Source of the DNA: a virus
Taxonomy: Duplodnaviria; Caudoviricetes
Reading direction: 5' to 3' (one strand)
DNA: 52,403 bases
IMG/VR virus record: IMGVR_UViG_3300020161_001350
Location: 1-52,403 of that record
Shown: positions 1-52,403 of the stretch, piece after piece
Numbering within the stretch: position 1 is the stretch's first letter
How the letters are laid out: each line of letters begins with the position of its first letter
Made by a program: the position numbers and the translations under genes
Notes under the pieces: generated by a model
Seen by the model: only the letters and a program-made list of their open reading frames with translations
Told to the model about the DNA's origin: nothing
Database searches by the model: none

Positions 1-288
1 ATGGATGCGATGGTGGGTGCATCCAGTCCCTGTTTATATAATTCACATATTTCAATCACTAGGCTTTTAAACATACCCATATATTTTCTCCAAAGTTATT
101 TTAGGCGAGGATCTAAAGTGCCAAATAGTATTCTTGCTTAGCTTTATCGTACCACTATCATTCTTGGTTGTCCACACAAAGGCCTTTTGGTGCAATCTCA
201 ATCCGATACTATGACCGCTGCAGCAGCTTTTGATGGTACTTCCACAGAGCAAGGCTTCTCAGTAAATCCTCAGCTAAAATAACCTCCC

Positions 289-546
289 TTAAACTAAATC
301 AACTTGAACATCAATACCACGGCGGTTGCCACCAAACCCGGTCATATCCAGACCATGACGGCGGCGCAGAGCCACTTCTATGAGCGCTTCCCATACTGCG
401 ACCCTTTGCTGGGTTTGTGGAAAGCGGTTGCCTAACAGGTCTTTCACTTGGCAATCACCGATGAAAACACCGTTAATCACGGCACGGAACTTTTGGGTAT
501 TCTTTAACCCTTCAATAAGTATTTTGGTTCTCAATTTAAACTCCAA
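289..546 (-). CDS. hypothetical protein
   Basis: 85-aa ORF co-oriented with neighbours; true start may be the TTG after GGAG (MRTKIL...). Confidence 0.6.
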   Translation of the reverse strand: MEFKLRTKILIEGLKNTQKFRAVINGVFIGDCQVKDLLGNRFPQTQQRVAVWEALIEVALRRRHGLDMTGFGGNRRGIDVQVDLV

Positions 547-611
547 GGTTTCATTATAAGGACAATAGCGGTGCAGCCAAGGAACAGCGTAGCGAATTCA
601 AGCACAATCAT
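531..611 (-). CDS. small hydrophobic peptide (26 aa, MIVLEFATLFLGCTAIVLIMKPWSLN)
   Basis: Read manually; GGAGG RBS upstream, ATG overlaps the stop of the upstream ORF. Confidence 0.45.
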   Translation of the reverse strand: MIVLEFATLFLGCTAIVLIMKPWSLN

Positions 612-982
612 ACTGCCTCCTTATCAGCGAAATCCTGACCACGGGATTTTACGCCGCCTTTCATATAAGAATCACCAACGGTTGACATAGCACGACCTTT
701 GGTCACCGAGCGAGCATACTTCGGGACTTTTGCGACCCGTTTGGAAATTTTCACTTTTTTTGGTTCTAGGTCATATACGCACCACAAAGCTTCTAACCGT
801 TCAATTTCATTATTTAATTCGACTACCCTTCGAGTGGCAGCAGCAATTATATCACCAAGAGAATTAGGATTTCGCACATTGGCCATGGCGATATTCAAAG
901 CACGCTCAGGTGTCATACGCAGGATATCAGCGGGGTTCATGGGGGTCAGGTCAGCATCATTTCTCATATATTCTCCAATCAA
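608..982 (-). CDS. hypothetical protein (early gene)
   Basis: ORF downstream of a sigma70-like promoter; GGAG RBS suggests a start at MRND. Confidence 0.7.
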   Translation of the reverse strand: MIGEYMRNDADLTPMNPADILRMTPERALNIAMANVRNPNSLGDIIAAATRRVVELNNEIERLEALWCVYDLEPKKVKISKRVAKVPKYARSVTKGRAMSTVGDSYMKGGVKSRGQDFADKEAV

Positions 983-997
983 TCAATCAACGGTACC

Positions 998-1059
998 ATA
1001 TTAACACGGTCGGCCAGGAAAGCAAGCATTATTTGGTGGGTTGTTGCGCCGATACAACA
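998..1059 (-). promoter_or_regulatory. sigma70-like early promoter with upstream TGTTG-N8-CAACA palindrome
   Basis: -35 TTGCTT (1025-1020), 16-nt spacer, TG-extended -10 TAATAT (1003-998); palindrome at 1042-1059. Confidence 0.6.
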
Positions 1060-1103
1060 GTTATTTGGTTAGTATGCACTCACTTACTTCCAGTATATCC
1101 AGT

Positions 1104-1418
1104 TTAAAAAGTATTTAATTCAGGGTTATACTGGCGAATATAATCACGCTCTAATTGGTAGGCTGCCTTACGACCACGCACCACCTCTAATACCTCATAT
1201 TCTACGCTCTCAGCAACCCGGAGCGCCTTACAAAAGGCCCAGGCTTTATTCTCACATTTAGCACGACTCTGGTGCTTCTGTAACCGTACCTTTACCGAGC
1301 GGAGAAAAGCACGACCAATTGCCACGGTCAAACCGATATACTCTTGCCCATCCGCTGTCACACGGTATAGGACATAATTTCGGTCATTACGCTTCTTCCG
1401 CATTACTTCAAATCCCAA
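1104..1418 (-). CDS. GIY-YIG family nuclease
   Basis: YVLY...EYIG, conserved R..H, and E...I...P.LN motifs. Confidence 0.7.
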   Translation of the reverse strand: MGFEVMRKKRNDRNYVLYRVTADGQEYIGLTVAIGRAFLRSVKVRLQKHQSRAKCENKAWAFCKALRVAESVEYEVLEVVRGRKAAYQLERDYIRQYNPELNTF

Positions 1419-1603
1419 TAGAATTCACCACCACAATCATCGTCACCAGCATCAGGACCAAAAGCTCGAGGGCCTAGTGCTAACATCATATCGTCATCCT
1501 CATCCTGCTCAATACGATTCACAAGCTCATCGAAACCCATGGACTCAGCATCTTCGGCAAAATCACAAAGGTTATCGTTTAAATCATCAGAAAATTTAGG
1601 CAT
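1403..1603 (-). CDS. acidic hypothetical protein (early gene)
   Basis: AAGGAG RBS, directly after a promoter; very D/E-rich. Confidence 0.7.
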   Translation of the reverse strand: MPKFSDDLNDNLCDFAEDAESMGFDELVNRIEQDEDDDMMLALGPRAFGPDAGDDDCGGEFYWDLK

Positions 1604-1627
1604 TTATATCTCCTTTTCAATGGTGCC

Positions 1628-1689
1628 AGTATACCACAATGGGCCATGGTGTCAAGCAGAAAATAGGGGGTTGTTGCGTAAAAACAACA
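1628..1689 (-). promoter_or_regulatory. sigma70-like early promoter with upstream TGTTG-N8-CAACA palindrome
   Basis: -35 TTGACA (1655-1650), 16-nt spacer, TG-extended -10 TATACT (1633-1628); palindrome at 1672-1689. Confidence 0.75.
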
Positions 1690-1719
1690 GAGGGATGGAG
1701 AGGGTTAGTGATTACTTAC

Positions 1720-2025
1720 TTACCAGTCCTCAGCCTTATTATACCCGTCAATATAATCAGTAAAATCATCGAGGGTCTTTATATCTGGAATCTCTATTGC
1801 GTAATCATCAGCAGTTAGAGAGGCGAGCGGTGTATTGATTTGTTTTTGTTTTGCGATTGCTTCAGGTGTCTTATTATACTCTACTGCAACCTTACGCATA
1901 TTATCTCGCTGAGCATCGGTTGGTTCTCGGTCATAAGAGGCGCACGATTGGCTACAGTATAACCCTCTCTTACGATAGAGTTTATTACAGAATTTACAGT
2001 TTTTTTCTTTATATACGCCAGGCAT
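1720..2025 (-). CDS. hypothetical protein with N-terminal Cys4 zinc-finger-like motif
   Basis: CKFC...YCSQSC. Confidence 0.65.
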   Translation of the reverse strand: MPGVYKEKNCKFCNKLYRKRGLYCSQSCASYDREPTDAQRDNMRKVAVEYNKTPEAIAKQKQINTPLASLTADDYAIEIPDIKTLDDFTDYIDGYNKAEDW

Positions 2026-2057
2026 CGGATTTCAGGTATTTTACTACAATCTGGTTA

Positions 2058-2165
2058 CTACCTACTTATTCTCTCTACTACCTTACCAATCCCTATTACA
2101 ATTAGCATTATACTTACAAATGCTACTATGGATAACGATATTCCTACAATTAAATCATATATCAT
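2058..2165 (-). CDS. small single-TM peptide (35 aa, MIYDLIVGISLSIVAFVSIMLIVIGIGKVVERISR)
   Basis: Read manually; purine-rich RBS; fills an otherwise empty gap. Confidence 0.5.
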   Translation of the reverse strand: MIYDLIVGISLSIVAFVSIMLIVIGIGKVVERISR

Positions 2166-2382
2166 TTCTCTCCCTCTCTTGCTTTCGTTTTAATCGCTTC
2201 AGTATTTTCTTATTCTTCTTTTCTTTTTCTATCTTTTTAGCCTCATCCAAGCATTTTATTTCTTCTTTATGCTTCTCACCAATGGCAGCGACTTGTGCAG
2301 CATTGAGAGGTAGTTTTATATCTTGGAAAAACATTATCATCTGGTTATAGGTGAATGTTCTAGGTTTCATAATAACTCCCAT
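2155..2382 (-). CDS. basic hypothetical protein
   Basis: ORF; GGAG RBS before MKPRTF. Confidence 0.6.
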   Translation of the reverse strand: MGVIMKPRTFTYNQMIMFFQDIKLPLNAAQVAAIGEKHKEEIKCLDEAKKIEKEKKNKKILKRLKRKQERERNDI

Positions 2383-2392
2383 TATATAAGAA

Positions 2393-2412
2393 GCCGGGGG
2401 TTAATCCCCGGC
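2393..2412 (-). terminator. rho-independent terminator after pstS
   Basis: GCCGGGG-ATTAAC-CCCCGGC hairpin followed by TTCTT on the minus strand. Confidence 0.75.
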
Positions 2413-2419
2413 GGTTGGT

Positions 2420-3427
2420 TTACTGTATTTGCGACCAGATTTTTTGTTTAATCTGTGCGGTTAAACTATCTGGCAGAGGTACATAATCTAAATCTAATGC
2501 GTCTTTCTTACCATTTCGAAAGGCCCAATCAAAGAATTTCAGCGTATCTTGGGATGCTTTCTTATCTGATGGATTCTTATACATGATGATAAAGGATGCG
2601 GTGGAGATAGGCCATACATTATCCCCTCTCTGGTCTACTATTGATAATCCCATACCTGGTACAGAGAACCAATCGGCACCTGCAGCAGCGGCAGCAAAGG
2701 TTAAATCATCGGGATGGACATACTTACCATTCTTATTCTGTAATTGCATATAGGTAAGTTTATTCTTTTTAACATAGGCGTATTCAACATAACCAATGGA
2801 GAATTGTACTCGAGCGACATTGGCGGCGACACCTTCATTCCCTTTACCACCTACGGATGATGCGGCGGGCCACTTGACAGCAGCACCCCGACCGACTTTT
2901 GTTTCCCATTCTTTTGATACGGCGGCAAGGTAATCGGTAAAGTTAAAGGTTGTACCAGACCCATCAGCACGGTGGACTACTGTAATGTTTTCACTTGGTA
3001 GTTTTTTACCTGGATTGATGGATTGGAGTTTAGGATCATTCCATTTTGTAATTGTTCCCATGAATACTTCTGCGAGGACTGTACCTGTAATACGAAGCTC
3101 ACCTGGTTTAAACCCTGGCAGGTTTACAATTGGTACGGTACCACCAATAATAGCAGGAAATTGTACCTGACCATTCTTATCTAAATCTTCACCTTTGACC
3201 GGTGCATCGGTTGCACCAAAGGTTACGGTCTTTGCATTGATTTGGCGTATACCACCAGATGAACCAATTGATTGATAATTCAGACCAATATTAGTTTCTT
3301 TCTTAAACCCTTCGGCCCACTTAGAATAGATTGGATATGGAAATGTAGCACCTGCACCTGTAATGTCGGCTGCAAATGCGGAGATTGTTGTTGATGCGAG
3401 GAATACGGCGAGAATTCTTTGTATCAT
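2420..3427 (-). CDS. pstS: phosphate ABC transporter substrate-binding protein
   Basis: Signal peptide, GAGATFPYPIYSKW, YQSIGSSGG, HRADGSGTT, GGKGNEGV; start moved to MIQRIL after AAGGAG. Confidence 0.97.
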   Translation of the reverse strand: MIQRILAVFLASTTISAFAADITGAGATFPYPIYSKWAEGFKKETNIGLNYQSIGSSGGIRQINAKTVTFGATDAPVKGEDLDKNGQVQFPAIIGGTVPIVNLPGFKPGELRITGTVLAEVFMGTITKWNDPKLQSINPGKKLPSENITVVHRADGSGTTFNFTDYLAAVSKEWETKVGRGAAVKWPAASSVGGKGNEGVAANVARVQFSIGYVEYAYVKKNKLTYMQLQNKNGKYVHPDDLTFAAAAAGADWFSVPGMGLSIVDQRGDNVWPISTASFIIMYKNPSDKKASQDTLKFFDWAFRNGKKDALDLDYVPLPDSLTAQIKQKIWSQIQ

Positions 3428-3474
3428 GCGAGCTCCTTTCATTGTGTGTCGCAAAAATATTTAGAGCCTTGGAG

Positions 3475-3503
3475 ATGAATTTTATGTGAATTTTTTATTA
3501 CAG
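3475..3503 (-). promoter_or_regulatory. putative Pho box (three 11-bp-spaced half-sites)
   Basis: CTGTAAT-AAAA-AATTCAC-ATAA-AATTCAT upstream of pstS. Confidence 0.6.
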
Positions 3504-3504
3504 T

Positions 3505-3699
3505 CTAGTTCTTCCCTGCAAGATAGCCTGATATAATCCCAACCACTCCTGTAATTGCCATTTTTAATAATTCAATTACACTTTCATCGGGTGGTCGACC
3601 TGCCTCTATTGCTGTGTAAAAATCAGCACCTATAATGAATGTTAGGAGGAAAATTAACCCTCCCGTAAGCAGTATCAGTATCTTGTCTTTTGGTGTCAT
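3505..3699 (-). CDS. small two-TM membrane protein
   Basis: Two hydrophobic segments; start overlaps the lipase stop. Confidence 0.7.
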   Translation of the reverse strand: MTPKDKILILLTGGLIFLLTFIIGADFYTAIEAGRPPDESVIELLKMAITGVVGIISGYLAGKN

Positions 3700-4406
3700 T
3701 CTTCTTTTTCTAGTTTAGCAATATATCTGTTCATCATGTGGTCAAATAAGCCAATGAATTTCTGGCCCTTTTGACGGGCTTTAATTCGACTCCTGACCAT
3801 ATCTTTAATTCTCTGCCAGCTTGAAAGGTTTCTAAACTCACCATGAAAATTCATATACTTGTGTATACCGTGATGCCTGTAGCCCATTATACACGGAGGA
3901 ACTTTGGTCACATCATCGCAATTGTTCTGTACTCTGTAGTGCGTGACATTTAGGCCGTTTACAAATTGTTTTGTTCCTACACGGGGACTGCCAAATGTAA
4001 TCAATGCGAGTACCTTGCTCTGAATTCTACTTGCGGCAATTGTTGCCATCGCAGCGCCTAGACTATGACCTGTAATGTAAAGGCGGTCTATTTGCCCAAT
4101 GGATTTTTCAATTGAAGGCCAGATTTTATCTAATTCTCCTTTGAAACCACGATGAACATTGGCGCCACTTGATTCTGTTTTCATTCGGGCCTTGAGGTCA
4201 GCAAGTGCATCTCTCTTTGATTCTGTGCCACGGAAACTGAGCACATATTCATCTGCACCCTTTAGGAGATAACCTTGAGCATCTTTTATATCAAAGAATT
4301 CTACAATTTCATAGCCTTGCTCTTTAAATTTTGGCCGAGAATCTTTAGGATTATCATAGGTTACTGCTGCAATTTTAGCAAATTTAAGTAGTTCTTTTCG
4401 TTCCAT
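3696..4406 (-). CDS. class 3 lipase
   Basis: FRGT, VHRGF, GHSLG nucleophile elbow, TFGSPRVG, D.V..VP, C-terminal DH. Confidence 0.92.
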   Translation of the reverse strand: MERKELLKFAKIAAVTYDNPKDSRPKFKEQGYEIVEFFDIKDAQGYLLKGADEYVLSFRGTESKRDALADLKARMKTESSGANVHRGFKGELDKIWPSIEKSIGQIDRLYITGHSLGAAMATIAASRIQSKVLALITFGSPRVGTKQFVNGLNVTHYRVQNNCDDVTKVPPCIMGYRHHGIHKYMNFHGEFRNLSSWQRIKDMVRSRIKARQKGQKFIGLFDHMMNRYIAKLEKEE

Positions 4407-4416
4407 TTTTACTTCC

Positions 4417-5439
4417 TTATTTTAAAAATACATCATTCACTTGACGGTTGACTCTTATAAATGTGGTACACTTGGGCAATCTCTTGAGGCAGGAGGCACC
4501 AACATAGGTACAGGTTGAGCGTAGGCCGCCAAGCAAATCTTGTATTGTATGCTTTACGGGACCACGGTACGGTATCTCTACTGTACGGCCTTCGGATGAT
4601 CTATACTCTGCTACACCGCCATGATGCTTCTCCATTGCAGTATCGGAGCTCATACCATAGAATGTTACTTTGTTATCTTTGATTTCACCACCGCCTTCAT
4701 CATGGCCTGCCAACATACCACCAAGCATTACAAAGTCTGCACCGCCACCAAATGCCTTGGCTACATCACCAGGACAGGTACAACCACCATCTGCAATTAT
4801 ATGAGCACCAAGGCCGTGTGCAGCATCAGCACATTCAATAATGGCCGATAACTGAGGATAACCTACACCTGTTTGTATGCGAGTGGTACATACAGAACCT
4901 GGCCCAATGCCTACTTTAACAATATCGGCACCACGCAATACCAACTCTTGTGTCATATCAGCGGTCACTACATTACCAGCAATAATTGTTTTGTTTGTAA
5001 ATTCTTTGCGAACCTTTTCAACGAAATCACCAAAGTGTTCACTATAACCATTGGCAATATCAATACAAATAAACGATATGTCTGGATTGTTTTGTAGTAT
5101 GATACCAAGTTTGGCAAACTCCATTTCACTGGTGCCTGTAGATACAGCAAAGGTATCAGTATACATGATATTCTCGGAACCTGCTCGATGCTCTGCTACA
5201 GTATAGCCTTTTTTCAATACTGTAAACAAGCGTAGCGCACTAAGAGCCTTTGCCATTTCAAATGTACCTACGCCATCCATATTTGAGGCCATAATTGGTA
5301 CACCAGACCATGATTGATTTGAATGTTTAAAATAATAATTTCTTTCGAGGTCAACCTCTTTGCGGCTACTTAATGTAGACCGCTTTGGTCGTATCAATAC
5401 ATCACGGAAATCTAATTTAATATCTTCTTCAATTCGCAT
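4417..5439 (-). CDS. guaC: GMP reductase
   Basis: [45 protein letters not shown]. Confidence 0.96.
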
Positions 5440-5668
5440 TTTCTAATAATGTCCTCTCTTGTATGTCCCAATAGTTCTCAATGGCTTTCTTAGCAAACTC
5501 TAATGATACGAATCGACCAAGGTAGTTTTCTTGATTAGCCAATATAATGATGGCCATGTATATTTTGGTGTGAGATATATTATGTGTTTGACCTACGATA
5601 CAACCATTAGCGGTCTTGTAATAGTAGTGTGTATCATGGTCAGTATCTTTCCATTCATAGTTCATCAT
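5429..5668 (-). CDS. hypothetical protein
   Basis: Overlapping, coupled ORF. Confidence 0.7.
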
Positions 5669-5840
5669 TTGTTGGTGGCTTCAATAGTATAGGGATCGGT
5701 GGTTTCTTTAAGGCCTCGGCACATGCTTCCTCGAGCGATTGAAGTATTCGAGCCTTTTGTTTATTTCCGTGCCGATAGGTTTCAGGATTCATCCAATCTG
5801 GTAATGGTTCTTCATCGGGATCACCCCAATAGTTTTTCAT
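5655..5840 (-). CDS. hypothetical protein
   Basis: Coupled ORF (ATGA overlap). Confidence 0.6.
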   Translation of the reverse strand: MKNYWGDPDEEPLPDWMNPETYRHGNKQKARILQSLEEACAEALKKPPIPILLKPPTNDEL

Positions 5841-6349
5841 TTCTCTGAATACTTTCTTTCTGCCTCAAGATATTTGTTCAACAGGAGAGGAGAATGTTGT
5901 GGTAAGGTTTCTGGTTGTGGTTGCTCACGCTTTGATTTTTCCATCTCATATACACGATTGCGAATTTCTGTAGATGAATATGGATGAAAGCGGTCATGGT
6001 AATGCAATTCAATGCCAGATTCAATACAGAACCTTTTACCTGTGAAGTCTTTTCTTTTATATTCATCGCCTAGAAAACGAATGTGAATATTCTGTGTCAT
6101 TATTAGATTCAGCAAATCTTGCTCAGTTTCGTATATTAGAATTTCATCAATATACTTACAGGCTTGCAATTGAACATAACGCTCATAGGCCGATTGTACA
6201 GGTTTGTTTTTTACGCCTGGTCTATCGATGGTTGGATCTACCTGTAGGCCAACCTTCAAATAATCACACATATCTTTTTCTTTTTTAAGCATAGTGACAT
6301 GACCAGCGTGTAACATATCCCATGCAGAACAATTAAATCCAATTTTCAT
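5837..6349 (-). CDS. glycerol-3-phosphate cytidylyltransferase-like HxGH nucleotidyltransferase
   Basis: WDMLHAGH, KPVQS..ER, YSSTEIR. Confidence 0.88.
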   Translation of the reverse strand: MKIGFNCSAWDMLHAGHVTMLKKEKDMCDYLKVGLQVDPTIDRPGVKNKPVQSAYERYVQLQACKYIDEILIYETEQDLLNLIMTQNIHIRFLGDEYKRKDFTGKRFCIESGIELHYHDRFHPYSSTEIRNRVYEMEKSKREQPQPETLPQHSPLLLNKYLEAERKYSEK

Positions 6350-6519
6350 CTACAACACCTTTTATCATCTACAAACAGCGGTTGAACAATATATCTTTGA
6401 TGGAATGGTTTGTAAACCTTATCGATAAACAAACCACCAAGAATACCAACACCAACAATAAGCAACATCAAAATACCAATCATTACAAGTGTAGCAACTA
6501 TAAAATTAAGGATTCGCAC
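6346..6519 (-). CDS. small membrane protein (57 aa)
   Basis: Read manually: GGAGG then GTG start, MRILNFIVATLVMIGILMLLIVGVGILGGLF...; stop overlaps the next ATG. Confidence 0.6.
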   Translation of the reverse strand: MRILNFIVATLVMIGILMLLIVGVGILGGLFIDKVYKPFHQRYIVQPLFVDDKRCCR

Positions 6520-7225
6520 CTAGCACCTCCATAACATGGTGGAGGTCTTTATAAGAAAGCGTATCGTTGGTCATACTATAAATTGATTTGCGAATTCTTT
6601 CAACATCTACTGACAAAAATGGTACAGTATAGGTACGAATAAAGAAGATTGCTGCATCTCCAAGTGGTACAGTTACTTGTCGCTCTGTTCGATACCACAT
6701 ATCTTCTAATTTCTCATTAGTCCATGGTTTCTTGACCAATGGATGCCGATTGAGGTCTGGTGAATTTGCAATTGTCCATACTGAGCGAACATATGGCCCT
6801 TTTTGTGTAATCATTGTTGCAATACTATCAGCGGCTTTCATTATCATTTCATTATCAGCAACAGGCTCATGTATCTCAGCAAAACTCTTATTGACCTTAG
6901 ATACAGGATCCCAACCTGATGGGAAGCAAACAGAGGCCATCTGTACAGATAATTGGCCTTTCATATCAGGTGCCCATACAACAAAATCTTCTTGGTATTT
7001 GAGTATAGCGTCTTTCATTGTATCGCATTGTAAATATTCCAATACTTTTTTATACAAGTATGGATTCCAATTATTTCCATAGGCCTGTGCCAATATTTTT
7101 TTCTTTTTGCTGATATAAACATCATAATCTTTGTCTTGGTAAGTAATTGGTTCATTCTCACCAAGTAGCCGCATATTAGGCCGCATACGATACGGCACAT
7201 CAATTTCAAACGGCATTAACATCAC
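6506..7225 (-). CDS. DUF3445 / heme-dependent oxidative N-demethylase alpha-subunit-like protein
   Basis: QEDF, CFPSGWDP..K.....IHEPV, RTERQ, F.IRTY motifs. Confidence 0.75.
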   Translation of the reverse strand: MMLMPFEIDVPYRMRPNMRLLGENEPITYQDKDYDVYISKKKKILAQAYGNNWNPYLYKKVLEYLQCDTMKDAILKYQEDFVVWAPDMKGQLSVQMASVCFPSGWDPVSKVNKSFAEIHEPVADNEMIMKAADSIATMITQKGPYVRSVWTIANSPDLNRHPLVKKPWTNEKLEDMWYRTERQVTVPLGDAAIFFIRTYTVPFLSVDVERIRKSIYSMTNDTLSYKDLHHVMEVLGANP

Positions 7226-7389
7226 TCAACCTCTTGCTTGATAGTTCTAAAATCGACCTCATATGGTACACCAGATACACGGACTCTTTGGTCCTGTGGT
7301 TTATATTTCAACAGTTCATTTTCTAATTGAGCAACCTTATTTCTCAACTCTCTCAATTCGCCAAGGTATGCTTCGACCTCTAAATTCAT
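7222..7389 (-). CDS. small coiled-coil hypothetical protein (55 aa)
   Basis: Read manually, MNLEVEAYLGELRELRNKVAQLENELL...; overlaps both neighbours. Confidence 0.6.
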   Translation of the reverse strand: MNLEVEAYLGELRELRNKVAQLENELLKYKPQDQRVRVSGVPYEVDFRTIKQEVE

Positions 7390-7655
7390 TGTAGAACCCT
7401 CTCATCTGGCATTAAATGATTTTTGTCTGCTACTGATTGAACCAATTTATAAAATTCACCTTCGCAATTAACACCTTCATTCATACGAACCAGGCGTGCC
7501 AGTATCATACCAGACAATTGCATTGGTGTAACATTATGATTAATGACTTGATTCATTAGAAAATCATCAATTTCGTAACTGATCTTTACTACTTCTTCAT
7601 CTGTAACCATTTTTGATACAACCTTTCTTCTGCTTGATATGCTTCTTTTTCCCAT
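7386..7655 (-). CDS. hypothetical protein
   Basis: ORF; likely start at MVTDEE. Confidence 0.6.
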   Translation of the reverse strand: MGKRSISSRRKVVSKMVTDEEVVKISYEIDDFLMNQVINHNVTPMQLSGMILARLVRMNEGVNCEGEFYKLVQSVADKNHLMPDERVLQ

Positions 7656-8002
7656 GGCCGTTTATGATACGGCACCGAATCGTGGTCTAATTTGCGTGAC
7701 AACCACATTGTACCTCTCTCATCAATCTCACGGTACGCATATTGTTTTACATGAACCATTTCGTGAGCTAATGTCTTAATCATTTCTTTTTCAGACATAC
7801 TACGCTTTAGTTCTAACGTAAACTCTCTTGGTATGCCTCTACTATTGTGCCCATCAACCTCGGTAAAACCACACACAGGCAAATTCTTTACAAACCTTAG
7901 GTTTATAATTATATGCGATTTTAACTGTGGTGTCAATAGTTGTGTGGCAAAATACTCTAAGGCTGATGCTTGAGTTTTGTTATGTTTGCCTTGAAGAATC
8001 AT
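7589..8002 (-). CDS. HExxH zinc metallopeptidase-like protein
   Basis: TLAHEMVHVKQY and PWEKEAY. Confidence 0.8.
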   Translation of the reverse strand: MILQGKHNKTQASALEYFATQLLTPQLKSHIIINLRFVKNLPVCGFTEVDGHNSRGIPREFTLELKRSMSEKEMIKTLAHEMVHVKQYAYREIDERGTMWLSRKLDHDSVPYHKRPWEKEAYQAEERLYQKWLQMKK

Positions 8003-8346
8003 CTTTTAGGTTTAGGTAATTGAGGGAGTTTTTTCCACTCCTCTAACCATTTGTCCTGTTCATTGTTTCGAATAATTTCATCATTCAATTTTTGCCGTGT
8101 TTCATTAACTGCTTCGATTATCTTATCAAACTTAACATCATGGTTATCCATTCGTTTATCCATGCCAGTCAATCTTTGCTCAATCAATACAATTCGCTCT
8201 TTAAAATAATCTACATCATGGCCACGGGACCAGGCAATACCCAGCAATATAACACACACAAAAACAGAAATGAAGAAAAGAAGAAAGAATATCTCAAATT
8301 TATCTTTATCATCTAAAGAATGCCAAAGTGAGGTTAATTTGCTCAT
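7999..8346 (-). CDS. membrane-anchored coiled-coil protein
   Basis: N-terminal TM helix, heptad-rich remainder. Confidence 0.7.
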   Translation of the reverse strand: MSKLTSLWHSLDDKDKFEIFFLLFFISVFVCVILLGIAWSRGHDVDYFKERIVLIEQRLTGMDKRMDNHDVKFDKIIEAVNETRQKLNDEIIRNNEQDKWLEEWKKLPQLPKPKR

Positions 8347-8386
8347 TTATTGTTATTATAACACAGGTAGAAAAATATTGCGGCAA

Positions 8387-9106
8387 TTAAAATGATAGGT
8401 CATCATTACGGCGACTTGGTCTATGTGCAGGTTTGCCTTCTTCGTTGACATGATCTCTGCCGTTAATCGTTGTTGTTTTATACCCATTATCTTCATCATA
8501 GGCATATAAACCAAATTGTACAACAGGAAATAAATCTGTTCTCATTATAATATCTAATGGGCCTGTTAAACCGTATTTGATTACATATGATAAAAGATTC
8601 TTAGCTGATTGAGGGTCGATTGAATATGCATGAGCACGGCATATAAAATGATAGTTTGGTCCTTCTGATGCATGAGGCGGTGTTGGGTACACAGGCCAAT
8701 TCAATTTTGCTTGTTCAGCTCCGCCTAGATAACATATAGTATTAATTGTTGGATGATCTAAAAATGGTTGTACCATTATTGTATCATGTTCCAATACAAC
8801 CAATGGTTGGTCTTGTCGAATACATCTAGCCCATAAACTAATGTGTGATAATGCACAGGCAACTTCACCTCTGGTCATGTAATGGTCCATAATTTTAATT
8901 AGATCCATCACTATGTTATGGTGTGCAGGTGGAATTATTCTATCGCCAGTACCATCATATGCATCCCAATAATCATAGGGCATTCCAACTTTACGACATG
9001 ATGCTGCACATTCTGAAGCCTTTTGCTCAGATATTTCGTGGTCTTTTACACGAATAATGTATGCTTTATCAACTTTTTGATTGTAAGAATAGAATAGAGA
9101 TTTCAT
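8387..9106 (-). CDS. glycosyltransferase family 25-like protein
   Basis: GEVACALSHISLW, VVLEHD, AHAY.I.P..A..L. Confidence 0.85.
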   Translation of the reverse strand: MKSLFYSYNQKVDKAYIIRVKDHEISEQKASECAASCRKVGMPYDYWDAYDGTGDRIIPPAHHNIVMDLIKIMDHYMTRGEVACALSHISLWARCIRQDQPLVVLEHDTIMVQPFLDHPTINTICYLGGAEQAKLNWPVYPTPPHASEGPNYHFICRAHAYSIDPQSAKNLLSYVIKYGLTGPLDIIMRTDLFPVVQFGLYAYDEDNGYKTTTINGRDHVNEEGKPAHRPSRRNDDLSF

Positions 9107-9129
9107 AATATAACTTTCACAGTAAACAA

Positions 9130-9387
9130 CTAAATGTCAACTACTTGTTCGGGGTCTAAATCTTGAATAAAATTAATGAAAAGACAGGCAGCATCCTCAT
9201 CGTTAAAATATCGGATAACTGTCTGTCCTGTATATTGAGAAATAACTGTAATTAAAAAGTTACTCTCATCAAAGATTGAAAACTTAATAATCCAGCCGTT
9301 TCGTGCGACTGGATACCAAGATTTAGTTTTTTCCGCTATTTGCGAAAATTTCTTTGATGGTGCCTGTTTTGATGAATTCTTTTGCAT
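9130..9387 (-). CDS. hypothetical protein
   Basis: ORF overlapping the upstream gene; start uncertain. Confidence 0.6.
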   Translation of the reverse strand: MQKNSSKQAPSKKFSQIAEKTKSWYPVARNGWIIKFSIFDESNFLITVISQYTGQTVIRYFNDEDAACLFINFIQDLDPEQVVDI

Positions 9388-9577
9388 ATTCGGTCGCTTG
9401 GTTATTGGCTTCAGCAGCCTTCACCGTATATGTATAAAAGGTTTTATTTGTGATTTCATTAAAGAACTTTAGGCCTTCGGTAAATAGTGCGTTGCCAAAG
9501 TCAACAGTAGAAACAGCCACATCTTTAGATTTGTTTACTGCAAATGCTAGGTCTTGGGTTTTTGGAAAGTCAAACAT
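9323..9577 (-). CDS. small helical protein, possibly phasin-like
   Basis: AAGGAG RBS; amphipathic helical composition; PhaR-like box upstream; the function is inference. Confidence 0.55.
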   Translation of the reverse strand: MFDFPKTQDLAFAVNKSKDVAVSTVDFGNALFTEGLKFFNEITNKTFYTYTVKAAEANNQATEYAKEFIKTGTIKEIFANSGKN

Positions 9578-9585
9578 TTTTATTT

Positions 9586-9602
9586 CTCCTTAGTTAAGCG
9601 AG
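9586..9602 (-). promoter_or_regulatory. ROSE-like RBS-sequestering hairpin
   Basis: CUCGCU-UAACUA-AGGAG with a bulged G opposite the Shine-Dalgarno. Confidence 0.5.
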
Positions 9603-9606
9603 TGGG

Positions 9607-9714
9607 TTATTCTTTAAAATGTCTATGTTTAGCATAATATTCGGCACGCAATCTTTGTGCTTCAATTATTGATTCAACAATACACATAAAAAAAGATTTA
9701 ATTTTCAGTAACAT
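9607..9714 (-). CDS. small peptide (35 aa, MLLKIKSFFMCIVESIIEAQRLRAEYYAKHRHFKE)
   Basis: Read manually; AAGGAGG RBS. Confidence 0.6.
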   Translation of the reverse strand: MLLKIKSFFMCIVESIIEAQRLRAEYYAKHRHFKE

Positions 9715-9738
9715 GAGTAACCTCCTTAAGCGTTACTC
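9715..9738 (-). promoter_or_regulatory. RBS-occluding hairpin (ROSE-like)
   Basis: GAGUAAC-G-CU / AG-GUUACUC stem enclosing AAGGAGG. Confidence 0.5.
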
Positions 9739-9741
9739 AGT

Positions 9742-9771
9742 TATTTAGTATAATTATACTGCATCGCAACA
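9742..9771 (-). promoter_or_regulatory. promoter region: TGC-N3-GCA operator, TATAAT -10 and late-promoter-like ACTAAATA
   Basis: TGTTGCGATGCAG-TATAAT-TAT-ACTAAATA on the minus strand. Confidence 0.5.
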
Positions 9772-9866
9772 TAGAATTGAGGCAAATGTGCTATAGTTTT
9801 GCCTGGTGATTACAGATTTATACCTGCCAAGAGCATAAGTATTGGTGTTCCGCTTTGATAATAAAG

Positions 9867-10274
9867 CTAAAGCTTAATAAGGTGGTCCTTCCGAATTCTA
9901 CAAGAAACCCACTCATTATAGTATGATTCATGCATTAGAGCATGACGACTGAATATCTCCCAAGTTTCCCAATAAGAACATTCACTCCGAGTTTTACAGA
10001 GGTGTAGTATCTCTCTGATATATTGGTCTACACCATTTTCTTTTACTTCTTCTTGCAGCTTCTTATTACTTCCCCAATAGGTCATCCAGTCACTTGAAAC
10101 CCGTGATCGTTTCTTTTTGCCTTTGACCTGCTTGGTTTTGGATTTGGTAAAGAACTTCTTACCAATGTATTTACGACCTGTTTTTAGGTGCGTAATCATA
10201 TAGACAAAGCCGAAGGCCTCGCCTATATGTTCTTCTGTAAATTCATCTTTAGTATTAAGAAAGAACCAACTCAT
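9867..10274 (-). CDS. GIY-YIG endonuclease, T4 endonuclease II (DenA)-like
   Basis: FGFVY...KYIGKK, YWGSN, REILHLC, YYNEW. Confidence 0.8.
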   Translation of the reverse strand: MSWFFLNTKDEFTEEHIGEAFGFVYMITHLKTGRKYIGKKFFTKSKTKQVKGKKKRSRVSSDWMTYWGSNKKLQEEVKENGVDQYIREILHLCKTRSECSYWETWEIFSRHALMHESYYNEWVSCRIRKDHLIKL

Positions 10275-10885
10275 TTTTTTGTCTTGCTTAGCATATTAGA
10301 AGCTATGTTTAACATGTTACGCACTTTGTCCATGTCAGCAGGTTGTTCTTTCCAACCTACGGTTATTTGGCCAATAAATTTGGTATTGTCTGGAGGCACG
10401 CTGATTCTACATCCATACCTCATGCCTTGTTCAATGTACCATAACCCAATCTCACTCTGAGCTGCAAGATATTCTCCGCAAGGTGTTTCGCCAGCCATTA
10501 GAGCAACAACATCACGATTATTAGCGACATTGGCGGAAAACAGTCCTACATCTATGCCTTCTTTGGTTTTATCTCGGCCCTCTTTGGTGTAGGCTCTGTA
10601 AAGAATTCGAGTACCAAGTATTGGATTTACCTTGAATACAGCAACAACTTCGGCCTGAGTTTGCTTGAACAAATGCTTGACAGCATCATCTAAGCGATCA
10701 TCTGCTATCTCTGGTAATTTTTGGTGTTCTTTATAAGCACCTAGAAGTATTTCTTGATTCTTGTAAAGCATTACGCCGGCAAACCCTACTACAGCCATGA
10801 TGATTATGGCTATAAGTTTGAACGGCGAATCCACATAGGCCAGAATCTTGGTTAGCCAGTCTGTATTTTCTTTTTGTTGTTTCAT
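10271..10885 (-). CDS. single-TM protein with GAF-like C-terminal domain, T4 holin T-like
   Basis: One N-proximal TM, two Cys, GQITVGW...ASNMLSKTK resembles the T4 T C-terminus as recalled. Confidence 0.5.
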   Translation of the reverse strand: MKQQKENTDWLTKILAYVDSPFKLIAIIIMAVVGFAGVMLYKNQEILLGAYKEHQKLPEIADDRLDDAVKHLFKQTQAEVVAVFKVNPILGTRILYRAYTKEGRDKTKEGIDVGLFSANVANNRDVVALMAGETPCGEYLAAQSEIGLWYIEQGMRYGCRISVPPDNTKFIGQITVGWKEQPADMDKVRNMLNIASNMLSKTKK

Positions 10886-11034
10886 TCATCTTCATCCTCA
10901 ACATTGTCCATATCTTCATATATGTATTCGCCGCAGAATGGACAATTTTGAGGATCAGATTCGGTTTGTTCTTCGTTATATTTGAGTGTGAATTCAGAAC
11001 TGCACTCATTACAAATGTGGTGTAGTGTAGCCAT
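10882..11034 (-). CDS. small zinc-ribbon protein (50 aa)
   Basis: Read manually: CNEC...CPFC plus acidic tail. Confidence 0.75.
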   Translation of the reverse strand: MATLHHICNECSSEFTLKYNEEQTESDPQNCPFCGEYIYEDMDNVEDEDE

Positions 11035-11037
11035 ATC

Positions 11038-11577
11038 TTAGTATAATTGAATTTTTTGTTGTTCTATAATTTTAATATATTCTTTCTCACCTTTGGCTAC
11101 TAATTTTTGCCAATCGTGAGAAGCATTTTCATCTGCTGAATCAGTAACATACTTATAACAGGAAAAATTAACTCTTGTGAGTTTACATACTTTAGCAATT
11201 GCAAAGGCTTCCATATCGACAACATCACCTTGAGTTACCTTTTCAGTCACAAAATTATCACCACTTGAACATAACAAACCATCGTCAGTTTTAATTATAA
11301 CCTCATCTTCGAATGGTGTTTGGCCAACTGCAAAACCAAGTGGCATACAAAGCATATCTCTTTGTATAAATTGACCACATTTATGTAGGCCTGAACCAAC
11401 TGTAATACCACCAGCCGTACCAAAGTTTATAATTCTTTTTGGATTAAAAAACTGTATTACTTCTGTAGTAGCAATCGCAGCATTTATTTTACCAACACCA
11501 CAAAAGATAACATTCTTGTATTTGGCAAGATTTGGTGCCTCATCTTTAAGTGCAATTATAATTATATCATTCATCAT
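11038..11577 (-). CDS. MTA/SAH nucleosidase (Pfs/PNP_UDP_1 family)
   Basis: GVGKINAA, INFGTAGG, SGDNF, VDMEAFAIA, K.VTD.ADE. Confidence 0.88.
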   Translation of the reverse strand: MMNDIIIIALKDEAPNLAKYKNVIFCGVGKINAAIATTEVIQFFNPKRIINFGTAGGITVGSGLHKCGQFIQRDMLCMPLGFAVGQTPFEDEVIIKTDDGLLCSSGDNFVTEKVTQGDVVDMEAFAIAKVCKLTRVNFSCYKYVTDSADENASHDWQKLVAKGEKEYIKIIEQQKIQLY

Positions 11578-12088
11578 AAGAAATTAAAGCTTCACATGAT
11601 ATATTGTTATCTTTTAAACTTTTCATACCTGGTAAAAATGCCAAGTTTATAATGACCGCAGCATTGACCTGTTCTATACCAAGTAATTTCTTTACTGCAA
11701 TAATTGTACCACCCGTAGCAAGTAAATCATCCACAATAAAAGGCCTATCACCAATTGGCGCATTTGCTTGAATTGATAAACTATCGGTGCTATACTCAGT
11801 ATCGTATGTAATTGTTTTTAATTCACCAGGTAGTTTATTTGGTTTTCTTACGATAACAAGTGGTAATTTAAGTGCATGTGCAATTGGAGAACCAAAGAGA
11901 AATCCTCGGCTCTCAATTGCAACGATGGAGGTTGGTGGTTTTTGAAATGCTAAATCTTTTAACCAAGTGATACAGGTGTCATATACTAAAGAATCAGTTA
12001 AAATACCATTTATATCAATAAAGTTTATACCAGGTTTTGGCCAATCTTTATGAATTGGTATTTTTTTCTTTAAATCATTTAGCACCAT
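11567..12088 (-). CDS. apt: adenine phosphoribosyltransferase
   Basis: DWPKPGINFIDI, IESRGF, VRKPNKLPG, Y.TEY, VDDLLATGGT. Confidence 0.93.
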   Translation of the reverse strand: MVLNDLKKKIPIHKDWPKPGINFIDINGILTDSLVYDTCITWLKDLAFQKPPTSIVAIESRGFLFGSPIAHALKLPLVIVRKPNKLPGELKTITYDTEYSTDSLSIQANAPIGDRPFIVDDLLATGGTIIAVKKLLGIEQVNAAVIINLAFLPGMKSLKDNNISCEALISYDE

Positions 12089-12552
12089 GACTGTTTAGCA
12101 TCACCATAATATTCACGAGCAAAACCATTTGCAATTAACATGGAACGGAGAGATTGGCCATTTAATATAATATCACCCAATACACGGCCACCGAATTTAT
12201 CCCATCCATACAACACAGCTTGACGCTGAGTGGACTGAGCAACGGCTTGCTTTGTAAAAGCTGAGGCGGCTTGACCTCTTGCATCTTCAGCAGGACATTG
12301 TGCTCTGTGGCCTTTTTCTGGAGTGTCCACACCGTAGATTCTGACGGCAAGTTCAGGTTTAAGTGGTGCGGGTAAGAATGGTGCGGAAATAACAACAGTA
12401 TCGCCGTCAGATACACGGAGAATCTGTGCATCGTATGTTACGCCTTTTGGTTGTTTTTGTGCATAGGTTGGTACCGTAATGGCAATGGCCAATGCTATAA
12501 AAAGATAAATTACAATGCCAAATTTACACGCAATAGATTCTAATAGTTTCAT
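12079..12552 (-). CDS. thermonuclease (SNase-like) with N-terminal TM/signal
   Basis: DGDT, RIYGVDTPE, DKFGGRVLG. Confidence 0.9.
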   Translation of the reverse strand: MKLLESIACKFGIVIYLFIALAIAITVPTYAQKQPKGVTYDAQILRVSDGDTVVISAPFLPAPLKPELAVRIYGVDTPEKGHRAQCPAEDARGQAASAFTKQAVAQSTQRQAVLYGWDKFGGRVLGDIILNGQSLRSMLIANGFAREYYGDAKQSWC

Positions 12553-12567
12553 TTATTTTCCTTTTAA

Positions 12568-13557
12568 TTAAGCGGCTTTACCCCAAACATCATCCCAATT
12601 ACCAGATAGAGCGCCTTTAGCATAATCAGTTACACGGTTCTCAAAGAAATTGCCATGTACAGGACTATTGACCATTTCTTCGACCCATGGTAGTGGATTC
12701 TTTTTGACTTTAAAAATACCTTTAAGACCAAGGCTAATTAATCTACGGTCTGCTATGTATCTAATGTATTGTTTCACATCTTCTTTTGTTAAATTTATCA
12801 TTTCACCCATTTCAAATGCAAGGTCGATAAACTTATCTTCTAATTCAACCATTCTGCTTGCAATTGTATACAATTGGCCTTTAAGTTCATCGTTCCAAAT
12901 TTCTTTGTTTTCTTCAATATAAGTTCTAAACAATTTAATCATGGACTCTGTATGCATGGTTTCATCAACAATAGACCATGTAACAATTTGTCCCATGCCT
13001 TTCATTGTGCCGTTGCGTGGAAAATTTAGCAACATAATGAAAGATGAGAACAATTGCATGCCTTCAGTAAACGCAGAGAATACCGCAATATGCTTTGCGG
13101 TGTTTTCTTTTGAAGAATTCTGTGATGAAATGTCTAAGACATAATCATGCTTTTGGCGCATGGCATCGTATTCTAAAAACTGATTATACATTGTTTCAGG
13201 TAAACCAAGTGTTTCAATTAAATGAGAATATGCAGCAACATGAAGCGCTTCTCTTGCAGCAAAACCAAGTAACATCATACGCACTTCTGGTTGTGGAAAA
13301 TATGGTAGATAGTTCTTTACATAACCACCGGCCACATCTATATCGCCTTGTGTGAAGAAACGAAAAATATGAGTAAGAAACTGTTTCTCTGATGGTTTTA
13401 ATCTATTCTTCCAATCTTTCACATCTTCAAGCATTGGTACTTCTGTATGTAACCAATGAATCTGTTCGTGTTTTAGCCATGCCTCATAGGCCCATGGGTA
13501 AAAAAATGGTTTGAATGATTGTCTTTCATCCATCAAGTTATGTTTCTTCTTTGTCAT
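12568..13557 (-). CDS. nrdB: class Ia ribonucleotide reductase beta subunit
   Basis: FFTQGD, EALH..AY, EGMQLFSSF, DETMH, NFFENRVTDY. Confidence 0.96.
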   Translation of the reverse strand: MTKKKHNLMDERQSFKPFFYPWAYEAWLKHEQIHWLHTEVPMLEDVKDWKNRLKPSEKQFLTHIFRFFTQGDIDVAGGYVKNYLPYFPQPEVRMMLLGFAAREALHVAAYSHLIETLGLPETMYNQFLEYDAMRQKHDYVLDISSQNSSKENTAKHIAVFSAFTEGMQLFSSFIMLLNFPRNGTMKGMGQIVTWSIVDETMHTESMIKLFRTYIEENKEIWNDELKGQLYTIASRMVELEDKFIDLAFEMGEMINLTKEDVKQYIRYIADRRLISLGLKGIFKVKKNPLPWVEEMVNSPVHGNFFENRVTDYAKGALSGNWDDVWGKAA

Positions 13558-13558
13558 T

Positions 13559-14341
13559 TCAGTCCTTTTTTATTAGTCTTATTATTTGTGCAGGTACATC
13601 TAGTTCCCACCATTTTACTTTTTCATTCCAGTTTTGTGGGTTGTAGTGGTGGTTATTATGCCATTCGCCGCCTACAATTCCTACAAACAAGTTATTCGAT
13701 GATAAATCGTCCGTTTCAAAATTTCTATAATTTAATGGATTTTTCACATGCGAAAACACATTCACATATGCAACTCCAAACAATGCAATCACTATGCCAA
13801 TATTGTATGAGAATGCCAAACCAACATCAATCAATAACAATGCAATATAGAAAAACAAAATAACTAAACTATAATTCTTATGAGCGTGTATAGCCCAATC
13901 ATCCATTTTTCTATTTCTATCTAACAGGTTTACACTATCTAGTTTCCATTTAAAAAACATCACATTTAGATAGCCAATTTTTGTTGGTGCATGAGTGTCT
14001 TTATCTGTATCTGAATGTTTGTGGTGTGCTCTATGTGCCAAAGCATATGAAAATGGTGAACCAAAAGAAACTAAACAACTGCTATAACACATTACAATAT
14101 GCCAAAACTTATTTACGTCAAATGATCCATGTGAAAAATAACGGTGTAGTGCTATGTGATGTGACCACCATAGTAAAACCGCATACCAAATAAAAGGCAA
14201 AGCCACATACCACCAAGAAAAGTTAAAGTAAATGTAAACTAGACCAACAACTGCAAGTATTACCTGTATCAGAATTACAACTTGTGATACTTGGTAGGTG
14301 CAGGTAAAAACATTTCTCTTAAGCGTATTGAGGTTTATCAT
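13559..14341 (-). CDS. membrane fatty acid desaturase (delta-9-like)
   Basis: His boxes HRYFSH, HRAHHKHSD, GEWHNNHH; TM segments. Confidence 0.9.
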   Translation of the reverse strand: MINLNTLKRNVFTCTYQVSQVVILIQVILAVVGLVYIYFNFSWWYVALPFIWYAVLLWWSHHIALHRYFSHGSFDVNKFWHIVMCYSSCLVSFGSPFSYALAHRAHHKHSDTDKDTHAPTKIGYLNVMFFKWKLDSVNLLDRNRKMDDWAIHAHKNYSLVILFFYIALLLIDVGLAFSYNIGIVIALFGVAYVNVFSHVKNPLNYRNFETDDLSSNNLFVGIVGGEWHNNHHYNPQNWNEKVKWWELDVPAQIIRLIKKD

Positions 14342-15134
14342 TTAATTTATAAGATGCTTCTATCATCTTTTGTTCCATCTTAAATTTAGCCACATATACT
14401 TCACGACCAATTGAATATATTACTTTACGAAAAAAGTCTACATGTATAGAATCTAAATGTTTTCTGTATGCTTCGGCTTCTTCTATTAATTTATTAATAT
14501 TGTCGGTGTATTTAAAATTTTCTGTTACACCTTGAGTATCATAGGCATCACAAAATAAATGATACCTTTCTTCATCTGAATCATTTCGTATTTGGTGCAT
14601 ACAATTTACCCATAACATAAACACAGACCCATCAGCTGGCATATGAGCTTCACCATATTCTGTCCAATGCACACACTTTTCGTTTGTGATTAAAGGTATG
14701 TGTATTCGTGCCAAATATTCGTTATCGGAGGCATCTCGGTGAATAACGCTTCTAGAATGTGGTTTTAAACAAGTTATTCGCAACCGTCTAGGGTAAAAAC
14801 CTTTTGTTTCTAAAAAGTCAAGAACATCATTGAAAGGTCCAATACAAGCATTTGTTTTGTTTTTATGCTCAAATGGCATAGAATAATTTAAAAACTTTGC
14901 TAAATGATAGTTGAATGTGCCAGGTTTCCAAACTTTGCGATGACACTTCTCAACACCCCATTGAAAACCATCACGGTAATCTCCTGTGCGGCTTTGTAAG
15001 TTCCAACCACCAAATCGATTAAAACCAAATTCTTCGCCTTGAAATACCATTGGTCCAACTTTTTTAACATCTTCTAAGGTGGTTCTTAATTTTTCTACAT
15101 CAACACCGTATTTTAATGATTCAATCCATTGCAT
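14319..15134 (-). CDS. Asp/Asn beta-hydroxylase-like 2OG-Fe(II) oxygenase
   Basis: HRD...RIHIPLITN...H...N.S.EERYHL. Confidence 0.8.
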   Translation of the reverse strand: MQWIESLKYGVDVEKLRTTLEDVKKVGPMVFQGEEFGFNRFGGWNLQSRTGDYRDGFQWGVEKCHRKVWKPGTFNYHLAKFLNYSMPFEHKNKTNACIGPFNDVLDFLETKGFYPRRLRITCLKPHSRSVIHRDASDNEYLARIHIPLITNEKCVHWTEYGEAHMPADGSVFMLWVNCMHQIRNDSDEERYHLFCDAYDTQGVTENFKYTDNINKLIEEAEAYRKHLDSIHVDFFRKVIYSIGREVYVAKFKMEQKMIEASYKLNDKPQYA

Positions 15135-15135
15135 A

Positions 15136-16932
15136 TTATCCCTCGCAAGCTAAACACACTTCTTCTGTGGCCAATGCCTTCAAATCAATTTCTTCAATTA
15201 CTTGTCGTTCAATCTTCTTGCTTACTTTATCTGCCTTAGCCAACTTTTCACTACGACAGTAGTAAAGTGTTTTGAGGCCTTGTTTCCATGCTTGAAAATG
15301 AACTGCATGGAGATATTTTACATTAACATCTGGTCTAAAAAATAGGTTGACAGATTGCGCTTGGTCAATGTAACTTTGTCTGTTAGCTGCATGGTCCACC
15401 AACCATCTTTGGTCAATTTCCATAGAGGTTTTAAACACATCTTTTTGCCATTCATCCAAAAAGTTGAGGTGTTGAACACTTCCGTCATTTGCGATGATTG
15501 ATGACCAAATCTCATTGTAGTCCAATTTGTTGTCATTTTGACATTTCTCCTGGATAATTTTATCCAAATGTTTGTTTTTGTTTAGATGTGAACCGCTCAA
15601 TGTGTCCTGTCGATAAGCATTAGCCCGAAAAGGCTCAACAGAAGGGCTTGTATTGCCCATGATGATTGAAGAACTAGCATTAGGAGCAATAGCAAGCATA
15701 TGCGAAAACCTTTGGCCTGTGCCTTTGGCATCAGGTGCTTCACCTCTTTGTTTTCCTAGATATATGTTTGCTTGATCCAAATAAGCTCTGATGTGCTTAA
15801 ACATTTTCAAATTTGCGCCTGTTGCTTGTGCTGATTCCCACGGAATATTATTTTTTTGTAGATAAGCATGATAACCTAACGCACCAATACCAATACTTCT
15901 TTCCATTGTAGCAGAGTATTTTGCTCGCTGAACCGTGTCTGGTGCATTGTCAATAAAATACTGTAACACATTGTCAAGCATCTCTGCTACATCACGCAAG
16001 AATAATGGATCATTTTTCCATTCATCATAGTATTCTAAATTGACCGATGAGAGGCAACAAACTGCTGTGCGCTCTTTGTCAGTTGGTAGAATAATCTCTG
16101 AGCAAAGGTTGGATTGCTTGATTGATAACCCTTTGGCTTTTTGAAACTCTGGCATCAAACGATTGCTTGTATCGATGAAGTGTAGATACGGTTCACCAGT
16201 TTGCATACGAATTTCTAAGATTCGTTGCCATAATTCTTTTGCTGATACTGTATCACGCACCTCACCGCTATGTGGGTCTTTAAGATTCCATGTATCATCA
16301 AATTGTGGATCAAGCATCGACTGCTCAATAATATGCATAAAATCATCTGTTATGTTGATACCATGATGAAGATTTTGGCAACGCATATTCTGGTCGCCAG
16401 TTGGTTTTCTCATCTCTAAAAATATAAGAATATCAGGATGGCTAATATCGAGATAAGCAGCGTAACTGCCACGCCTGGTGCGGCCTTGTCTGTAAGCCAA
16501 ACTAGAAGCATCATAAGTGCGAAGATGAGGCATAACCCCAACAGACTTGTCATCTGCCGAACGAATTCCAATACCGATTCCAACTCCACCTCCTAGCATA
16601 GAAAGCCAATTGACTTCTGCGAGGCAATCGACCAAACCTTCCGCAGAATCATCCAAGTACGGAAGAAAACATGAAATAGGAAGACCCCGCTTGCTCCGAC
16701 CAAAGCTAAGAATGGGAGTAGAATAAGAAAGCCAATGTCGAGAACTATACTCATATAACCTTTGCGAGTGTTCATTGTTCGACCCAAAAGACTTAGATAC
16801 ATATGCAAACCTTTCTTGCGGTGAGGTTTCATCCTCACGCATATAACTTTCTTTTAATCTTTTTAAACCCAATTCATCAAAAAGAGAATCACGGGAAAAA
16901 TCAACGGTAATACCGTGGATATTATCTGACAT
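15136..16932 (-). CDS. nrdA: class Ia ribonucleotide reductase alpha subunit (short, no ATP cone)
   Basis: ISCF, SNLCSEI, APNASSS, LKTLYY, C-terminal CLACEG. Confidence 0.97.
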   Translation of the reverse strand: MSDNIHGITVDFSRDSLFDELGLKRLKESYMREDETSPQERFAYVSKSFGSNNEHSQRLYEYSSRHWLSYSTPILSFGRSKRGLPISCFLPYLDDSAEGLVDCLAEVNWLSMLGGGVGIGIGIRSADDKSVGVMPHLRTYDASSLAYRQGRTRRGSYAAYLDISHPDILIFLEMRKPTGDQNMRCQNLHHGINITDDFMHIIEQSMLDPQFDDTWNLKDPHSGEVRDTVSAKELWQRILEIRMQTGEPYLHFIDTSNRLMPEFQKAKGLSIKQSNLCSEIILPTDKERTAVCCLSSVNLEYYDEWKNDPLFLRDVAEMLDNVLQYFIDNAPDTVQRAKYSATMERSIGIGALGYHAYLQKNNIPWESAQATGANLKMFKHIRAYLDQANIYLGKQRGEAPDAKGTGQRFSHMLAIAPNASSSIIMGNTSPSVEPFRANAYRQDTLSGSHLNKNKHLDKIIQEKCQNDNKLDYNEIWSSIIANDGSVQHLNFLDEWQKDVFKTSMEIDQRWLVDHAANRQSYIDQAQSVNLFFRPDVNVKYLHAVHFQAWKQGLKTLYYCRSEKLAKADKVSKKIERQVIEEIDLKALATEEVCLACEG

Positions 16933-16947
16933 TCAATACTCCAGTTA

Positions 16948-17655
16948 TTATTCTGTTACAAATTCATTCGCCATCGGAAATACTTTGGCGATTACTTCAG
17001 CGCATTTTTTTGCTATTTCGATGTGTTCTCTCTGTGTGCCATTTGCAGAACGGAGTTCTATGTAGTGTATCCAACTACGCAAAGTTCCATTCATATACAA
17101 ACGAGAAACAGTATTGCCTTCGGGCAGAACAGCCCTAGCCTGTTCCTTTGCTATACCTTTTTCAATTGCCCAATTATATGTTTCTTTGGCAAGTGCAATA
17201 AGGATTTTTTGTTTGTGTTTCCATTCATCACAAATTAAAGCTTGACCCAATGAACCATCCATTTTAATACTATTTTGTCTATTTTTTGGGTCTTGAAATC
17301 TAGCATCTCTTAATTCAAATTCTAGGTCTTTCGTAGGATCAGCATAACGCTGTGAAAACTCCTGAAAAGAAAAAGAACGGTGTCTTAACATCTGCCTTGC
17401 TATATCTCTTGTGGTTTCTATTTCTAAACAAACACTCACCATCTCTAGTGGTGACCAATGTTGATTCTTTATTAAATAACGAATTAATTTCTCAGATGTT
17501 TCTTTATTTGATTGATTGCTAGGATTCGACACCCTTGCACAGAAAGCAACCAAATCTTGCATATTCATCACATCAACCTCAACATTATCCAGTTTAGCAG
17601 GATCAATTGCATGTTGAGAAAAACTAATCAATTTCACATTCATATTTTCTTCCAC
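16948..17655 (-). CDS. thyX: flavin-dependent thymidylate synthase
   Basis: HWSPLE, RHRSFSFQEFSQRY, EQARAVLP. Confidence 0.97.
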   Translation of the reverse strand: MEENMNVKLISFSQHAIDPAKLDNVEVDVMNMQDLVAFCARVSNPSNQSNKETSEKLIRYLIKNQHWSPLEMVSVCLEIETTRDIARQMLRHRSFSFQEFSQRYADPTKDLEFELRDARFQDPKNRQNSIKMDGSLGQALICDEWKHKQKILIALAKETYNWAIEKGIAKEQARAVLPEGNTVSRLYMNGTLRSWIHYIELRSANGTQREHIEIAKKCAEVIAKVFPMANEFVTE

Positions 17656-18671
17656 ATGTTGAATCTTAACTGCGCTTCGATACTTCTGAAGGAGTTACTA
17701 CTTATAATTCTTTCTATCTCATCCACACTTTTTCCAGCAATAATCATTTCATTTATGTCTTTGCCTTGGGTGTTGCTTGGCCAAATTACGACATTGTGAC
17801 CTGATTTGATCGCATCTTGCATCATCTTTACGATTTCTTTATTGCGTGGTTCATTATCAAAAATTAATAACTTTTCATCTGCTGAAATTTCATCTGATAC
17901 AATGGACAAGTTGGCATCACCACTGGCCACACAATTGGCAAGAAACATTGAATCGATAGGGCCTTCTACAATCTTTACTGGTTGCTTAAGGTCTATACGA
18001 TCCATACCATAAATCAACTTGTTCTCATTCTCATTTGTGCGAAGCGTGACATATCGTAGTGTTTTGTCATTTGTTTCTAGCGCACGACCTGATACAGCAA
18101 TTAAATCATCGTACTCATCATAGAAAGGAATTACAAGGCGAGCATCATCAACTAACTGCTTACCGTGATTTGGTATTAAAACATCTATGAATTGTTTGTA
18201 GTGCTGAGTGAATAATAATTTACTGTATAGTTTAGATGGTATCTGTCTTTTTATACAATAGTCTAAACAATAATGTCCACTTGGTAATTTGTCAACCCAC
18301 TCTGCGTGTTCAAATACCTTTGCTTTCTCAACTCGGCCAAATTTGGGCGGTTGTATGTTGAGGATTGTGTTTGCTGAATAGGAGTTATTGGATTCACCTG
18401 TCTTATACTTTTCCAGAGTGTATTCTCGGTATAATGAGGAATCAATATGCTTGAGGAAGTTACCAACATTTGCGCCTACTCCACAGTTATGGCATTTAAA
18501 GATGAGGTCGTTACCTTTTGAAAAGACATAACCTCGGGCTTTGGATTTGTTCTTCTGACTATCGCCGCAATATGGGCAAGAGAAGTTGAACAAATTACTA
18601 TTCTTCTGCTTGAAGTTACGCAAGCGAGAAGAAACTAATCGTAAATACTTTGTATCAATTGGTAGTGACAT
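17640..18671 (-). CDS. 61: DNA primase (T4 gp61-like)
   Basis: CPYCGD...CHNC zinc finger, VEGPIDSMF, FDNEPRN, KDINEM TOPRIM motifs. Confidence 0.96.
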   Translation of the reverse strand: MSLPIDTKYLRLVSSRLRNFKQKNSNLFNFSCPYCGDSQKNKSKARGYVFSKGNDLIFKCHNCGVGANVGNFLKHIDSSLYREYTLEKYKTGESNNSYSANTILNIQPPKFGRVEKAKVFEHAEWVDKLPSGHYCLDYCIKRQIPSKLYSKLLFTQHYKQFIDVLIPNHGKQLVDDARLVIPFYDEYDDLIAVSGRALETNDKTLRYVTLRTNENENKLIYGMDRIDLKQPVKIVEGPIDSMFLANCVASGDANLSIVSDEISADEKLLIFDNEPRNKEIVKMMQDAIKSGHNVVIWPSNTQGKDINEMIIAGKSVDEIERIISSNSFRSIEAQLRFNMWKKI

Positions 18672-18677
18672 AATATA

Positions 18678-18706
18678 ATCATAACATAAAACTCACAAAA
18701 AGTCAA
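18678..18706 (-). promoter_or_regulatory. sigma70-like promoter for the primase/thyX/nrd unit
   Basis: TTGACT-17 nt-TATGAT. Confidence 0.6.
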
Positions 18707-18708
18707 TA

Positions 18709-19149
18709 CTACTTGATTAGTGTGCCTAAAACACCTAAGTTGACATTACCAAGAATCCATCCAACACTTACAGCTACTGCCACAATGGCAAATTTATATT
18801 TGTCTATCTCTGACAATACTTGTGGCAGTTTTGTTCCTGCATCATCATTTTTATGTTTTATCAAATCAATACGAAGGGCATCAATTCTTTCGGAAATGTG
18901 CCTTTCTACTTGATCAATACGGTCGTGTAAATCTCTAATATCGTTTTTCACTTCTTCTTCTACTTTTTCGTGTTGTTCGTGTCTTTGTTCATGTAAAGTT
19001 ATCATCCTCATTATGTTTACATTTACTTCCTGTAACTTTTCAATTGATTCAGAAAGCTTTTCGCAAAGACGGTCGGTCTGCTCAACATCTTTGCCAAGCA
19101 GACCTATCTTTAATTCAACTTCATGTAACTTTTGTTCTTCGGGATACAT
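18709..19149 (-). CDS. coiled-coil protein with C-terminal TM (lysis-associated?)
   Basis: Heptad repeats, C-terminal hydrophobic segment; last gene of the lysis block. Confidence 0.75.
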   Translation of the reverse strand: MYPEEQKLHEVELKIGLLGKDVEQTDRLCEKLSESIEKLQEVNVNIMRMITLHEQRHEQHEKVEEEVKNDIRDLHDRIDQVERHISERIDALRIDLIKHKNDDAGTKLPQVLSEIDKYKFAIVAVAVSVGWILGNVNLGVLGTLIK

Positions 19150-19350
19150 TTACTTCTTTTCTGGAACCTTGGTGCCTTCTAATTTTTTATGGACTTTAAT
19201 ATCTTTACATTCTTGTACTGGTTTGCCATCTTTACCATTTACAACTTTACCTGCTTTGTCAACTTTGTCTTTACATACTCTTTTAATTTCGGCCTCAGCC
19301 GTTGCCGAAACTGCAAATACTAAGCCTGCGATAAAAATAAGTGATTTCAT
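19150..19350 (-). CDS. small secreted/periplasmic protein (antiholin candidate)
   Basis: Signal peptide MKSLIFIAGLVFAVSATA, two Cys. Confidence 0.65.
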   Translation of the reverse strand: MKSLIFIAGLVFAVSATAEAEIKRVCKDKVDKAGKVVNGKDGKPVQECKDIKVHKKLEGTKVPEKK

Positions 19351-19571
19351 TTTTGTTCCTTTTTAGCAAATTTTTCTGATGCGGTAAAACCTAAACCTGC
19401 AATCGCAATATACATCATACCTTCATAGATGGTATCTTTCACATCTAAATTCCAAATTAAGTCACCAATAAAACCTGCAGCACACAATACAAATGCGAGT
19501 AGTGTAACAACTCTTTTGCTACTGATACCTTCATCAGTACCATCTGTAAGCATGCTGTGATACCACTTCAT
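19347..19571 (-). CDS. two-TM holin candidate
   Basis: SSKR motif, two TMs, basic tail, directly after the endolysin. Confidence 0.6.
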   Translation of the reverse strand: MKWYHSMLTDGTDEGISSKRVVTLLAFVLCAAGFIGDLIWNLDVKDTIYEGMMYIAIAGLGFTASEKFAKKEQK

Positions 19572-20200
19572 TAGTGACCACCCATTACATGAAGTGCATG
19601 TTCATAGTGTTTAATTCTATCTTCTAAACCAATATAACCACCATTGATTCTTCTTGTCAATTCTTTAATATCTCCTGTATCGGCCCACTTATTGAGATTG
19701 TTTGTTTCCCAGAACCAACAGGCAGATTGTGCAGCACCTTCAAATGTAGCAAGATACTCAGGAATCTGTTCAACAGGCGTTTCAATACTCATCGCAAAGT
19801 TTTCGTAATTGCTTTTACCTGTCAGCTGAATCAGACCACGGCCACAATATCTGAAACCATCACCTGAAGCTTCGTCACCATTTCCCATACGACTAGCGTA
19901 GATGCGGTTCGCAATTGCTTCTTGTTTGTTTGGTCTTGAAGCATAATCGTTTGCTAACTCATCGGTCGGAAAATACTTTGGAAATAGTTTACGCAACGAT
20001 GCAGCACGATAATTTAAATTCTCTTTCAATGCCGTGAAACCACCAGATTCGTGAGCGCATTGTGCAATAAAGGCCGCAATACGATTTGGTGTATTGATCT
20101 CATAATCAGGTAATAGTTGAGCAAGGGCATTATGCCAATGCTGAACATATGGATTTTTAGGCAGTAATTGTTTTAATTGATCTAATGTAATCTCTGTCAT
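19571..20200 (-). CDS. glycoside hydrolase family 19 endolysin
   Basis: AAFIAQCAHES, ENLNY, GRGLIQLTG..NY, TRRINGG.IGLEDR. Confidence 0.94.
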   Translation of the reverse strand: MTEITLDQLKQLLPKNPYVQHWHNALAQLLPDYEINTPNRIAAFIAQCAHESGGFTALKENLNYRAASLRKLFPKYFPTDELANDYASRPNKQEAIANRIYASRMGNGDEASGDGFRYCGRGLIQLTGKSNYENFAMSIETPVEQIPEYLATFEGAAQSACWFWETNNLNKWADTGDIKELTRRINGGYIGLEDRIKHYEHALHVMGGH

Positions 20201-20406
20201 GCTAACACACTCGCTGCTGAAATTGCGGCATTAATAGCCGTGTTTAATTGTTCTTTATATTGTAATTCTTCGGCATTCATTGATACTGCCTTTTCTACTT
20301 CTAAACCTTCCAATAAAGATTTATATTCTGCTGCATTTAATTGACCTGCACTATATGCGGCAGTGTAATCTTCGTATGATTGTGCTATTTGTTGTAAGTA
20401 ATTCAT
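20197..20406 (-). CDS. hypothetical protein
   Basis: Coupled ORF in the lysis block. Confidence 0.7.
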   Translation of the reverse strand: MNYLQQIAQSYEDYTAAYSAGQLNAAEYKSLLEGLEVEKAVSMNAEELQYKEQLNTAINAAISAASVLA

Positions 20407-20810
20407 CGTGGTTTCTTCCCTATGACTTTTTGGGCCACTTCAGCAGAGCGACCAATTTGTTGTAACTTGAGTTTGCAAAAAGTTTCAGATACAGTAGGAC
20501 TTTTAACATACAATTCCTTTCCTTGTTTAGCAAGTTCTACCAAATTACCTGCTAGTTTGGTAGTATCTTCATTACGAGGAATGTTTGTAGCAAAATTCTT
20601 CAGTTCAATTGTGGTAAAATACAAACTATCTAAATTCTGTTTTGACTTACTATTATCTTTACAATCTTCAGCGTATAAATCTGCTTGGGTCTTAATACGA
20701 TTGACCAATGCATATTCTGTGGTATCATAACCTGCCATCATATAAGCATCCCACAATGCACAACCTGATAATGAGGTTGAAATGATTGCAACTGCGATTA
20801 GTTTTCTCAT
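20403..20810 (-). CDS. lipoprotein
   Basis: Lipobox LSGC. Confidence 0.75.
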   Translation of the reverse strand: MRKLIAVAIISTSLSGCALWDAYMMAGYDTTEYALVNRIKTQADLYAEDCKDNSKSKQNLDSLYFTTIELKNFATNIPRNEDTTKLAGNLVELAKQGKELYVKSPTVSETFCKLKLQQIGRSAEVAQKVIGKKPR

Positions 20811-21070
20811 TTTACACTATCACTTATTTGTTTTTGTTGTTTATGCCATTCAATCCATGCATCTAATTTATTTTTACATTCGTGATATGCACCATAATTA
20901 GCCGCAACCACTTGTAAAATATCACTCATCTCCGCATTATCTTTTACTTCTTTTAAACTTGGACACGAAACCTTCATTTCGGCTGGCGCATCTGGAAAAC
21001 TCATTTTAACTGGTATGGATTTAAAACAACCAGTCAACAACAAAGGCATTAATAGTATGGTATATTTCAT
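20807..21070 (-). CDS. o-spanin (Rz1-like lipoprotein)
   Basis: Lipobox LTGC, Pro-rich segment, CP.L, NY..YHEC. Confidence 0.8.
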   Translation of the reverse strand: MKYTILLMPLLLTGCFKSIPVKMSFPDAPAEMKVSCPSLKEVKDNAEMSDILQVVAANYGAYHECKNKLDAWIEWHKQQKQISDSVK

Positions 21071-21498
21071 TTCACTTTTGCTGCATCGTTAAGTATTTTT
21101 ACTACATCAGGTGAAATCTTGCACTCAGCATTTACTTTCACCTGAACTTCTTTAATCTTTTCTTGTATTACAACTTGTTGTTGCTTAATTGAATTGTTTT
21201 TATCTGTAAGTGCCTGACCTAATTTGTCATTGGCATCTTTGGCTTTTTGTTCTGCAACTTTTACTTTTTCTTCAAACTTCTTGGCTTCTTCGATCCAAGA
21301 TTTAGATGCGAACAAATAACCTTCAGCAAATATGGCAACGATAAGAAGTGGTAACGCAATTGTTTTAACAATTGCACCATAACCACTAATTACTGGAATT
21401 CTTGCGACTATTGAACCAAAGAAAGTACCAATGACACCTGCAATTAATGCAGCGTGAACAATGTAACTAATCCATGAGTTCAATAACCATAGTATCAT
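21067..21498 (-). CDS. i-spanin (Rz-like)
   Basis: N-terminal TMs, coiled coil, C-terminal C.I......LN.AA; directly upstream of the o-spanin. Confidence 0.75.
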   Translation of the reverse strand: MILWLLNSWISYIVHAALIAGVIGTFFGSIVARIPVISGYGAIVKTIALPLLIVAIFAEGYLFASKSWIEEAKKFEEKVKVAEQKAKDANDKLGQALTDKNNSIKQQQVVIQEKIKEVQVKVNAECKISPDVVKILNDAAKVK

Positions 21499-22031
21499 TT
21501 ATCTTGAGGCTTTCGAATAAACACAGCAAAAGGAACAACCTTTTTCTTATTGCGGAGGCTTACACCTGGTTCGCCTTGTTTGCCAACACCTATGCCAGCA
21601 ATTTCTCCATCACCAACATTATTTACTGGTGATCCGCCAACCATACCTACATCTTCACCCATTGCTCTTTGTAGGCCACGAATAGCGAAATCGTGGTGCT
21701 GAACATGTTTTGGTCCTGCCCAATCTTGTTTATGTGAGCGTAGTGTATCTCTTTCTTTTTTCAAAGATGATACTACTGATTGTGTTTTTGCTACACCATG
21801 TTTTTTTACAAAATCACCATAAGAACCAAGACCTATAGCTCTTTTAAATTCATCGTGAGCCGGTGTATCTTCTTTTAATTTTCGTGCTTCAATATCTTTT
21901 GTAAGCTTTTCGTGTTCGGCTTTAAGTTTTTCTTGCTCAGCTTTCCAGTAGTTTTGACGCTCTGTAGCATCATAACCACCTTTTTTTAAACCACTTAGCA
22001 ATCTTGTTCTAGCTGTATTGTTTTTCATCAT
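21495..22031 (-). CDS. hypothetical protein (possible head-internal protein)
   Basis: ORF; Gly-rich NNVGDGEIAGIG...EPGV segment. Confidence 0.75.
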   Translation of the reverse strand: MMKNNTARTRLLSGLKKGGYDATERQNYWKAEQEKLKAEHEKLTKDIEARKLKEDTPAHDEFKRAIGLGSYGDFVKKHGVAKTQSVVSSLKKERDTLRSHKQDWAGPKHVQHHDFAIRGLQRAMGEDVGMVGGSPVNNVGDGEIAGIGVGKQGEPGVSLRNKKKVVPFAVFIRKPQDK

Positions 22032-22420
22032 TTTATTTTTCTTAATTCCTGTGCTATGATCATATCTACTGGAATATCTGAAGAAAATATATCTTGCCCT
22101 TTAATACTTCTTATTACCTCAGGCATGCAACTCAAAAACAAAAGATATGTTTTGAGTGCTGAATAATCATCTTTCGCCATCTTAAAAAATAATAATCGTG
22201 TTGCAACTTCAGGACCAAAGACATTGTTTAAAACCACCAAGTGATTAATAACTAACTGCTCTCTTAATTCACCTAGTTTACGGTACCGTTTAAATAACCT
22301 TTTGAGGTAATTAAATCGTTTCATATCTTCTCTGAATTCACTCATTATGCAATTTGGCTTATCATAAGCTTTCATCGCATACATCATTATGTTTTCATTC
22401 GTCAAATCTTCAAAAGACAT
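22028..22420 (-). CDS. conserved T4-like phage hypothetical protein
   Basis: EF.ED..RF.YLKRL...LRE.L.INHL.VL.NVFG, recalled from cyanomyoviruses. Confidence 0.8.
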   Translation of the reverse strand: MSFEDLTNENIMMYAMKAYDKPNCIMSEFREDMKRFNYLKRLFKRYRKLGELREQLVINHLVVLNNVFGPEVATRLLFFKMAKDDYSALKTYLLFLSCMPEVIRSIKGQDIFSSDIPVDMIIAQELRKIK

Positions 22421-22851
22421 TATACTTGTTCTTCTTCGTCTTCCTCCTCACCATCTGATAAAAGTTCATCCATTCTCGCATCATCGCCTACTTCAGCAAA
22501 AAACTCATAATGACCTTCATCGGTGAGATAATATAAAATATAAATGTTTGATGCTAAATTTTCTTGGCCAAATTGCTCTATTTCAAAAGCAACTTCATCT
22601 CCTTCCGGGTTAGCATCGTAAAGTGCTGGCATGTCAAAACCAAAACGATGCAGCACTTTACGAATTGCTTGTATACCGCCTTCAGGAGAGAGAAAACTGC
22701 TATACAATTCATTTGTCAATCGATAGTTTATTTCCATACGAATTTTAGGGTTGTCAATAGCTGACGATCCTTCACCCGTAGGTTCATGTGCTTCGATTGC
22801 TTGACCAGATTCAATACTGGTCAATTCTTCCATGAATTGCTTAAAGCGCAT
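22420..22851 (-). CDS. acidic hypothetical protein with CTS-like N-terminus
   Basis: MRFKQFMEE start. Confidence 0.75.
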   Translation of the reverse strand: MRFKQFMEELTSIESGQAIEAHEPTGEGSSAIDNPKIRMEINYRLTNELYSSFLSPEGGIQAIRKVLHRFGFDMPALYDANPEGDEVAFEIEQFGQENLASNIYILYYLTDEGHYEFFAEVGDDARMDELLSDGEEEDEEEQV

Positions 22852-23195
22852 TAAGTATCACCCATAGTAGCATCATCAGATGCATCACCACGCATAGAAC
22901 CCATAGCAACAAGTGTTTCATTATGAATACGACCTGCACGACCACCTGTGCCTACTTTACGAAGTACCCAACCCGCATGACTTCCAGCTGTGTTTGCAGT
23001 TGAAGTTGCTGATTCTTCTGCAGCATCAACACCAAAAACACCAATGGCCATACCTGGAACACCAACTGTTGTTCTTGTTGTAGCAACTGTTGTGTTTCCA
23101 AAAAGTGCTTGGGTGTTTGCTGTTAAACCTAAACCGCCTGTAGGACCAAATTTTGGTGCATTATTTGCGGCATCTAAATTTCCCCAAAGTGACAT
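22851..23195 (-). CDS. putative virion structural protein
   Basis: MSLWG...HAGWV...GR...ETLVAM; late-promoter-like site upstream. Confidence 0.7.
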   Translation of the reverse strand: MSLWGNLDAANNAPKFGPTGGLGLTANTQALFGNTTVATTRTTVGVPGMAIGVFGVDAAEESATSTANTAGSHAGWVLRKVGTGGRAGRIHNETLVAMGSMRGDASDDATMGDT

Positions 23196-23228
23196 TGTTT
23201 CTCTCCTAAGAATTAAAATTTGATAATG

Positions 23229-23236
23229 TATTTATG
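23229..23236 (-). promoter_or_regulatory. T4-type late promoter variant CATAAATA
   Basis: Intergenic, one mismatch to TATAAATA. Confidence 0.55.
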
Positions 23237-23246
23237 CCTGCACTCA

Positions 23247-24959
23247 CTATTGTACTTTTGTTAATGTAGATGATAACTCCGGTTCTTTCTGAAAGGCATC
23301 TTCAGAACCCTTTTTCTTCTTCATAATATCTTTAACGATTGCAGCCTTTCGTGATTCTTCTTTGATAGGTGCTTTCTTCATCTTTTCTGCTTGTTTTTGC
23401 ATGGCCGTACGAGCAAGATGGCGTGCTGTAGAATATTCTTTACCATATTTGCCAGCAACTACACTCTGTTTCTTTGGTTTATCTGGTGTAAATGGTAAAT
23501 CTTCTTTTGCTTCTTTTGCAAGGCGTTTGATGGCACCTTTTACGCCTTCAATTCTTTTATCGGCCTTTACGCTCTTTTGCATACCTTTTGAAGAATAACC
23601 TTTCATCTGTGCGGCATAACTGGTCGCTGCATCTTTTTTGTTTTTTGCATCATCGGTAGCTTTTGTGGCATAAGAAGCAAGAGTAGATTTTTTTAACTCA
23701 TCAATCTGCTCAACTTCTTCATTCATTTCAGCAGTTAGGTAATTGGCAACAGTAGAAATATAATCTTCTGCTAAAGTAATTTTGTTCTGACACCATTCTG
23801 GAAGATTATCCGCATCTTCAATCATGTCGTGTAATTTCTTTGAATTTGCCATAATTGAGCGCAAATCTGATTTGGCCATATCACCTTCTTGGTCATATTC
23901 ACCAATATCAAATTTATCTTTAACTGCTTCACTTACAGATTTCCAACCACCACCCATGGCCTTGTATTTCTTTGCAGCCCAGCCATTAGCATATGCTGAA
24001 GGGTAAACATCAAACTTGGCCTTTGCTTGTGATTTTGCTTGTGCCCATTTCTCTGGTGATGTTGGTACATTCTTTTCATCAATTTGTTCTACTTCTTCTT
24101 TTTTCAGTTTTGTCATTGCGTTTGACATGGCTAAACCTTTCATTCGGCGATTTACGATGTTCTTAGCAATATCACCATACTCACCGTGAATATGCTTTAG
24201 ATTTGCTTTAATGTCTTTTCTTGCAGCTGATTGATACTCTTTATGTGCTTGTGCTGAGATTTCAGCAATCTGTTCTGTTTCTTCTCTGGCCATTTTATAT
24301 GACTGAGCAAAACTTCTCTCTTTGGTTGAAAGTGGCTTACCGAGTTTAGCTTTGCCTGCTATAAACTTATAGTAGGTTTCATGCTCACTCTCTTTTGGTT
24401 TTAGTGATTTAAAACCTTCAGGCTTTTTAGTAGTATCTTCCTCACTAAAACCTTTTTTCTTAAAATTATCAAACTGCTTAGTGGTTGCTTTAACTACACC
24501 AGAAAATCGTTTGTCGGCCTTTGTAGTATTACCTTCTTTATCGGCCTTAGCAGAATCAGCAGCCGCCTTTTCTTTATAACGGGCTAACAAGTTGGTAGAT
24601 AACTCTGTGATATTTTTTTGTTTATATGTTTTCATAGGTTCTCTATTTGGTTTATCAGTTAATGTTGATTGCGCTGAACCGGCTACTTGTTCTGTAGTGC
24701 CATCAATATCTTCTTTTCTTAATTCTTTACGGCGTTCTTCGTTACTTTTAGCTTTTGGATGATCAGGATTTTTGTAAGGAGTTTTCCTCATTCCTTCTTT
24801 ATCATAATTACCAGATTTTTTCTTAGAAATGGCAGTAGCAGCTGCAATTGCGGTTGCATTTGCTTCTTTGACACAAGACCCTTTAGCATATGCTTTTTTA
24901 CCTGGTGTTGGTTTGTAACCAGGCCAACACCGTTCACGCAATTGAAAAATGGTTTTCAT
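23247..24959 (-). CDS. large basic modular protein, putative head-internal polyprotein
   Basis: Start MKTIFQLRE; repeated EE(V/T)EQI(D/A)E linkers; CWPGYK and YPSAYANGW modules. Confidence 0.8.
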   Translation of the reverse strand: MKTIFQLRERCWPGYKPTPGKKAYAKGSCVKEANATAIAAATAISKKKSGNYDKEGMRKTPYKNPDHPKAKSNEERRKELRKEDIDGTTEQVAGSAQSTLTDKPNREPMKTYKQKNITELSTNLLARYKEKAAADSAKADKEGNTTKADKRFSGVVKATTKQFDNFKKKGFSEEDTTKKPEGFKSLKPKESEHETYYKFIAGKAKLGKPLSTKERSFAQSYKMAREETEQIAEISAQAHKEYQSAARKDIKANLKHIHGEYGDIAKNIVNRRMKGLAMSNAMTKLKKEEVEQIDEKNVPTSPEKWAQAKSQAKAKFDVYPSAYANGWAAKKYKAMGGGWKSVSEAVKDKFDIGEYDQEGDMAKSDLRSIMANSKKLHDMIEDADNLPEWCQNKITLAEDYISTVANYLTAEMNEEVEQIDELKKSTLASYATKATDDAKNKKDAATSYAAQMKGYSSKGMQKSVKADKRIEGVKGAIKRLAKEAKEDLPFTPDKPKKQSVVAGKYGKEYSTARHLARTAMQKQAEKMKKAPIKEESRKAAIVKDIMKKKKGSEDAFQKEPELSSTLTKVQ

Positions 24960-24960
24960 T

Positions 24961-25566
24961 TCAGTCTTTCTTTGCCATTTTTGTGGCAGTAGCATGCATT
25001 ACATTTTTTGCACGCTCGCCATAACGCTCTTTGAAACCAGACATTTTTTTCTTCATTGATTTAACAATTTCTTCTTTTTTCTTTGATTCTGGTTCTGTAA
25101 GTGTGCGCTCATCAATGGTAACTTCTTCTACACCATTGATTACATCAGCATCAAGAACTTCAATTTCTTCTTGTTTTACTGCCTGAACTGAAGCTTTGGC
25201 AACATCAGCTTTATCTTTACCTTCAGATTTTGCCTGAGCCTTTTTAATTTCATCATTAAATTCTTCTTCTGTAGGCTCTTCAGCAATTACGGCAAGACCA
25301 TGTTCCTTATATGCAGCAAGCATTTCAGAAAAAGTCATTGATTTTTCTTCTTCTTGCTCAACTTCTTCTTTCTTTACTTCTTTTTTAGCACGAAGAAGTT
25401 TGAAGTCGTGAGCATCAACCTTGTTGTTTTTGTTGGCATCAATTTTGTGTTGATTGCCTTTTAATCCTTCTTCCAACATTTTTGGTTCCTGCTTTGCAGA
25501 TTCGCCAGCCAAAATCTTGGCAACTACATCTGCGACATTTCTTGTTTTTTGGTTGTCAAATTGCAT
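24961..25566 (-). CDS. charged hypothetical protein (prohead-core/internal-like)
   Basis: AGGAG RBS; E/K-rich; DANKNNKVDAHDF EF-hand-like loop. Confidence 0.75.
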   Translation of the reverse strand: MQFDNQKTRNVADVVAKILAGESAKQEPKMLEEGLKGNQHKIDANKNNKVDAHDFKLLRAKKEVKKEEVEQEEEKSMTFSEMLAAYKEHGLAVIAEEPTEEEFNDEIKKAQAKSEGKDKADVAKASVQAVKQEEIEVLDADVINGVEEVTIDERTLTEPESKKKEEIVKSMKKKMSGFKERYGERAKNVMHATATKMAKKD

Positions 25567-25583
25567 TTTTTTCTCCTAGTGTT

Positions 25584-25856
25584 TTAATTTTTATACGCAA
25601 TTGATACTGCTAAAACATCTGATCCAGCATCCAATTGTAATGTTTCTGTTATTTTTTTTTCTAATATTATTTCTGAATTGTTTAACATTGTAAAGGTTCC
25701 TACATTTGATCCTGCGCCATCTGCAATAATAATTTTGTGTTCTTGTGCGCCAGTATGAACTAATCTAACCACAACAGCATTATTAACTGTTGTGTTAGAG
25801 GATGCTCTAAGAGGAAATTCATTGCCTAAAACTTTTATTAACATTAACAATTCCAC
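25584..25856 (-). CDS. hypothetical beta-rich protein
   Basis: Coupled ORF. Confidence 0.7.
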   Translation of the reverse strand: MELLMLIKVLGNEFPLRASSNTTVNNAVVVRLVHTGAQEHKIIIADGAGSNVGTFTMLNNSEIILEKKITETLQLDAGSDVLAVSIAYKN

Positions 25857-26161
25857 TTTCTTAATGCTTTGTTGATACGGCTATCTGGATCATTGGCAGT
25901 TTTTGCTGATGTTAAACGCTTCTTCATACCACCCATACGAGCGCAGAATGATTTACGGCGATTTGCTGCCTTTGAACCTGGCTTCAATTTGCTTGGCTTT
26001 GTTGTAACTGCCATAGAAAGTTTTGAACCTGGATTCTCACGGCGATATGATTCAATACCTTTACGATTCAAACCGCCAGATTCAGATTTACCTTCTTTGC
26101 GTTGCCATGCAGCAACTTCATCTAAGGCTTCTTCTGTGATAAATGATTTAAAAGATTTCAT
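25844..26161 (-). CDS. basic phage protein (DUF6321-like) with CTS-like leader
   Basis: MKSFKSFITEE; GGLN.KG..SY...NPGS.L, RRKSFCARM, SRINKALRKWNC. Confidence 0.8.
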   Translation of the reverse strand: MKSFKSFITEEALDEVAAWQRKEGKSESGGLNRKGIESYRRENPGSKLSMAVTTKPSKLKPGSKAANRRKSFCARMGGMKKRLTSAKTANDPDSRINKALRKWNC

Positions 26162-28692
26162 CCTATTGGCCTTTTAGCTTTAAATGTTTTAATGTTGATA
26201 CCTTTTTGTTTCAATACATTATCATTAAAATCACTCATTGATGTAGCATCTTCACCACCGGCACCAATTGCTTCTTCAAATGGTTTTTTATTTTGTTTTG
26301 TTTTCAATGACGGCCTCTGTGCATTTTCTCCACCTGCCGACATTGATAAACCAGGTTCAATGCCTTTGTCAATTGATTCTTTTACTTTTTCTTTTTGGCG
26401 GGAGCGGATTTGCCCAAGCGTGATTTTTGTGGTTGGGGTTTCTTTGTTGGTGCCTTGGATTTCGGTGCCTGTGCCTTTGGCGTATTCGTTGGCGCTGGTA
26501 AGCTCGGTGTAACCTTCTGAGATAAGTTGTCTGCTCTCTCCTGTGCTACTCTGGTTGATCCGTCTAGCGGATGAGTTTGACTCTCTGATTTGCCAAAAAG
26601 GTTTTTGATTAAGTTCAACATCTTCATTCTCCTCATTTATTTTAATAACATAGCCATTTTTATAAGGCATGACTGTACCATTACTTGTATGTGCTTCTCT
26701 TGCAGCTGCAGCACGAAGCATAAATGTTCTTACTTTACCACTTTTATCTTTTAGAAGTTTAATTTCTTTTTTCTTTTCTTCTTCTAATTCAATCTCATCG
26801 ATTCGTGTACCAAGCAATAAGAGGTTTAATGATGAAGAATCGGACAACTGATATGATTCTGATAATTTACCTTTGCCAAAGTTAGATACATTAATTGGTG
26901 CACCTTTACGCTCTGGATCTGGATCATGTCGGCGTTTGGCAGAAACAGCAGATGCTCGTTCTTTCTTACTCAACTTAGCACGCTTTTCATTCGACATACA
27001 TTTTGGTTTTGCTTCGCCTGGTTCACGAGCACATGGACCAATTGCTTCGCCTTTGCTGTTGATTCTTTTCCATCCACCTTTTGGATGTTTTGGATCAAAC
27101 CATTGGCGCAAATCTTCGGTGAATACTTCTTCAAATTCTTCATTGACACCTTTCTTTGGTGCACCAGAAGAACTCGATACAGGAATATTTGGTTGCTGTG
27201 GTTCTTCTCTCTGTACCTCAACAAGTTTATCATGGATAGAACGATATGTAACTTTACCATTTTTACCGTAGCGGCCAAATCCATAATAAGTTAATCCTAA
27301 TTTTCTAGCTTCTTCAGCAGCTCCAGAACCTGGATGTGGTGGCATTTCAGCACCTTCTTTTGGTACAGGCAATTTATCTGACAAATCTAATTCATGTGCA
27401 ACCCATAAAGATGCCGCTTCTGATTTTGGTGGATCTGCTACGAATTGTTGGATATTTTTAAACAACTCTGTCATTTCATCTTTTTTAGCTTTAACAACAT
27501 CCGGTGCGGCCGCTCTTAAATCTTCTGAGTTATCAAATTCAACATAACGGTCACCAAACATTTTTGCTAATTCTGGTCTTGCGTTCTGAACTGCTTCCCA
27601 TTTTTGACGGCGAATATCTTCTGGTACTGTTCTACCGCCACGTTGTCCTCTTTCAACATTTCTTTGTGCTGATACTTCATCATTTGTATTCACCATAATC
27701 ATTGAAGTATCGTAACCAATTTCTTCTAAGCGGTCTTTAATGCGACCAATCTTTTCATGGTCATCACCTGTGCCGTTAATGATAAGACCATTACGACCCA
27801 TCAATGCTAAACGCTGACGCAACTCAGTCATATTTTTGGCTTTACCACGAACAACATCACGCTTTTCTTTTTCAGCTTCAGGCATTGTTTTGTCAAGACC
27901 TTCTTTGTCCATCAAAAACTCTAAAGCTTTATCTGAATTGATTTCTGTAAGACCGTGACCATCGAGTGTGTTGCTAAGAACATAATCTTTACCAGAACCA
28001 GGACCACCTGCTAAAAAAACTGCTTTGAAAATAGCCTTATCATGCACACCTTCAATAAGCAATTCTTGAAAATCTTCGTTTACATCTTCGTTCATTCCCA
28101 TGCCTTTGCGAACATGGTTAAACATTTCTTTTGCGTGAGCATCAGTCATCGCTGAAGGAACACCTTTGCGAAATTCTTTGTAATTGCCATTTGAAGCATG
28201 CTCACGCATTTTGCTTGCTGACATACCTTCTACACCTTCGGCATCTGGATCACGCTCACCGGCAGAATGAACTTCAATGTGTTTAAAGTTATAAGAACCA
28301 TGTGGTCCTTTTACGCCATTATATTTGTGTAGAAGTTTATGATATTCATCGGCACGGTCTGAGCCGCCAACCATGTGGAAATGTGTTACACCTTGTTTGT
28401 GTAACTTTGCGGCTTGTGCTAAGAAATTTGGTGCAGATGCGTCAGATGAAGATACATTGACGCCAGGAAAAGCACGCTTAGCATGCTTGAGTTTTTGTGC
28501 GGGAGAAAGAGGATTTTTCTTTGGATCTTGTGAGTGCGAAACAACGATATGTGCAGAACCACCAACTTTTTTGGCAATTTCTTGTACTTTATTGACAAGT
28601 TTTTCATGGCCAACTGTAATTGGGTTCATACGCCCAAAGGCCATTACTGCATGTTTTTCTTTCTGCTCTAGCAGAAAATCGCTAAATTTCAT
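26158..28692 (-). CDS. multidomain protein: HxGH nucleotidyltransferase + zeta-toxin-like P-loop kinase + small basic domains
   Basis: FGRMNPITVGH, VGGSDR, SAGERDPD, MSASKMR; FLAGGPGSGK, INSD, IINGTG, RN..R. Confidence 0.88.
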   Translation of the reverse strand: MKFSDFLLEQKEKHAVMAFGRMNPITVGHEKLVNKVQEIAKKVGGSAHIVVSHSQDPKKNPLSPAQKLKHAKRAFPGVNVSSSDASAPNFLAQAAKLHKQGVTHFHMVGGSDRADEYHKLLHKYNGVKGPHGSYNFKHIEVHSAGERDPDAEGVEGMSASKMREHASNGNYKEFRKGVPSAMTDAHAKEMFNHVRKGMGMNEDVNEDFQELLIEGVHDKAIFKAVFLAGGPGSGKDYVLSNTLDGHGLTEINSDKALEFLMDKEGLDKTMPEAEKEKRDVVRGKAKNMTELRQRLALMGRNGLIINGTGDDHEKIGRIKDRLEEIGYDTSMIMVNTNDEVSAQRNVERGQRGGRTVPEDIRRQKWEAVQNARPELAKMFGDRYVEFDNSEDLRAAAPDVVKAKKDEMTELFKNIQQFVADPPKSEAASLWVAHELDLSDKLPVPKEGAEMPPHPGSGAAEEARKLGLTYYGFGRYGKNGKVTYRSIHDKLVEVQREEPQQPNIPVSSSSGAPKKGVNEEFEEVFTEDLRQWFDPKHPKGGWKRINSKGEAIGPCAREPGEAKPKCMSNEKRAKLSKKERASAVSAKRRHDPDPERKGAPINVSNFGKGKLSESYQLSDSSSLNLLLLGTRIDEIELEEEKKKEIKLLKDKSGKVRTFMLRAAAAREAHTSNGTVMPYKNGYVIKINEENEDVELNQKPFWQIRESNSSARRINQSSTGESRQLISEGYTELTSANEYAKGTGTEIQGTNKETPTTKITLGQIRSRQKEKVKESIDKGIEPGLSMSAGGENAQRPSLKTKQNKKPFEEAIGAGGEDATSMSDFNDNVLKQKGINIKTFKAKRPIG
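26382..26621 (-). CDS. putative nested out-of-frame gene (79 aa, K/P/A-rich)
   Basis: GAGGAG 7 nt upstream of the ATG; MLNLIKNLFGK amphipathic start. Confidence 0.5.
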   Translation of the reverse strand: MLNLIKNLFGKSESQTHPLDGSTRVAQERADNLSQKVTPSLPAPTNTPKAQAPKSKAPTKKPQPQKSRLGKSAPAKKKK

Positions 28693-28727
28693 ATCTCTCC
28701 CGCCTCTACAGCGTTACATTGATATGC

Positions 28728-28735
28728 TATTTATA
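28728..28735 (-). promoter_or_regulatory. T4-type late promoter TATAAATA
   Basis: Perfect consensus, intergenic, upstream of the 844-aa gene. Confidence 0.75.
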
Positions 28736-28739
28736 CGGT

Positions 28740-29447
28740 TTAATCTGTTCTAAATGTAACAAAACCACCATGCATTTTAGGAACCGAGTCTGGTTGCATG
28801 ACTGTTCTTGACATTCCTATCTCCATAGGAATCTTTTCGCCAATATTGCCTTTATCAAAAACAACGATAGAATCGTAAACAGACATGCACTTAACATTAC
28901 GAGTGAAATAATCAGGCTCTTTCTGACCCCTAGCATGATCTGCATTAATACTATCGATCATTCCCTTTGCGACATTATTAATTGATTCCGGTTCTTTAAT
29001 ACTTCCACCATGAGAATCCCAATATGCTGCATGAGTATCTTCAATAAAATAGATGCCGTTGTCTGCCATTTTTGGAAATAAAAATTGAAAGGTTTTATTT
29101 ACATGAGCAACATGATGTGATCCATCATCAATAATCAAATCAAACTCACCAAATTCTTCAATTAAACTTTGTAAAAATTTCTCATCTGTTTGATCGCCAA
29201 TACGAATATTGATACGTTCTTGTTCGTGTTGTTTACATAATGGATTAATATCTATACCAACAATTATGGCTTCTGGAAAATAATAACGCCACATTTCTAA
29301 AGATCCTCCGTTTAAAATACCAATTTCTAATATCTTAATTGATTTATTACGGATTGGAGAAAAATGCTTCTCGTAAATTGGAAAATAATGTTTCCATTTT
29401 GTAATTTTTTTGCCTTTATTTGTTGTAAAATAATTCCACAATTCCAT
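28740..29447 (-). CDS. class I SAM-dependent sugar O-methyltransferase (MycE/TylE-like)
   Basis: KW.HY...Y, LEIGI..GGSL.MW, GIDI, GDQ, IIDDGSH, YFIED. Confidence 0.85.
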   Translation of the reverse strand: MELWNYFTTNKGKKITKWKHYFPIYEKHFSPIRNKSIKILEIGILNGGSLEMWRYYFPEAIIVGIDINPLCKQHEQERINIRIGDQTDEKFLQSLIEEFGEFDLIIDDGSHHVAHVNKTFQFLFPKMADNGIYFIEDTHAAYWDSHGGSIKEPESINNVAKGMIDSINADHARGQKEPDYFTRNVKCMSVYDSIVVFDKGNIGEKIPMEIGMSRTVMQPDSVPKMHGGFVTFRTD

Positions 29448-30157
29448 TAATATCTCTCCTTTTCATATGTACCAGCAATAATGCCAAAACATTTTATTCT
29501 ATCAAATTCAACAATATGTTTTTTGTCTAAACACAAATAATGAGCATGTTCTGTATCAATGCCATGTGACATAACATTACTTATCATTGGTCCTATTGTT
29601 TGTAAATAATTATCCAACAAAGATGGACAAAAAGAATACATCCGTGTGATGTACAGATGGTCCGTAATAGTTCTTTTTCTTTCTTCTGGCATCCATGATG
29701 GTAGTGATTTTTTAAAAACATATTTTCCAAATTTGTTATTATATTCAGTAATATCAAAATCATCTTCTAATAATGATCTTGCAGAAAACTTAAATATTCT
29801 TTTAACTCCGTGTAAAAAACCCATCAATTCAGGATTGTTTTTGAATTGTATAAGTGTGTTTAGTAACAATAAAAGTTCGGCTTCATTTTTTCTGCCGGCC
29901 AAAGCAAAAGATTTAATTTCTGGATGGCTGCTAAACCAAAGAGCTTCGCAATATTTATTGATCAGTTCTTTCGTTTCTTTTGGTACATTTTCTGGTGAAC
30001 CGTCAACAAAAAGAACAGCTGCATCGGGAACTTTATCTCTAAGATTATCCAATGTTGCAATAGTTTGTTCCAATCGTTCTTTTTCTCCAATAGTGCCAAT
30101 TTTAGCATTTAAAGCTGAAGTGATAATGAATAAATTTCTGGTTGGTATTATTGTCAT
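29447..30157 (-). CDS. putative glycosyltransferase-like protein (paralog B)
   Basis: IITSA, R..QT..T, VDGS, IFKFSARS, DTEH; paralog of 30937-31650. Confidence 0.6.
   Translation of the reverse strand: MTIIPTRNLFIITSALNAKIGTIGEKERLEQTIATLDNLRDKVPDAAVLFVDGSPENVPKETKELINKYCEALWFSSHPEIKSFALAGRKNEAELLLLLNTLIQFKNNPELMGFLHGVKRIFKFSARSLLEDDFDITEYNNKFGKYVFKKSLPSWMPEERKRTITDHLYITRMYSFCPSLLDNYLQTIGPMISNVMSHGIDTEHAHYLCLDKKHIVEFDRIKCFGIIAGTYEKERY
29488..29530. repeat. 43-bp exact direct repeat, copy 1 (copy 2 at 30978-31020)
   Basis: aacattttattctatcaaattcaacaatatgttttttgtctaa in both paralogs, offset 1490. Confidence 0.9.
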
Positions 30158-30158
30158 T

Positions 30159-30935
30159 TTATATACGATAAACTTCACTAGAGGTTTCAGAATTTGCTCT
30201 TTTTTTAATTAACTCTATTATTTTTGAGTCGTTGATTTGCTCCTTGTGTGGAGCAAAAAGAGCTCTATCGTGTTTTTCAGCTTCTTCTCTTGGAGAAGAA
30301 ACATAGTATATTGCTAAAGATTTTCTATATATTCCTTCAGGACAATTAATTGAATCAGGAAGACCATGCCAAGAATTTTGAGTGGTATCAAAAATTACAG
30401 CTCGGTTAAATTCATTTGAAATTCGTTTAATACAATTTTTTGGTAATTTTTTTTCTTCATCGTTTGACCAAAATTCTAATCCTCCACCCCATTCATTTTG
30501 CCAGTTGGGGGTCATATACATAATAATATTAATTCTTCTCTCCATTTTTAACTTTGGATGAATTGAATAATCTTTGTGTATATTTAATTTACCATTTCGG
30601 CCGTGCATATGCCATCCTCCGCCATGTAAACCATAATCAGCAATTAGATTATTGATTCCTGTAATTTTTTTAATTTTTTCTAAAAATACATCGCTATTCA
30701 TTAGAGAAAAAATTTGATAAGTTGTTTTTGGAAATAAATTCCAGTTAGAAGAAGCTCTTTTGTTTTCAATTGGGTTATCATAAATCGACCAAAGGGCATC
30801 ATCATAATCAGGAAATTCCAAAGCTAATTTTAAAGCAATCTCTTTTTCAAAAAAATTATCAATTATACAATGTGAAAATGGTTCTGAATTTTTAAATGTT
30901 TTTTGTAAATTTTCATAATCAAATTCATTGATCAT
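30159..30935 (-). CDS. 2OG-Fe(II) oxygenase (prolyl-hydroxylase-like)
   Basis: PF.H..IDNF, GGG.H, IHKD, WGG.LE.W, FNRAVIF, SWHG, RKSLA.YY. Confidence 0.88.
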   Translation of the reverse strand: MINEFDYENLQKTFKNSEPFSHCIIDNFFEKEIALKLALEFPDYDDALWSIYDNPIENKRASSNWNLFPKTTYQIFSLMNSDVFLEKIKKITGINNLIADYGLHGGGWHMHGRNGKLNIHKDYSIHPKLKMERRINIIMYMTPNWQNEWGGGLEFWSNDEEKKLPKNCIKRISNEFNRAVIFDTTQNSWHGLPDSINCPEGIYRKSLAIYYVSSPREEAEKHDRALFAPHKEQINDSKIIELIKKRANSETSSEVYRI

Positions 30936-30936
30936 T

Positions 30937-31650
30937 TTAATATCTCTCCAATTGACCAGAATTTGAAACAATTCCAGAACATTTTATTCTATCAAATTCA
31001 ACAATATGTTTTTTGTCTAAGCAAAGATGATGAGCATGTTCAAAATCGATTCCGTATTTTACAACACTATTTAACATTGGTTCAATTAATTGTAAATAAT
31101 TATCTAACAAAGATGGACAAAAAGAATACATTCTTGTAATATAGAGGCAATCAGTTATATGTTTTTTTCTTTCTTCTGGCATCCATGATGGCAAAGGTTT
31201 TTTAAACACATATTTACCAAAAAGACCATTATATTCATCAACATCAAAATCATCTTCTAAAAAACTTCTTGCTGAAAATTTAAAAATTCTCTTAACTTCA
31301 TATAAAAACTTCATAAATTCAACATTTTGTTTAAATAAACAAAAAACATTAAATAACAAACAAAATTCAGCTTCACTTTGACGGCCAACCGAAGACATTG
31401 CATTTATATCTGGATGTTGACCAAACCAAATACATTGGCAGTATTGACTAATTATTTTTTTAGTTTCTTCTGGTATTGGATCAGGAGAACCATCCACAAG
31501 AAGTAAAACTGCATTAGGTACCTTTTGTTTTAAATTAAGTAATGATTCGACCGTTTGTTTTAATCTTTGATTACTGTTAACGACTCCTCTTTTTGAATTT
31601 AAAGCAGATGTTACAATAAACAAATTTTTATCAGGAATTATTGATGCCAT
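30937..31650 (-). CDS. putative glycosyltransferase-like protein (paralog A)
   Basis: Same motifs as 29447-30157. Confidence 0.6.
   Translation of the reverse strand: MASIIPDKNLFIVTSALNSKRGVVNSNQRLKQTVESLLNLKQKVPNAVLLLVDGSPDPIPEETKKIISQYCQCIWFGQHPDINAMSSVGRQSEAEFCLLFNVFCLFKQNVEFMKFLYEVKRIFKFSARSFLEDDFDVDEYNGLFGKYVFKKPLPSWMPEERKKHITDCLYITRMYSFCPSLLDNYLQLIEPMLNSVVKYGIDFEHAHHLCLDKKHIVEFDRIKCSGIVSNSGQLERY
30978..31020. repeat. 43-bp exact direct repeat, copy 2
   Basis: Identical to 29488-29530. Confidence 0.9.
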
Positions 31651-32306
31651 TCTATATCCGGAAAAAGTTTAATTGTTTTATATTCTACATTTTGCTGACT
31701 ATCACAAATAAATGCAATAAGTTTAGCAATTTCTTTTGGATCTAAAAGTTTTGTCAAATCATCGTGAAAATCAGAACCACTCCATAATGAAGTATTAATA
31801 CCTCCAGGATGAATACTCGTAACTTTTATTTTTCTTTTCTGTAATTCTTTACTTAACACACCAGCAAATCCTGTAAGGCCATGCTTTGAAGCACAGTAAA
31901 TAGATTGATTTTCTAATTCTTCTAAACCTGCTACAGAATTGATAAAGATTATCCTACTTGGTTCTTTCATTAAAGGCAATAGATATTTGGTAACATAAAT
32001 TGATCCTTTCAAATTGGTATCAATAATTCTATCGATTACATTTAATTCTGTATTCTCAAAATCAATATATTCAAAGTCAGCTGAGTTATTAATTAATAAA
32101 TCAATTTCATCTTTAACGTCATACTGAACCAATACTTTAATTAAATCAGCGTTAGTAATATCACATTCTAAATGACGATAGTAATGATGTTTAATAACTG
32201 AAGGAGTTCTAGACATACCATAAACTTTCCAACCAATTTCGATTAGATGTTTTGCGATTTCTAGGCCTACACCACTCGTTGTTCCAGTTATAAATGCTGT
32301 TTTCAT
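31638..32306 (-). CDS. short-chain dehydrogenase/reductase
   Basis: TGTTSGVG, LINNSA, NSVAG, YCASK. Confidence 0.93.
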   Translation of the reverse strand: MKTAFITGTTSGVGLEIAKHLIEIGWKVYGMSRTPSVIKHHYYRHLECDITNADLIKVLVQYDVKDEIDLLINNSADFEYIDFENTELNVIDRIIDTNLKGSIYVTKYLLPLMKEPSRIIFINSVAGLEELENQSIYCASKHGLTGFAGVLSKELQKRKIKVTSIHPGGINTSLWSGSDFHDDLTKLLDPKEIAKLIAFICDSQQNVEYKTIKLFPDIEWHQ

Positions 32307-33436
32307 AATTCTTCAAAAATTGCTATTGCTTTTTCTATATCTTTGTCAGTCAAATCGTTTATAAATTTATAATTGCCAATATCAATCGGTATAGGAATAT
32401 ATTGATTACCGTTGCGATGCTTCATTGTATCAGATAATGACTTTTTAAGCAAGTCTATATTGGTAAAATCGTTATGAAAAGTAGGTAATCTTAACTTTCC
32501 TGCAACATTGAAAATGCGCTTGGCGATTTCTCTATTGATATGCCCACGGCTATATGAAATACAAGCAGAAAATAAACAATCTAGTACAACCGCTTCACCG
32601 TGTAATAAGTTTGGTATATTTGCCATTTCTATAATTGGACTAAAAGTGTGGCCATAATCTACACAGCGGTTTAACTTTTTCTCCCATAGATTTGGTGCCA
32701 ACTCATCGATCATATCAGAAATGGCAAGATTAATAACACGAACAGGAACAGCACCAAACTGAAACTTCTCATTGATAAGTTGATCATAATTTTCTTCCAA
32801 TAACACAAATAATTCTTTAGATTTGATAACTGCAAGTTTAAAAATTTCTGCAATGCCGTTTATGATTTCTCTTTCGTCTTGCGTTTTAATAAACTTTTTA
32901 TCTATGAGAGTTGCAATTGGTGGATAATAAGCACCAATACGATTACGCCTTTCAAAATGATTCGCAGCTACTTTTACACCAACTGAGGCATCTACAATTG
33001 CTAAAAGAGTTGTTGGCACTTTGATATATGGAATGCCACGGCGATAGATACTGCAACAAAAACCAACCAAATCAAGTAAGACACCGCCACCAATTACAAT
33101 TACTGGCTCTCGGCGTAAAACGCCCTCATTTTCAAAAAATCGTAATATTTCATTGGTGTGTTGCCAATCTTTATTGGCTTCAGTTGCATCAATGATGTAT
33201 AAACGACAATCAATTTTTAAAGTTTTAAAGTAGTTCGATATTTTTTCACAATATAATTTATATACATTCTTATCTACAACAACAATTCTACGATCACCTG
33301 TTCCATAGGATATCAAATCGTGATTGGCCGGATCAAATACATTGTTTGAATAATGTATTGTAAAAGATACAGGCAAAGTAGCATTAACTTGCCATGTTCT
33401 CTTTGAATTATTAAAATCAATTAACAAATCGTTCAT
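32303..33436 (-). CDS. sedoheptulose 7-phosphate cyclase, 2-epi-5-epi-valiolone synthase (EEVS)-type
   Basis: GGGVLLD, YRRG, VPTTL...VDASVG.K, MIDELAPNLWE, VDYGHTFSP, LLHGEAV, KHRNG. Confidence 0.85.
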   Translation of the reverse strand: MNDLLIDFNNSKRTWQVNATLPVSFTIHYSNNVFDPANHDLISYGTGDRRIVVVDKNVYKLYCEKISNYFKTLKIDCRLYIIDATEANKDWQHTNEILRFFENEGVLRREPVIVIGGGVLLDLVGFCCSIYRRGIPYIKVPTTLLAIVDASVGVKVAANHFERRNRIGAYYPPIATLIDKKFIKTQDEREIINGIAEIFKLAVIKSKELFVLLEENYDQLINEKFQFGAVPVRVINLAISDMIDELAPNLWEKKLNRCVDYGHTFSPIIEMANIPNLLHGEAVVLDCLFSACISYSRGHINREIAKRIFNVAGKLRLPTFHNDFTNIDLLKKSLSDTMKHRNGNQYIPIPIDIGNYKFINDLTDKDIEKAIAIFEEL

Positions 33437-34407
33437 ATAAAAATCTTACTGAATAGTTTACAGGCATGAAGATAGAAATACTTAGCGTGGTCGTAATTAC
33501 CAGCTGCACACTTGAATGGCAACATACGAATAAATTGTGTTGCTTCTAAAACATCTACAATTTTCTTTGTTCTTGATTCCACCAATTCAGAAGTAAATAA
33601 CTCATTGAACTGTCTAAAATTATCTGATGGTTGAATATCATTACACCAAACTTTGGAATCTTCTACATTGATTGGTTGATTATTGAAGTGTTCGTATAAG
33701 CTGTGTGAACTTTGTAACACCATCGAATAATCTAAAAATCTACTGTCAATGATACTTTCTTCATATGGGTCAACAAACACAACCATATCGTCAACAAAAG
33801 AATATAATGTATTTTCTAATGTTGGATTGCCATGAATACATTCTTCGTTGATCAAATTCATTTCTGTAAAAAAGTTTCTCAATTCATCCATAAAATTGGT
33901 AATGCCATGAACAATTTCACCATTTAATTCATATGTTCCATGAGAATAGAATTTATTAAACTCATCGAACTTATTTGCATCGATAAGTTTTTGTTGAATT
34001 TCTTCTTTGAAATAAAGTAAAGCTGCACCAGAATTTGGCACATAATCAATACGATGCAATTCTTTGAAAGCATTCCATAAAGCATGGTTAATTTTCTTTA
34101 ACTCATGTTCAGACAAATCACGACCAGAAAGAATGGTGTATAAGTCAGAATAACCATCCATGTATTGTAAATCAAAATATGCATCTTCTTTTTCATAAGA
34201 TACATTTAATACTTTAGGAAACAACCTAGGAAATTCTGTGTTATATCGTTGGAGTTTTTTTAATTGAGAGTACCAGCGAACATAACCATATTCTCTGTTC
34301 TCTGTTAGAGATACAGTTTTTCGTATAAATTTCTTATTGTCCTGTTCAATTAAGTATGTCGAACTTAATGAACCGCCTTTTAGTTTTGTCTGCCTACTAT
34401 TGACCAT
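33433..34407 (-). CDS. APH/choline-kinase-like phosphotransferase
   Basis: LKGGS, F.RK, HGNPTLEN catalytic loop, FVDP. Confidence 0.7.
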   Translation of the reverse strand: MVNSRQTKLKGGSLSSTYLIEQDNKKFIRKTVSLTENREYGYVRWYSQLKKLQRYNTEFPRLFPKVLNVSYEKEDAYFDLQYMDGYSDLYTILSGRDLSEHELKKINHALWNAFKELHRIDYVPNSGAALLYFKEEIQQKLIDANKFDEFNKFYSHGTYELNGEIVHGITNFMDELRNFFTEMNLINEECIHGNPTLENTLYSFVDDMVVFVDPYEESIIDSRFLDYSMVLQSSHSLYEHFNNQPINVEDSKVWCNDIQPSDNFRQFNELFTSELVESRTKKIVDVLEATQFIRMLPFKCAAGNYDHAKYFYLHACKLFSKIFI

Positions 34408-35120
34408 TTTGCTATTTCTAATCCATATTCTTGTGGTGAACCAAGAACAATAGTTTCTTCTCGGTTGTTCAATTCATTTGTTACAATAAGTTTTCTATCA
34501 TTCAACATGAGAGCTAAAACATCGGCAATATACATCTCTGATTTGGTAAAATCTTTTTGTAATTTGTTAAAGTATTCTTGGTATAGTTCAGCCGTCTTAA
34601 AACAATACAAACCAGAACTTGCAAAAGGAGAAATAGGATTCTTTTCTACAATTTCTATGACCCTATCTCCCTCTTTCTTTACATATGAATACTTAGGATT
34701 ATTTGCAACAAATACATCTACAAAAGCATCCGCTGTTTTTAACATTTCTATAATGTGATTAAAATTTCTAAATGTTAAATGTGTATCTGCATTATGAACA
34801 AAAATTGGTTCATTACTTTTTGCAATAGTAGAACCAATGTATGCAGTATGCGCCTGACCGTTTGTATCTCCAATATAGTGAATATTAGTTTCATCTAAAC
34901 CAATATGTTTAATTGCATCAACTAAACTTTTTCTAAAATATAAGTCCCTTTTGTTTGCTAACAATATTATATTTGCAAATTTATGTCTTGTTTGAAATTC
35001 ATTAATAATTGAATGAATGATGCAGCTGCCACGCCAAGGTAACAAATACTTTGGCATATCAAAACCAACATCATGGAATCTGGTGTTTAGACCAGCCATG
35101 CAAATAATTAACGAGCCCAT
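34380..35120 (-). CDS. sugar-phosphate nucleotidyltransferase (NTP_transferase family)
   Basis: MAG..TRF...G...PKYLL, TNGQA.T, HNAD, YSYV, IVEK..IS..A.SGLY.F, LGSP.EY. Confidence 0.85.
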   Translation of the reverse strand: MGSLIICMAGLNTRFHDVGFDMPKYLLPWRGSCIIHSIINEFQTRHKFANIILLANKRDLYFRKSLVDAIKHIGLDETNIHYIGDTNGQAHTAYIGSTIAKSNEPIFVHNADTHLTFRNFNHIIEMLKTADAFVDVFVANNPKYSYVKKEGDRVIEIVEKNPISPFASSGLYCFKTAELYQEYFNKLQKDFTKSEMYIADVLALMLNDRKLIVTNELNNREETIVLGSPQEYGLEIAKWSIVGRQN

Positions 35121-35818
35121 TGTTCAAAATCCTCACGCAGTAAAGAGTGCCATGTGCCATTGTATGGGCCTGGTGGAAATGGATGATTAATATTACAATA
35201 AACCAAGTTTTCTCCAACCATATTAAAATGTTTCCAATTTTCACTCATCAAATCTTCACACATCATCTGAGTACCACGATCATAGTGATGATCAATAAAA
35301 TCAAAAGCCTTTGCATATTTGTTCATATTTTCTGACGATGAAAAGGCAAATTGATCGTTACCAAAATCTCTTTGTGGCGTCATGCGACAATTTGGAATAT
35401 AAAGTTTACTATTGTCCAATTCAGTAAAAGGTATTGTAGCATTGATAGCAAAATCAAAACGAGAACGTATGACCCAATCGAAAATAATAGAGTTTTCTTC
35501 TTCATAAATGGTTTTTAATTCATTACATTTTTTAATAGCATATAACTGTGCATATGTTGATAATGCTGGATTTTTTACTTTCCAATTAGGTTGCGGTGGA
35601 GGAACTCTTGTATATTTTGATAAGTCTGGATTAATTGGTTCTTCAACCATCATCGCTTCAGGCTTATAAAGTTCAAAAGCTTTTTTTGTTTCTGGTGATT
35701 CCCATGTGTGTATAAAAACAGTTACATCATTATTGTTAATGATGTTTTGTTTATGGTATTCATATCCTTTTTCTACACAACGAGGTTGACCTGTAATACA
35801 TAATGCAATTTTAGCCAT
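35108..35818 (-). CDS. putative glycosyltransferase
   Basis: KIALCITGQPR, VFIHTW, FDWVIRSRFD, NDQFAF. Confidence 0.65.
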   Translation of the reverse strand: MAKIALCITGQPRCVEKGYEYHKQNIINNNDVTVFIHTWESPETKKAFELYKPEAMMVEEPINPDLSKYTRVPPPQPNWKVKNPALSTYAQLYAIKKCNELKTIYEEENSIIFDWVIRSRFDFAINATIPFTELDNSKLYIPNCRMTPQRDFGNDQFAFSSSENMNKYAKAFDFIDHHYDRGTQMMCEDLMSENWKHFNMVGENLVYCNINHPFPPGPYNGTWHSLLREDFEQWAR

Positions 35819-36650
35819 ATTTTGCCTCTAATATTTTTTTCCAATTAGGAATTCTATCATATTGATGAACAATTGTAAAGGGTATCCCGGTAGATGTTGT
35901 AACAATATCATCATTTATTTTTGGCTCGGCTTCAATTAAAAATGGTCTGAATTGTTCAATCTTAGTTGGATCTCCAGTTGTGCCAAGTTGTGCAGCCCAA
36001 GCATCTTCTGACCGCAAATACACCGAGGTTTCTTTATATGGCGACATTGAAATCATAAAGTTAAATGTGGATTGGTCACAAATAGGAATTGGTTTGCCTT
36101 GTGTAGAAACAAAGATATTACAAATCAAATCACGAACAGCATGACCACGACCAGCAAGAACACCCACATTATAAATTTCATTGTGTTTAAATTTACTGTA
36201 AATGAATTCGCCAAAAGTTTGAAGCAGATTTTCGTTGCCCCATGGCTCATCTTTGTAATACATGCTTTCAGAAGCAAACATTAGATTTTTATCGTCTGTT
36301 AAAGCTTTTTCCATGTAATCAATTGGATTTTGTTGAAAGACAACATCTTTCACATCGGTAGTAACAACATACCGATATTCGTTCTGTGATAGGAAGTTAT
36401 AGATGTGCAGAAATCTTTCCACATGTGGCGCCCGGCCAGTTTGTGGATAAGTTAAATTGCCTTGAGAATCTTGTTGAAAACCTACGACTTTGAATCCCGC
36501 ATCAGATACTTTTTTTACCGTATCTTTGTCGCAGTTCATTAGAATCAGGACCTTATCACCTTGGAATCCTGATTTGTTGATTGAATTTACCCAATATTTT
36601 AGGATATTCCAATCATAGTTTGTTGCACCACCAATTATCAAATCTTTCAT
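35811..36650 (-). CDS. putative GT-A nucleotide-diphospho-sugar transferase
   Basis: ERF, TTDVKDVVFQ.NP, YNVG, DQSTFN, IVHQYDR. Confidence 0.7.
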   Translation of the reverse strand: MKDLIIGGATNYDWNILKYWVNSINKSGFQGDKVLILMNCDKDTVKKVSDAGFKVVGFQQDSQGNLTYPQTGRAPHVERFLHIYNFLSQNEYRYVVTTDVKDVVFQQNPIDYMEKALTDDKNLMFASESMYYKDEPWGNENLLQTFGEFIYSKFKHNEIYNVGVLAGRGHAVRDLICNIFVSTQGKPIPICDQSTFNFMISMSPYKETSVYLRSEDAWAAQLGTTGDPTKIEQFRPFLIEAEPKINDDIVTTSTGIPFTIVHQYDRIPNWKKILEAKYG

Positions 36651-36671
36651 AACAACCTCATTGTGTATTAA

Positions 36672-37007
36672 TTACTTATGCTTGCTATAATCCTTAAATC
36701 GTTTAATTTCTTGGCCTGGAGTTCCGTTCTGATAATTTCGCCGTAATGTATCTGTTCCCCATTGACCTGCGCCAGCAACAGGCAATATATCTGGATTTGG
36801 TGATTTCTTTTCTTCACTTACACTTTTATGGAGTTTTACATTGGTAACAGACTGAATATGTTTCCAAGCGCCTTGTGTATCTTTATTCTTTAGATGCTGT
36901 TGAAGCTTCTTCTTTTGTTCTTCGTTGGCCTTTTGATGAAACTTAAACATTTCCATCGCACCAATATTGCCAACATAAGCGGCTTCATCTACCTTGCTTT
37001 TAAACAT
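36672..37007 (-). CDS. hypothetical protein (possible internal protein)
   Basis: VDE and VSEE putative cleavage sites; GAGQWGT...TPGQ. Confidence 0.7.
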   Translation of the reverse strand: MFKSKVDEAAYVGNIGAMEMFKFHQKANEEQKKKLQQHLKNKDTQGAWKHIQSVTNVKLHKSVSEEKKSPNPDILPVAGAGQWGTDTLRRNYQNGTPGQEIKRFKDYSKHK

Positions 37008-37291
37008 TAACCCCTCGTCAACTTTAATATTTTTTGCATTTGTTTTTCAATGATTGGTCCACGATTTGGCCAATGAATGTATGGTTGACTAGCAGACTTA
37101 TATAGATTGGTTAGAAAAGGCATAATAATTTTTTCTACTTGATCTAGCCTTGCTTTGTATTCTTCTACTGTTTCATCTTTTTCTGCAATAACTGCTTGAT
37201 ATTCAGCTTCATCGACCGTAGTAAAGCCAAAATCGTCTTCACCATATTCTTTGAGAATGTCGTTGATATTGTAAGTCATTATTTGTCCCAA
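37007..37291 (-). CDS. conserved hypothetical protein
   Basis: DFGF...L.NL...YIHWPNR. Confidence 0.75.
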   Translation of the reverse strand: MGQIMTYNINDILKEYGEDDFGFTTVDEAEYQAVIAEKDETVEEYKARLDQVEKIIMPFLTNLYKSASQPYIHWPNRGPIIEKQMQKILKLTRG

Positions 37292-38505
37292 TTCTTTGCT
37301 GCATTAAAGTTTGCTTGACTAAATTCTAAACGGTCAACCAATTTAACTGCATTACCTTTTAATCTATCTACTGCAACAAAACCTTCTGGTGCAGTAATTC
37401 TAAATCCATCATCTGTTTTTACAAATGTACCAATTGATTTGACTGTTTCTAACTTACGAACAATCATCAGTTTTGCATCTACTAATAGATTCTGTAAATC
37501 GAAGATGGATCGTAATTGTGCTGCATTTTGACGGAAGAACCGCATGAGTTCTGTTTTAGCGGCAATTCGTTTTCTCTTTGTTTCTTCTTTCTTTACATCA
37601 GCAATATCTTTATTTAGCTTCGCCTCAACCCAGCGAATCAATTCTAATGTGTGCTGATTTGTATTACTAATCTTTTTACCTTCACGCACTTTAGCATTAT
37701 TAAAAGTCTTAATGTAAGTTTTAATTATTTCGTTAGAGGCTATACGATTTAAAGTCATTGATGAAATGCTTTGAAATGTGCGACCTGCTAAAGAAAGTAT
37801 TGTGGTAAGTTGTTTCGTTTCTTCTTCTGTGAATGTAGCAGAACCAGAAGTGTCTACAAATGAAGCATCACGGAACCAAACATCTTTGGTATTTGTAAGA
37901 CCTCCAAGGTCAACATTGAAAGATGCCTTCATATCTTGCATCTTTTTACCTGTGTATGATGTGTGAAACACCACACCAATCTGTGCATCTAGCATTGAAC
38001 GAGCCAATTTTATATCAGAAGGCACCGCATAAACAATCGTGTTTGGTTGAAATGTAATGTATGATTCACCACCAATAACTTGTTTCTTAATATCGCCTTT
38101 TGTGAACATCATATCACCTTGCAAGACACCTTTGATGCCAAGTTTTGGTAGATAACGCAAGGCTACTTTGAGTTTTTGATTGAGGCCTTCTGTTGGATGA
38201 TTGTTGTCAATATCTTCATCTGTGTAGTTTAATTTTGGATTAACATTGAATACGCCTTTGGTGCCAACAAAGAATTTACCATTCTCAGGATTAACACCAG
38301 CAAAAATAGCAGGCGCACCATCCCATTTGGTCGTAACATTTACTTTTGATTCGGCATTACCTGCCAACATATTGCGAAGTGATTGTAGAAAGTTAATGGC
38401 AGACCTGGCACCAGATATGCCAAAATTTAGAACTTCATCCTCAATATGCTCAAGGTGAACATTCTTACCTTCTTTACCTTCTGTTAAGTATTCTGTGAAA
38501 TTCAT
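37279..38505 (-). CDS. DUF6267-like protein with ligase-type nucleotidyltransferase motifs
   Basis: KN.HLEHIED, TTKWDGAPA, QGDMMF, PEGFVA, VKLVDRLEFS; MNFTEYLTE leader. Confidence 0.8.
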   Translation of the reverse strand: MNFTEYLTEGKEGKNVHLEHIEDEVLNFGISGARSAINFLQSLRNMLAGNAESKVNVTTKWDGAPAIFAGVNPENGKFFVGTKGVFNVNPKLNYTDEDIDNNHPTEGLNQKLKVALRYLPKLGIKGVLQGDMMFTKGDIKKQVIGGESYITFQPNTIVYAVPSDIKLARSMLDAQIGVVFHTSYTGKKMQDMKASFNVDLGGLTNTKDVWFRDASFVDTSGSATFTEEETKQLTTILSLAGRTFQSISSMTLNRIASNEIIKTYIKTFNNAKVREGKKISNTNQHTLELIRWVEAKLNKDIADVKKEETKRKRIAAKTELMRFFRQNAAQLRSIFDLQNLLVDAKLMIVRKLETVKSIGTFVKTDDGFRITAPEGFVAVDRLKGNAVKLVDRLEFSQANFNAAKNWDK

Positions 38506-39611
38506 TAGCTATACTTTATAAAAATACTACTGTTTTTTGTAGCAGATGAAGCATATTCAAAAATGTATTTACAAAAATCATCTTCTTTTTTAGATTGCAA
38601 TACTGCGTATACTAAACTAATTCCAAGATATTTGGACATCCACCAAGTTTTATCTTTTCTATGACCAGCTTTTGCTTGCATTATTAAACTATCTAAACTG
38701 TCTTTAGATTTTGACAAGTATTTAAACATTGTAGCAAATTCTTTGAAATCAGAATCTTTTGGTTTTTCAATTGGTACTTGATTGGGTTGTGTCAATTTCG
38801 TTCTAGGAACTCCAGATTCTATAGCACCAGACATTATAACTCCGCCACCAATTTTTCCGCCTGCAGCACTTTTACCTTTAATTTCTCCTTGCCAAGAAGA
38901 TGGTTGTGGTCTACTAGAAAAATTACGAAATTGAATTTCGCCATCAACACCTTCTGATTTATATTGTATGTAAATATCTTTTGAATCAAACATATTTGCG
39001 CCGAGTTTTATCCCTCTAAACTGTGCTATGAGTGGTTTACCATTATTAAAAATCTTAGAATGTGCTTCAGTTGCTTTTGGGTCTAACTTTTTTAAAGAAA
39101 TGCCAATCAAATTGGTTTTTGCAAACTCATCATAAATGTAACGGTTATAATCTCTAAGTGTTGGCCATCCTTCTTTCAATCTAAAATCTTTTTTAGCCAT
39201 CCAAATATCAGCAGGATTCCATTTGTCATCACCAGAAATGCCACTATCTTTTTTAAATTGTCTCCATTGACCGTAAATGGAATCTACAAATCTACCACCA
39301 CGATAAAATTTAAATCTTTTTCCTGTTTTAGCACTAGGTACTTCTTCAAAAATTTTATTTGCTGTTTTTACAATACTGAGAAACCATTTTTCATCGAGGC
39401 CTTTCATACATTGTTTTAGTGTTCTATCGCAATCAGCATCAGCGATTGTTCTTTCTGTAACCTGAGATATATCACCAAGAGGTTTACCATAATGTTGTCT
39501 AGTTGCACAAGCATATGCCTGCAAAGATTCTGCTAATGCGGTCACTTCTGCACCAGCACCAGATTGACTTGAATTATCAGTATTGACTTTAGTAGGAATT
39601 TTCATATTCAT
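38505..39611 (-). CDS. putative PD-(D/E)xK-like nuclease
   Basis: AESLQA, DKWNPADIW, IGISLKK. Confidence 0.55.
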   Translation of the reverse strand: MNMKIPTKVNTDNSSQSGAGAEVTALAESLQAYACATRQHYGKPLGDISQVTERTIADADCDRTLKQCMKGLDEKWFLSIVKTANKIFEEVPSAKTGKRFKFYRGGRFVDSIYGQWRQFKKDSGISGDDKWNPADIWMAKKDFRLKEGWPTLRDYNRYIYDEFAKTNLIGISLKKLDPKATEAHSKIFNNGKPLIAQFRGIKLGANMFDSKDIYIQYKSEGVDGEIQFRNFSSRPQPSSWQGEIKGKSAAGGKIGGGVIMSGAIESGVPRTKLTQPNQVPIEKPKDSDFKEFATMFKYLSKSKDSLDSLIMQAKAGHRKDKTWWMSKYLGISLVYAVLQSKKEDDFCKYIFEYASSATKNSSIFIKYS

Positions 39612-39612
39612 G

Positions 39613-39620
39613 TATTTATC
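39613..39620 (-). promoter_or_regulatory. T4-type late promoter variant GATAAATA
   Basis: Intergenic, at the head of the putative late block. Confidence 0.5.
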
Positions 39621-39629
39621 CTACCACGA

Positions 39630-40745
39630 CTATCTGATAATGTCAATCTCCTTATCACCAGTCCAAACTTCTATCTCTGTTCTCAGTCGATTTTCTGTCT
39701 GAAGTGTTGTAAATCTACTACAAGCCTTCTTTTTCCACCACTCTACGATGTTTTCTAAGTGGTGTTTATCGTAGTTTTCCTTGTCTGGTACAAGTTTATC
39801 TATCTTTCCTAGTACCACATCTTTAAAGTTGGAAAAGCCATAGTTTGAATAATAGTATCGTTTTCTTTCAGTCAAACCTTTGGCCTTTTCAATAGTGTTC
39901 ATAAACAAGTCATAATCACTTTTATGATTCTTTAATGCTGATTTGGTCATAGCAATAATTGTGGTACTAATTTTAAGTTTACGACTACTTGCATCAGCAG
40001 GAACAAATTCGCCTACAATATCTTCAACATAGTTCTTTAAATCTTCATAAGGTTTGCCGTGCATCATTGGTAGAAAATTGGATTCAGTTACACCGCCAAA
40101 TCGCAAATAAGGTTTCATACCATCGTACTGTGATACGGCTTTTGTGGTGCCATATAAACTGGTCGTTTCAAACAAGCAAGTATTCATATTATATTTTTTG
40201 TCCAGCATCTCTCTTACTTCATGTGAACAACAGATACCTGCAAGTAACTTTCCGCCAAGATAATTGAAACCAAAAGGCTGTGCTGGCACAATAACAAATC
40301 CCATAGCTGAAGCCCGATTGAAAGCTTTTGTTGTTTCTAGTTCGTTTGTCATTACACAACCAAGAAGTTCATTTCTTGGTTTCATCATAATCGTTGGAGA
40401 ACCAAGACGAATAAAACCAACCCACTTCTTCGTTTTCTTTTCCATTACAGCAAGGCGTATATTTCGGCCAGGACTACTAAGGTTGTTGTGTGATGAAATT
40501 ATATCCAAATATAACTGCCATCTTGCTGATTCTAATTCAACAACTTCAAACTCCATGTCTTGTGGGTTTATAGTGAAGTCATCAAATAAATCTGCTTCAG
40601 GTCCACAACCAGGTAGAGCAAAAGGCAACTCAGCAAGAGAGTTTAGTTTCTGCTCACGCATATATTCATCAATGCGATTGAAATCGCCAAAATAATCTTC
40701 AAAGACCTTAGCACAATGTAAGGCCTGATCATAATTCAAACTCAT
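39630..40745 (-). CDS. DUF4338 / DruA-like protein
   Basis: PGR, GFIRLGSP, P.QPFG.N.LGGKLLA, TTSLYG, SQYDG. Confidence 0.7.
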   Translation of the reverse strand: MSLNYDQALHCAKVFEDYFGDFNRIDEYMREQKLNSLAELPFALPGCGPEADLFDDFTINPQDMEFEVVELESARWQLYLDIISSHNNLSSPGRNIRLAVMEKKTKKWVGFIRLGSPTIMMKPRNELLGCVMTNELETTKAFNRASAMGFVIVPAQPFGFNYLGGKLLAGICCSHEVREMLDKKYNMNTCLFETTSLYGTTKAVSQYDGMKPYLRFGGVTESNFLPMMHGKPYEDLKNYVEDIVGEFVPADASSRKLKISTTIIAMTKSALKNHKSDYDLFMNTIEKAKGLTERKRYYYSNYGFSNFKDVVLGKIDKLVPDKENYDKHHLENIVEWWKKKACSRFTTLQTENRLRTEIEVWTGDKEIDIIR

Positions 40746-42145
40746 ACTTTTAAGCCGCCAAAGTTACGATTAAATTTACCTTCACGATTACCAAATGTAT
40801 TGATTGGGCCTGGATCTTCATCTTGACCAGAATCAGTAATGCCTTGTTGTGCTGATTCTTCCACATCATACAATCTCATCTTAGACCTATCAACACCGAC
40901 AACAAATCGTTTGAAGGCATTTGGATCAGAATAACGATTCTTTAATTGTTTGACAAGTATTTGATTCAGGCTTTCTAGTTCTTCATTTGTAATTAAAGCA
41001 AACATAAAGTCGGCAGTTGCAGGCAGACCAAATGATTCACTTGTATCTTCCAAACCAGGATCAGAATTGGTGAAACCACTTCTTGTCGTTTGTGTCGCAG
41101 AAACAATTGGTAGATTATTTTCTACAGCAAGACCACGCAGTTCTTCAGCAATCGATTTGATATAAGTGTAACTGTTCACATTACCGCCAGGTTTGATTCG
41201 AGCAGAGGCACAGATGTTCAAATAATCAATAAAGATAATATCTGGTTTAAAACTCTTTTTCAAAGCCAACTCACTCAATAAAGCACGAAAGTGTAATGAT
41301 GAAGCACTTGCAGTTGGATATTCTTTGATGATTAGCTTGCCATGTGTTTTAACTTTAAGTGCTTCAAACTTGCGTTCATAATCATTCTTACTCATTGTAT
41401 GTAGCTCATTGAAATCAACATTCAATAAGTTTGCATCGATTCGTTCTGCAATCTTTTCTTCTGCCATTTCCAATGTGATATACAAAACATTATGGCCTTG
41501 TGACAAACAACTGCCAGCCATATGACACATAAACAATGATTTACCAACACCAGTACCAGCAAGTGCGATGTTCAAAGTTTTAACTGGTAGACCGCCTTTT
41601 GTAATTTTGTTGAAAATATCCAAATCAAAGCGAACACGGCTTTCTACACGATGATAGAAATCATATCGATCATCAAAGTCTTGCATATAATCGTGACCAA
41701 CATTACTGTCAAATGAAACACCAAGAGCATCACTCAATAACTTTGGTATTTCTCCTTTTGATTTTTTGGAGTTTTTGTCATCAAGGATATGCACAGACTC
41801 CATGATGGCATTGTAGATGGCTTTATCTTGGCAAAACTTTTCTGTTTGCTCAGAAATCCATGCCAACTCTACAGTTTCATCTTTTGTTTCTTTGATTACA
41901 TTGAGAAGTTCAATCGCCGACTTAACTTGAGGTTCAGTTAGCGATTTACTTTCGGTGAGATTAATTACAAGTGCTTCGTGTGATGGAAGGTTTTTGTATT
42001 TGTTGGTAAATTCAAAAACTTCTTTGAAAAGAATTCTTTCAGCATCATCAGAAAAATAATCAGAACGAATGAATGGTATTACTTTGCGTGTAAATGCTTC
42101 ATTGTAAATTAAATTCTTCAGTATCGTCTGTTCCAGCCTTGTCAT
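40742..42145 (-). CDS. 41: replicative DNA helicase (T4 gp41-like)
   Basis: LAGTGVGKS, ITLEMAE, IKEYPT, DYLNI, SATQTTRSG, SESFGLP. Confidence 0.97.
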   Translation of the reverse strand: MTRLEQTILKNLIYNEAFTRKVIPFIRSDYFSDDAERILFKEVFEFTNKYKNLPSHEALVINLTESKSLTEPQVKSAIELLNVIKETKDETVELAWISEQTEKFCQDKAIYNAIMESVHILDDKNSKKSKGEIPKLLSDALGVSFDSNVGHDYMQDFDDRYDFYHRVESRVRFDLDIFNKITKGGLPVKTLNIALAGTGVGKSLFMCHMAGSCLSQGHNVLYITLEMAEEKIAERIDANLLNVDFNELHTMSKNDYERKFEALKVKTHGKLIIKEYPTASASSLHFRALLSELALKKSFKPDIIFIDYLNICASARIKPGGNVNSYTYIKSIAEELRGLAVENNLPIVSATQTTRSGFTNSDPGLEDTSESFGLPATADFMFALITNEELESLNQILVKQLKNRYSDPNAFKRFVVGVDRSKMRLYDVEESAQQGITDSGQDEDPGPINTFGNREGKFNRNFGGLKV

Positions 42146-42452
42146 CTAGTTCTTTCTTTTTCAGAAGGTTGTTATCAAAAATAGACACTAATATGTCACC
42201 CATCATTGTATCAAATTTTTTATTTGATTGCAAGTCTTTAAATTCAAATTTACCTGGATTATCCAAGAAATAATCAAATTTAATTCTCGGAGGATCTTCT
42301 TCTACCACTTCAATCGTACCGTAGTGATAAACTACGCCTTCAAATTTACCTTTTAATATACGAATAGAAGTAACTTTATCGACACCATCCATGTCAATAA
42401 ATCCATAATCCTCACCTTCAACAGGCCACTTTTTCTCAGGCAGTAATTTCAT
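42099..42452 (-). CDS. gp40-like protein (by position)
   Basis: Lies between uvsX and gp41 as in T4; function inferred from synteny only. Confidence 0.55.
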   Translation of the reverse strand: MKLLPEKKWPVEGEDYGFIDMDGVDKVTSIRILKGKFEGVVYHYGTIEVVEEDPPRIKFDYFLDNPGKFEFKDLQSNKKFDTMMGDILVSIFDNNLLKKKELDDKAGTDDTEEFNLQ

Positions 42453-43482
42453 TTTCTTCTTCTTGTAAAATAGAACCAAACGAAATGGAATATTTTTGTT
42501 TAATAAATTCTTTAAACTTTTTATCGTCTAAAATATCTTTCCAAAAGTCTTTAGAGTTGGTGTCTGTTTCTCGTAATTTTGCGCCAAGTTCTCCTGTTTT
42601 TTGATCAACCTTTGAATACCAACCTGGAGACGGTTTTTGAATAAAACCTCCTTCAATCGCAATCTCTAAAAGGCCAGAATATTTTTGAATTCCGCCTTCA
42701 AATGATACTGTAACAGGAATTTTAGATTTTTCTCTTACAAATCTAGATTTTTCTACATTAATAATAAAGTTATAGCCTGTTACTTCGCCAGCATTTTTAT
42801 CTTGTTGGCGACCAAGAATCCAAATGGTATCTGCTGAGTAGTAAGAACCTGTGCCACCACCAACAATATCTTTAGGAAACATACCAATCTCTTTATATGT
42901 GTGATTTACTACAACCATTGGTACATCTTTAATTGTGAGGTGCGGCGTAATCATACGAAACAATGATTTGATTTGTTTAGCACGGGTCATATCTGCAACA
43001 GATTTGCCTTCGAGTGAATCTTCAACTTCTTTGCGTGATGCCAAATTACCAATGGAATCAATGATAACAATCACTTTGTCATTTTTATCCAAGCCTTGTA
43101 ATTGATTCATCACATCGTGTTTTAATTCTTCAATGTCAGTAAGTGGTGTATGAAGAACACGATTCATGTCAATGTTAAAAGTTTCAAAATATTTTTGTGG
43201 TGTTCCAAATTCCGAATCATAAAATAAACAAACTGCATCTTTATATTTTTTTAGATAAGAAGATGCCAACAAAAGAGCAAATGCAGTTTTAAAGTGTTTA
43301 GAAGGTCCTGCCAACATGGTAAGGCCAGGAGTTAACCCGCCATCTAGTTGACCTGATAATGCCACATTGACCATTGGCACATCAGTTGGTATCATATCCT
43401 TTTCATTAAAGAATTTGGATTTAGCAAGAATAGACGAATCTTTAATCGTTGTATTCTTTTTCAATTTATCTAATAAACTCAT
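42436..43482 (-). CDS. uvsX: RecA-like recombinase
   Basis: AGPSKHFKT, FYDSEFG, DSIGNLAS, DMTRAK, VNHTY. Confidence 0.97.
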   Translation of the reverse strand: MSLLDKLKKNTTIKDSSILAKSKFFNEKDMIPTDVPMVNVALSGQLDGGLTPGLTMLAGPSKHFKTAFALLLASSYLKKYKDAVCLFYDSEFGTPQKYFETFNIDMNRVLHTPLTDIEELKHDVMNQLQGLDKNDKVIVIIDSIGNLASRKEVEDSLEGKSVADMTRAKQIKSLFRMITPHLTIKDVPMVVVNHTYKEIGMFPKDIVGGGTGSYYSADTIWILGRQQDKNAGEVTGYNFIINVEKSRFVREKSKIPVTVSFEGGIQKYSGLLEIAIEGGFIQKPSPGWYSKVDQKTGELGAKLRETDTNSKDFWKDILDDKKFKEFIKQKYSISFGSILQEEENEITA

Positions 43483-43483
43483 A

Positions 43484-44317
43484 TTAAAATGAACCTCCGT
43501 CAAGTCGTTTAATTTTTTCTTTGGGTATAATTTCGTTTGAAGTTGTATCTAAGTACGGCTTAAATGGTACATCATTTTCAGGCTGATTGTCAAGCTTTTC
43601 TTCTCGTTTAAAGGTAAACTTTGGCCAATTTATTTGTTTTTCGTGCGGTTTTAATTTGCGGTATGTTTGTTGGGCAGCAATTAACAATAAAACGGCAAGT
43701 GGATCAAATACAAAAATAATTGTAATAATTACTGCTCTTACAGCTTTATCTATGAATGATGGATCTTCCTTATCGTAGAACATTTCGGCGATGTACTTAA
43801 TAGGACCAATCTCGGCCGCCAATTTGTTTTCTTCTGCCATCAGAGGTAGTTTTTGTTCAGAAAGTTTCTTTAACTCTGCTTGTGTAGCACGAATATCTCG
43901 GTCAACCCTTGGAGTAATTTTTTCTGGATCAGAAGCTTGCTTTAACAAATAATTTAATCTTTCACGAGCAATCTTTTCCTGTGCTTCAACTGTTCGTAAT
44001 TGAACCGTATTGGCACCAAGAGTTACATTCGATTCTAAGTGAGCTTTTGAAAGATAACCAAAAATGCCCATTGATGTAATCAGCATCAACAAAACAATGG
44101 CAGTTAAAAAATAATATTTTAAAGCTTTCGTCGTTGCTTTCCAATTATTGTAAACCCAAGATACTGTTACTAACTTTGCAACTTCTAATACTGCACCCAT
44201 AATAATAATTGGCCAAAAAGAACCAGGAAATATTTGTGCTAAACCAATCACAGAATAAAATGCAGCAATGGCAGAAAGTGCCAGAGCGGTAATTAGTGGA
44301 AAAATAACTTGTGTCAT
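43484..44317 (-). CDS. multi-TM membrane protein with coiled coil
   Basis: Three N-terminal TMs, LITSMGIFGYLSKAH, E.GPIKYIAE, IFVFDPLAV. Confidence 0.8.
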   Translation of the reverse strand: MTQVIFPLITALALSAIAAFYSVIGLAQIFPGSFWPIIIMGAVLEVAKLVTVSWVYNNWKATTKALKYYFLTAIVLLMLITSMGIFGYLSKAHLESNVTLGANTVQLRTVEAQEKIARERLNYLLKQASDPEKITPRVDRDIRATQAELKKLSEQKLPLMAEENKLAAEIGPIKYIAEMFYDKEDPSFIDKAVRAVIITIIFVFDPLAVLLLIAAQQTYRKLKPHEKQINWPKFTFKREEKLDNQPENDVPFKPYLDTTSNEIIPKEKIKRLDGGSF

Positions 44318-46848
44318 CCGAAAAAGTCCTCGATTGAATTTTGTTTTTCTGTTTTCCAACCCATGCAATCTAAAACTACACGAATTGGTTCTAAGAAAGC
44401 TTTATCAAACTGTACATCATAGTCAATGAATTCTTGTAAATCCAATTCTTTTGGCAATCGTTGTGGAAAACTAATCACCATGTCTTTGACTGGATTTGGC
44501 ATTTTGAGATAAGCAAACTTCAATTTTTCGCCTTCTTGGATCATAGGATACTTATTCTCCAGTCCTAGGCGCTTTAAGTGAAAATTATAAAGAATTGCAC
44601 CTTTTACATGAATTGGTGTGCCTTTCTTATACAATGTTACTGAATCGGAGTATTGTGCGATGCCATTACAACCTCTTGGCGATGAAATGTCCTCGGGAGG
44701 CAATCTATTGAATTCATCACGGAAGTTAGTAATAAATTCATGCACATCTTCTTCTGTACCCATCATCATCAGATTTAAAACTTTTTTCATCTTCTCACGG
44801 ATAACGGAAGGCGTAGATGATTTAACCATTTCCAAACCCATCACTTTGAGTTTTGGTTCTTTATATACAACACCTTCGTTGTTATACACATTCAGCGCAT
44901 AGCGTTTCTTGGCAGTCCACAAACCTTTATCTGCCAATGCTTCACGCTTCATTTGCATTTTTTGTGAGTGTGCGTGGACATAATCAGCAAGCTCTTGATA
45001 ACTTTCGTCAATAAACGGTTGTATTTTATCTTCACAGACCTTGTCCATGAAGGTGATGATTGAATTAGTGTCCGTCTTTTCTTTATACACTCTATCAACG
45101 AGTTCACCAAGACGTAGGTAAATCGAATCTGTATCTGAGGCGATAACATAATCTTTTTCCGTTTTCAATAATTTGTTCATAAACTGATTGAGTTTTTTCT
45201 CAATCCAACGAATACTTAATTGGCCTGCTTGTGTAACTGCCAATGCCTGACGCAAATCATAGAAACGAAAATACTGTGAGCCTAGAGCACCGTAAGCGGA
45301 GTTTAGTGAAACCTTCTTTGCAAGTTGTAGATTATTATATCGAGCAATTAGTTTATCGAGTTCTGCTTTCTTTTTAGCGTCAGTTTCAACTTGATAATCT
45401 TGTTGTGCCTTAATCATTAACTTCTTAAACTTCTTACGATCCTCATACATTTCTTCCATCATTGTAGGAAGAAAACCTTTTTTCTTTGTAGTGAAGTATT
45501 GGCCATTTGGTGTCAATGTAACACCATCTAGTTTGCTTGTATCAACTTTCATATCAAGCATCTTGTCAACATTTACACCATCAGAGATAATACGCCGCAT
45601 TTCAAGTGTGTATTCATGCGGTTCAATAATCGTTTCTGGTGAAATGTTATACTGAATCAACAAGTGTGGATACAGCGAGTTTAGGTCAAAAGATGCAACC
45701 CAATCGTGCTTGCCAACTTGTGGTTCTTTTACATATGCACCTTCAAATGCAGAATCTTTTTCTTTGCGTTCTTTTGGCGGAACAATAATCTTTTGTTCCA
45801 TTAGATAACAATTAATCAAAGAATCCCACATACGAGTTTGAGCAAATACATCCTCAAAGTTCGTTTTTGTATCATAGGCCAGAGTTGCAGCCAATTCAAT
45901 TAACTTCAACTTATCTTCCAAATCTACGATAAGTTCTACGTCTTTAATGTTATACTCTATAAACTTTTGATAATTGAGTTTATAGAGTTGGTGTAGATTA
46001 TCGTATTCAGAATAATCTAATTTGTTTGTGCCAAGTTCTACTGAGGCAATATGGTCAAGTTTGTAGGACTCTTGGGACTTACCTGCAGGAGCATACCAGC
46101 GGTATAACTCAATATAATCAAGACAAGAAATGCCGAAAATCTCATATGTTATCTGCTTTTTACCTTTAATAATCTTTTCACGTTCTGCTATATTATTCCA
46201 TGGCGAAAGTTTCTTGGTCAAATCTGGCCCAAGAATCCGCTGCATACGATTGTGGAGATAGGGAATATCAAAGAACTTAATATTCCAACCAGACATAATA
46301 TCTGGTGTATTCGCTTCCCAATCCATCAGAAAGGTTTTAAGAAGGGTATATTCGTCTTGGCACTTAATATAGTCAACATCATCACGGGTATTGTCAAAAT
46401 CCCCGCATCCGTAAACGCTTAACCTTTTATTTAGTCTTTTCACAGCTACGGCGGTCACCGGTTCGCTGGCGGTCGCTGGGTCCGGGAACCCGTTTTCAGA
46501 CCCCACCTCAATGTCGATGATAGCTATGTCGAGGTCTTTAATGTCCCAATCTATGACCCCCTTTTGAGTGTCGGCGATATAGGCATACTCGAGCCTGGTG
46601 TTGCCAAACATCTTAAAGTTTTGAACTTCTTCATACCTCTTGATGAACTCTTTAGCCTCCCTGATTGAGCCAAACGATTTAGGCTCAAGCACATCTCCTT
46701 GCAAAGAACGCCATTCGGTATTCTTGTTCGTAGGAAAATACAAAGTCGGAGAGTATTCGATCTTCTGTTTTACTCTCCGACCATTGTTGAGGCCTCGGTA
46801 CATAATGTAGTTACCAAAGCATAGAACGTGTGTGTAATACTTACTCAT
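44314..46848 (-). CDS. 43: family B DNA polymerase (T4 gp43-like)
   Basis: DIEV, GWN..FFD, SFDLNSLYP, K..LNS.YG, SDTDS, KKRY. Confidence 0.98.
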   Translation of the reverse strand: MSKYYTHVLCFGNYIMYRGLNNGRRVKQKIEYSPTLYFPTNKNTEWRSLQGDVLEPKSFGSIREAKEFIKRYEEVQNFKMFGNTRLEYAYIADTQKGVIDWDIKDLDIAIIDIEVGSENGFPDPATASEPVTAVAVKRLNKRLSVYGCGDFDNTRDDVDYIKCQDEYTLLKTFLMDWEANTPDIMSGWNIKFFDIPYLHNRMQRILGPDLTKKLSPWNNIAEREKIIKGKKQITYEIFGISCLDYIELYRWYAPAGKSQESYKLDHIASVELGTNKLDYSEYDNLHQLYKLNYQKFIEYNIKDVELIVDLEDKLKLIELAATLAYDTKTNFEDVFAQTRMWDSLINCYLMEQKIIVPPKERKEKDSAFEGAYVKEPQVGKHDWVASFDLNSLYPHLLIQYNISPETIIEPHEYTLEMRRIISDGVNVDKMLDMKVDTSKLDGVTLTPNGQYFTTKKKGFLPTMMEEMYEDRKKFKKLMIKAQQDYQVETDAKKKAELDKLIARYNNLQLAKKVSLNSAYGALGSQYFRFYDLRQALAVTQAGQLSIRWIEKKLNQFMNKLLKTEKDYVIASDTDSIYLRLGELVDRVYKEKTDTNSIITFMDKVCEDKIQPFIDESYQELADYVHAHSQKMQMKREALADKGLWTAKKRYALNVYNNEGVVYKEPKLKVMGLEMVKSSTPSVIREKMKKVLNLMMMGTEEDVHEFITNFRDEFNRLPPEDISSPRGCNGIAQYSDSVTLYKKGTPIHVKGAILYNFHLKRLGLENKYPMIQEGEKLKFAYLKMPNPVKDMVISFPQRLPKELDLQEFIDYDVQFDKAFLEPIRVVLDCMGWKTEKQNSIEDFFG
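46745..46781. repeat. 11-bp perfect inverted repeat inside the 5' end of gp43
   Basis: GTCGGAGAGTA-15 nt-TACTCTCCGAC. Confidence 0.8.
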
Positions 46849-47175
46849 TCATTTTTTTGATTTTTTTTGTGGTTTTGTTTCTGGAACTTCAATAGTAGAA
46901 TTGGGTGTCTTATCCCACATCAATTTGTTATATTGAGCTTCAAGTGTTTCATTGGGTGTGGTAATACACAAAATGTCTGACATATTAAATTTAATACCTG
47001 TATCAAATTCTAGTGTATACTCCAAAAAAGGAGCAAAGCCCAATTGCAAACCTTCTTTAATTACCTGTTGAAGAACTTGAACAGGTGCTTTCACAATAAT
47101 TGTTTTGTCATCAATGCAATCGACTTGAGCAAGAATTGTTTGATTGGTTCTAAAAGTAACTAATTTGTTTTTCAT
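46849..47175 (-). CDS. conserved hypothetical protein upstream of gp43
   Basis: Small beta-rich ORF abutting gp43. Confidence 0.75.
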   Translation of the reverse strand: MKNKLVTFRTNQTILAQVDCIDDKTIIVKAPVQVLQQVIKEGLQLGFAPFLEYTLEFDTGIKFNMSDILCITTPNETLEAQYNKLMWDKTPNSTIEVPETKPQKKSKK

Positions 47176-47390
47176 ATTTTAATCTCCGCAGATAAAACTC
47201 CGATTGTAATCCATCTCTTAGGGAACAACATTTCTCTACCTTGAAAATCCTTCATATCATAGTTGGGATCTTGCACCCAACCAACAACTTCAACTTGATT
47301 ATCAAAATCACGAAGCACCAAGTCATACTTCTCAGCTCTTGGCATTTTATGTTCAATGGCAAGTTTTTTAGCAAGTTCACGCAGATTCAT
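47172..47390 (-). CDS. hypothetical protein
   Basis: Coupled ORF. Confidence 0.75.
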   Translation of the reverse strand: MNLRELAKKLAIEHKMPRAEKYDLVLRDFDNQVEVVGWVQDPNYDMKDFQGREMLFPKRWITIGVLSAEIKI

Positions 47391-48034
47391 TTTGTTTCCT
47401 TAAAGTCATAAAAAAAGTCATTGTTGTTTCGTGCAGAGTGTTTACTAAATTGCTCTACTGAATACAACTTTGTTGCTATTTTAAAATCTGGCATTTTAAA
47501 TTCAGGTACTGTCAGAGAAGAATCAAAGAACAATGTTTTATTATTTGGTTGTGCGGCGAACTGGCCGTTGTCCATCTTAATAAAATTATAACTCTTATGT
47601 TCTTCTACTGTTTCAGAAAATCCTGTATTCAAATAACCAGGGTCGTTTTGGCAAAAGTCAACGGTAAACATATATTGACCAAACTGCCACTTTCTATCTT
47701 TGTCTAAGAATTTACACTTCAATAACCGAAGATTATCTTTTTCAATGATAGTAACATTATAACTCAAACAGTCCCATATTTGCAAGTAATCCAAAGGCAA
47801 AGATGCATTTTTGAGGTCTGTTTGCCTTGATACAAAGGCATGGAGTGGAAGTTTATCGTATAGAGCACCGTAGTTTGGTAACAGCACCTCTATACGAAAG
47901 GCTTGATTCTTAATACACTTCAATGTCATCCATATACAAGGTTCATATTCGCCATGGCCTTTTTCAAAGTCATAAAGAAATTCCTTCTTTACGAAGCATT
48001 GAATTGGTGGTAGATTATGAACAAGAAAAGCCAT
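47387..48034 (-). CDS. conserved phage hypothetical protein
   Basis: GALYDKLPLHA, LQIWDC, Y.FTVD, EHKS, GQFAAQPNN. Confidence 0.8.
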   Translation of the reverse strand: MAFLVHNLPPIQCFVKKEFLYDFEKGHGEYEPCIWMTLKCIKNQAFRIEVLLPNYGALYDKLPLHAFVSRQTDLKNASLPLDYLQIWDCLSYNVTIIEKDNLRLLKCKFLDKDRKWQFGQYMFTVDFCQNDPGYLNTGFSETVEEHKSYNFIKMDNGQFAAQPNNKTLFFDSSLTVPEFKMPDFKIATKLYSVEQFSKHSARNNNDFFYDFKETK

Positions 48035-48037
48035 ATT

Positions 48038-48211
48038 TTATTTGTTTTCTTTTGTTAAGTTTTTAATAACTACTGATTTGCCTACTACTTCATAATCTAA
48101 TTTATCACCAACATTCCAATTTAATTCTTTAACGAGTTCTTCTGGCAATTCTAAAATCGCATCACCAAAACAATCTAGTGCTAATACTCTAGCTTCATAT
48201 GTCTTTGACAT
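48038..48211 (-). CDS. AbrB/MazE-like small protein (57 aa)
   Basis: Read manually: GDAILELPEELVKELNWNVGDKLDY. Confidence 0.65.
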   Translation of the reverse strand: MSKTYEARVLALDCFGDAILELPEELVKELNWNVGDKLDYEVVGKSVVIKNLTKENK

Positions 48212-48635
48212 GATTCACCTCTATTTTGCATTGATTGAGAAATTTTAAACCTTCTTCACTTCTGTAATGACTACGAAAATAAAACCTTTTAATACCTGCT
48301 TGATGAATAAGTTTTGCACAATCTAAACACGGCGCATGCGTACAGATCATATCTGCGCCATCTGTAGAATTGGTAGACCGTGCTACTTTAGCAATTGCAT
48401 TTGTTTCTGCATGTAATACTTCAGGTCTAGTTTTGAGATATGAATTGCCAAGGTCTTCCTCATTTATTTCAATCTCACAATTATTATCCCAACCGCTTGG
48501 CATTCCGTTGTATCCAATGCCAATAATTGTGTTATCTTTTACAATAACACAACCAACTTGTAATCTTTTAGCAGAAGATAATTGAGCGTAAGCTTCGGCC
48601 GCTCTTAGATGAGCTTTAATGAATTTATCTTTCAA
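48195..48635 (-). CDS. cd: dCMP deaminase
   Basis: GYNG.P, HAETNAI, PCLDC. Confidence 0.93.
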   Translation of the reverse strand: MKDKFIKAHLRAAEAYAQLSSAKRLQVGCVIVKDNTIIGIGYNGMPSGWDNNCEIEINEEDLGNSYLKTRPEVLHAETNAIAKVARSTNSTDGADMICTHAPCLDCAKLIHQAGIKRFYFRSHYRSEEGLKFLNQCKIEVNHVKDI

Positions 48636-49459
48636 TTTAAAAACACCAATGGTACTTCAGCTTTTCTCAATGAATTAGCAAAGATAAAGAATGGAACAAA
48701 TCGTTCATTTAGAAAACCAGGATAACGCCAAGGTAAAGGTTCTGAAGTTGTTTGTTGCGTAGGATAAGTTGTTTGACAATTTGTCCAAATAAACTCCATA
48801 ATTTGAAAATATTCATACATCATTTTCTGATACAGGTCTTTACGCATAATGTAAACACCTTCATAATTAATGATGTTGTAACCAGTAAACCACCACATAT
48901 GTGATCTATACAAAGGATTTACTTTTGTAATCCCTTCTTTAAATAGATCCCAATATTCTTTTGGTTGAGATTGTAAATATTGTTCTTCAATAGAAACATC
49001 TATGGTTCTAGGCCTGGAAATAATTAGATCAACAGAATCTAAAAGTCTTGATGCAGCTGCCCATTGAGCATCTGAAGTTAAAAACCTTACACTTTCCTCA
49101 TTTGCAGGTAAAATTATTTTTTCATATGGATTTCTGTAAGCATCTAATATGTAAAGATAACGGCGATATGAATTAACTCCAACATAATCTGGTCCATTTA
49201 ATCCAAGATTTGCAGCGAAAACTTCCGTTGCTTGTTGACCCATAGCTCGAAGAAAATCTTGTTCAGAGATCATGGGATAATGATGTTTATAATTTAAAAT
49301 ACCATGATGAGTAACATTAACGAATTCTTTTCTGTCTACAGGAGGATGCCACTCATATGGACCGGTACCGCCAGCATAACAAGGAGTTACCCAATTAGAT
49401 TCATAATTGAAAGGAAATTCCTTATGAAGATGAACAAACATTTGAATGTTCTTCATCAT
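48632..49459 (-). CDS. DUF4422-like glycosyltransferase-associated protein
   Basis: YVG..SYRRY, RYPGFL.ER. Confidence 0.7.
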   Translation of the reverse strand: MMKNIQMFVHLHKEFPFNYESNWVTPCYAGGTGPYEWHPPVDRKEFVNVTHHGILNYKHHYPMISEQDFLRAMGQQATEVFAANLGLNGPDYVGVNSYRRYLYILDAYRNPYEKIILPANEESVRFLTSDAQWAAASRLLDSVDLIISRPRTIDVSIEEQYLQSQPKEYWDLFKEGITKVNPLYRSHMWWFTGYNIINYEGVYIMRKDLYQKMMYEYFQIMEFIWTNCQTTYPTQQTTSEPLPWRYPGFLNERFVPFFIFANSLRKAEVPLVFLN

Positions 49460-49629
49460 TCTTCCTTAGGTGCGTTCTTATTTTTCTTTTCGTGTTTGAC
49501 TGGAATTGAAGCAAGAATTTCAGCTTCAATCATTGTTTTTTTAAACTCATTAGGATTGACACAGAATTTGCCTGCCATTATCCGTTTGGTCGATTTACTC
49601 AACCGAAAGTTTCTATCTCGCTTGTTCAT
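49456..49629 (-). CDS. small basic protein (57 aa)
   Basis: Read manually: GGAG RBS, MNKRDRNFRLSKSTKRIMA... Confidence 0.7.
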   Translation of the reverse strand: MNKRDRNFRLSKSTKRIMAGKFCVNPNEFKKTMIEAEILASIPVKHEKKNKNAPKEE

Positions 49630-49644
49630 AATATCTCCATGTAA

Positions 49645-49664
49645 AGCGGGGCAAAAGCCCCGCT
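49645..49664 (-). terminator. rho-independent terminator after hsp20
   Basis: AGCGGGGC-TTTT-GCCCCGCT perfect stem with a short T tail. Confidence 0.75.
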
Positions 49665-49667
49665 GAG

Positions 49668-50153
49668 TTATGCTACTTTCTTCTCTTGTAGAAGTTGCGG
49701 CTTAAACTCTTTAAGTTCATTACCAATTTCAATCTTGCGTGGTTTCTTGTGTTCAGGAATTACATTCTCTAAACCAATACGCAAAATTCCATCTTTAAAC
49801 TCTGCACCTTTAACTTCTACGGTGTCAGCAATGGTCAATTGTTTTGTAAATGACCGAGTGCCAATACCACGATGCAGATAAGTCACATCAACATCTTTTT
49901 CTTTTTTCTCACCTTTGATAGTCAATGTACCATCTTCTGCTGTAATTTCAATATCTTCTTTACTGAATCCAGCAATAGCAAGTTCAACGACATAGTGAGT
50001 GTCTTTTAACTTGATGATGTTATGTGGTGGAAAAGATTGGGTTACTTTTGTTGCATTATCTACATTCAAAAGTCTTTCTACATCATCAAAGAAACGCTCA
50101 AAACCCAATGTTGTGTGAGCCAATGGCCCAAATGAAATATGACCGAGTGTCAT
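49668..50153 (-). CDS. hsp20: small heat-shock protein (IbpA/Hsp20)
   Basis: GFERFFD, FPPHNI, ELAIAGF, YLHRGI..RSF, PEHKKPRKIEI. Confidence 0.96.
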   Translation of the reverse strand: MTLGHISFGPLAHTTLGFERFFDDVERLLNVDNATKVTQSFPPHNIIKLKDTHYVVELAIAGFSKEDIEITAEDGTLTIKGEKKEKDVDVTYLHRGIGTRSFTKQLTIADTVEVKGAEFKDGILRIGLENVIPEHKKPRKIEIGNELKEFKPQLLQEKKVA

Positions 50154-50211
50154 GTTGTTTTCTCCTATTAAGCGAGTTAATCAAATAGCGGCCCATTAGG
50201 CGCCGCACCAT
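50154..50211 (-). promoter_or_regulatory. ROSE-like RNA thermometer in the hsp20 5' UTR
   Basis: Upstream GCGGC/GCCGC hairpin plus CUCGCU-UAAU-AGGAG SD hairpin. Confidence 0.65.
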
Positions 50212-50219
50212 TATTTATA
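50212..50219 (-). promoter_or_regulatory. T4-type late promoter TATAAATA
   Basis: Perfect consensus directly upstream of the hsp20 leader. Confidence 0.75.
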
Positions 50220-50226
50220 CAACAAT

Positions 50227-50631
50227 TTAATAATCGGATGTTTTTTTGCCAATGTTATATTTGGCAATTAAATCCCAATCATCTTTTTCTTTAAACGAAA
50301 TAATCTTTATTTGGTGTAGAGGTGCTATATTACCTTCAATCAATCTACGATTCAATATCTTTACAAGACCCCATTCTTCCAATAGATTAGCAATTGCATT
50401 CCGTCTTTGTATATCATTCTCTGAAATATTGGATGGTTTACCATCTAGTGCAAATAATTCTTTGAAATGTACAATATAATACTTGCCTTGTTTATGTAAA
50501 ATATGGCAAGATTGGTATAATACTTTTTCTTTCCGTGAAGAAACACCAATACGAGTAAGAGTTTCCCTTACCTTTAAAAAATCGTCTTGTTCGTTAAGGC
50601 TTACCTCAACAAACTGAGTCAAGTCAACCAT
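50227..50631 (-). CDS. regA: translational repressor RegA
   Basis: DFLKVRETLTRIG, LYQSCHILHKQG.YYIVHFKE, RRN.IA.LL..W. Confidence 0.97.
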   Translation of the reverse strand: MVDLTQFVEVSLNEQDDFLKVRETLTRIGVSSRKEKVLYQSCHILHKQGKYYIVHFKELFALDGKPSNISENDIQRRNAIANLLEEWGLVKILNRRLIEGNIAPLHQIKIISFKEKDDWDLIAKYNIGKKTSDY

Positions 50632-50632
50632 A

Positions 50633-51016
50633 TTACTTCCTTAATCCACCGGTATCGGTTTGTTCTTTTAGTTGTTGGATCTGGTCTTTGCTTAGTAAGC
50701 GGAGTGCCTCACGGGCCTTTGAATCGGAGAAACCATAGACTTGTTTTATACATTCCAAATCATCACTTTTCTCAGACTTAACCCACTTCGCAAATGGTCT
50801 TTTTTGGGACCTGACGGTATTTAGTAAAAAGTCATTTTGCAACTTCTTATCCAGAAAATGGCGCCTGTTCATTTCATTTGCATACAGAACGCAATCTTTA
50901 TGGTAAGATAAAGAACGATTAATAATGAATGGATTGTATTCTTTTTCTGTCAGGTCGTCAACAATTAACTGTTTTTTACCTTGTAAAATTTCTTTGACAA
51001 AATCGAATGGGTTCAT
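50633..51016 (-). CDS. 62: clamp loader small subunit (gp62)
   Basis: Y.PFIINR.LS...D, ANEMN; position between gp44 and regA. Confidence 0.92.
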   Translation of the reverse strand: MNPFDFVKEILQGKKQLIVDDLTEKEYNPFIINRSLSYHKDCVLYANEMNRRHFLDKKLQNDFLLNTVRSQKRPFAKWVKSEKSDDLECIKQVYGFSDSKAREALRLLSKDQIQQLKEQTDTGGLRK

Positions 51017-51945
51017 ACAAACTCACAAGATACCATTAGTTCAGTCAGACAAGCCACCGTATTCACTTCTTGATCAGCAACAAACGCAGCCTTGTATTGA
51101 TAGTCAGCAAGAATAATGACCGCCTGTGGAATTGATTGCGGTTTCATTACATCATAAAGAGAATCATAAATCTTACGATACAAAACCGTACTATCAATTT
51201 CGTGTGTTGCAACCCACTTACGAATAGAAGCAAAGTCTTTTGATGAAATAGATTTGGTGAGTTCATCAATAGATACATCAGCAATCTGTGTAAGAATACC
51301 TGTATCGATTTTACCAAACTGAGAATAACGCTGAAGTTCATTCAGCACACGGCGAAAATCTGGGAAATGTTTTTTGATTAACTCAGCAAGAACCTTGTCA
51401 TCTGCGTCAACGGATTCACTTTGCAAAATTGTTTGAATTCGCTTAAAGAATGCCGCAGCCATCTTGGCCTTCTCACCATTCTTGAGGCCAAAGTCGATGA
51501 CGGCACAACGACTATGAAGCGGATCTATAATGCGATTTTTGTAATTACAAGTAAATATGAAAGAACAATTACCTGCAAATTCTTCTATTGCATTACGGAG
51601 AGCCGGTTGAGTTGAGTTTGGATTTAGATAATCTGCTTCGTCAATAATGATGACCTTACGACCACCAGAGAGTGACATTGATGAAGCATAATTTTTAATC
51701 TTGGTTCTAAATGTGTCAATACCACTTTCATCAGAACCATTGATTACCATGAAGTCGCAACCGATTTCGTTGCACATCGCTTTCGCTATCGTGGTCTTGC
51801 CTACGCCGGCTCCACCACTCAATAGGAGATTCGGTATCTCCTTTTGATTCACATATTCCTGAAACGGCTTTTTCAGACGGTCTGGAAGAATACAATCTTC
51901 CACCGTCTGAGGCCGATACTTCTCTGTCCATAACAAATGTTCCAT
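51013..51945 (-). CDS. 44: clamp loader large subunit (gp44)
   Basis: WTEKYRP, GAGVGKTT, IIDEAD, PLHSRC. Confidence 0.97.
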   Translation of the reverse strand: MEHLLWTEKYRPQTVEDCILPDRLKKPFQEYVNQKEIPNLLLSGGAGVGKTTIAKAMCNEIGCDFMVINGSDESGIDTFRTKIKNYASSMSLSGGRKVIIIDEADYLNPNSTQPALRNAIEEFAGNCSFIFTCNYKNRIIDPLHSRCAVIDFGLKNGEKAKMAAAFFKRIQTILQSESVDADDKVLAELIKKHFPDFRRVLNELQRYSQFGKIDTGILTQIADVSIDELTKSISSKDFASIRKWVATHEIDSTVLYRKIYDSLYDVMKPQSIPQAVIILADYQYKAAFVADQEVNTVACLTELMVSCEFV

Positions 51946-51974
51946 AAGAACCTTTCACATATATCATAATTTAA

Positions 51975-52403
51975 TTAAGCTACTTTTTCAAATTTAGAAC
52001 CTTGCTCAGTTGTAATCCAATATTGCAACGGAAGGTTTTTGTTTTTAAAATGTGAAATGCCTTTAGATGAAATAGAAACTTCATAAGTGCCGGCCAATAC
52101 CTTTGTAATGTTTTCTGTTTTGAAAATCATTTTGTATTTGTTGCCATTACCATTTGCAATTTCTAAAGCATCGGTGTGAGCAGAATCATTCTGTAGGTCG
52201 AGTGTTACAATGCTCACTTTTTTGCCATCAGATTCAATTGCAATCTGTGGTGATGCAAGAACGCCAGCTGCCCGTAAGACCCAATCAAAATCTTCCGCTG
52301 TCAAATCAAATTTAATCTCTGCGTCAGGCATCGTCAGAGCTTTCTCTGGCGGTGTGACAATCATATTCGCAGGAGTAAAACGATATTTGATCTTAGAACG
52401 ACC
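51975..52403 (-). CDS. 45: sliding clamp (gp45), 5'-truncated by the window edge
   Basis: In frame to the edge; FKTEN...GTYEVSIS.KGISHF...YWI..E; upstream of gp44. Confidence 0.9.
   Translation of the reverse strand, partial: GRSKIKYRFTPANMIVTPPEKALTMPDAEIKFDLTAEDFDWVLRAAGVLASPQIAIESDGKKVSIVTLDLQNDSAHTDALEIANGNGNKYKMIFKTENITKVLAGTYEVSISSKGISHFKNKNLPLQYWITTEQGSKFEKVA

Follow-up and report, generated by a model that had tools for sequence, protein, structure and literature searches.

Described routes to activated cyclitols and seven-carbon sugars

The ADP- and GDP-heptose pathways (GmhA, HldE/HddA, GmhB, and HddC) supply surface glycans with a seven-carbon unit that is built from sedoheptulose 7-phosphate and reaches its NDP-activated form by way of a kinase and a nucleotidyltransferase (NTase). 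Alcohols are activated for surface glycans by the same two-enzyme logic in the LicA/LicC system, in which LicC belongs to the NTP_transferase family. The transferase families GT5 and GT20 have the GT-B fold. The GDP-valienol branch of the acarbose and validamycin pathways (AcbC/ValA, AcbN, AcbU, AcbR/ValB, and AcbS/VldE) starts from sedoheptulose 7-phosphate with an EEVS-type cyclase; after SDR-type reduction, a 1-kinase and an enzyme of the NTP_transferase family form an NDP-cyclitol, which is consumed by a transferase of the GT5/GT20 type. AcbU sets a biochemical precedent for a cyclitol 1-kinase, and AcbR sets one for a cyclitol-1-phosphate NTase (PMC9200736). According to the same article, the donor in known pseudoglycosyl transfer must be allylic (valienol) and the acceptor an amine, and every natural product known from this reaction is C-N linked. 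Marine T4-like cyanophages and pelagimyophages carry islands of nucleotide-sugar and glycosyltransferase genes on a T4-like backbone, for which modification of the host O-chain was proposed in a pelagimyophage paper (PMC7029224). The text of that paper contains none of the terms "dehydroquinate," "valiolone," and "nucleotidyl."

Here, we describe a cassette from an uncultured T4-related lake phage that, with reasonable probability, encodes the synthesis of a C7 cyclitol (carbasugar) in nucleotide-activated form, which phage transferases would then use. An earlier note on this DNA knew of no described phage carbasugar pathway, and we likewise found no paper on such a pathway in a virus.

Organization and genomic setting of the cassette

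The window analyzed is the 52,403-nucleotide stretch of IMG/VR record IMGVR_UViG_3300020161_001350. Its ORF list has exactly ten minus-strand ORFs at positions 28740 to 36650, every one overlapping its neighbors, in the order given in the earlier note (Table 1). From the 28740 end, successive ORFs overlap by 1, 20, 35, 13, 4, 4, 28, 13, and 8 nt at their listed starts. The G+C content is 0.288 to 0.319 in the bins from 30001 to 36000 versus 0.335 to 0.436 in the rest of the window.

Table 1. Features of the cassette and of its presence/absence polymorphism
Feature	Position	Strand	Evidence
unk279, putative GT-A-like transferase, 279 aa, first gene of the cassette	35811..36650	-	GT_PLOD below cutoff, phrog_1579
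unk236, DUF7796-like protein, 236 aa	35108..35818	-	PF25072 below cutoff, phrog_13607
Sugar-1-phosphate-type nucleotidyltransferase (NTase), 246 aa	34380..35120	-	PF00483, PDB 4evw
APH/choline-kinase-fold protein, presumed cyclitol kinase, atypical catalytic loop, 324 aa	33433..34407	-	AF2 model and Foldseek
Predicted sedoheptulose-7-phosphate cyclase, EEVS/EVS (ValA-like) class, 377 aa	32303..33436	-	PF01761, PF24621, ValA 4p53
Classical SDR, presumed C-1 ketoreductase, 222 aa	31638..32306	-	adh_short, phrog_3142
unk237, predicted GT-A-fold protein copy A, within accessory indel, 237 aa	30937..31650	-	AF2 model and Foldseek
2OG-Fe(II) oxygenase, accessory	30159..30971	-	PF13640, PF13661
unk243, predicted GT-A-fold protein copy B, 243 aa	29447..30178	-	63% identical to copy A
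MycE/TylE-like sugar O-methyltransferase, 235 aa, last gene of the cassette	28740..29447	-	Profile versus MycE 3ssm and TylE 8ia9
Presence/absence polymorphism, 1490 nt, 2OG oxygenase and one GT-A copy	30147..31636	.	X7, X10, and L001 layout

The cassette forms an island of about 8 kb at a backbone junction. The backbone resembles that of Pelagibacter phage HTVC008M (60%, 49%, and 42% identity for DnaB, a DruA-like protein, and DUF6267, respectively); in HTVC008M, the corresponding junction is uninterrupted and lacks the cassette. Genes of the PF00303 hydroxymethylase type were absent from all four records searched (31 to 85% complete), so that a sugar acceptor on DNA in the style of T4 finds no support there.

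The cyclase

The cyclase matched PF01761 (1.3e-34) and PF24621 (1.8e-21) in Pfam and, among sequences in the PDB, scored highest against ValA (4p53; 300.7 bits), followed by DDGS (5tpr; 227.3 bits), the best DHQS (133 bits), and DOIS (85 bits). Residues D260 and H340 align with Asp281 and His360 of ValA, where DDGS has Ala and Thr; the sites of this EEVS-versus-DDGS fingerprint are named in a figure legend of PMC4426668. From these comparisons, the protein is predicted to be a ValA-type sedoheptulose-7-phosphate cyclase (EEVS/EVS class), as the earlier note had proposed. The public annotation of these proteins as 3-dehydroquinate synthase (AroB) was rejected, since the aroB model TIGR01357 gave 216.7 bits, under its cutoff of 305, and DHQS sequences reached at most 133 bits. 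An identity as DDGS was rejected on the basis of the Asp/His pair and the lower score.

Asp and His occupied the fingerprint sites in 125 of 143 aligned rows, consisting of the window's cyclase and its 142 nearest 50%-identity representatives. E197, H263, and H279 are invariant. In a cyclase tree, 13 phage cyclases formed a single clade (support, 97), with bacterial cassette cyclases among the nearest rows. No EEVS-type match was found among the 50,697 phage records searched. Natural fusions involving this cyclase class join it to ROK (P0143, P0146, P0150, and P0153) and to NTP_transferase (P0164).

The SDR, nucleotidyltransferase, and kinase-fold protein

The SDR gene overlaps the cyclase gene by 4 nt, and its product matched adh_short (1.7e-36) and phrog_3142 (7.3e-42). 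The NTase matched PF00483 (3.7e-11) and an NDP-sugar pyrophosphorylase in the PDB (4evw; 1.9e-20); its matches to NCBIfam models (TIGR03992, 1.4e-14, and glmU/rmlA-type models) were all under their cutoffs. Both assignments, like those of the 2OG oxygenase and sugar O-methyltransferase below, agree with the labels in the earlier note.

The 324-aa protein had no match in Pfam or NCBIfam. Its AF2 model (pLDDT, 92.4) points to an APH/choline-kinase fold: Foldseek matches in the PDB included fructosamine-3-kinase (3jr1; 3.3e-8), N-acetylhexosamine 1-kinase (4ocv; 7.4e-8), APH(2'')-Ia, MTR kinase, and, at ranks 43 to 46, LicA, with TM scores of about 0.5; the values for fructosamine-3-kinase, N-acetylhexosamine 1-kinase, and APH(2'') were 3e-8 to 1e-6. 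The family conserves K30, H192-G-N194-x4-N199, and D213, with N194 present in all 21 phage members; the motif THGN..LEN..FIDPYEE is common to all six bacterial homologs as well. Asn (HGN....N) thus stands at the position of the catalytic Asp in 21/21 phage and 6/6 bacterial members, and also in P0136, the only kinase-cyclase fusion, a singleton on a 4.2-kb contig. The APH-like label of the earlier note agrees with the predicted fold, and its kinase step is called into question by the catalytic loop; judging from this residue, the protein may have weak or unusual kinase activity, or none. Phage and bacterial members 32 to 42% identical to the window's protein all keep this Asn along with K30, N199, and D213, a pattern that suggests selection on an active site rather than decay.

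Transferase-like proteins

Two paralogs, unk237 (copy A) and unk243 (copy B), constitute the one transferase family that was modeled, using copy A with a joint alignment of both copies. The model of unk237 (pLDDT, 91.6) predicts a GT-A fold for this family, consistent with the earlier labeling of both copies as glycosyltransferase-like. Its neighbors in the PDB were alpha-1,3-galactosyltransferase (2.2e-7), glycogenin, BoGT6a, and Kre2 (GT6/GT8; TM scores, 0.45 to 0.54), and those in BFVD were uncharacterized proteins of an uncultured phage and Synechococcus phage S-SRM01 (TM scores, 0.84 to 0.86). A tblastn search detected no cyclase in a cyanophage record that carries structural relatives of this family. 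A DxD motif is absent from the family, position 53 being D in 20 and E in 4 of 24 members, followed by G/A and S. GT-A-like viral neighbors further included a DUF7796 protein (rank 28). Another was a Stealth sugar-phosphate transferase (rank 31), so the fold does not discriminate between glycosyl and phosphate transfer. Copy B is the one retained in the closest relative, L001 (91% identity); since its homologs align from residues 8 to 10, it probably starts at the ATG at residue 8 (30157).

The labels that the earlier note gave to the other two proteins, GT-A-like for unk279 and GT-like for unk236, are more tentative. For unk279, GT_PLOD (5.2e-4, below the Pfam cutoff) was matched by 7 of 20 aligned homologs as well, phrog_1579 (glycosyltransferase) gave 3.4e-6, and T97-T98-D99-V100-x-D102-V103 was invariant (20/20); its ESM Atlas neighbors were viral hypothetical proteins, with PF03407 on 10% of the members of one cluster. 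For unk236, PF25072 (DUF7796) was matched at 7.1e-5, below cutoff, and phrog_13607 at 2.8e-26; DUF7796 occurred on 17 to 44% of the members of its top ESM Atlas clusters, and a search against PDB sequences gave no match.

Methyltransferase and accessory genes

The O-methyltransferase gave weak class-I SAM-MT matches in Pfam and a match to phrog_21658 (1.1e-22), and a profile of 15 homologs matched MycE (3ssm; 5.5e-36), TylE (8ia9; 4.9e-29), and CmcI (3e-4). Homologs 34 to 39% identical (92% in L001) occurred in 22 of 36 related viral loci, mostly between unk279 and unk236.

The 2OG oxygenase (PF13640, 2e-16; PF13661, 1.1e-12) aligns with its homologs from residue 13 and probably starts at the ATG there (30935). 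Together with one GT-A copy, it makes up an accessory indel that varies at the population level rather than an obligatory part of the pathway. Contigs X7 and X10, from two lake-metagenome runs in two studies, join 30146 directly to 31637; the shorter side of the joint has 251 letters in one and 255 in the other, and 7 letters are shared at the joint. L001 has the same single-copy layout. The earlier note had counted hydroxylation among the pathway steps; the oxygenase lies inside this indel and was found in just 6 of the 36 loci.

Co-occurrence in phages and bacteria

The gene-order survey suggested in the earlier note found the cassette gene set to be syntenic in 36 related IMG/VR loci, an arrangement far beyond chance. 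These loci represent one lineage, because they were retrieved with peptide words of the window's own cyclase (63 to 96% identity). Among contigs reaching far enough, the cyclase was accompanied by the kinase (34/34), NTase (33/33), SDR (34/34), unk236 (33/33), unk279 (30/30), and the GT-A family (32/33). Related islands also hold DegT (aminotransferases in L002 and L004), NDP-sugar dehydratase/epimerase, RmlD-like, and GT10 genes; these additions fit glycan building.

In bacterial metagenome-assembled genomes, the order kinase-cyclase-SDR-NTase recurred in five (L040, L041, L042, L043, and L044) of six kinase-holding loci; in the sixth, L039, the kinase and cyclase have neither an SDR nor an NTase next to them. 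The NTase homologs (33 to 38% identity) lie beside the SDR, and the SDR homologs (37 to 43%) follow the cyclase in five loci. The kinase, NTase, and SDR thus accompany the cyclase in both phages and bacteria, so the condition that the earlier note set for refutation, homologs that do not co-occur, does not count against its reading. L044, from a member of the Balneolaceae, appears to be a polysaccharide-type locus from its surrounding ABC transporter, formyltransferase, DegT aminotransferase, methyltransferase, and GT2 genes. It also has a homolog of unk236 directly upstream of the kinase (tblastn, 2e-8; hmmsearch, 6e-14); apart from this one, no member of the three transferase-like families or the methyltransferase was found in the seven bacterial loci.

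Proposed route and alternatives

The simplest chemistry runs through the cyclase, SDR, kinase-fold protein, and NTase in that order. By close homology, the cyclase would convert sedoheptulose 7-phosphate into 2-epi-5-epi-valiolone or its 5-epimer, with loss of the phosphate. The SDR would reduce the C-1 ketone, as does the SDR AcbN of the acarbose pathway, and the kinase-fold protein, given its fold and the need for a phosphate, would phosphorylate the new pseudo-anomeric hydroxyl, a reaction that AcbU carries out on valienol and that sugars undergo with N-acetylhexosamine 1-kinase or MTR kinase. The NTase, from its family, would then form an NDP-cyclitol, as AcbR/ValB form GDP-valienol. As an inference, this core reading of an NDP-activated C7 cyclitol has good support. 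In the most tentative step, the GT-A-fold proteins, unk279, and unk236 might join the cyclitol, or its phosphate, to some acceptor, after which the MycE/TylE-like enzyme could O-methylate it; the 2OG oxygenase and second GT-A copy would be optional extras. Unlike the core, neither this transfer nor any of the targets suggested in the earlier note (virion proteins, host LPS, or phage DNA) is well supported. The island would have been inserted at a conserved junction of the T4-like backbone and would share ancestry with the bacterial polysaccharide-type cassette.

The earlier note had envisaged a full route analogous to those of validamycin and acarbose. Only the cyclase, plus the SDR and NTase at the family level, are in common. 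The cassette has no ROK 7-kinase, AcbO-type epimerase, AcbL-type dehydratase, or phosphatase detectable with Pfam and NCBIfam, and the same models revealed no recognizable dehydratase or aminotransferase in the window. Its presumed kinase belongs to a family that combines the APH fold with a catalytic-loop Asn, its modeled transferase is predicted to be GT-A, unlike AcbS and VldE, and it resides in a lytic-type T4-like phage and bacterial polysaccharide-type loci rather than an actinomycete secondary-metabolite cluster. Heptose routes differ in retaining the pyranose ring oxygen and using an isomerase instead of a DHQS-like cyclase; GmhA, GHMP, and PfkB families were not detected in the cassette proteins (Pfam and NCBIfam).

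An NDP-cyclitol could instead donate cyclitol phosphate (LicA/LicC/LicD or CDP-alcohol logic), so that the cyclitol would be joined to a glycan or protein through a phosphodiester. The kinase fold class and the pairing with an NTP_transferase resemble LicA/LicC, with LicA itself among the fold neighbors, although here the pair would act on a C7 cyclitol synthesized in situ. Attack at phosphorus would sidestep the chemical problem of the missing ring oxygen of carbasugars. Known pseudoglycosyl transfers require amine acceptors (PMC9200736), and a Stealth protein is among the neighbors of unk237. However, the ten proteins gave no match to a LicD, Stealth, or CDP-alcohol phosphatidyltransferase family (Pfam and NCBIfam, E value of 0.01 or better), and the best solved-structure neighbors of unk237 are ordinary retaining glycosyltransferases. 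MycE and TylE, the relatives of the O-methyltransferase, act on glycosidically attached sugars. We regard this donor role as unlikely, albeit worth weighing.

Slightly less likely, the infected cell would produce no decorated macromolecule but a soluble end product, either a cyclitol or a pseudo-oligosaccharide, that serves as a signal or inhibits glycosidases. MycE and TylE tailor small-molecule glycosides, the DegT aminotransferases of L002 and L004 could supply an amine for pseudoglycosyltransferases, and all characterized EEVS pathways end in small molecules, namely, validamycin, acarbose, kirkamide, and gadusol (review, PMC12904256). Against this, the window lacks both an aminotransferase (Pfam and NCBIfam) and a GT-B transferase of the known pseudoglycosyltransferase type, L044 lies in a polysaccharide-type setting with an ABC transporter and GT2, and the related phage islands resemble glycan loci in their several NDP-sugar genes and GT10.

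It is more doubtful again that the kinase-like protein is dead or otherwise employed and that an ordinary sugar is the substrate of the NTase, so that a mixed sugar island would yield only a free reduced cyclitol. The family-wide Asn and the below-cutoff NCBIfam scores of the NTase would fit, but that Asn is invariant alongside the other active-site residues, the four genes are adjacent across phage and bacterial lineages, and natural fusions link this class of cyclase with kinases and with an NTase. It is highly improbable that the cassette makes a gadusol- or mycosporine-type UV sunscreen or that the cyclase is a shikimate AroB: a methyltransferase is present, vertebrate gadusol is made by EEVS plus a methyltransferase-oxidoreductase (PMC4426668), and the public annotation points to AroB, but the cyclase fingerprint and TIGR01357 score disagree, the methyltransferase is MycE/TylE-like and limited to 22/36 loci, no ATP-grasp or NRPS-like genes were detected (Pfam and NCBIfam), and the kinase and NTase would have no role in either pathway.

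A ten-gene cassette in a T4-like phage

Exactly ten ORFs were found between positions 28740 and 36650, all on the minus strand and with each neighboring pair overlapping by 1 to 35 nt, in agreement with the ten co-oriented, overlapping genes described in the earlier note. The G+C content over positions 30001 to 36000 was 0.288 to 0.319, versus 0.335 to 0.436 in the rest of the window. The window is a 52.4-kb fragment of a virus record with an estimated completeness of 31%, and it contains a T4-like replication module (family-B DNA polymerase, UvsX, DnaB-type helicase, primase, and ribonucleotide reductase). Its DNA polymerase shares ~51% identity with cyanomyophage polymerases, and three of its genes are collinear with those of Pelagibacter phage HTVC008M (60% identity for DnaB, 49% for the DruA-like protein, and 42% for DUF6267). 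When the region was compared with phage records by blastn, just two short matches (66 to 69%) emerged, both to uncultured marine virus records. Sigma-70 promoter and terminator sites between positions 26000 and 40000 were fewer than in shuffled sequences, and the T4 late-promoter word TATAAATA had 2 matches in the window, below the 5.5 expected by chance. One of these two words falls within the 47 nt that separate the last gene of the cassette from the 844-aa gene; only its position is notable.

Cassette genes and flanking features, with presence in related phage loci (tblastn E of 1e-5 or less, at least 30% query coverage, plus strand, contigs reaching far enough)
Feature	Position	Strand	Profile or structure matches	Loci with gene/loci with room
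DruA-like protein (371 aa)	39630-40745	-	PF14236, 5.5e-11; phrog_19197, 8.5e-133	
DUF6267 protein	37279-38505	-		
unk279, transferase-like	35811-36650	-		30/30
unk236, transferase-like	35108-35818	-	DUF7796-like by sequence	33/33
Nucleotidyltransferase (NTase)	34380-35120	-	PF00483, 3.7e-11 (43.5 bits; Pfam cut-off, 21.2); solved relative PDB 4evw, 1.9e-20	33/33
Kinase-like protein (324 aa)	33433-34407	-		34/34
Cyclase	32303-33436	-	PF01761, 1.3e-34; PF24621, 1.8e-21 (both DHQS-like domains)	
SDR	31638-32306	-	adh_short, 1.7e-36	34/34
unk237, transferase-like copy A	30937-31650	-		32/33 (GT-A family; missing in L003)
2OG-Fe(II) oxygenase	30159-30971	-	PF13640, 2e-16	
unk243, transferase-like copy B	29447-30178	-		
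Methyltransferase (235 aa)	28740-29447	-	MycE 3ssm, 5.5e-36 (query 29-219); TylE 8ia9, 4.9e-29	
TATAAATA word	28728-28735	-		
844-aa protein	26158-28692	-	N-terminus phrog_3041, 2.9e-68; PF06414, 2.8e-11; C-terminal part phrog_727	
DUF6321 protein	25844-26161	-		

Class assignment of the cyclase

The closest solved structure to the cyclase was ValA, the validamycin EEVS (4p53; 300.7 bits, E of 1.4e-88), followed by DDGS (5tpr; 227.3 bits), the best DHQS (133 bits), and DOIS (2d2x; 85.4 bits). According to a figure legend in PMC4426668, two active-site positions distinguish bacterial EEVS from DDGS. At these positions the cyclase carries D260 (VDYGH) and H340 (KHRNG), as in ValA, whereas DDGS 5tpr has Ala and Thr in the alignment. 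We take the two sites to be Asp281 and His360 of ValA (numbering of Kean 2014). Both residues were invariant in 22/22 phage homologs, as were E197, H263, and H279, presumably the metal ligands; the residue check thus covers 2 of the 14 fingerprint sites of Kean et al. 2014 plus these ligands. The cyclase was also used in a HMMER scan of 1.84 billion protein representatives. After removal of eight of the top 150 representatives, each with fewer than 300 aligned residues, 143 aligned rows remained (the window's cyclase plus 142 representatives); Asp and His occupied the fingerprint sites in 125 of them.

On domain content, score, and these two sites, the protein is predicted to be an EEVS/EVS-type sedoheptulose-7-phosphate cyclase, a label that spans two products (2-epi-5-epi-valiolone and 2-epi-valiolone) because EEVS and EVS have the same active-site residues. 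The earlier label of sedoheptulose-7-phosphate cyclase thus stands as a prediction from sequence. A DDGS (sunscreen) enzyme was rejected on the basis of Asp/His rather than Ala/Thr at the fingerprint sites and a methyltransferase of the MycE/TylE type. AroB (3-dehydroquinate synthase) was likewise rejected, as the aroB equivalog cut-offs were missed (TIGR01357, 216.7 bits against 305; NF004852, 191.6 against 333).

A tblastn search of 50,697 phage records with the cyclase retrieved 15 records, all at 31% identity or less and none of EEVS type; the annotated ones were labeled aroB or 3-dehydroquinate synthase, and several were bacterial chromosomes or tiny fragments. When genome contigs were scanned with the phage cyclase, alone or as an alignment, the sole match was aroB in a HIMB59 MAG.

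Kinase-like protein and accessory enzymes

The labels SDR, nucleotidyltransferase, 2OG-Fe(II) oxygenase, and sugar O-methyltransferase in the earlier note were confirmed by the matches in the table. For the NTase the label is a family-level one, a predicted member of the sugar-1-phosphate nucleotidyltransferase (NTP_transferase) family. The methyltransferase matches were obtained with a profile (A6) built from 15 of 23 available sequences; MycE (419-aa chain) has an N-terminal auxiliary domain, which the cassette methyltransferase lacks.

The kinase-like protein had no family match in Pfam or NCBIfam and no usable match in a PDB sequence-profile search. Its AF2 model (pLDDT of 92.4) has a bilobal kinase fold, and Foldseek placed it with a probability of 1.00 next to 3jr1, 4ocv, 5byl, 2olc, and 4r78 (TM of 0.43 to 0.55; E of 3e-8 to 1e-6), with fructosamine-3-kinase, N-acetylhexosamine 1-kinase, APH(2''), MTR kinase, and LicA as neighbors. 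The name "APH-like kinase" therefore holds at the level of fold but not of the catalytic loop, in which H-x-D-x4-N is replaced by H192-G-N194-P-T-L-E-N199 (H-G-N-x4-N). With the same spacing as in HRDLKPEN, Asn194 occupies the position of the catalytic Asp of APH-type and protein kinases. This residue was kept in 21/21 phage members (21 of 35 available sequences were aligned), in 6/6 bacterial homologs, and in P0136, a representative from the cyclase search. Lys30 (ATP anchoring) and Asp213 (metal binding), whose roles were assigned by motif spacing, were present in 21/21, and Asn199 is also retained. Asn194 is a conserved family trait rather than a sign of decay. An Asn at the catalytic-base position lowers our confidence in simple hydroxyl phosphorylation.

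Transferase-like proteins

The two proteins previously called GT-like A and GT-like B (unk237 and unk243) are paralogs with 63% identity. A model of copy A from a joint paralog alignment (pLDDT of 91.6) shows a GT-A Rossmann-like fold, with retaining GT6, GT8, and GT15 structures as its nearest Foldseek neighbors (2e-7 to 5e-6; TM of 0.44 to 0.54). The family has no DxD motif; in its place stands D/E53-G/A-S55 (position 53 being D in 20 and E in 4 of 24). This is compatible with activity, since some GT6 enzymes work without a metal, for instance 4ayj, which was among the Foldseek matches of copy A. Scanning the whole unk237 family against Pfam returned noise only. The GT-A-like viral fold neighbors of unk237 included both a Stealth and a DUF7796 protein, and the GT-A fold therefore does not decide the chemistry.

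For unk279, GT_PLOD matches were below the cut-off (7/20 members) and the PHROG glycosyltransferase match was weak; a TTDVKDV stretch is invariant. PDB sequence-profile searches with unk236, unk279, and unk237 gave no usable match, hhalign detected no profile similarity among the three transferase-like families (unk279, unk236, and unk237/unk243), and no mention of DUF7796 or PF25072 was found in the full-text literature searched. The earlier glycosyltransferase labels are upheld, as a fold, for the copy A/B family through the model of copy A, and are more tentative for unk279 and unk236, whose Pfam matches were below threshold.

Conservation and variation among lake phages

Searching IMG/VR with the cyclase gave 36 loci (63 to 96% identity), which represent one lineage because they were retrieved with peptide words of the window's cyclase. 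Within this lineage, the gene-order survey found the kinase, NTase, and SDR genes with the cyclase wherever the contig reaches, consistent with the clustering reported earlier. The methyltransferase gene was present in 22/36 loci, mostly at a cassette position different from that in the window.

The 2OG oxygenase gene occurred in 6/36 loci. Lake or freshwater metagenomes (four runs, four studies) supplied contigs that cover the region, in which pieces of up to 2,584 nt, with 27 differing letters, span the SDR, cyclase, and kinase genes. Contigs from two of the runs (X7 and X10, two studies) join position 30146 to 31637, removing 1,490 nt in frame between the paralogs, that is, the 2OG gene and one GT-A copy; the closest related locus (L001) has the same layout. 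Since the 2OG gene lies in a presence/absence indel, hydroxylation is not a fixed step.

The position of the cassette is constant, between DUF6267/hyp94 and the cytidylyltransferase-kinase gene. In HTVC008M, a single 170-aa ORF lies between DUF6267 and the cytidylyltransferase-kinase gene, and the cassette is absent. The constant flanks and this cassette-free junction therefore indicate an island of ~8 kb. In two related phage loci, L002 (999-7620) and L004 (2995-4023 and 8852-11895), the island gains genes for a DegT aminotransferase, for NDP-sugar dehydratases (GDP-mannose-dehydratase-like) and epimerases, for an RmlD-like reductase, and for a protein resembling GT10 fucosyltransferases. It is thus a variable island for several sugars, in which the carbasugar core forms a single module.

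Bacterial counterparts and cyclase phylogeny

P0136 is a predicted kinase-cyclase fusion; it shares 41% identity with the phage kinase-like protein over its N-terminal part and 50% with the phage cyclase over its cyclase part. It was the single longer fused form found in a search for such forms of the kinase-like protein, and as a singleton it could be an assembly artifact. A genome-contig search with P0136 gave seven bacterial loci (L039 to L045). The kinase, cyclase, SDR, and NTase genes were adjacent in that order in three Myxococcales MAGs (L040, L041, and L042), in Fibrobacteria (L043), and in Balneolaceae (L044); Holophagaceae (L039) had only the kinase and cyclase, and Streptomyces (L045) had the cyclase and a weak SDR match. 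The one bacterial context annotated, L044, is a polysaccharide-type locus, given its neighbors (ABC transporter, formyltransferase, methyltransferases, DegT fragment, unk236 homolog, HAD-NTase, and GT2).

In a FastTree phylogeny of 161 rows (the window's cyclase, those of 12 of the 36 phage loci and of 6 bacterial loci, and 142 representatives), the 13 phage cyclases formed one clade (support of 97). Outward from this clade were P0135, P0139, and then a group with L040, L042, L043, and L044 (supports of 87, 93, and 75). Other EEVS-type cyclases were fused to a ROK kinase (P0143, P0146, P0150, and P0153), to a GlmU-like NTP_transferase (P0164), or to an AMP-binding enzyme (P0147). The cyclase domain also occurs inside very long proteins of 2,447 to 2,787 aa (P0137, P0238, P0241, P0245, and P0278).

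Proposed route, transfer, and acceptor

Because the cyclase strips the phosphate from sedoheptulose 7-phosphate, yet a phosphate ester is what the NTase requires, the most direct path would run through cyclase, SDR, kinase, and NTase. The cyclase would form a cyclic ketone from sedoheptulose 7-phosphate, the SDR would convert this ketone into an alcohol, the kinase-like protein would produce the 1-phosphate of the reduced cyclitol, and the NTase would yield the NDP-cyclitol. Passages of PMC9200736 describe biochemical precedents for the last two steps (AcbU for the kinase and AcbR/ValB for the NTase). In the same passages, the known pseudoglycosyltransferases (AcbS/VldE) are GT5- and GT20-like, whereas the modeled cassette transferase is GT-A; none of the ten cassette proteins had a GT5 or GT20 family match. 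Pseudoglycosyl transfer, as described there, needed an amine acceptor, and all known natural pseudo-oligosaccharides contain a C-N bond; the window has no aminotransferase and no recognizable dehydratase. The "full analogous route" of the earlier note is thus retained, as a prediction, for the cyclase with its SDR, kinase-fold protein, and NTase, with transfer by pseudoglycosyltransferases of the known type left out and the 2OG oxygenase as an option.

It is possible, but rather unlikely, that the GT-A-like enzymes link the NDP-carbasugar to a macromolecule, such as a virion protein or host surface glycan, by means of either a phosphodiester or an O-linked pseudo-glycosidic bond. For a protein acceptor, the subthreshold PLOD-type GT match of unk279 and the prolyl/lysyl-hydroxylase-type 2OG oxygenase of this variant may offer a weak lead. 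A serious alternative to glycosyl-type transfer is transfer of the phospho-cyclitol, following the logic of LicA/LicC. T4-style DNA glycosylation finds no support, in that PF00303 (thymidylate-synthase/hydroxymethylase type) was absent from the window's record and from three related records of 133 to 146 kb, weak evidence as these records are 31 to 85% complete.

Novelty and potential significance of a predicted NDP-carbasugar

Known C7 cyclitols include actinomycete drugs and antifungals (acarbose and validamycin), symbiont metabolites, and animal sunscreens. To our knowledge, they occur only as free small molecules, and GDP-valienol is the only NDP-activated form. A sugar mimic that lacks the ring oxygen is not cleavable by glycosidases; a glycosidase-proof carbasugar could therefore affect phage-host recognition, superinfection exclusion, and depolymerase resistance. 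If macromolecule decoration is true, the product would be hydrolase resistant and the first virus-made carbasugar glycoconjugate, and the enzymes behind it would be the first pseudoglycosyltransferases of GT-A type and a new cyclitol kinase family working without the canonical catalytic Asp. A cassette conserved across a lake-phage lineage and shared with a bacterial polysaccharide-type locus would bring carbasugars into glycan and virion biology, and it would offer a set of four enzymes, small and easy to express, with which NDP-carbasugars could be made, as well as a kinase family whose active site is unusual.

Literature searches combining 2-epi-5-epi-valiolone, carbasugars, or valiolone synthase with phage or virus returned nothing relevant (the viral and metagenomic matches were coral papers), and the words phage and virus are absent from a 2026 cyclitol review (PMC12904256). 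A pelagimyophage paper (PMC7029224) discusses glycosyltransferase islands in a main text that lacks "dehydroquinate," "valiolone," and "nucleotidyl"; its supplements, outside the search, might list such genes. The chemistry as far as the NDP-cyclitol is already known; novelty lies in the viral carrier, in the kinase family and the GT-A partners, and in the glycan-type context.

Flanking genes

The 844-aa neighbor, which combines a cytidylyltransferase-like N-terminus with a Zeta-toxin/AAA_33-type P-loop kinase, was set aside as the activating enzyme because its homologs occur in 560 phage records (mostly cyanophages) of a collection that gave no EEVS-type cyclase match, and because HTVC008M carries the gene near DUF6267 without the cassette. 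One profile, phrog_455, unites DUF6267 and the cytidylyltransferase. Similar N-termini were observed in three flanking genes, those of DUF6267 (MNFTEYLTEGKE), the 844-aa protein (MKFSDFLLEQKE), and DUF6321 (MKSFKSFITEE), and in 0/10 cassette proteins. The 371-aa protein matches the Druantia DruA domain and thus places a defense-system domain within the replication module of a lytic-type phage.
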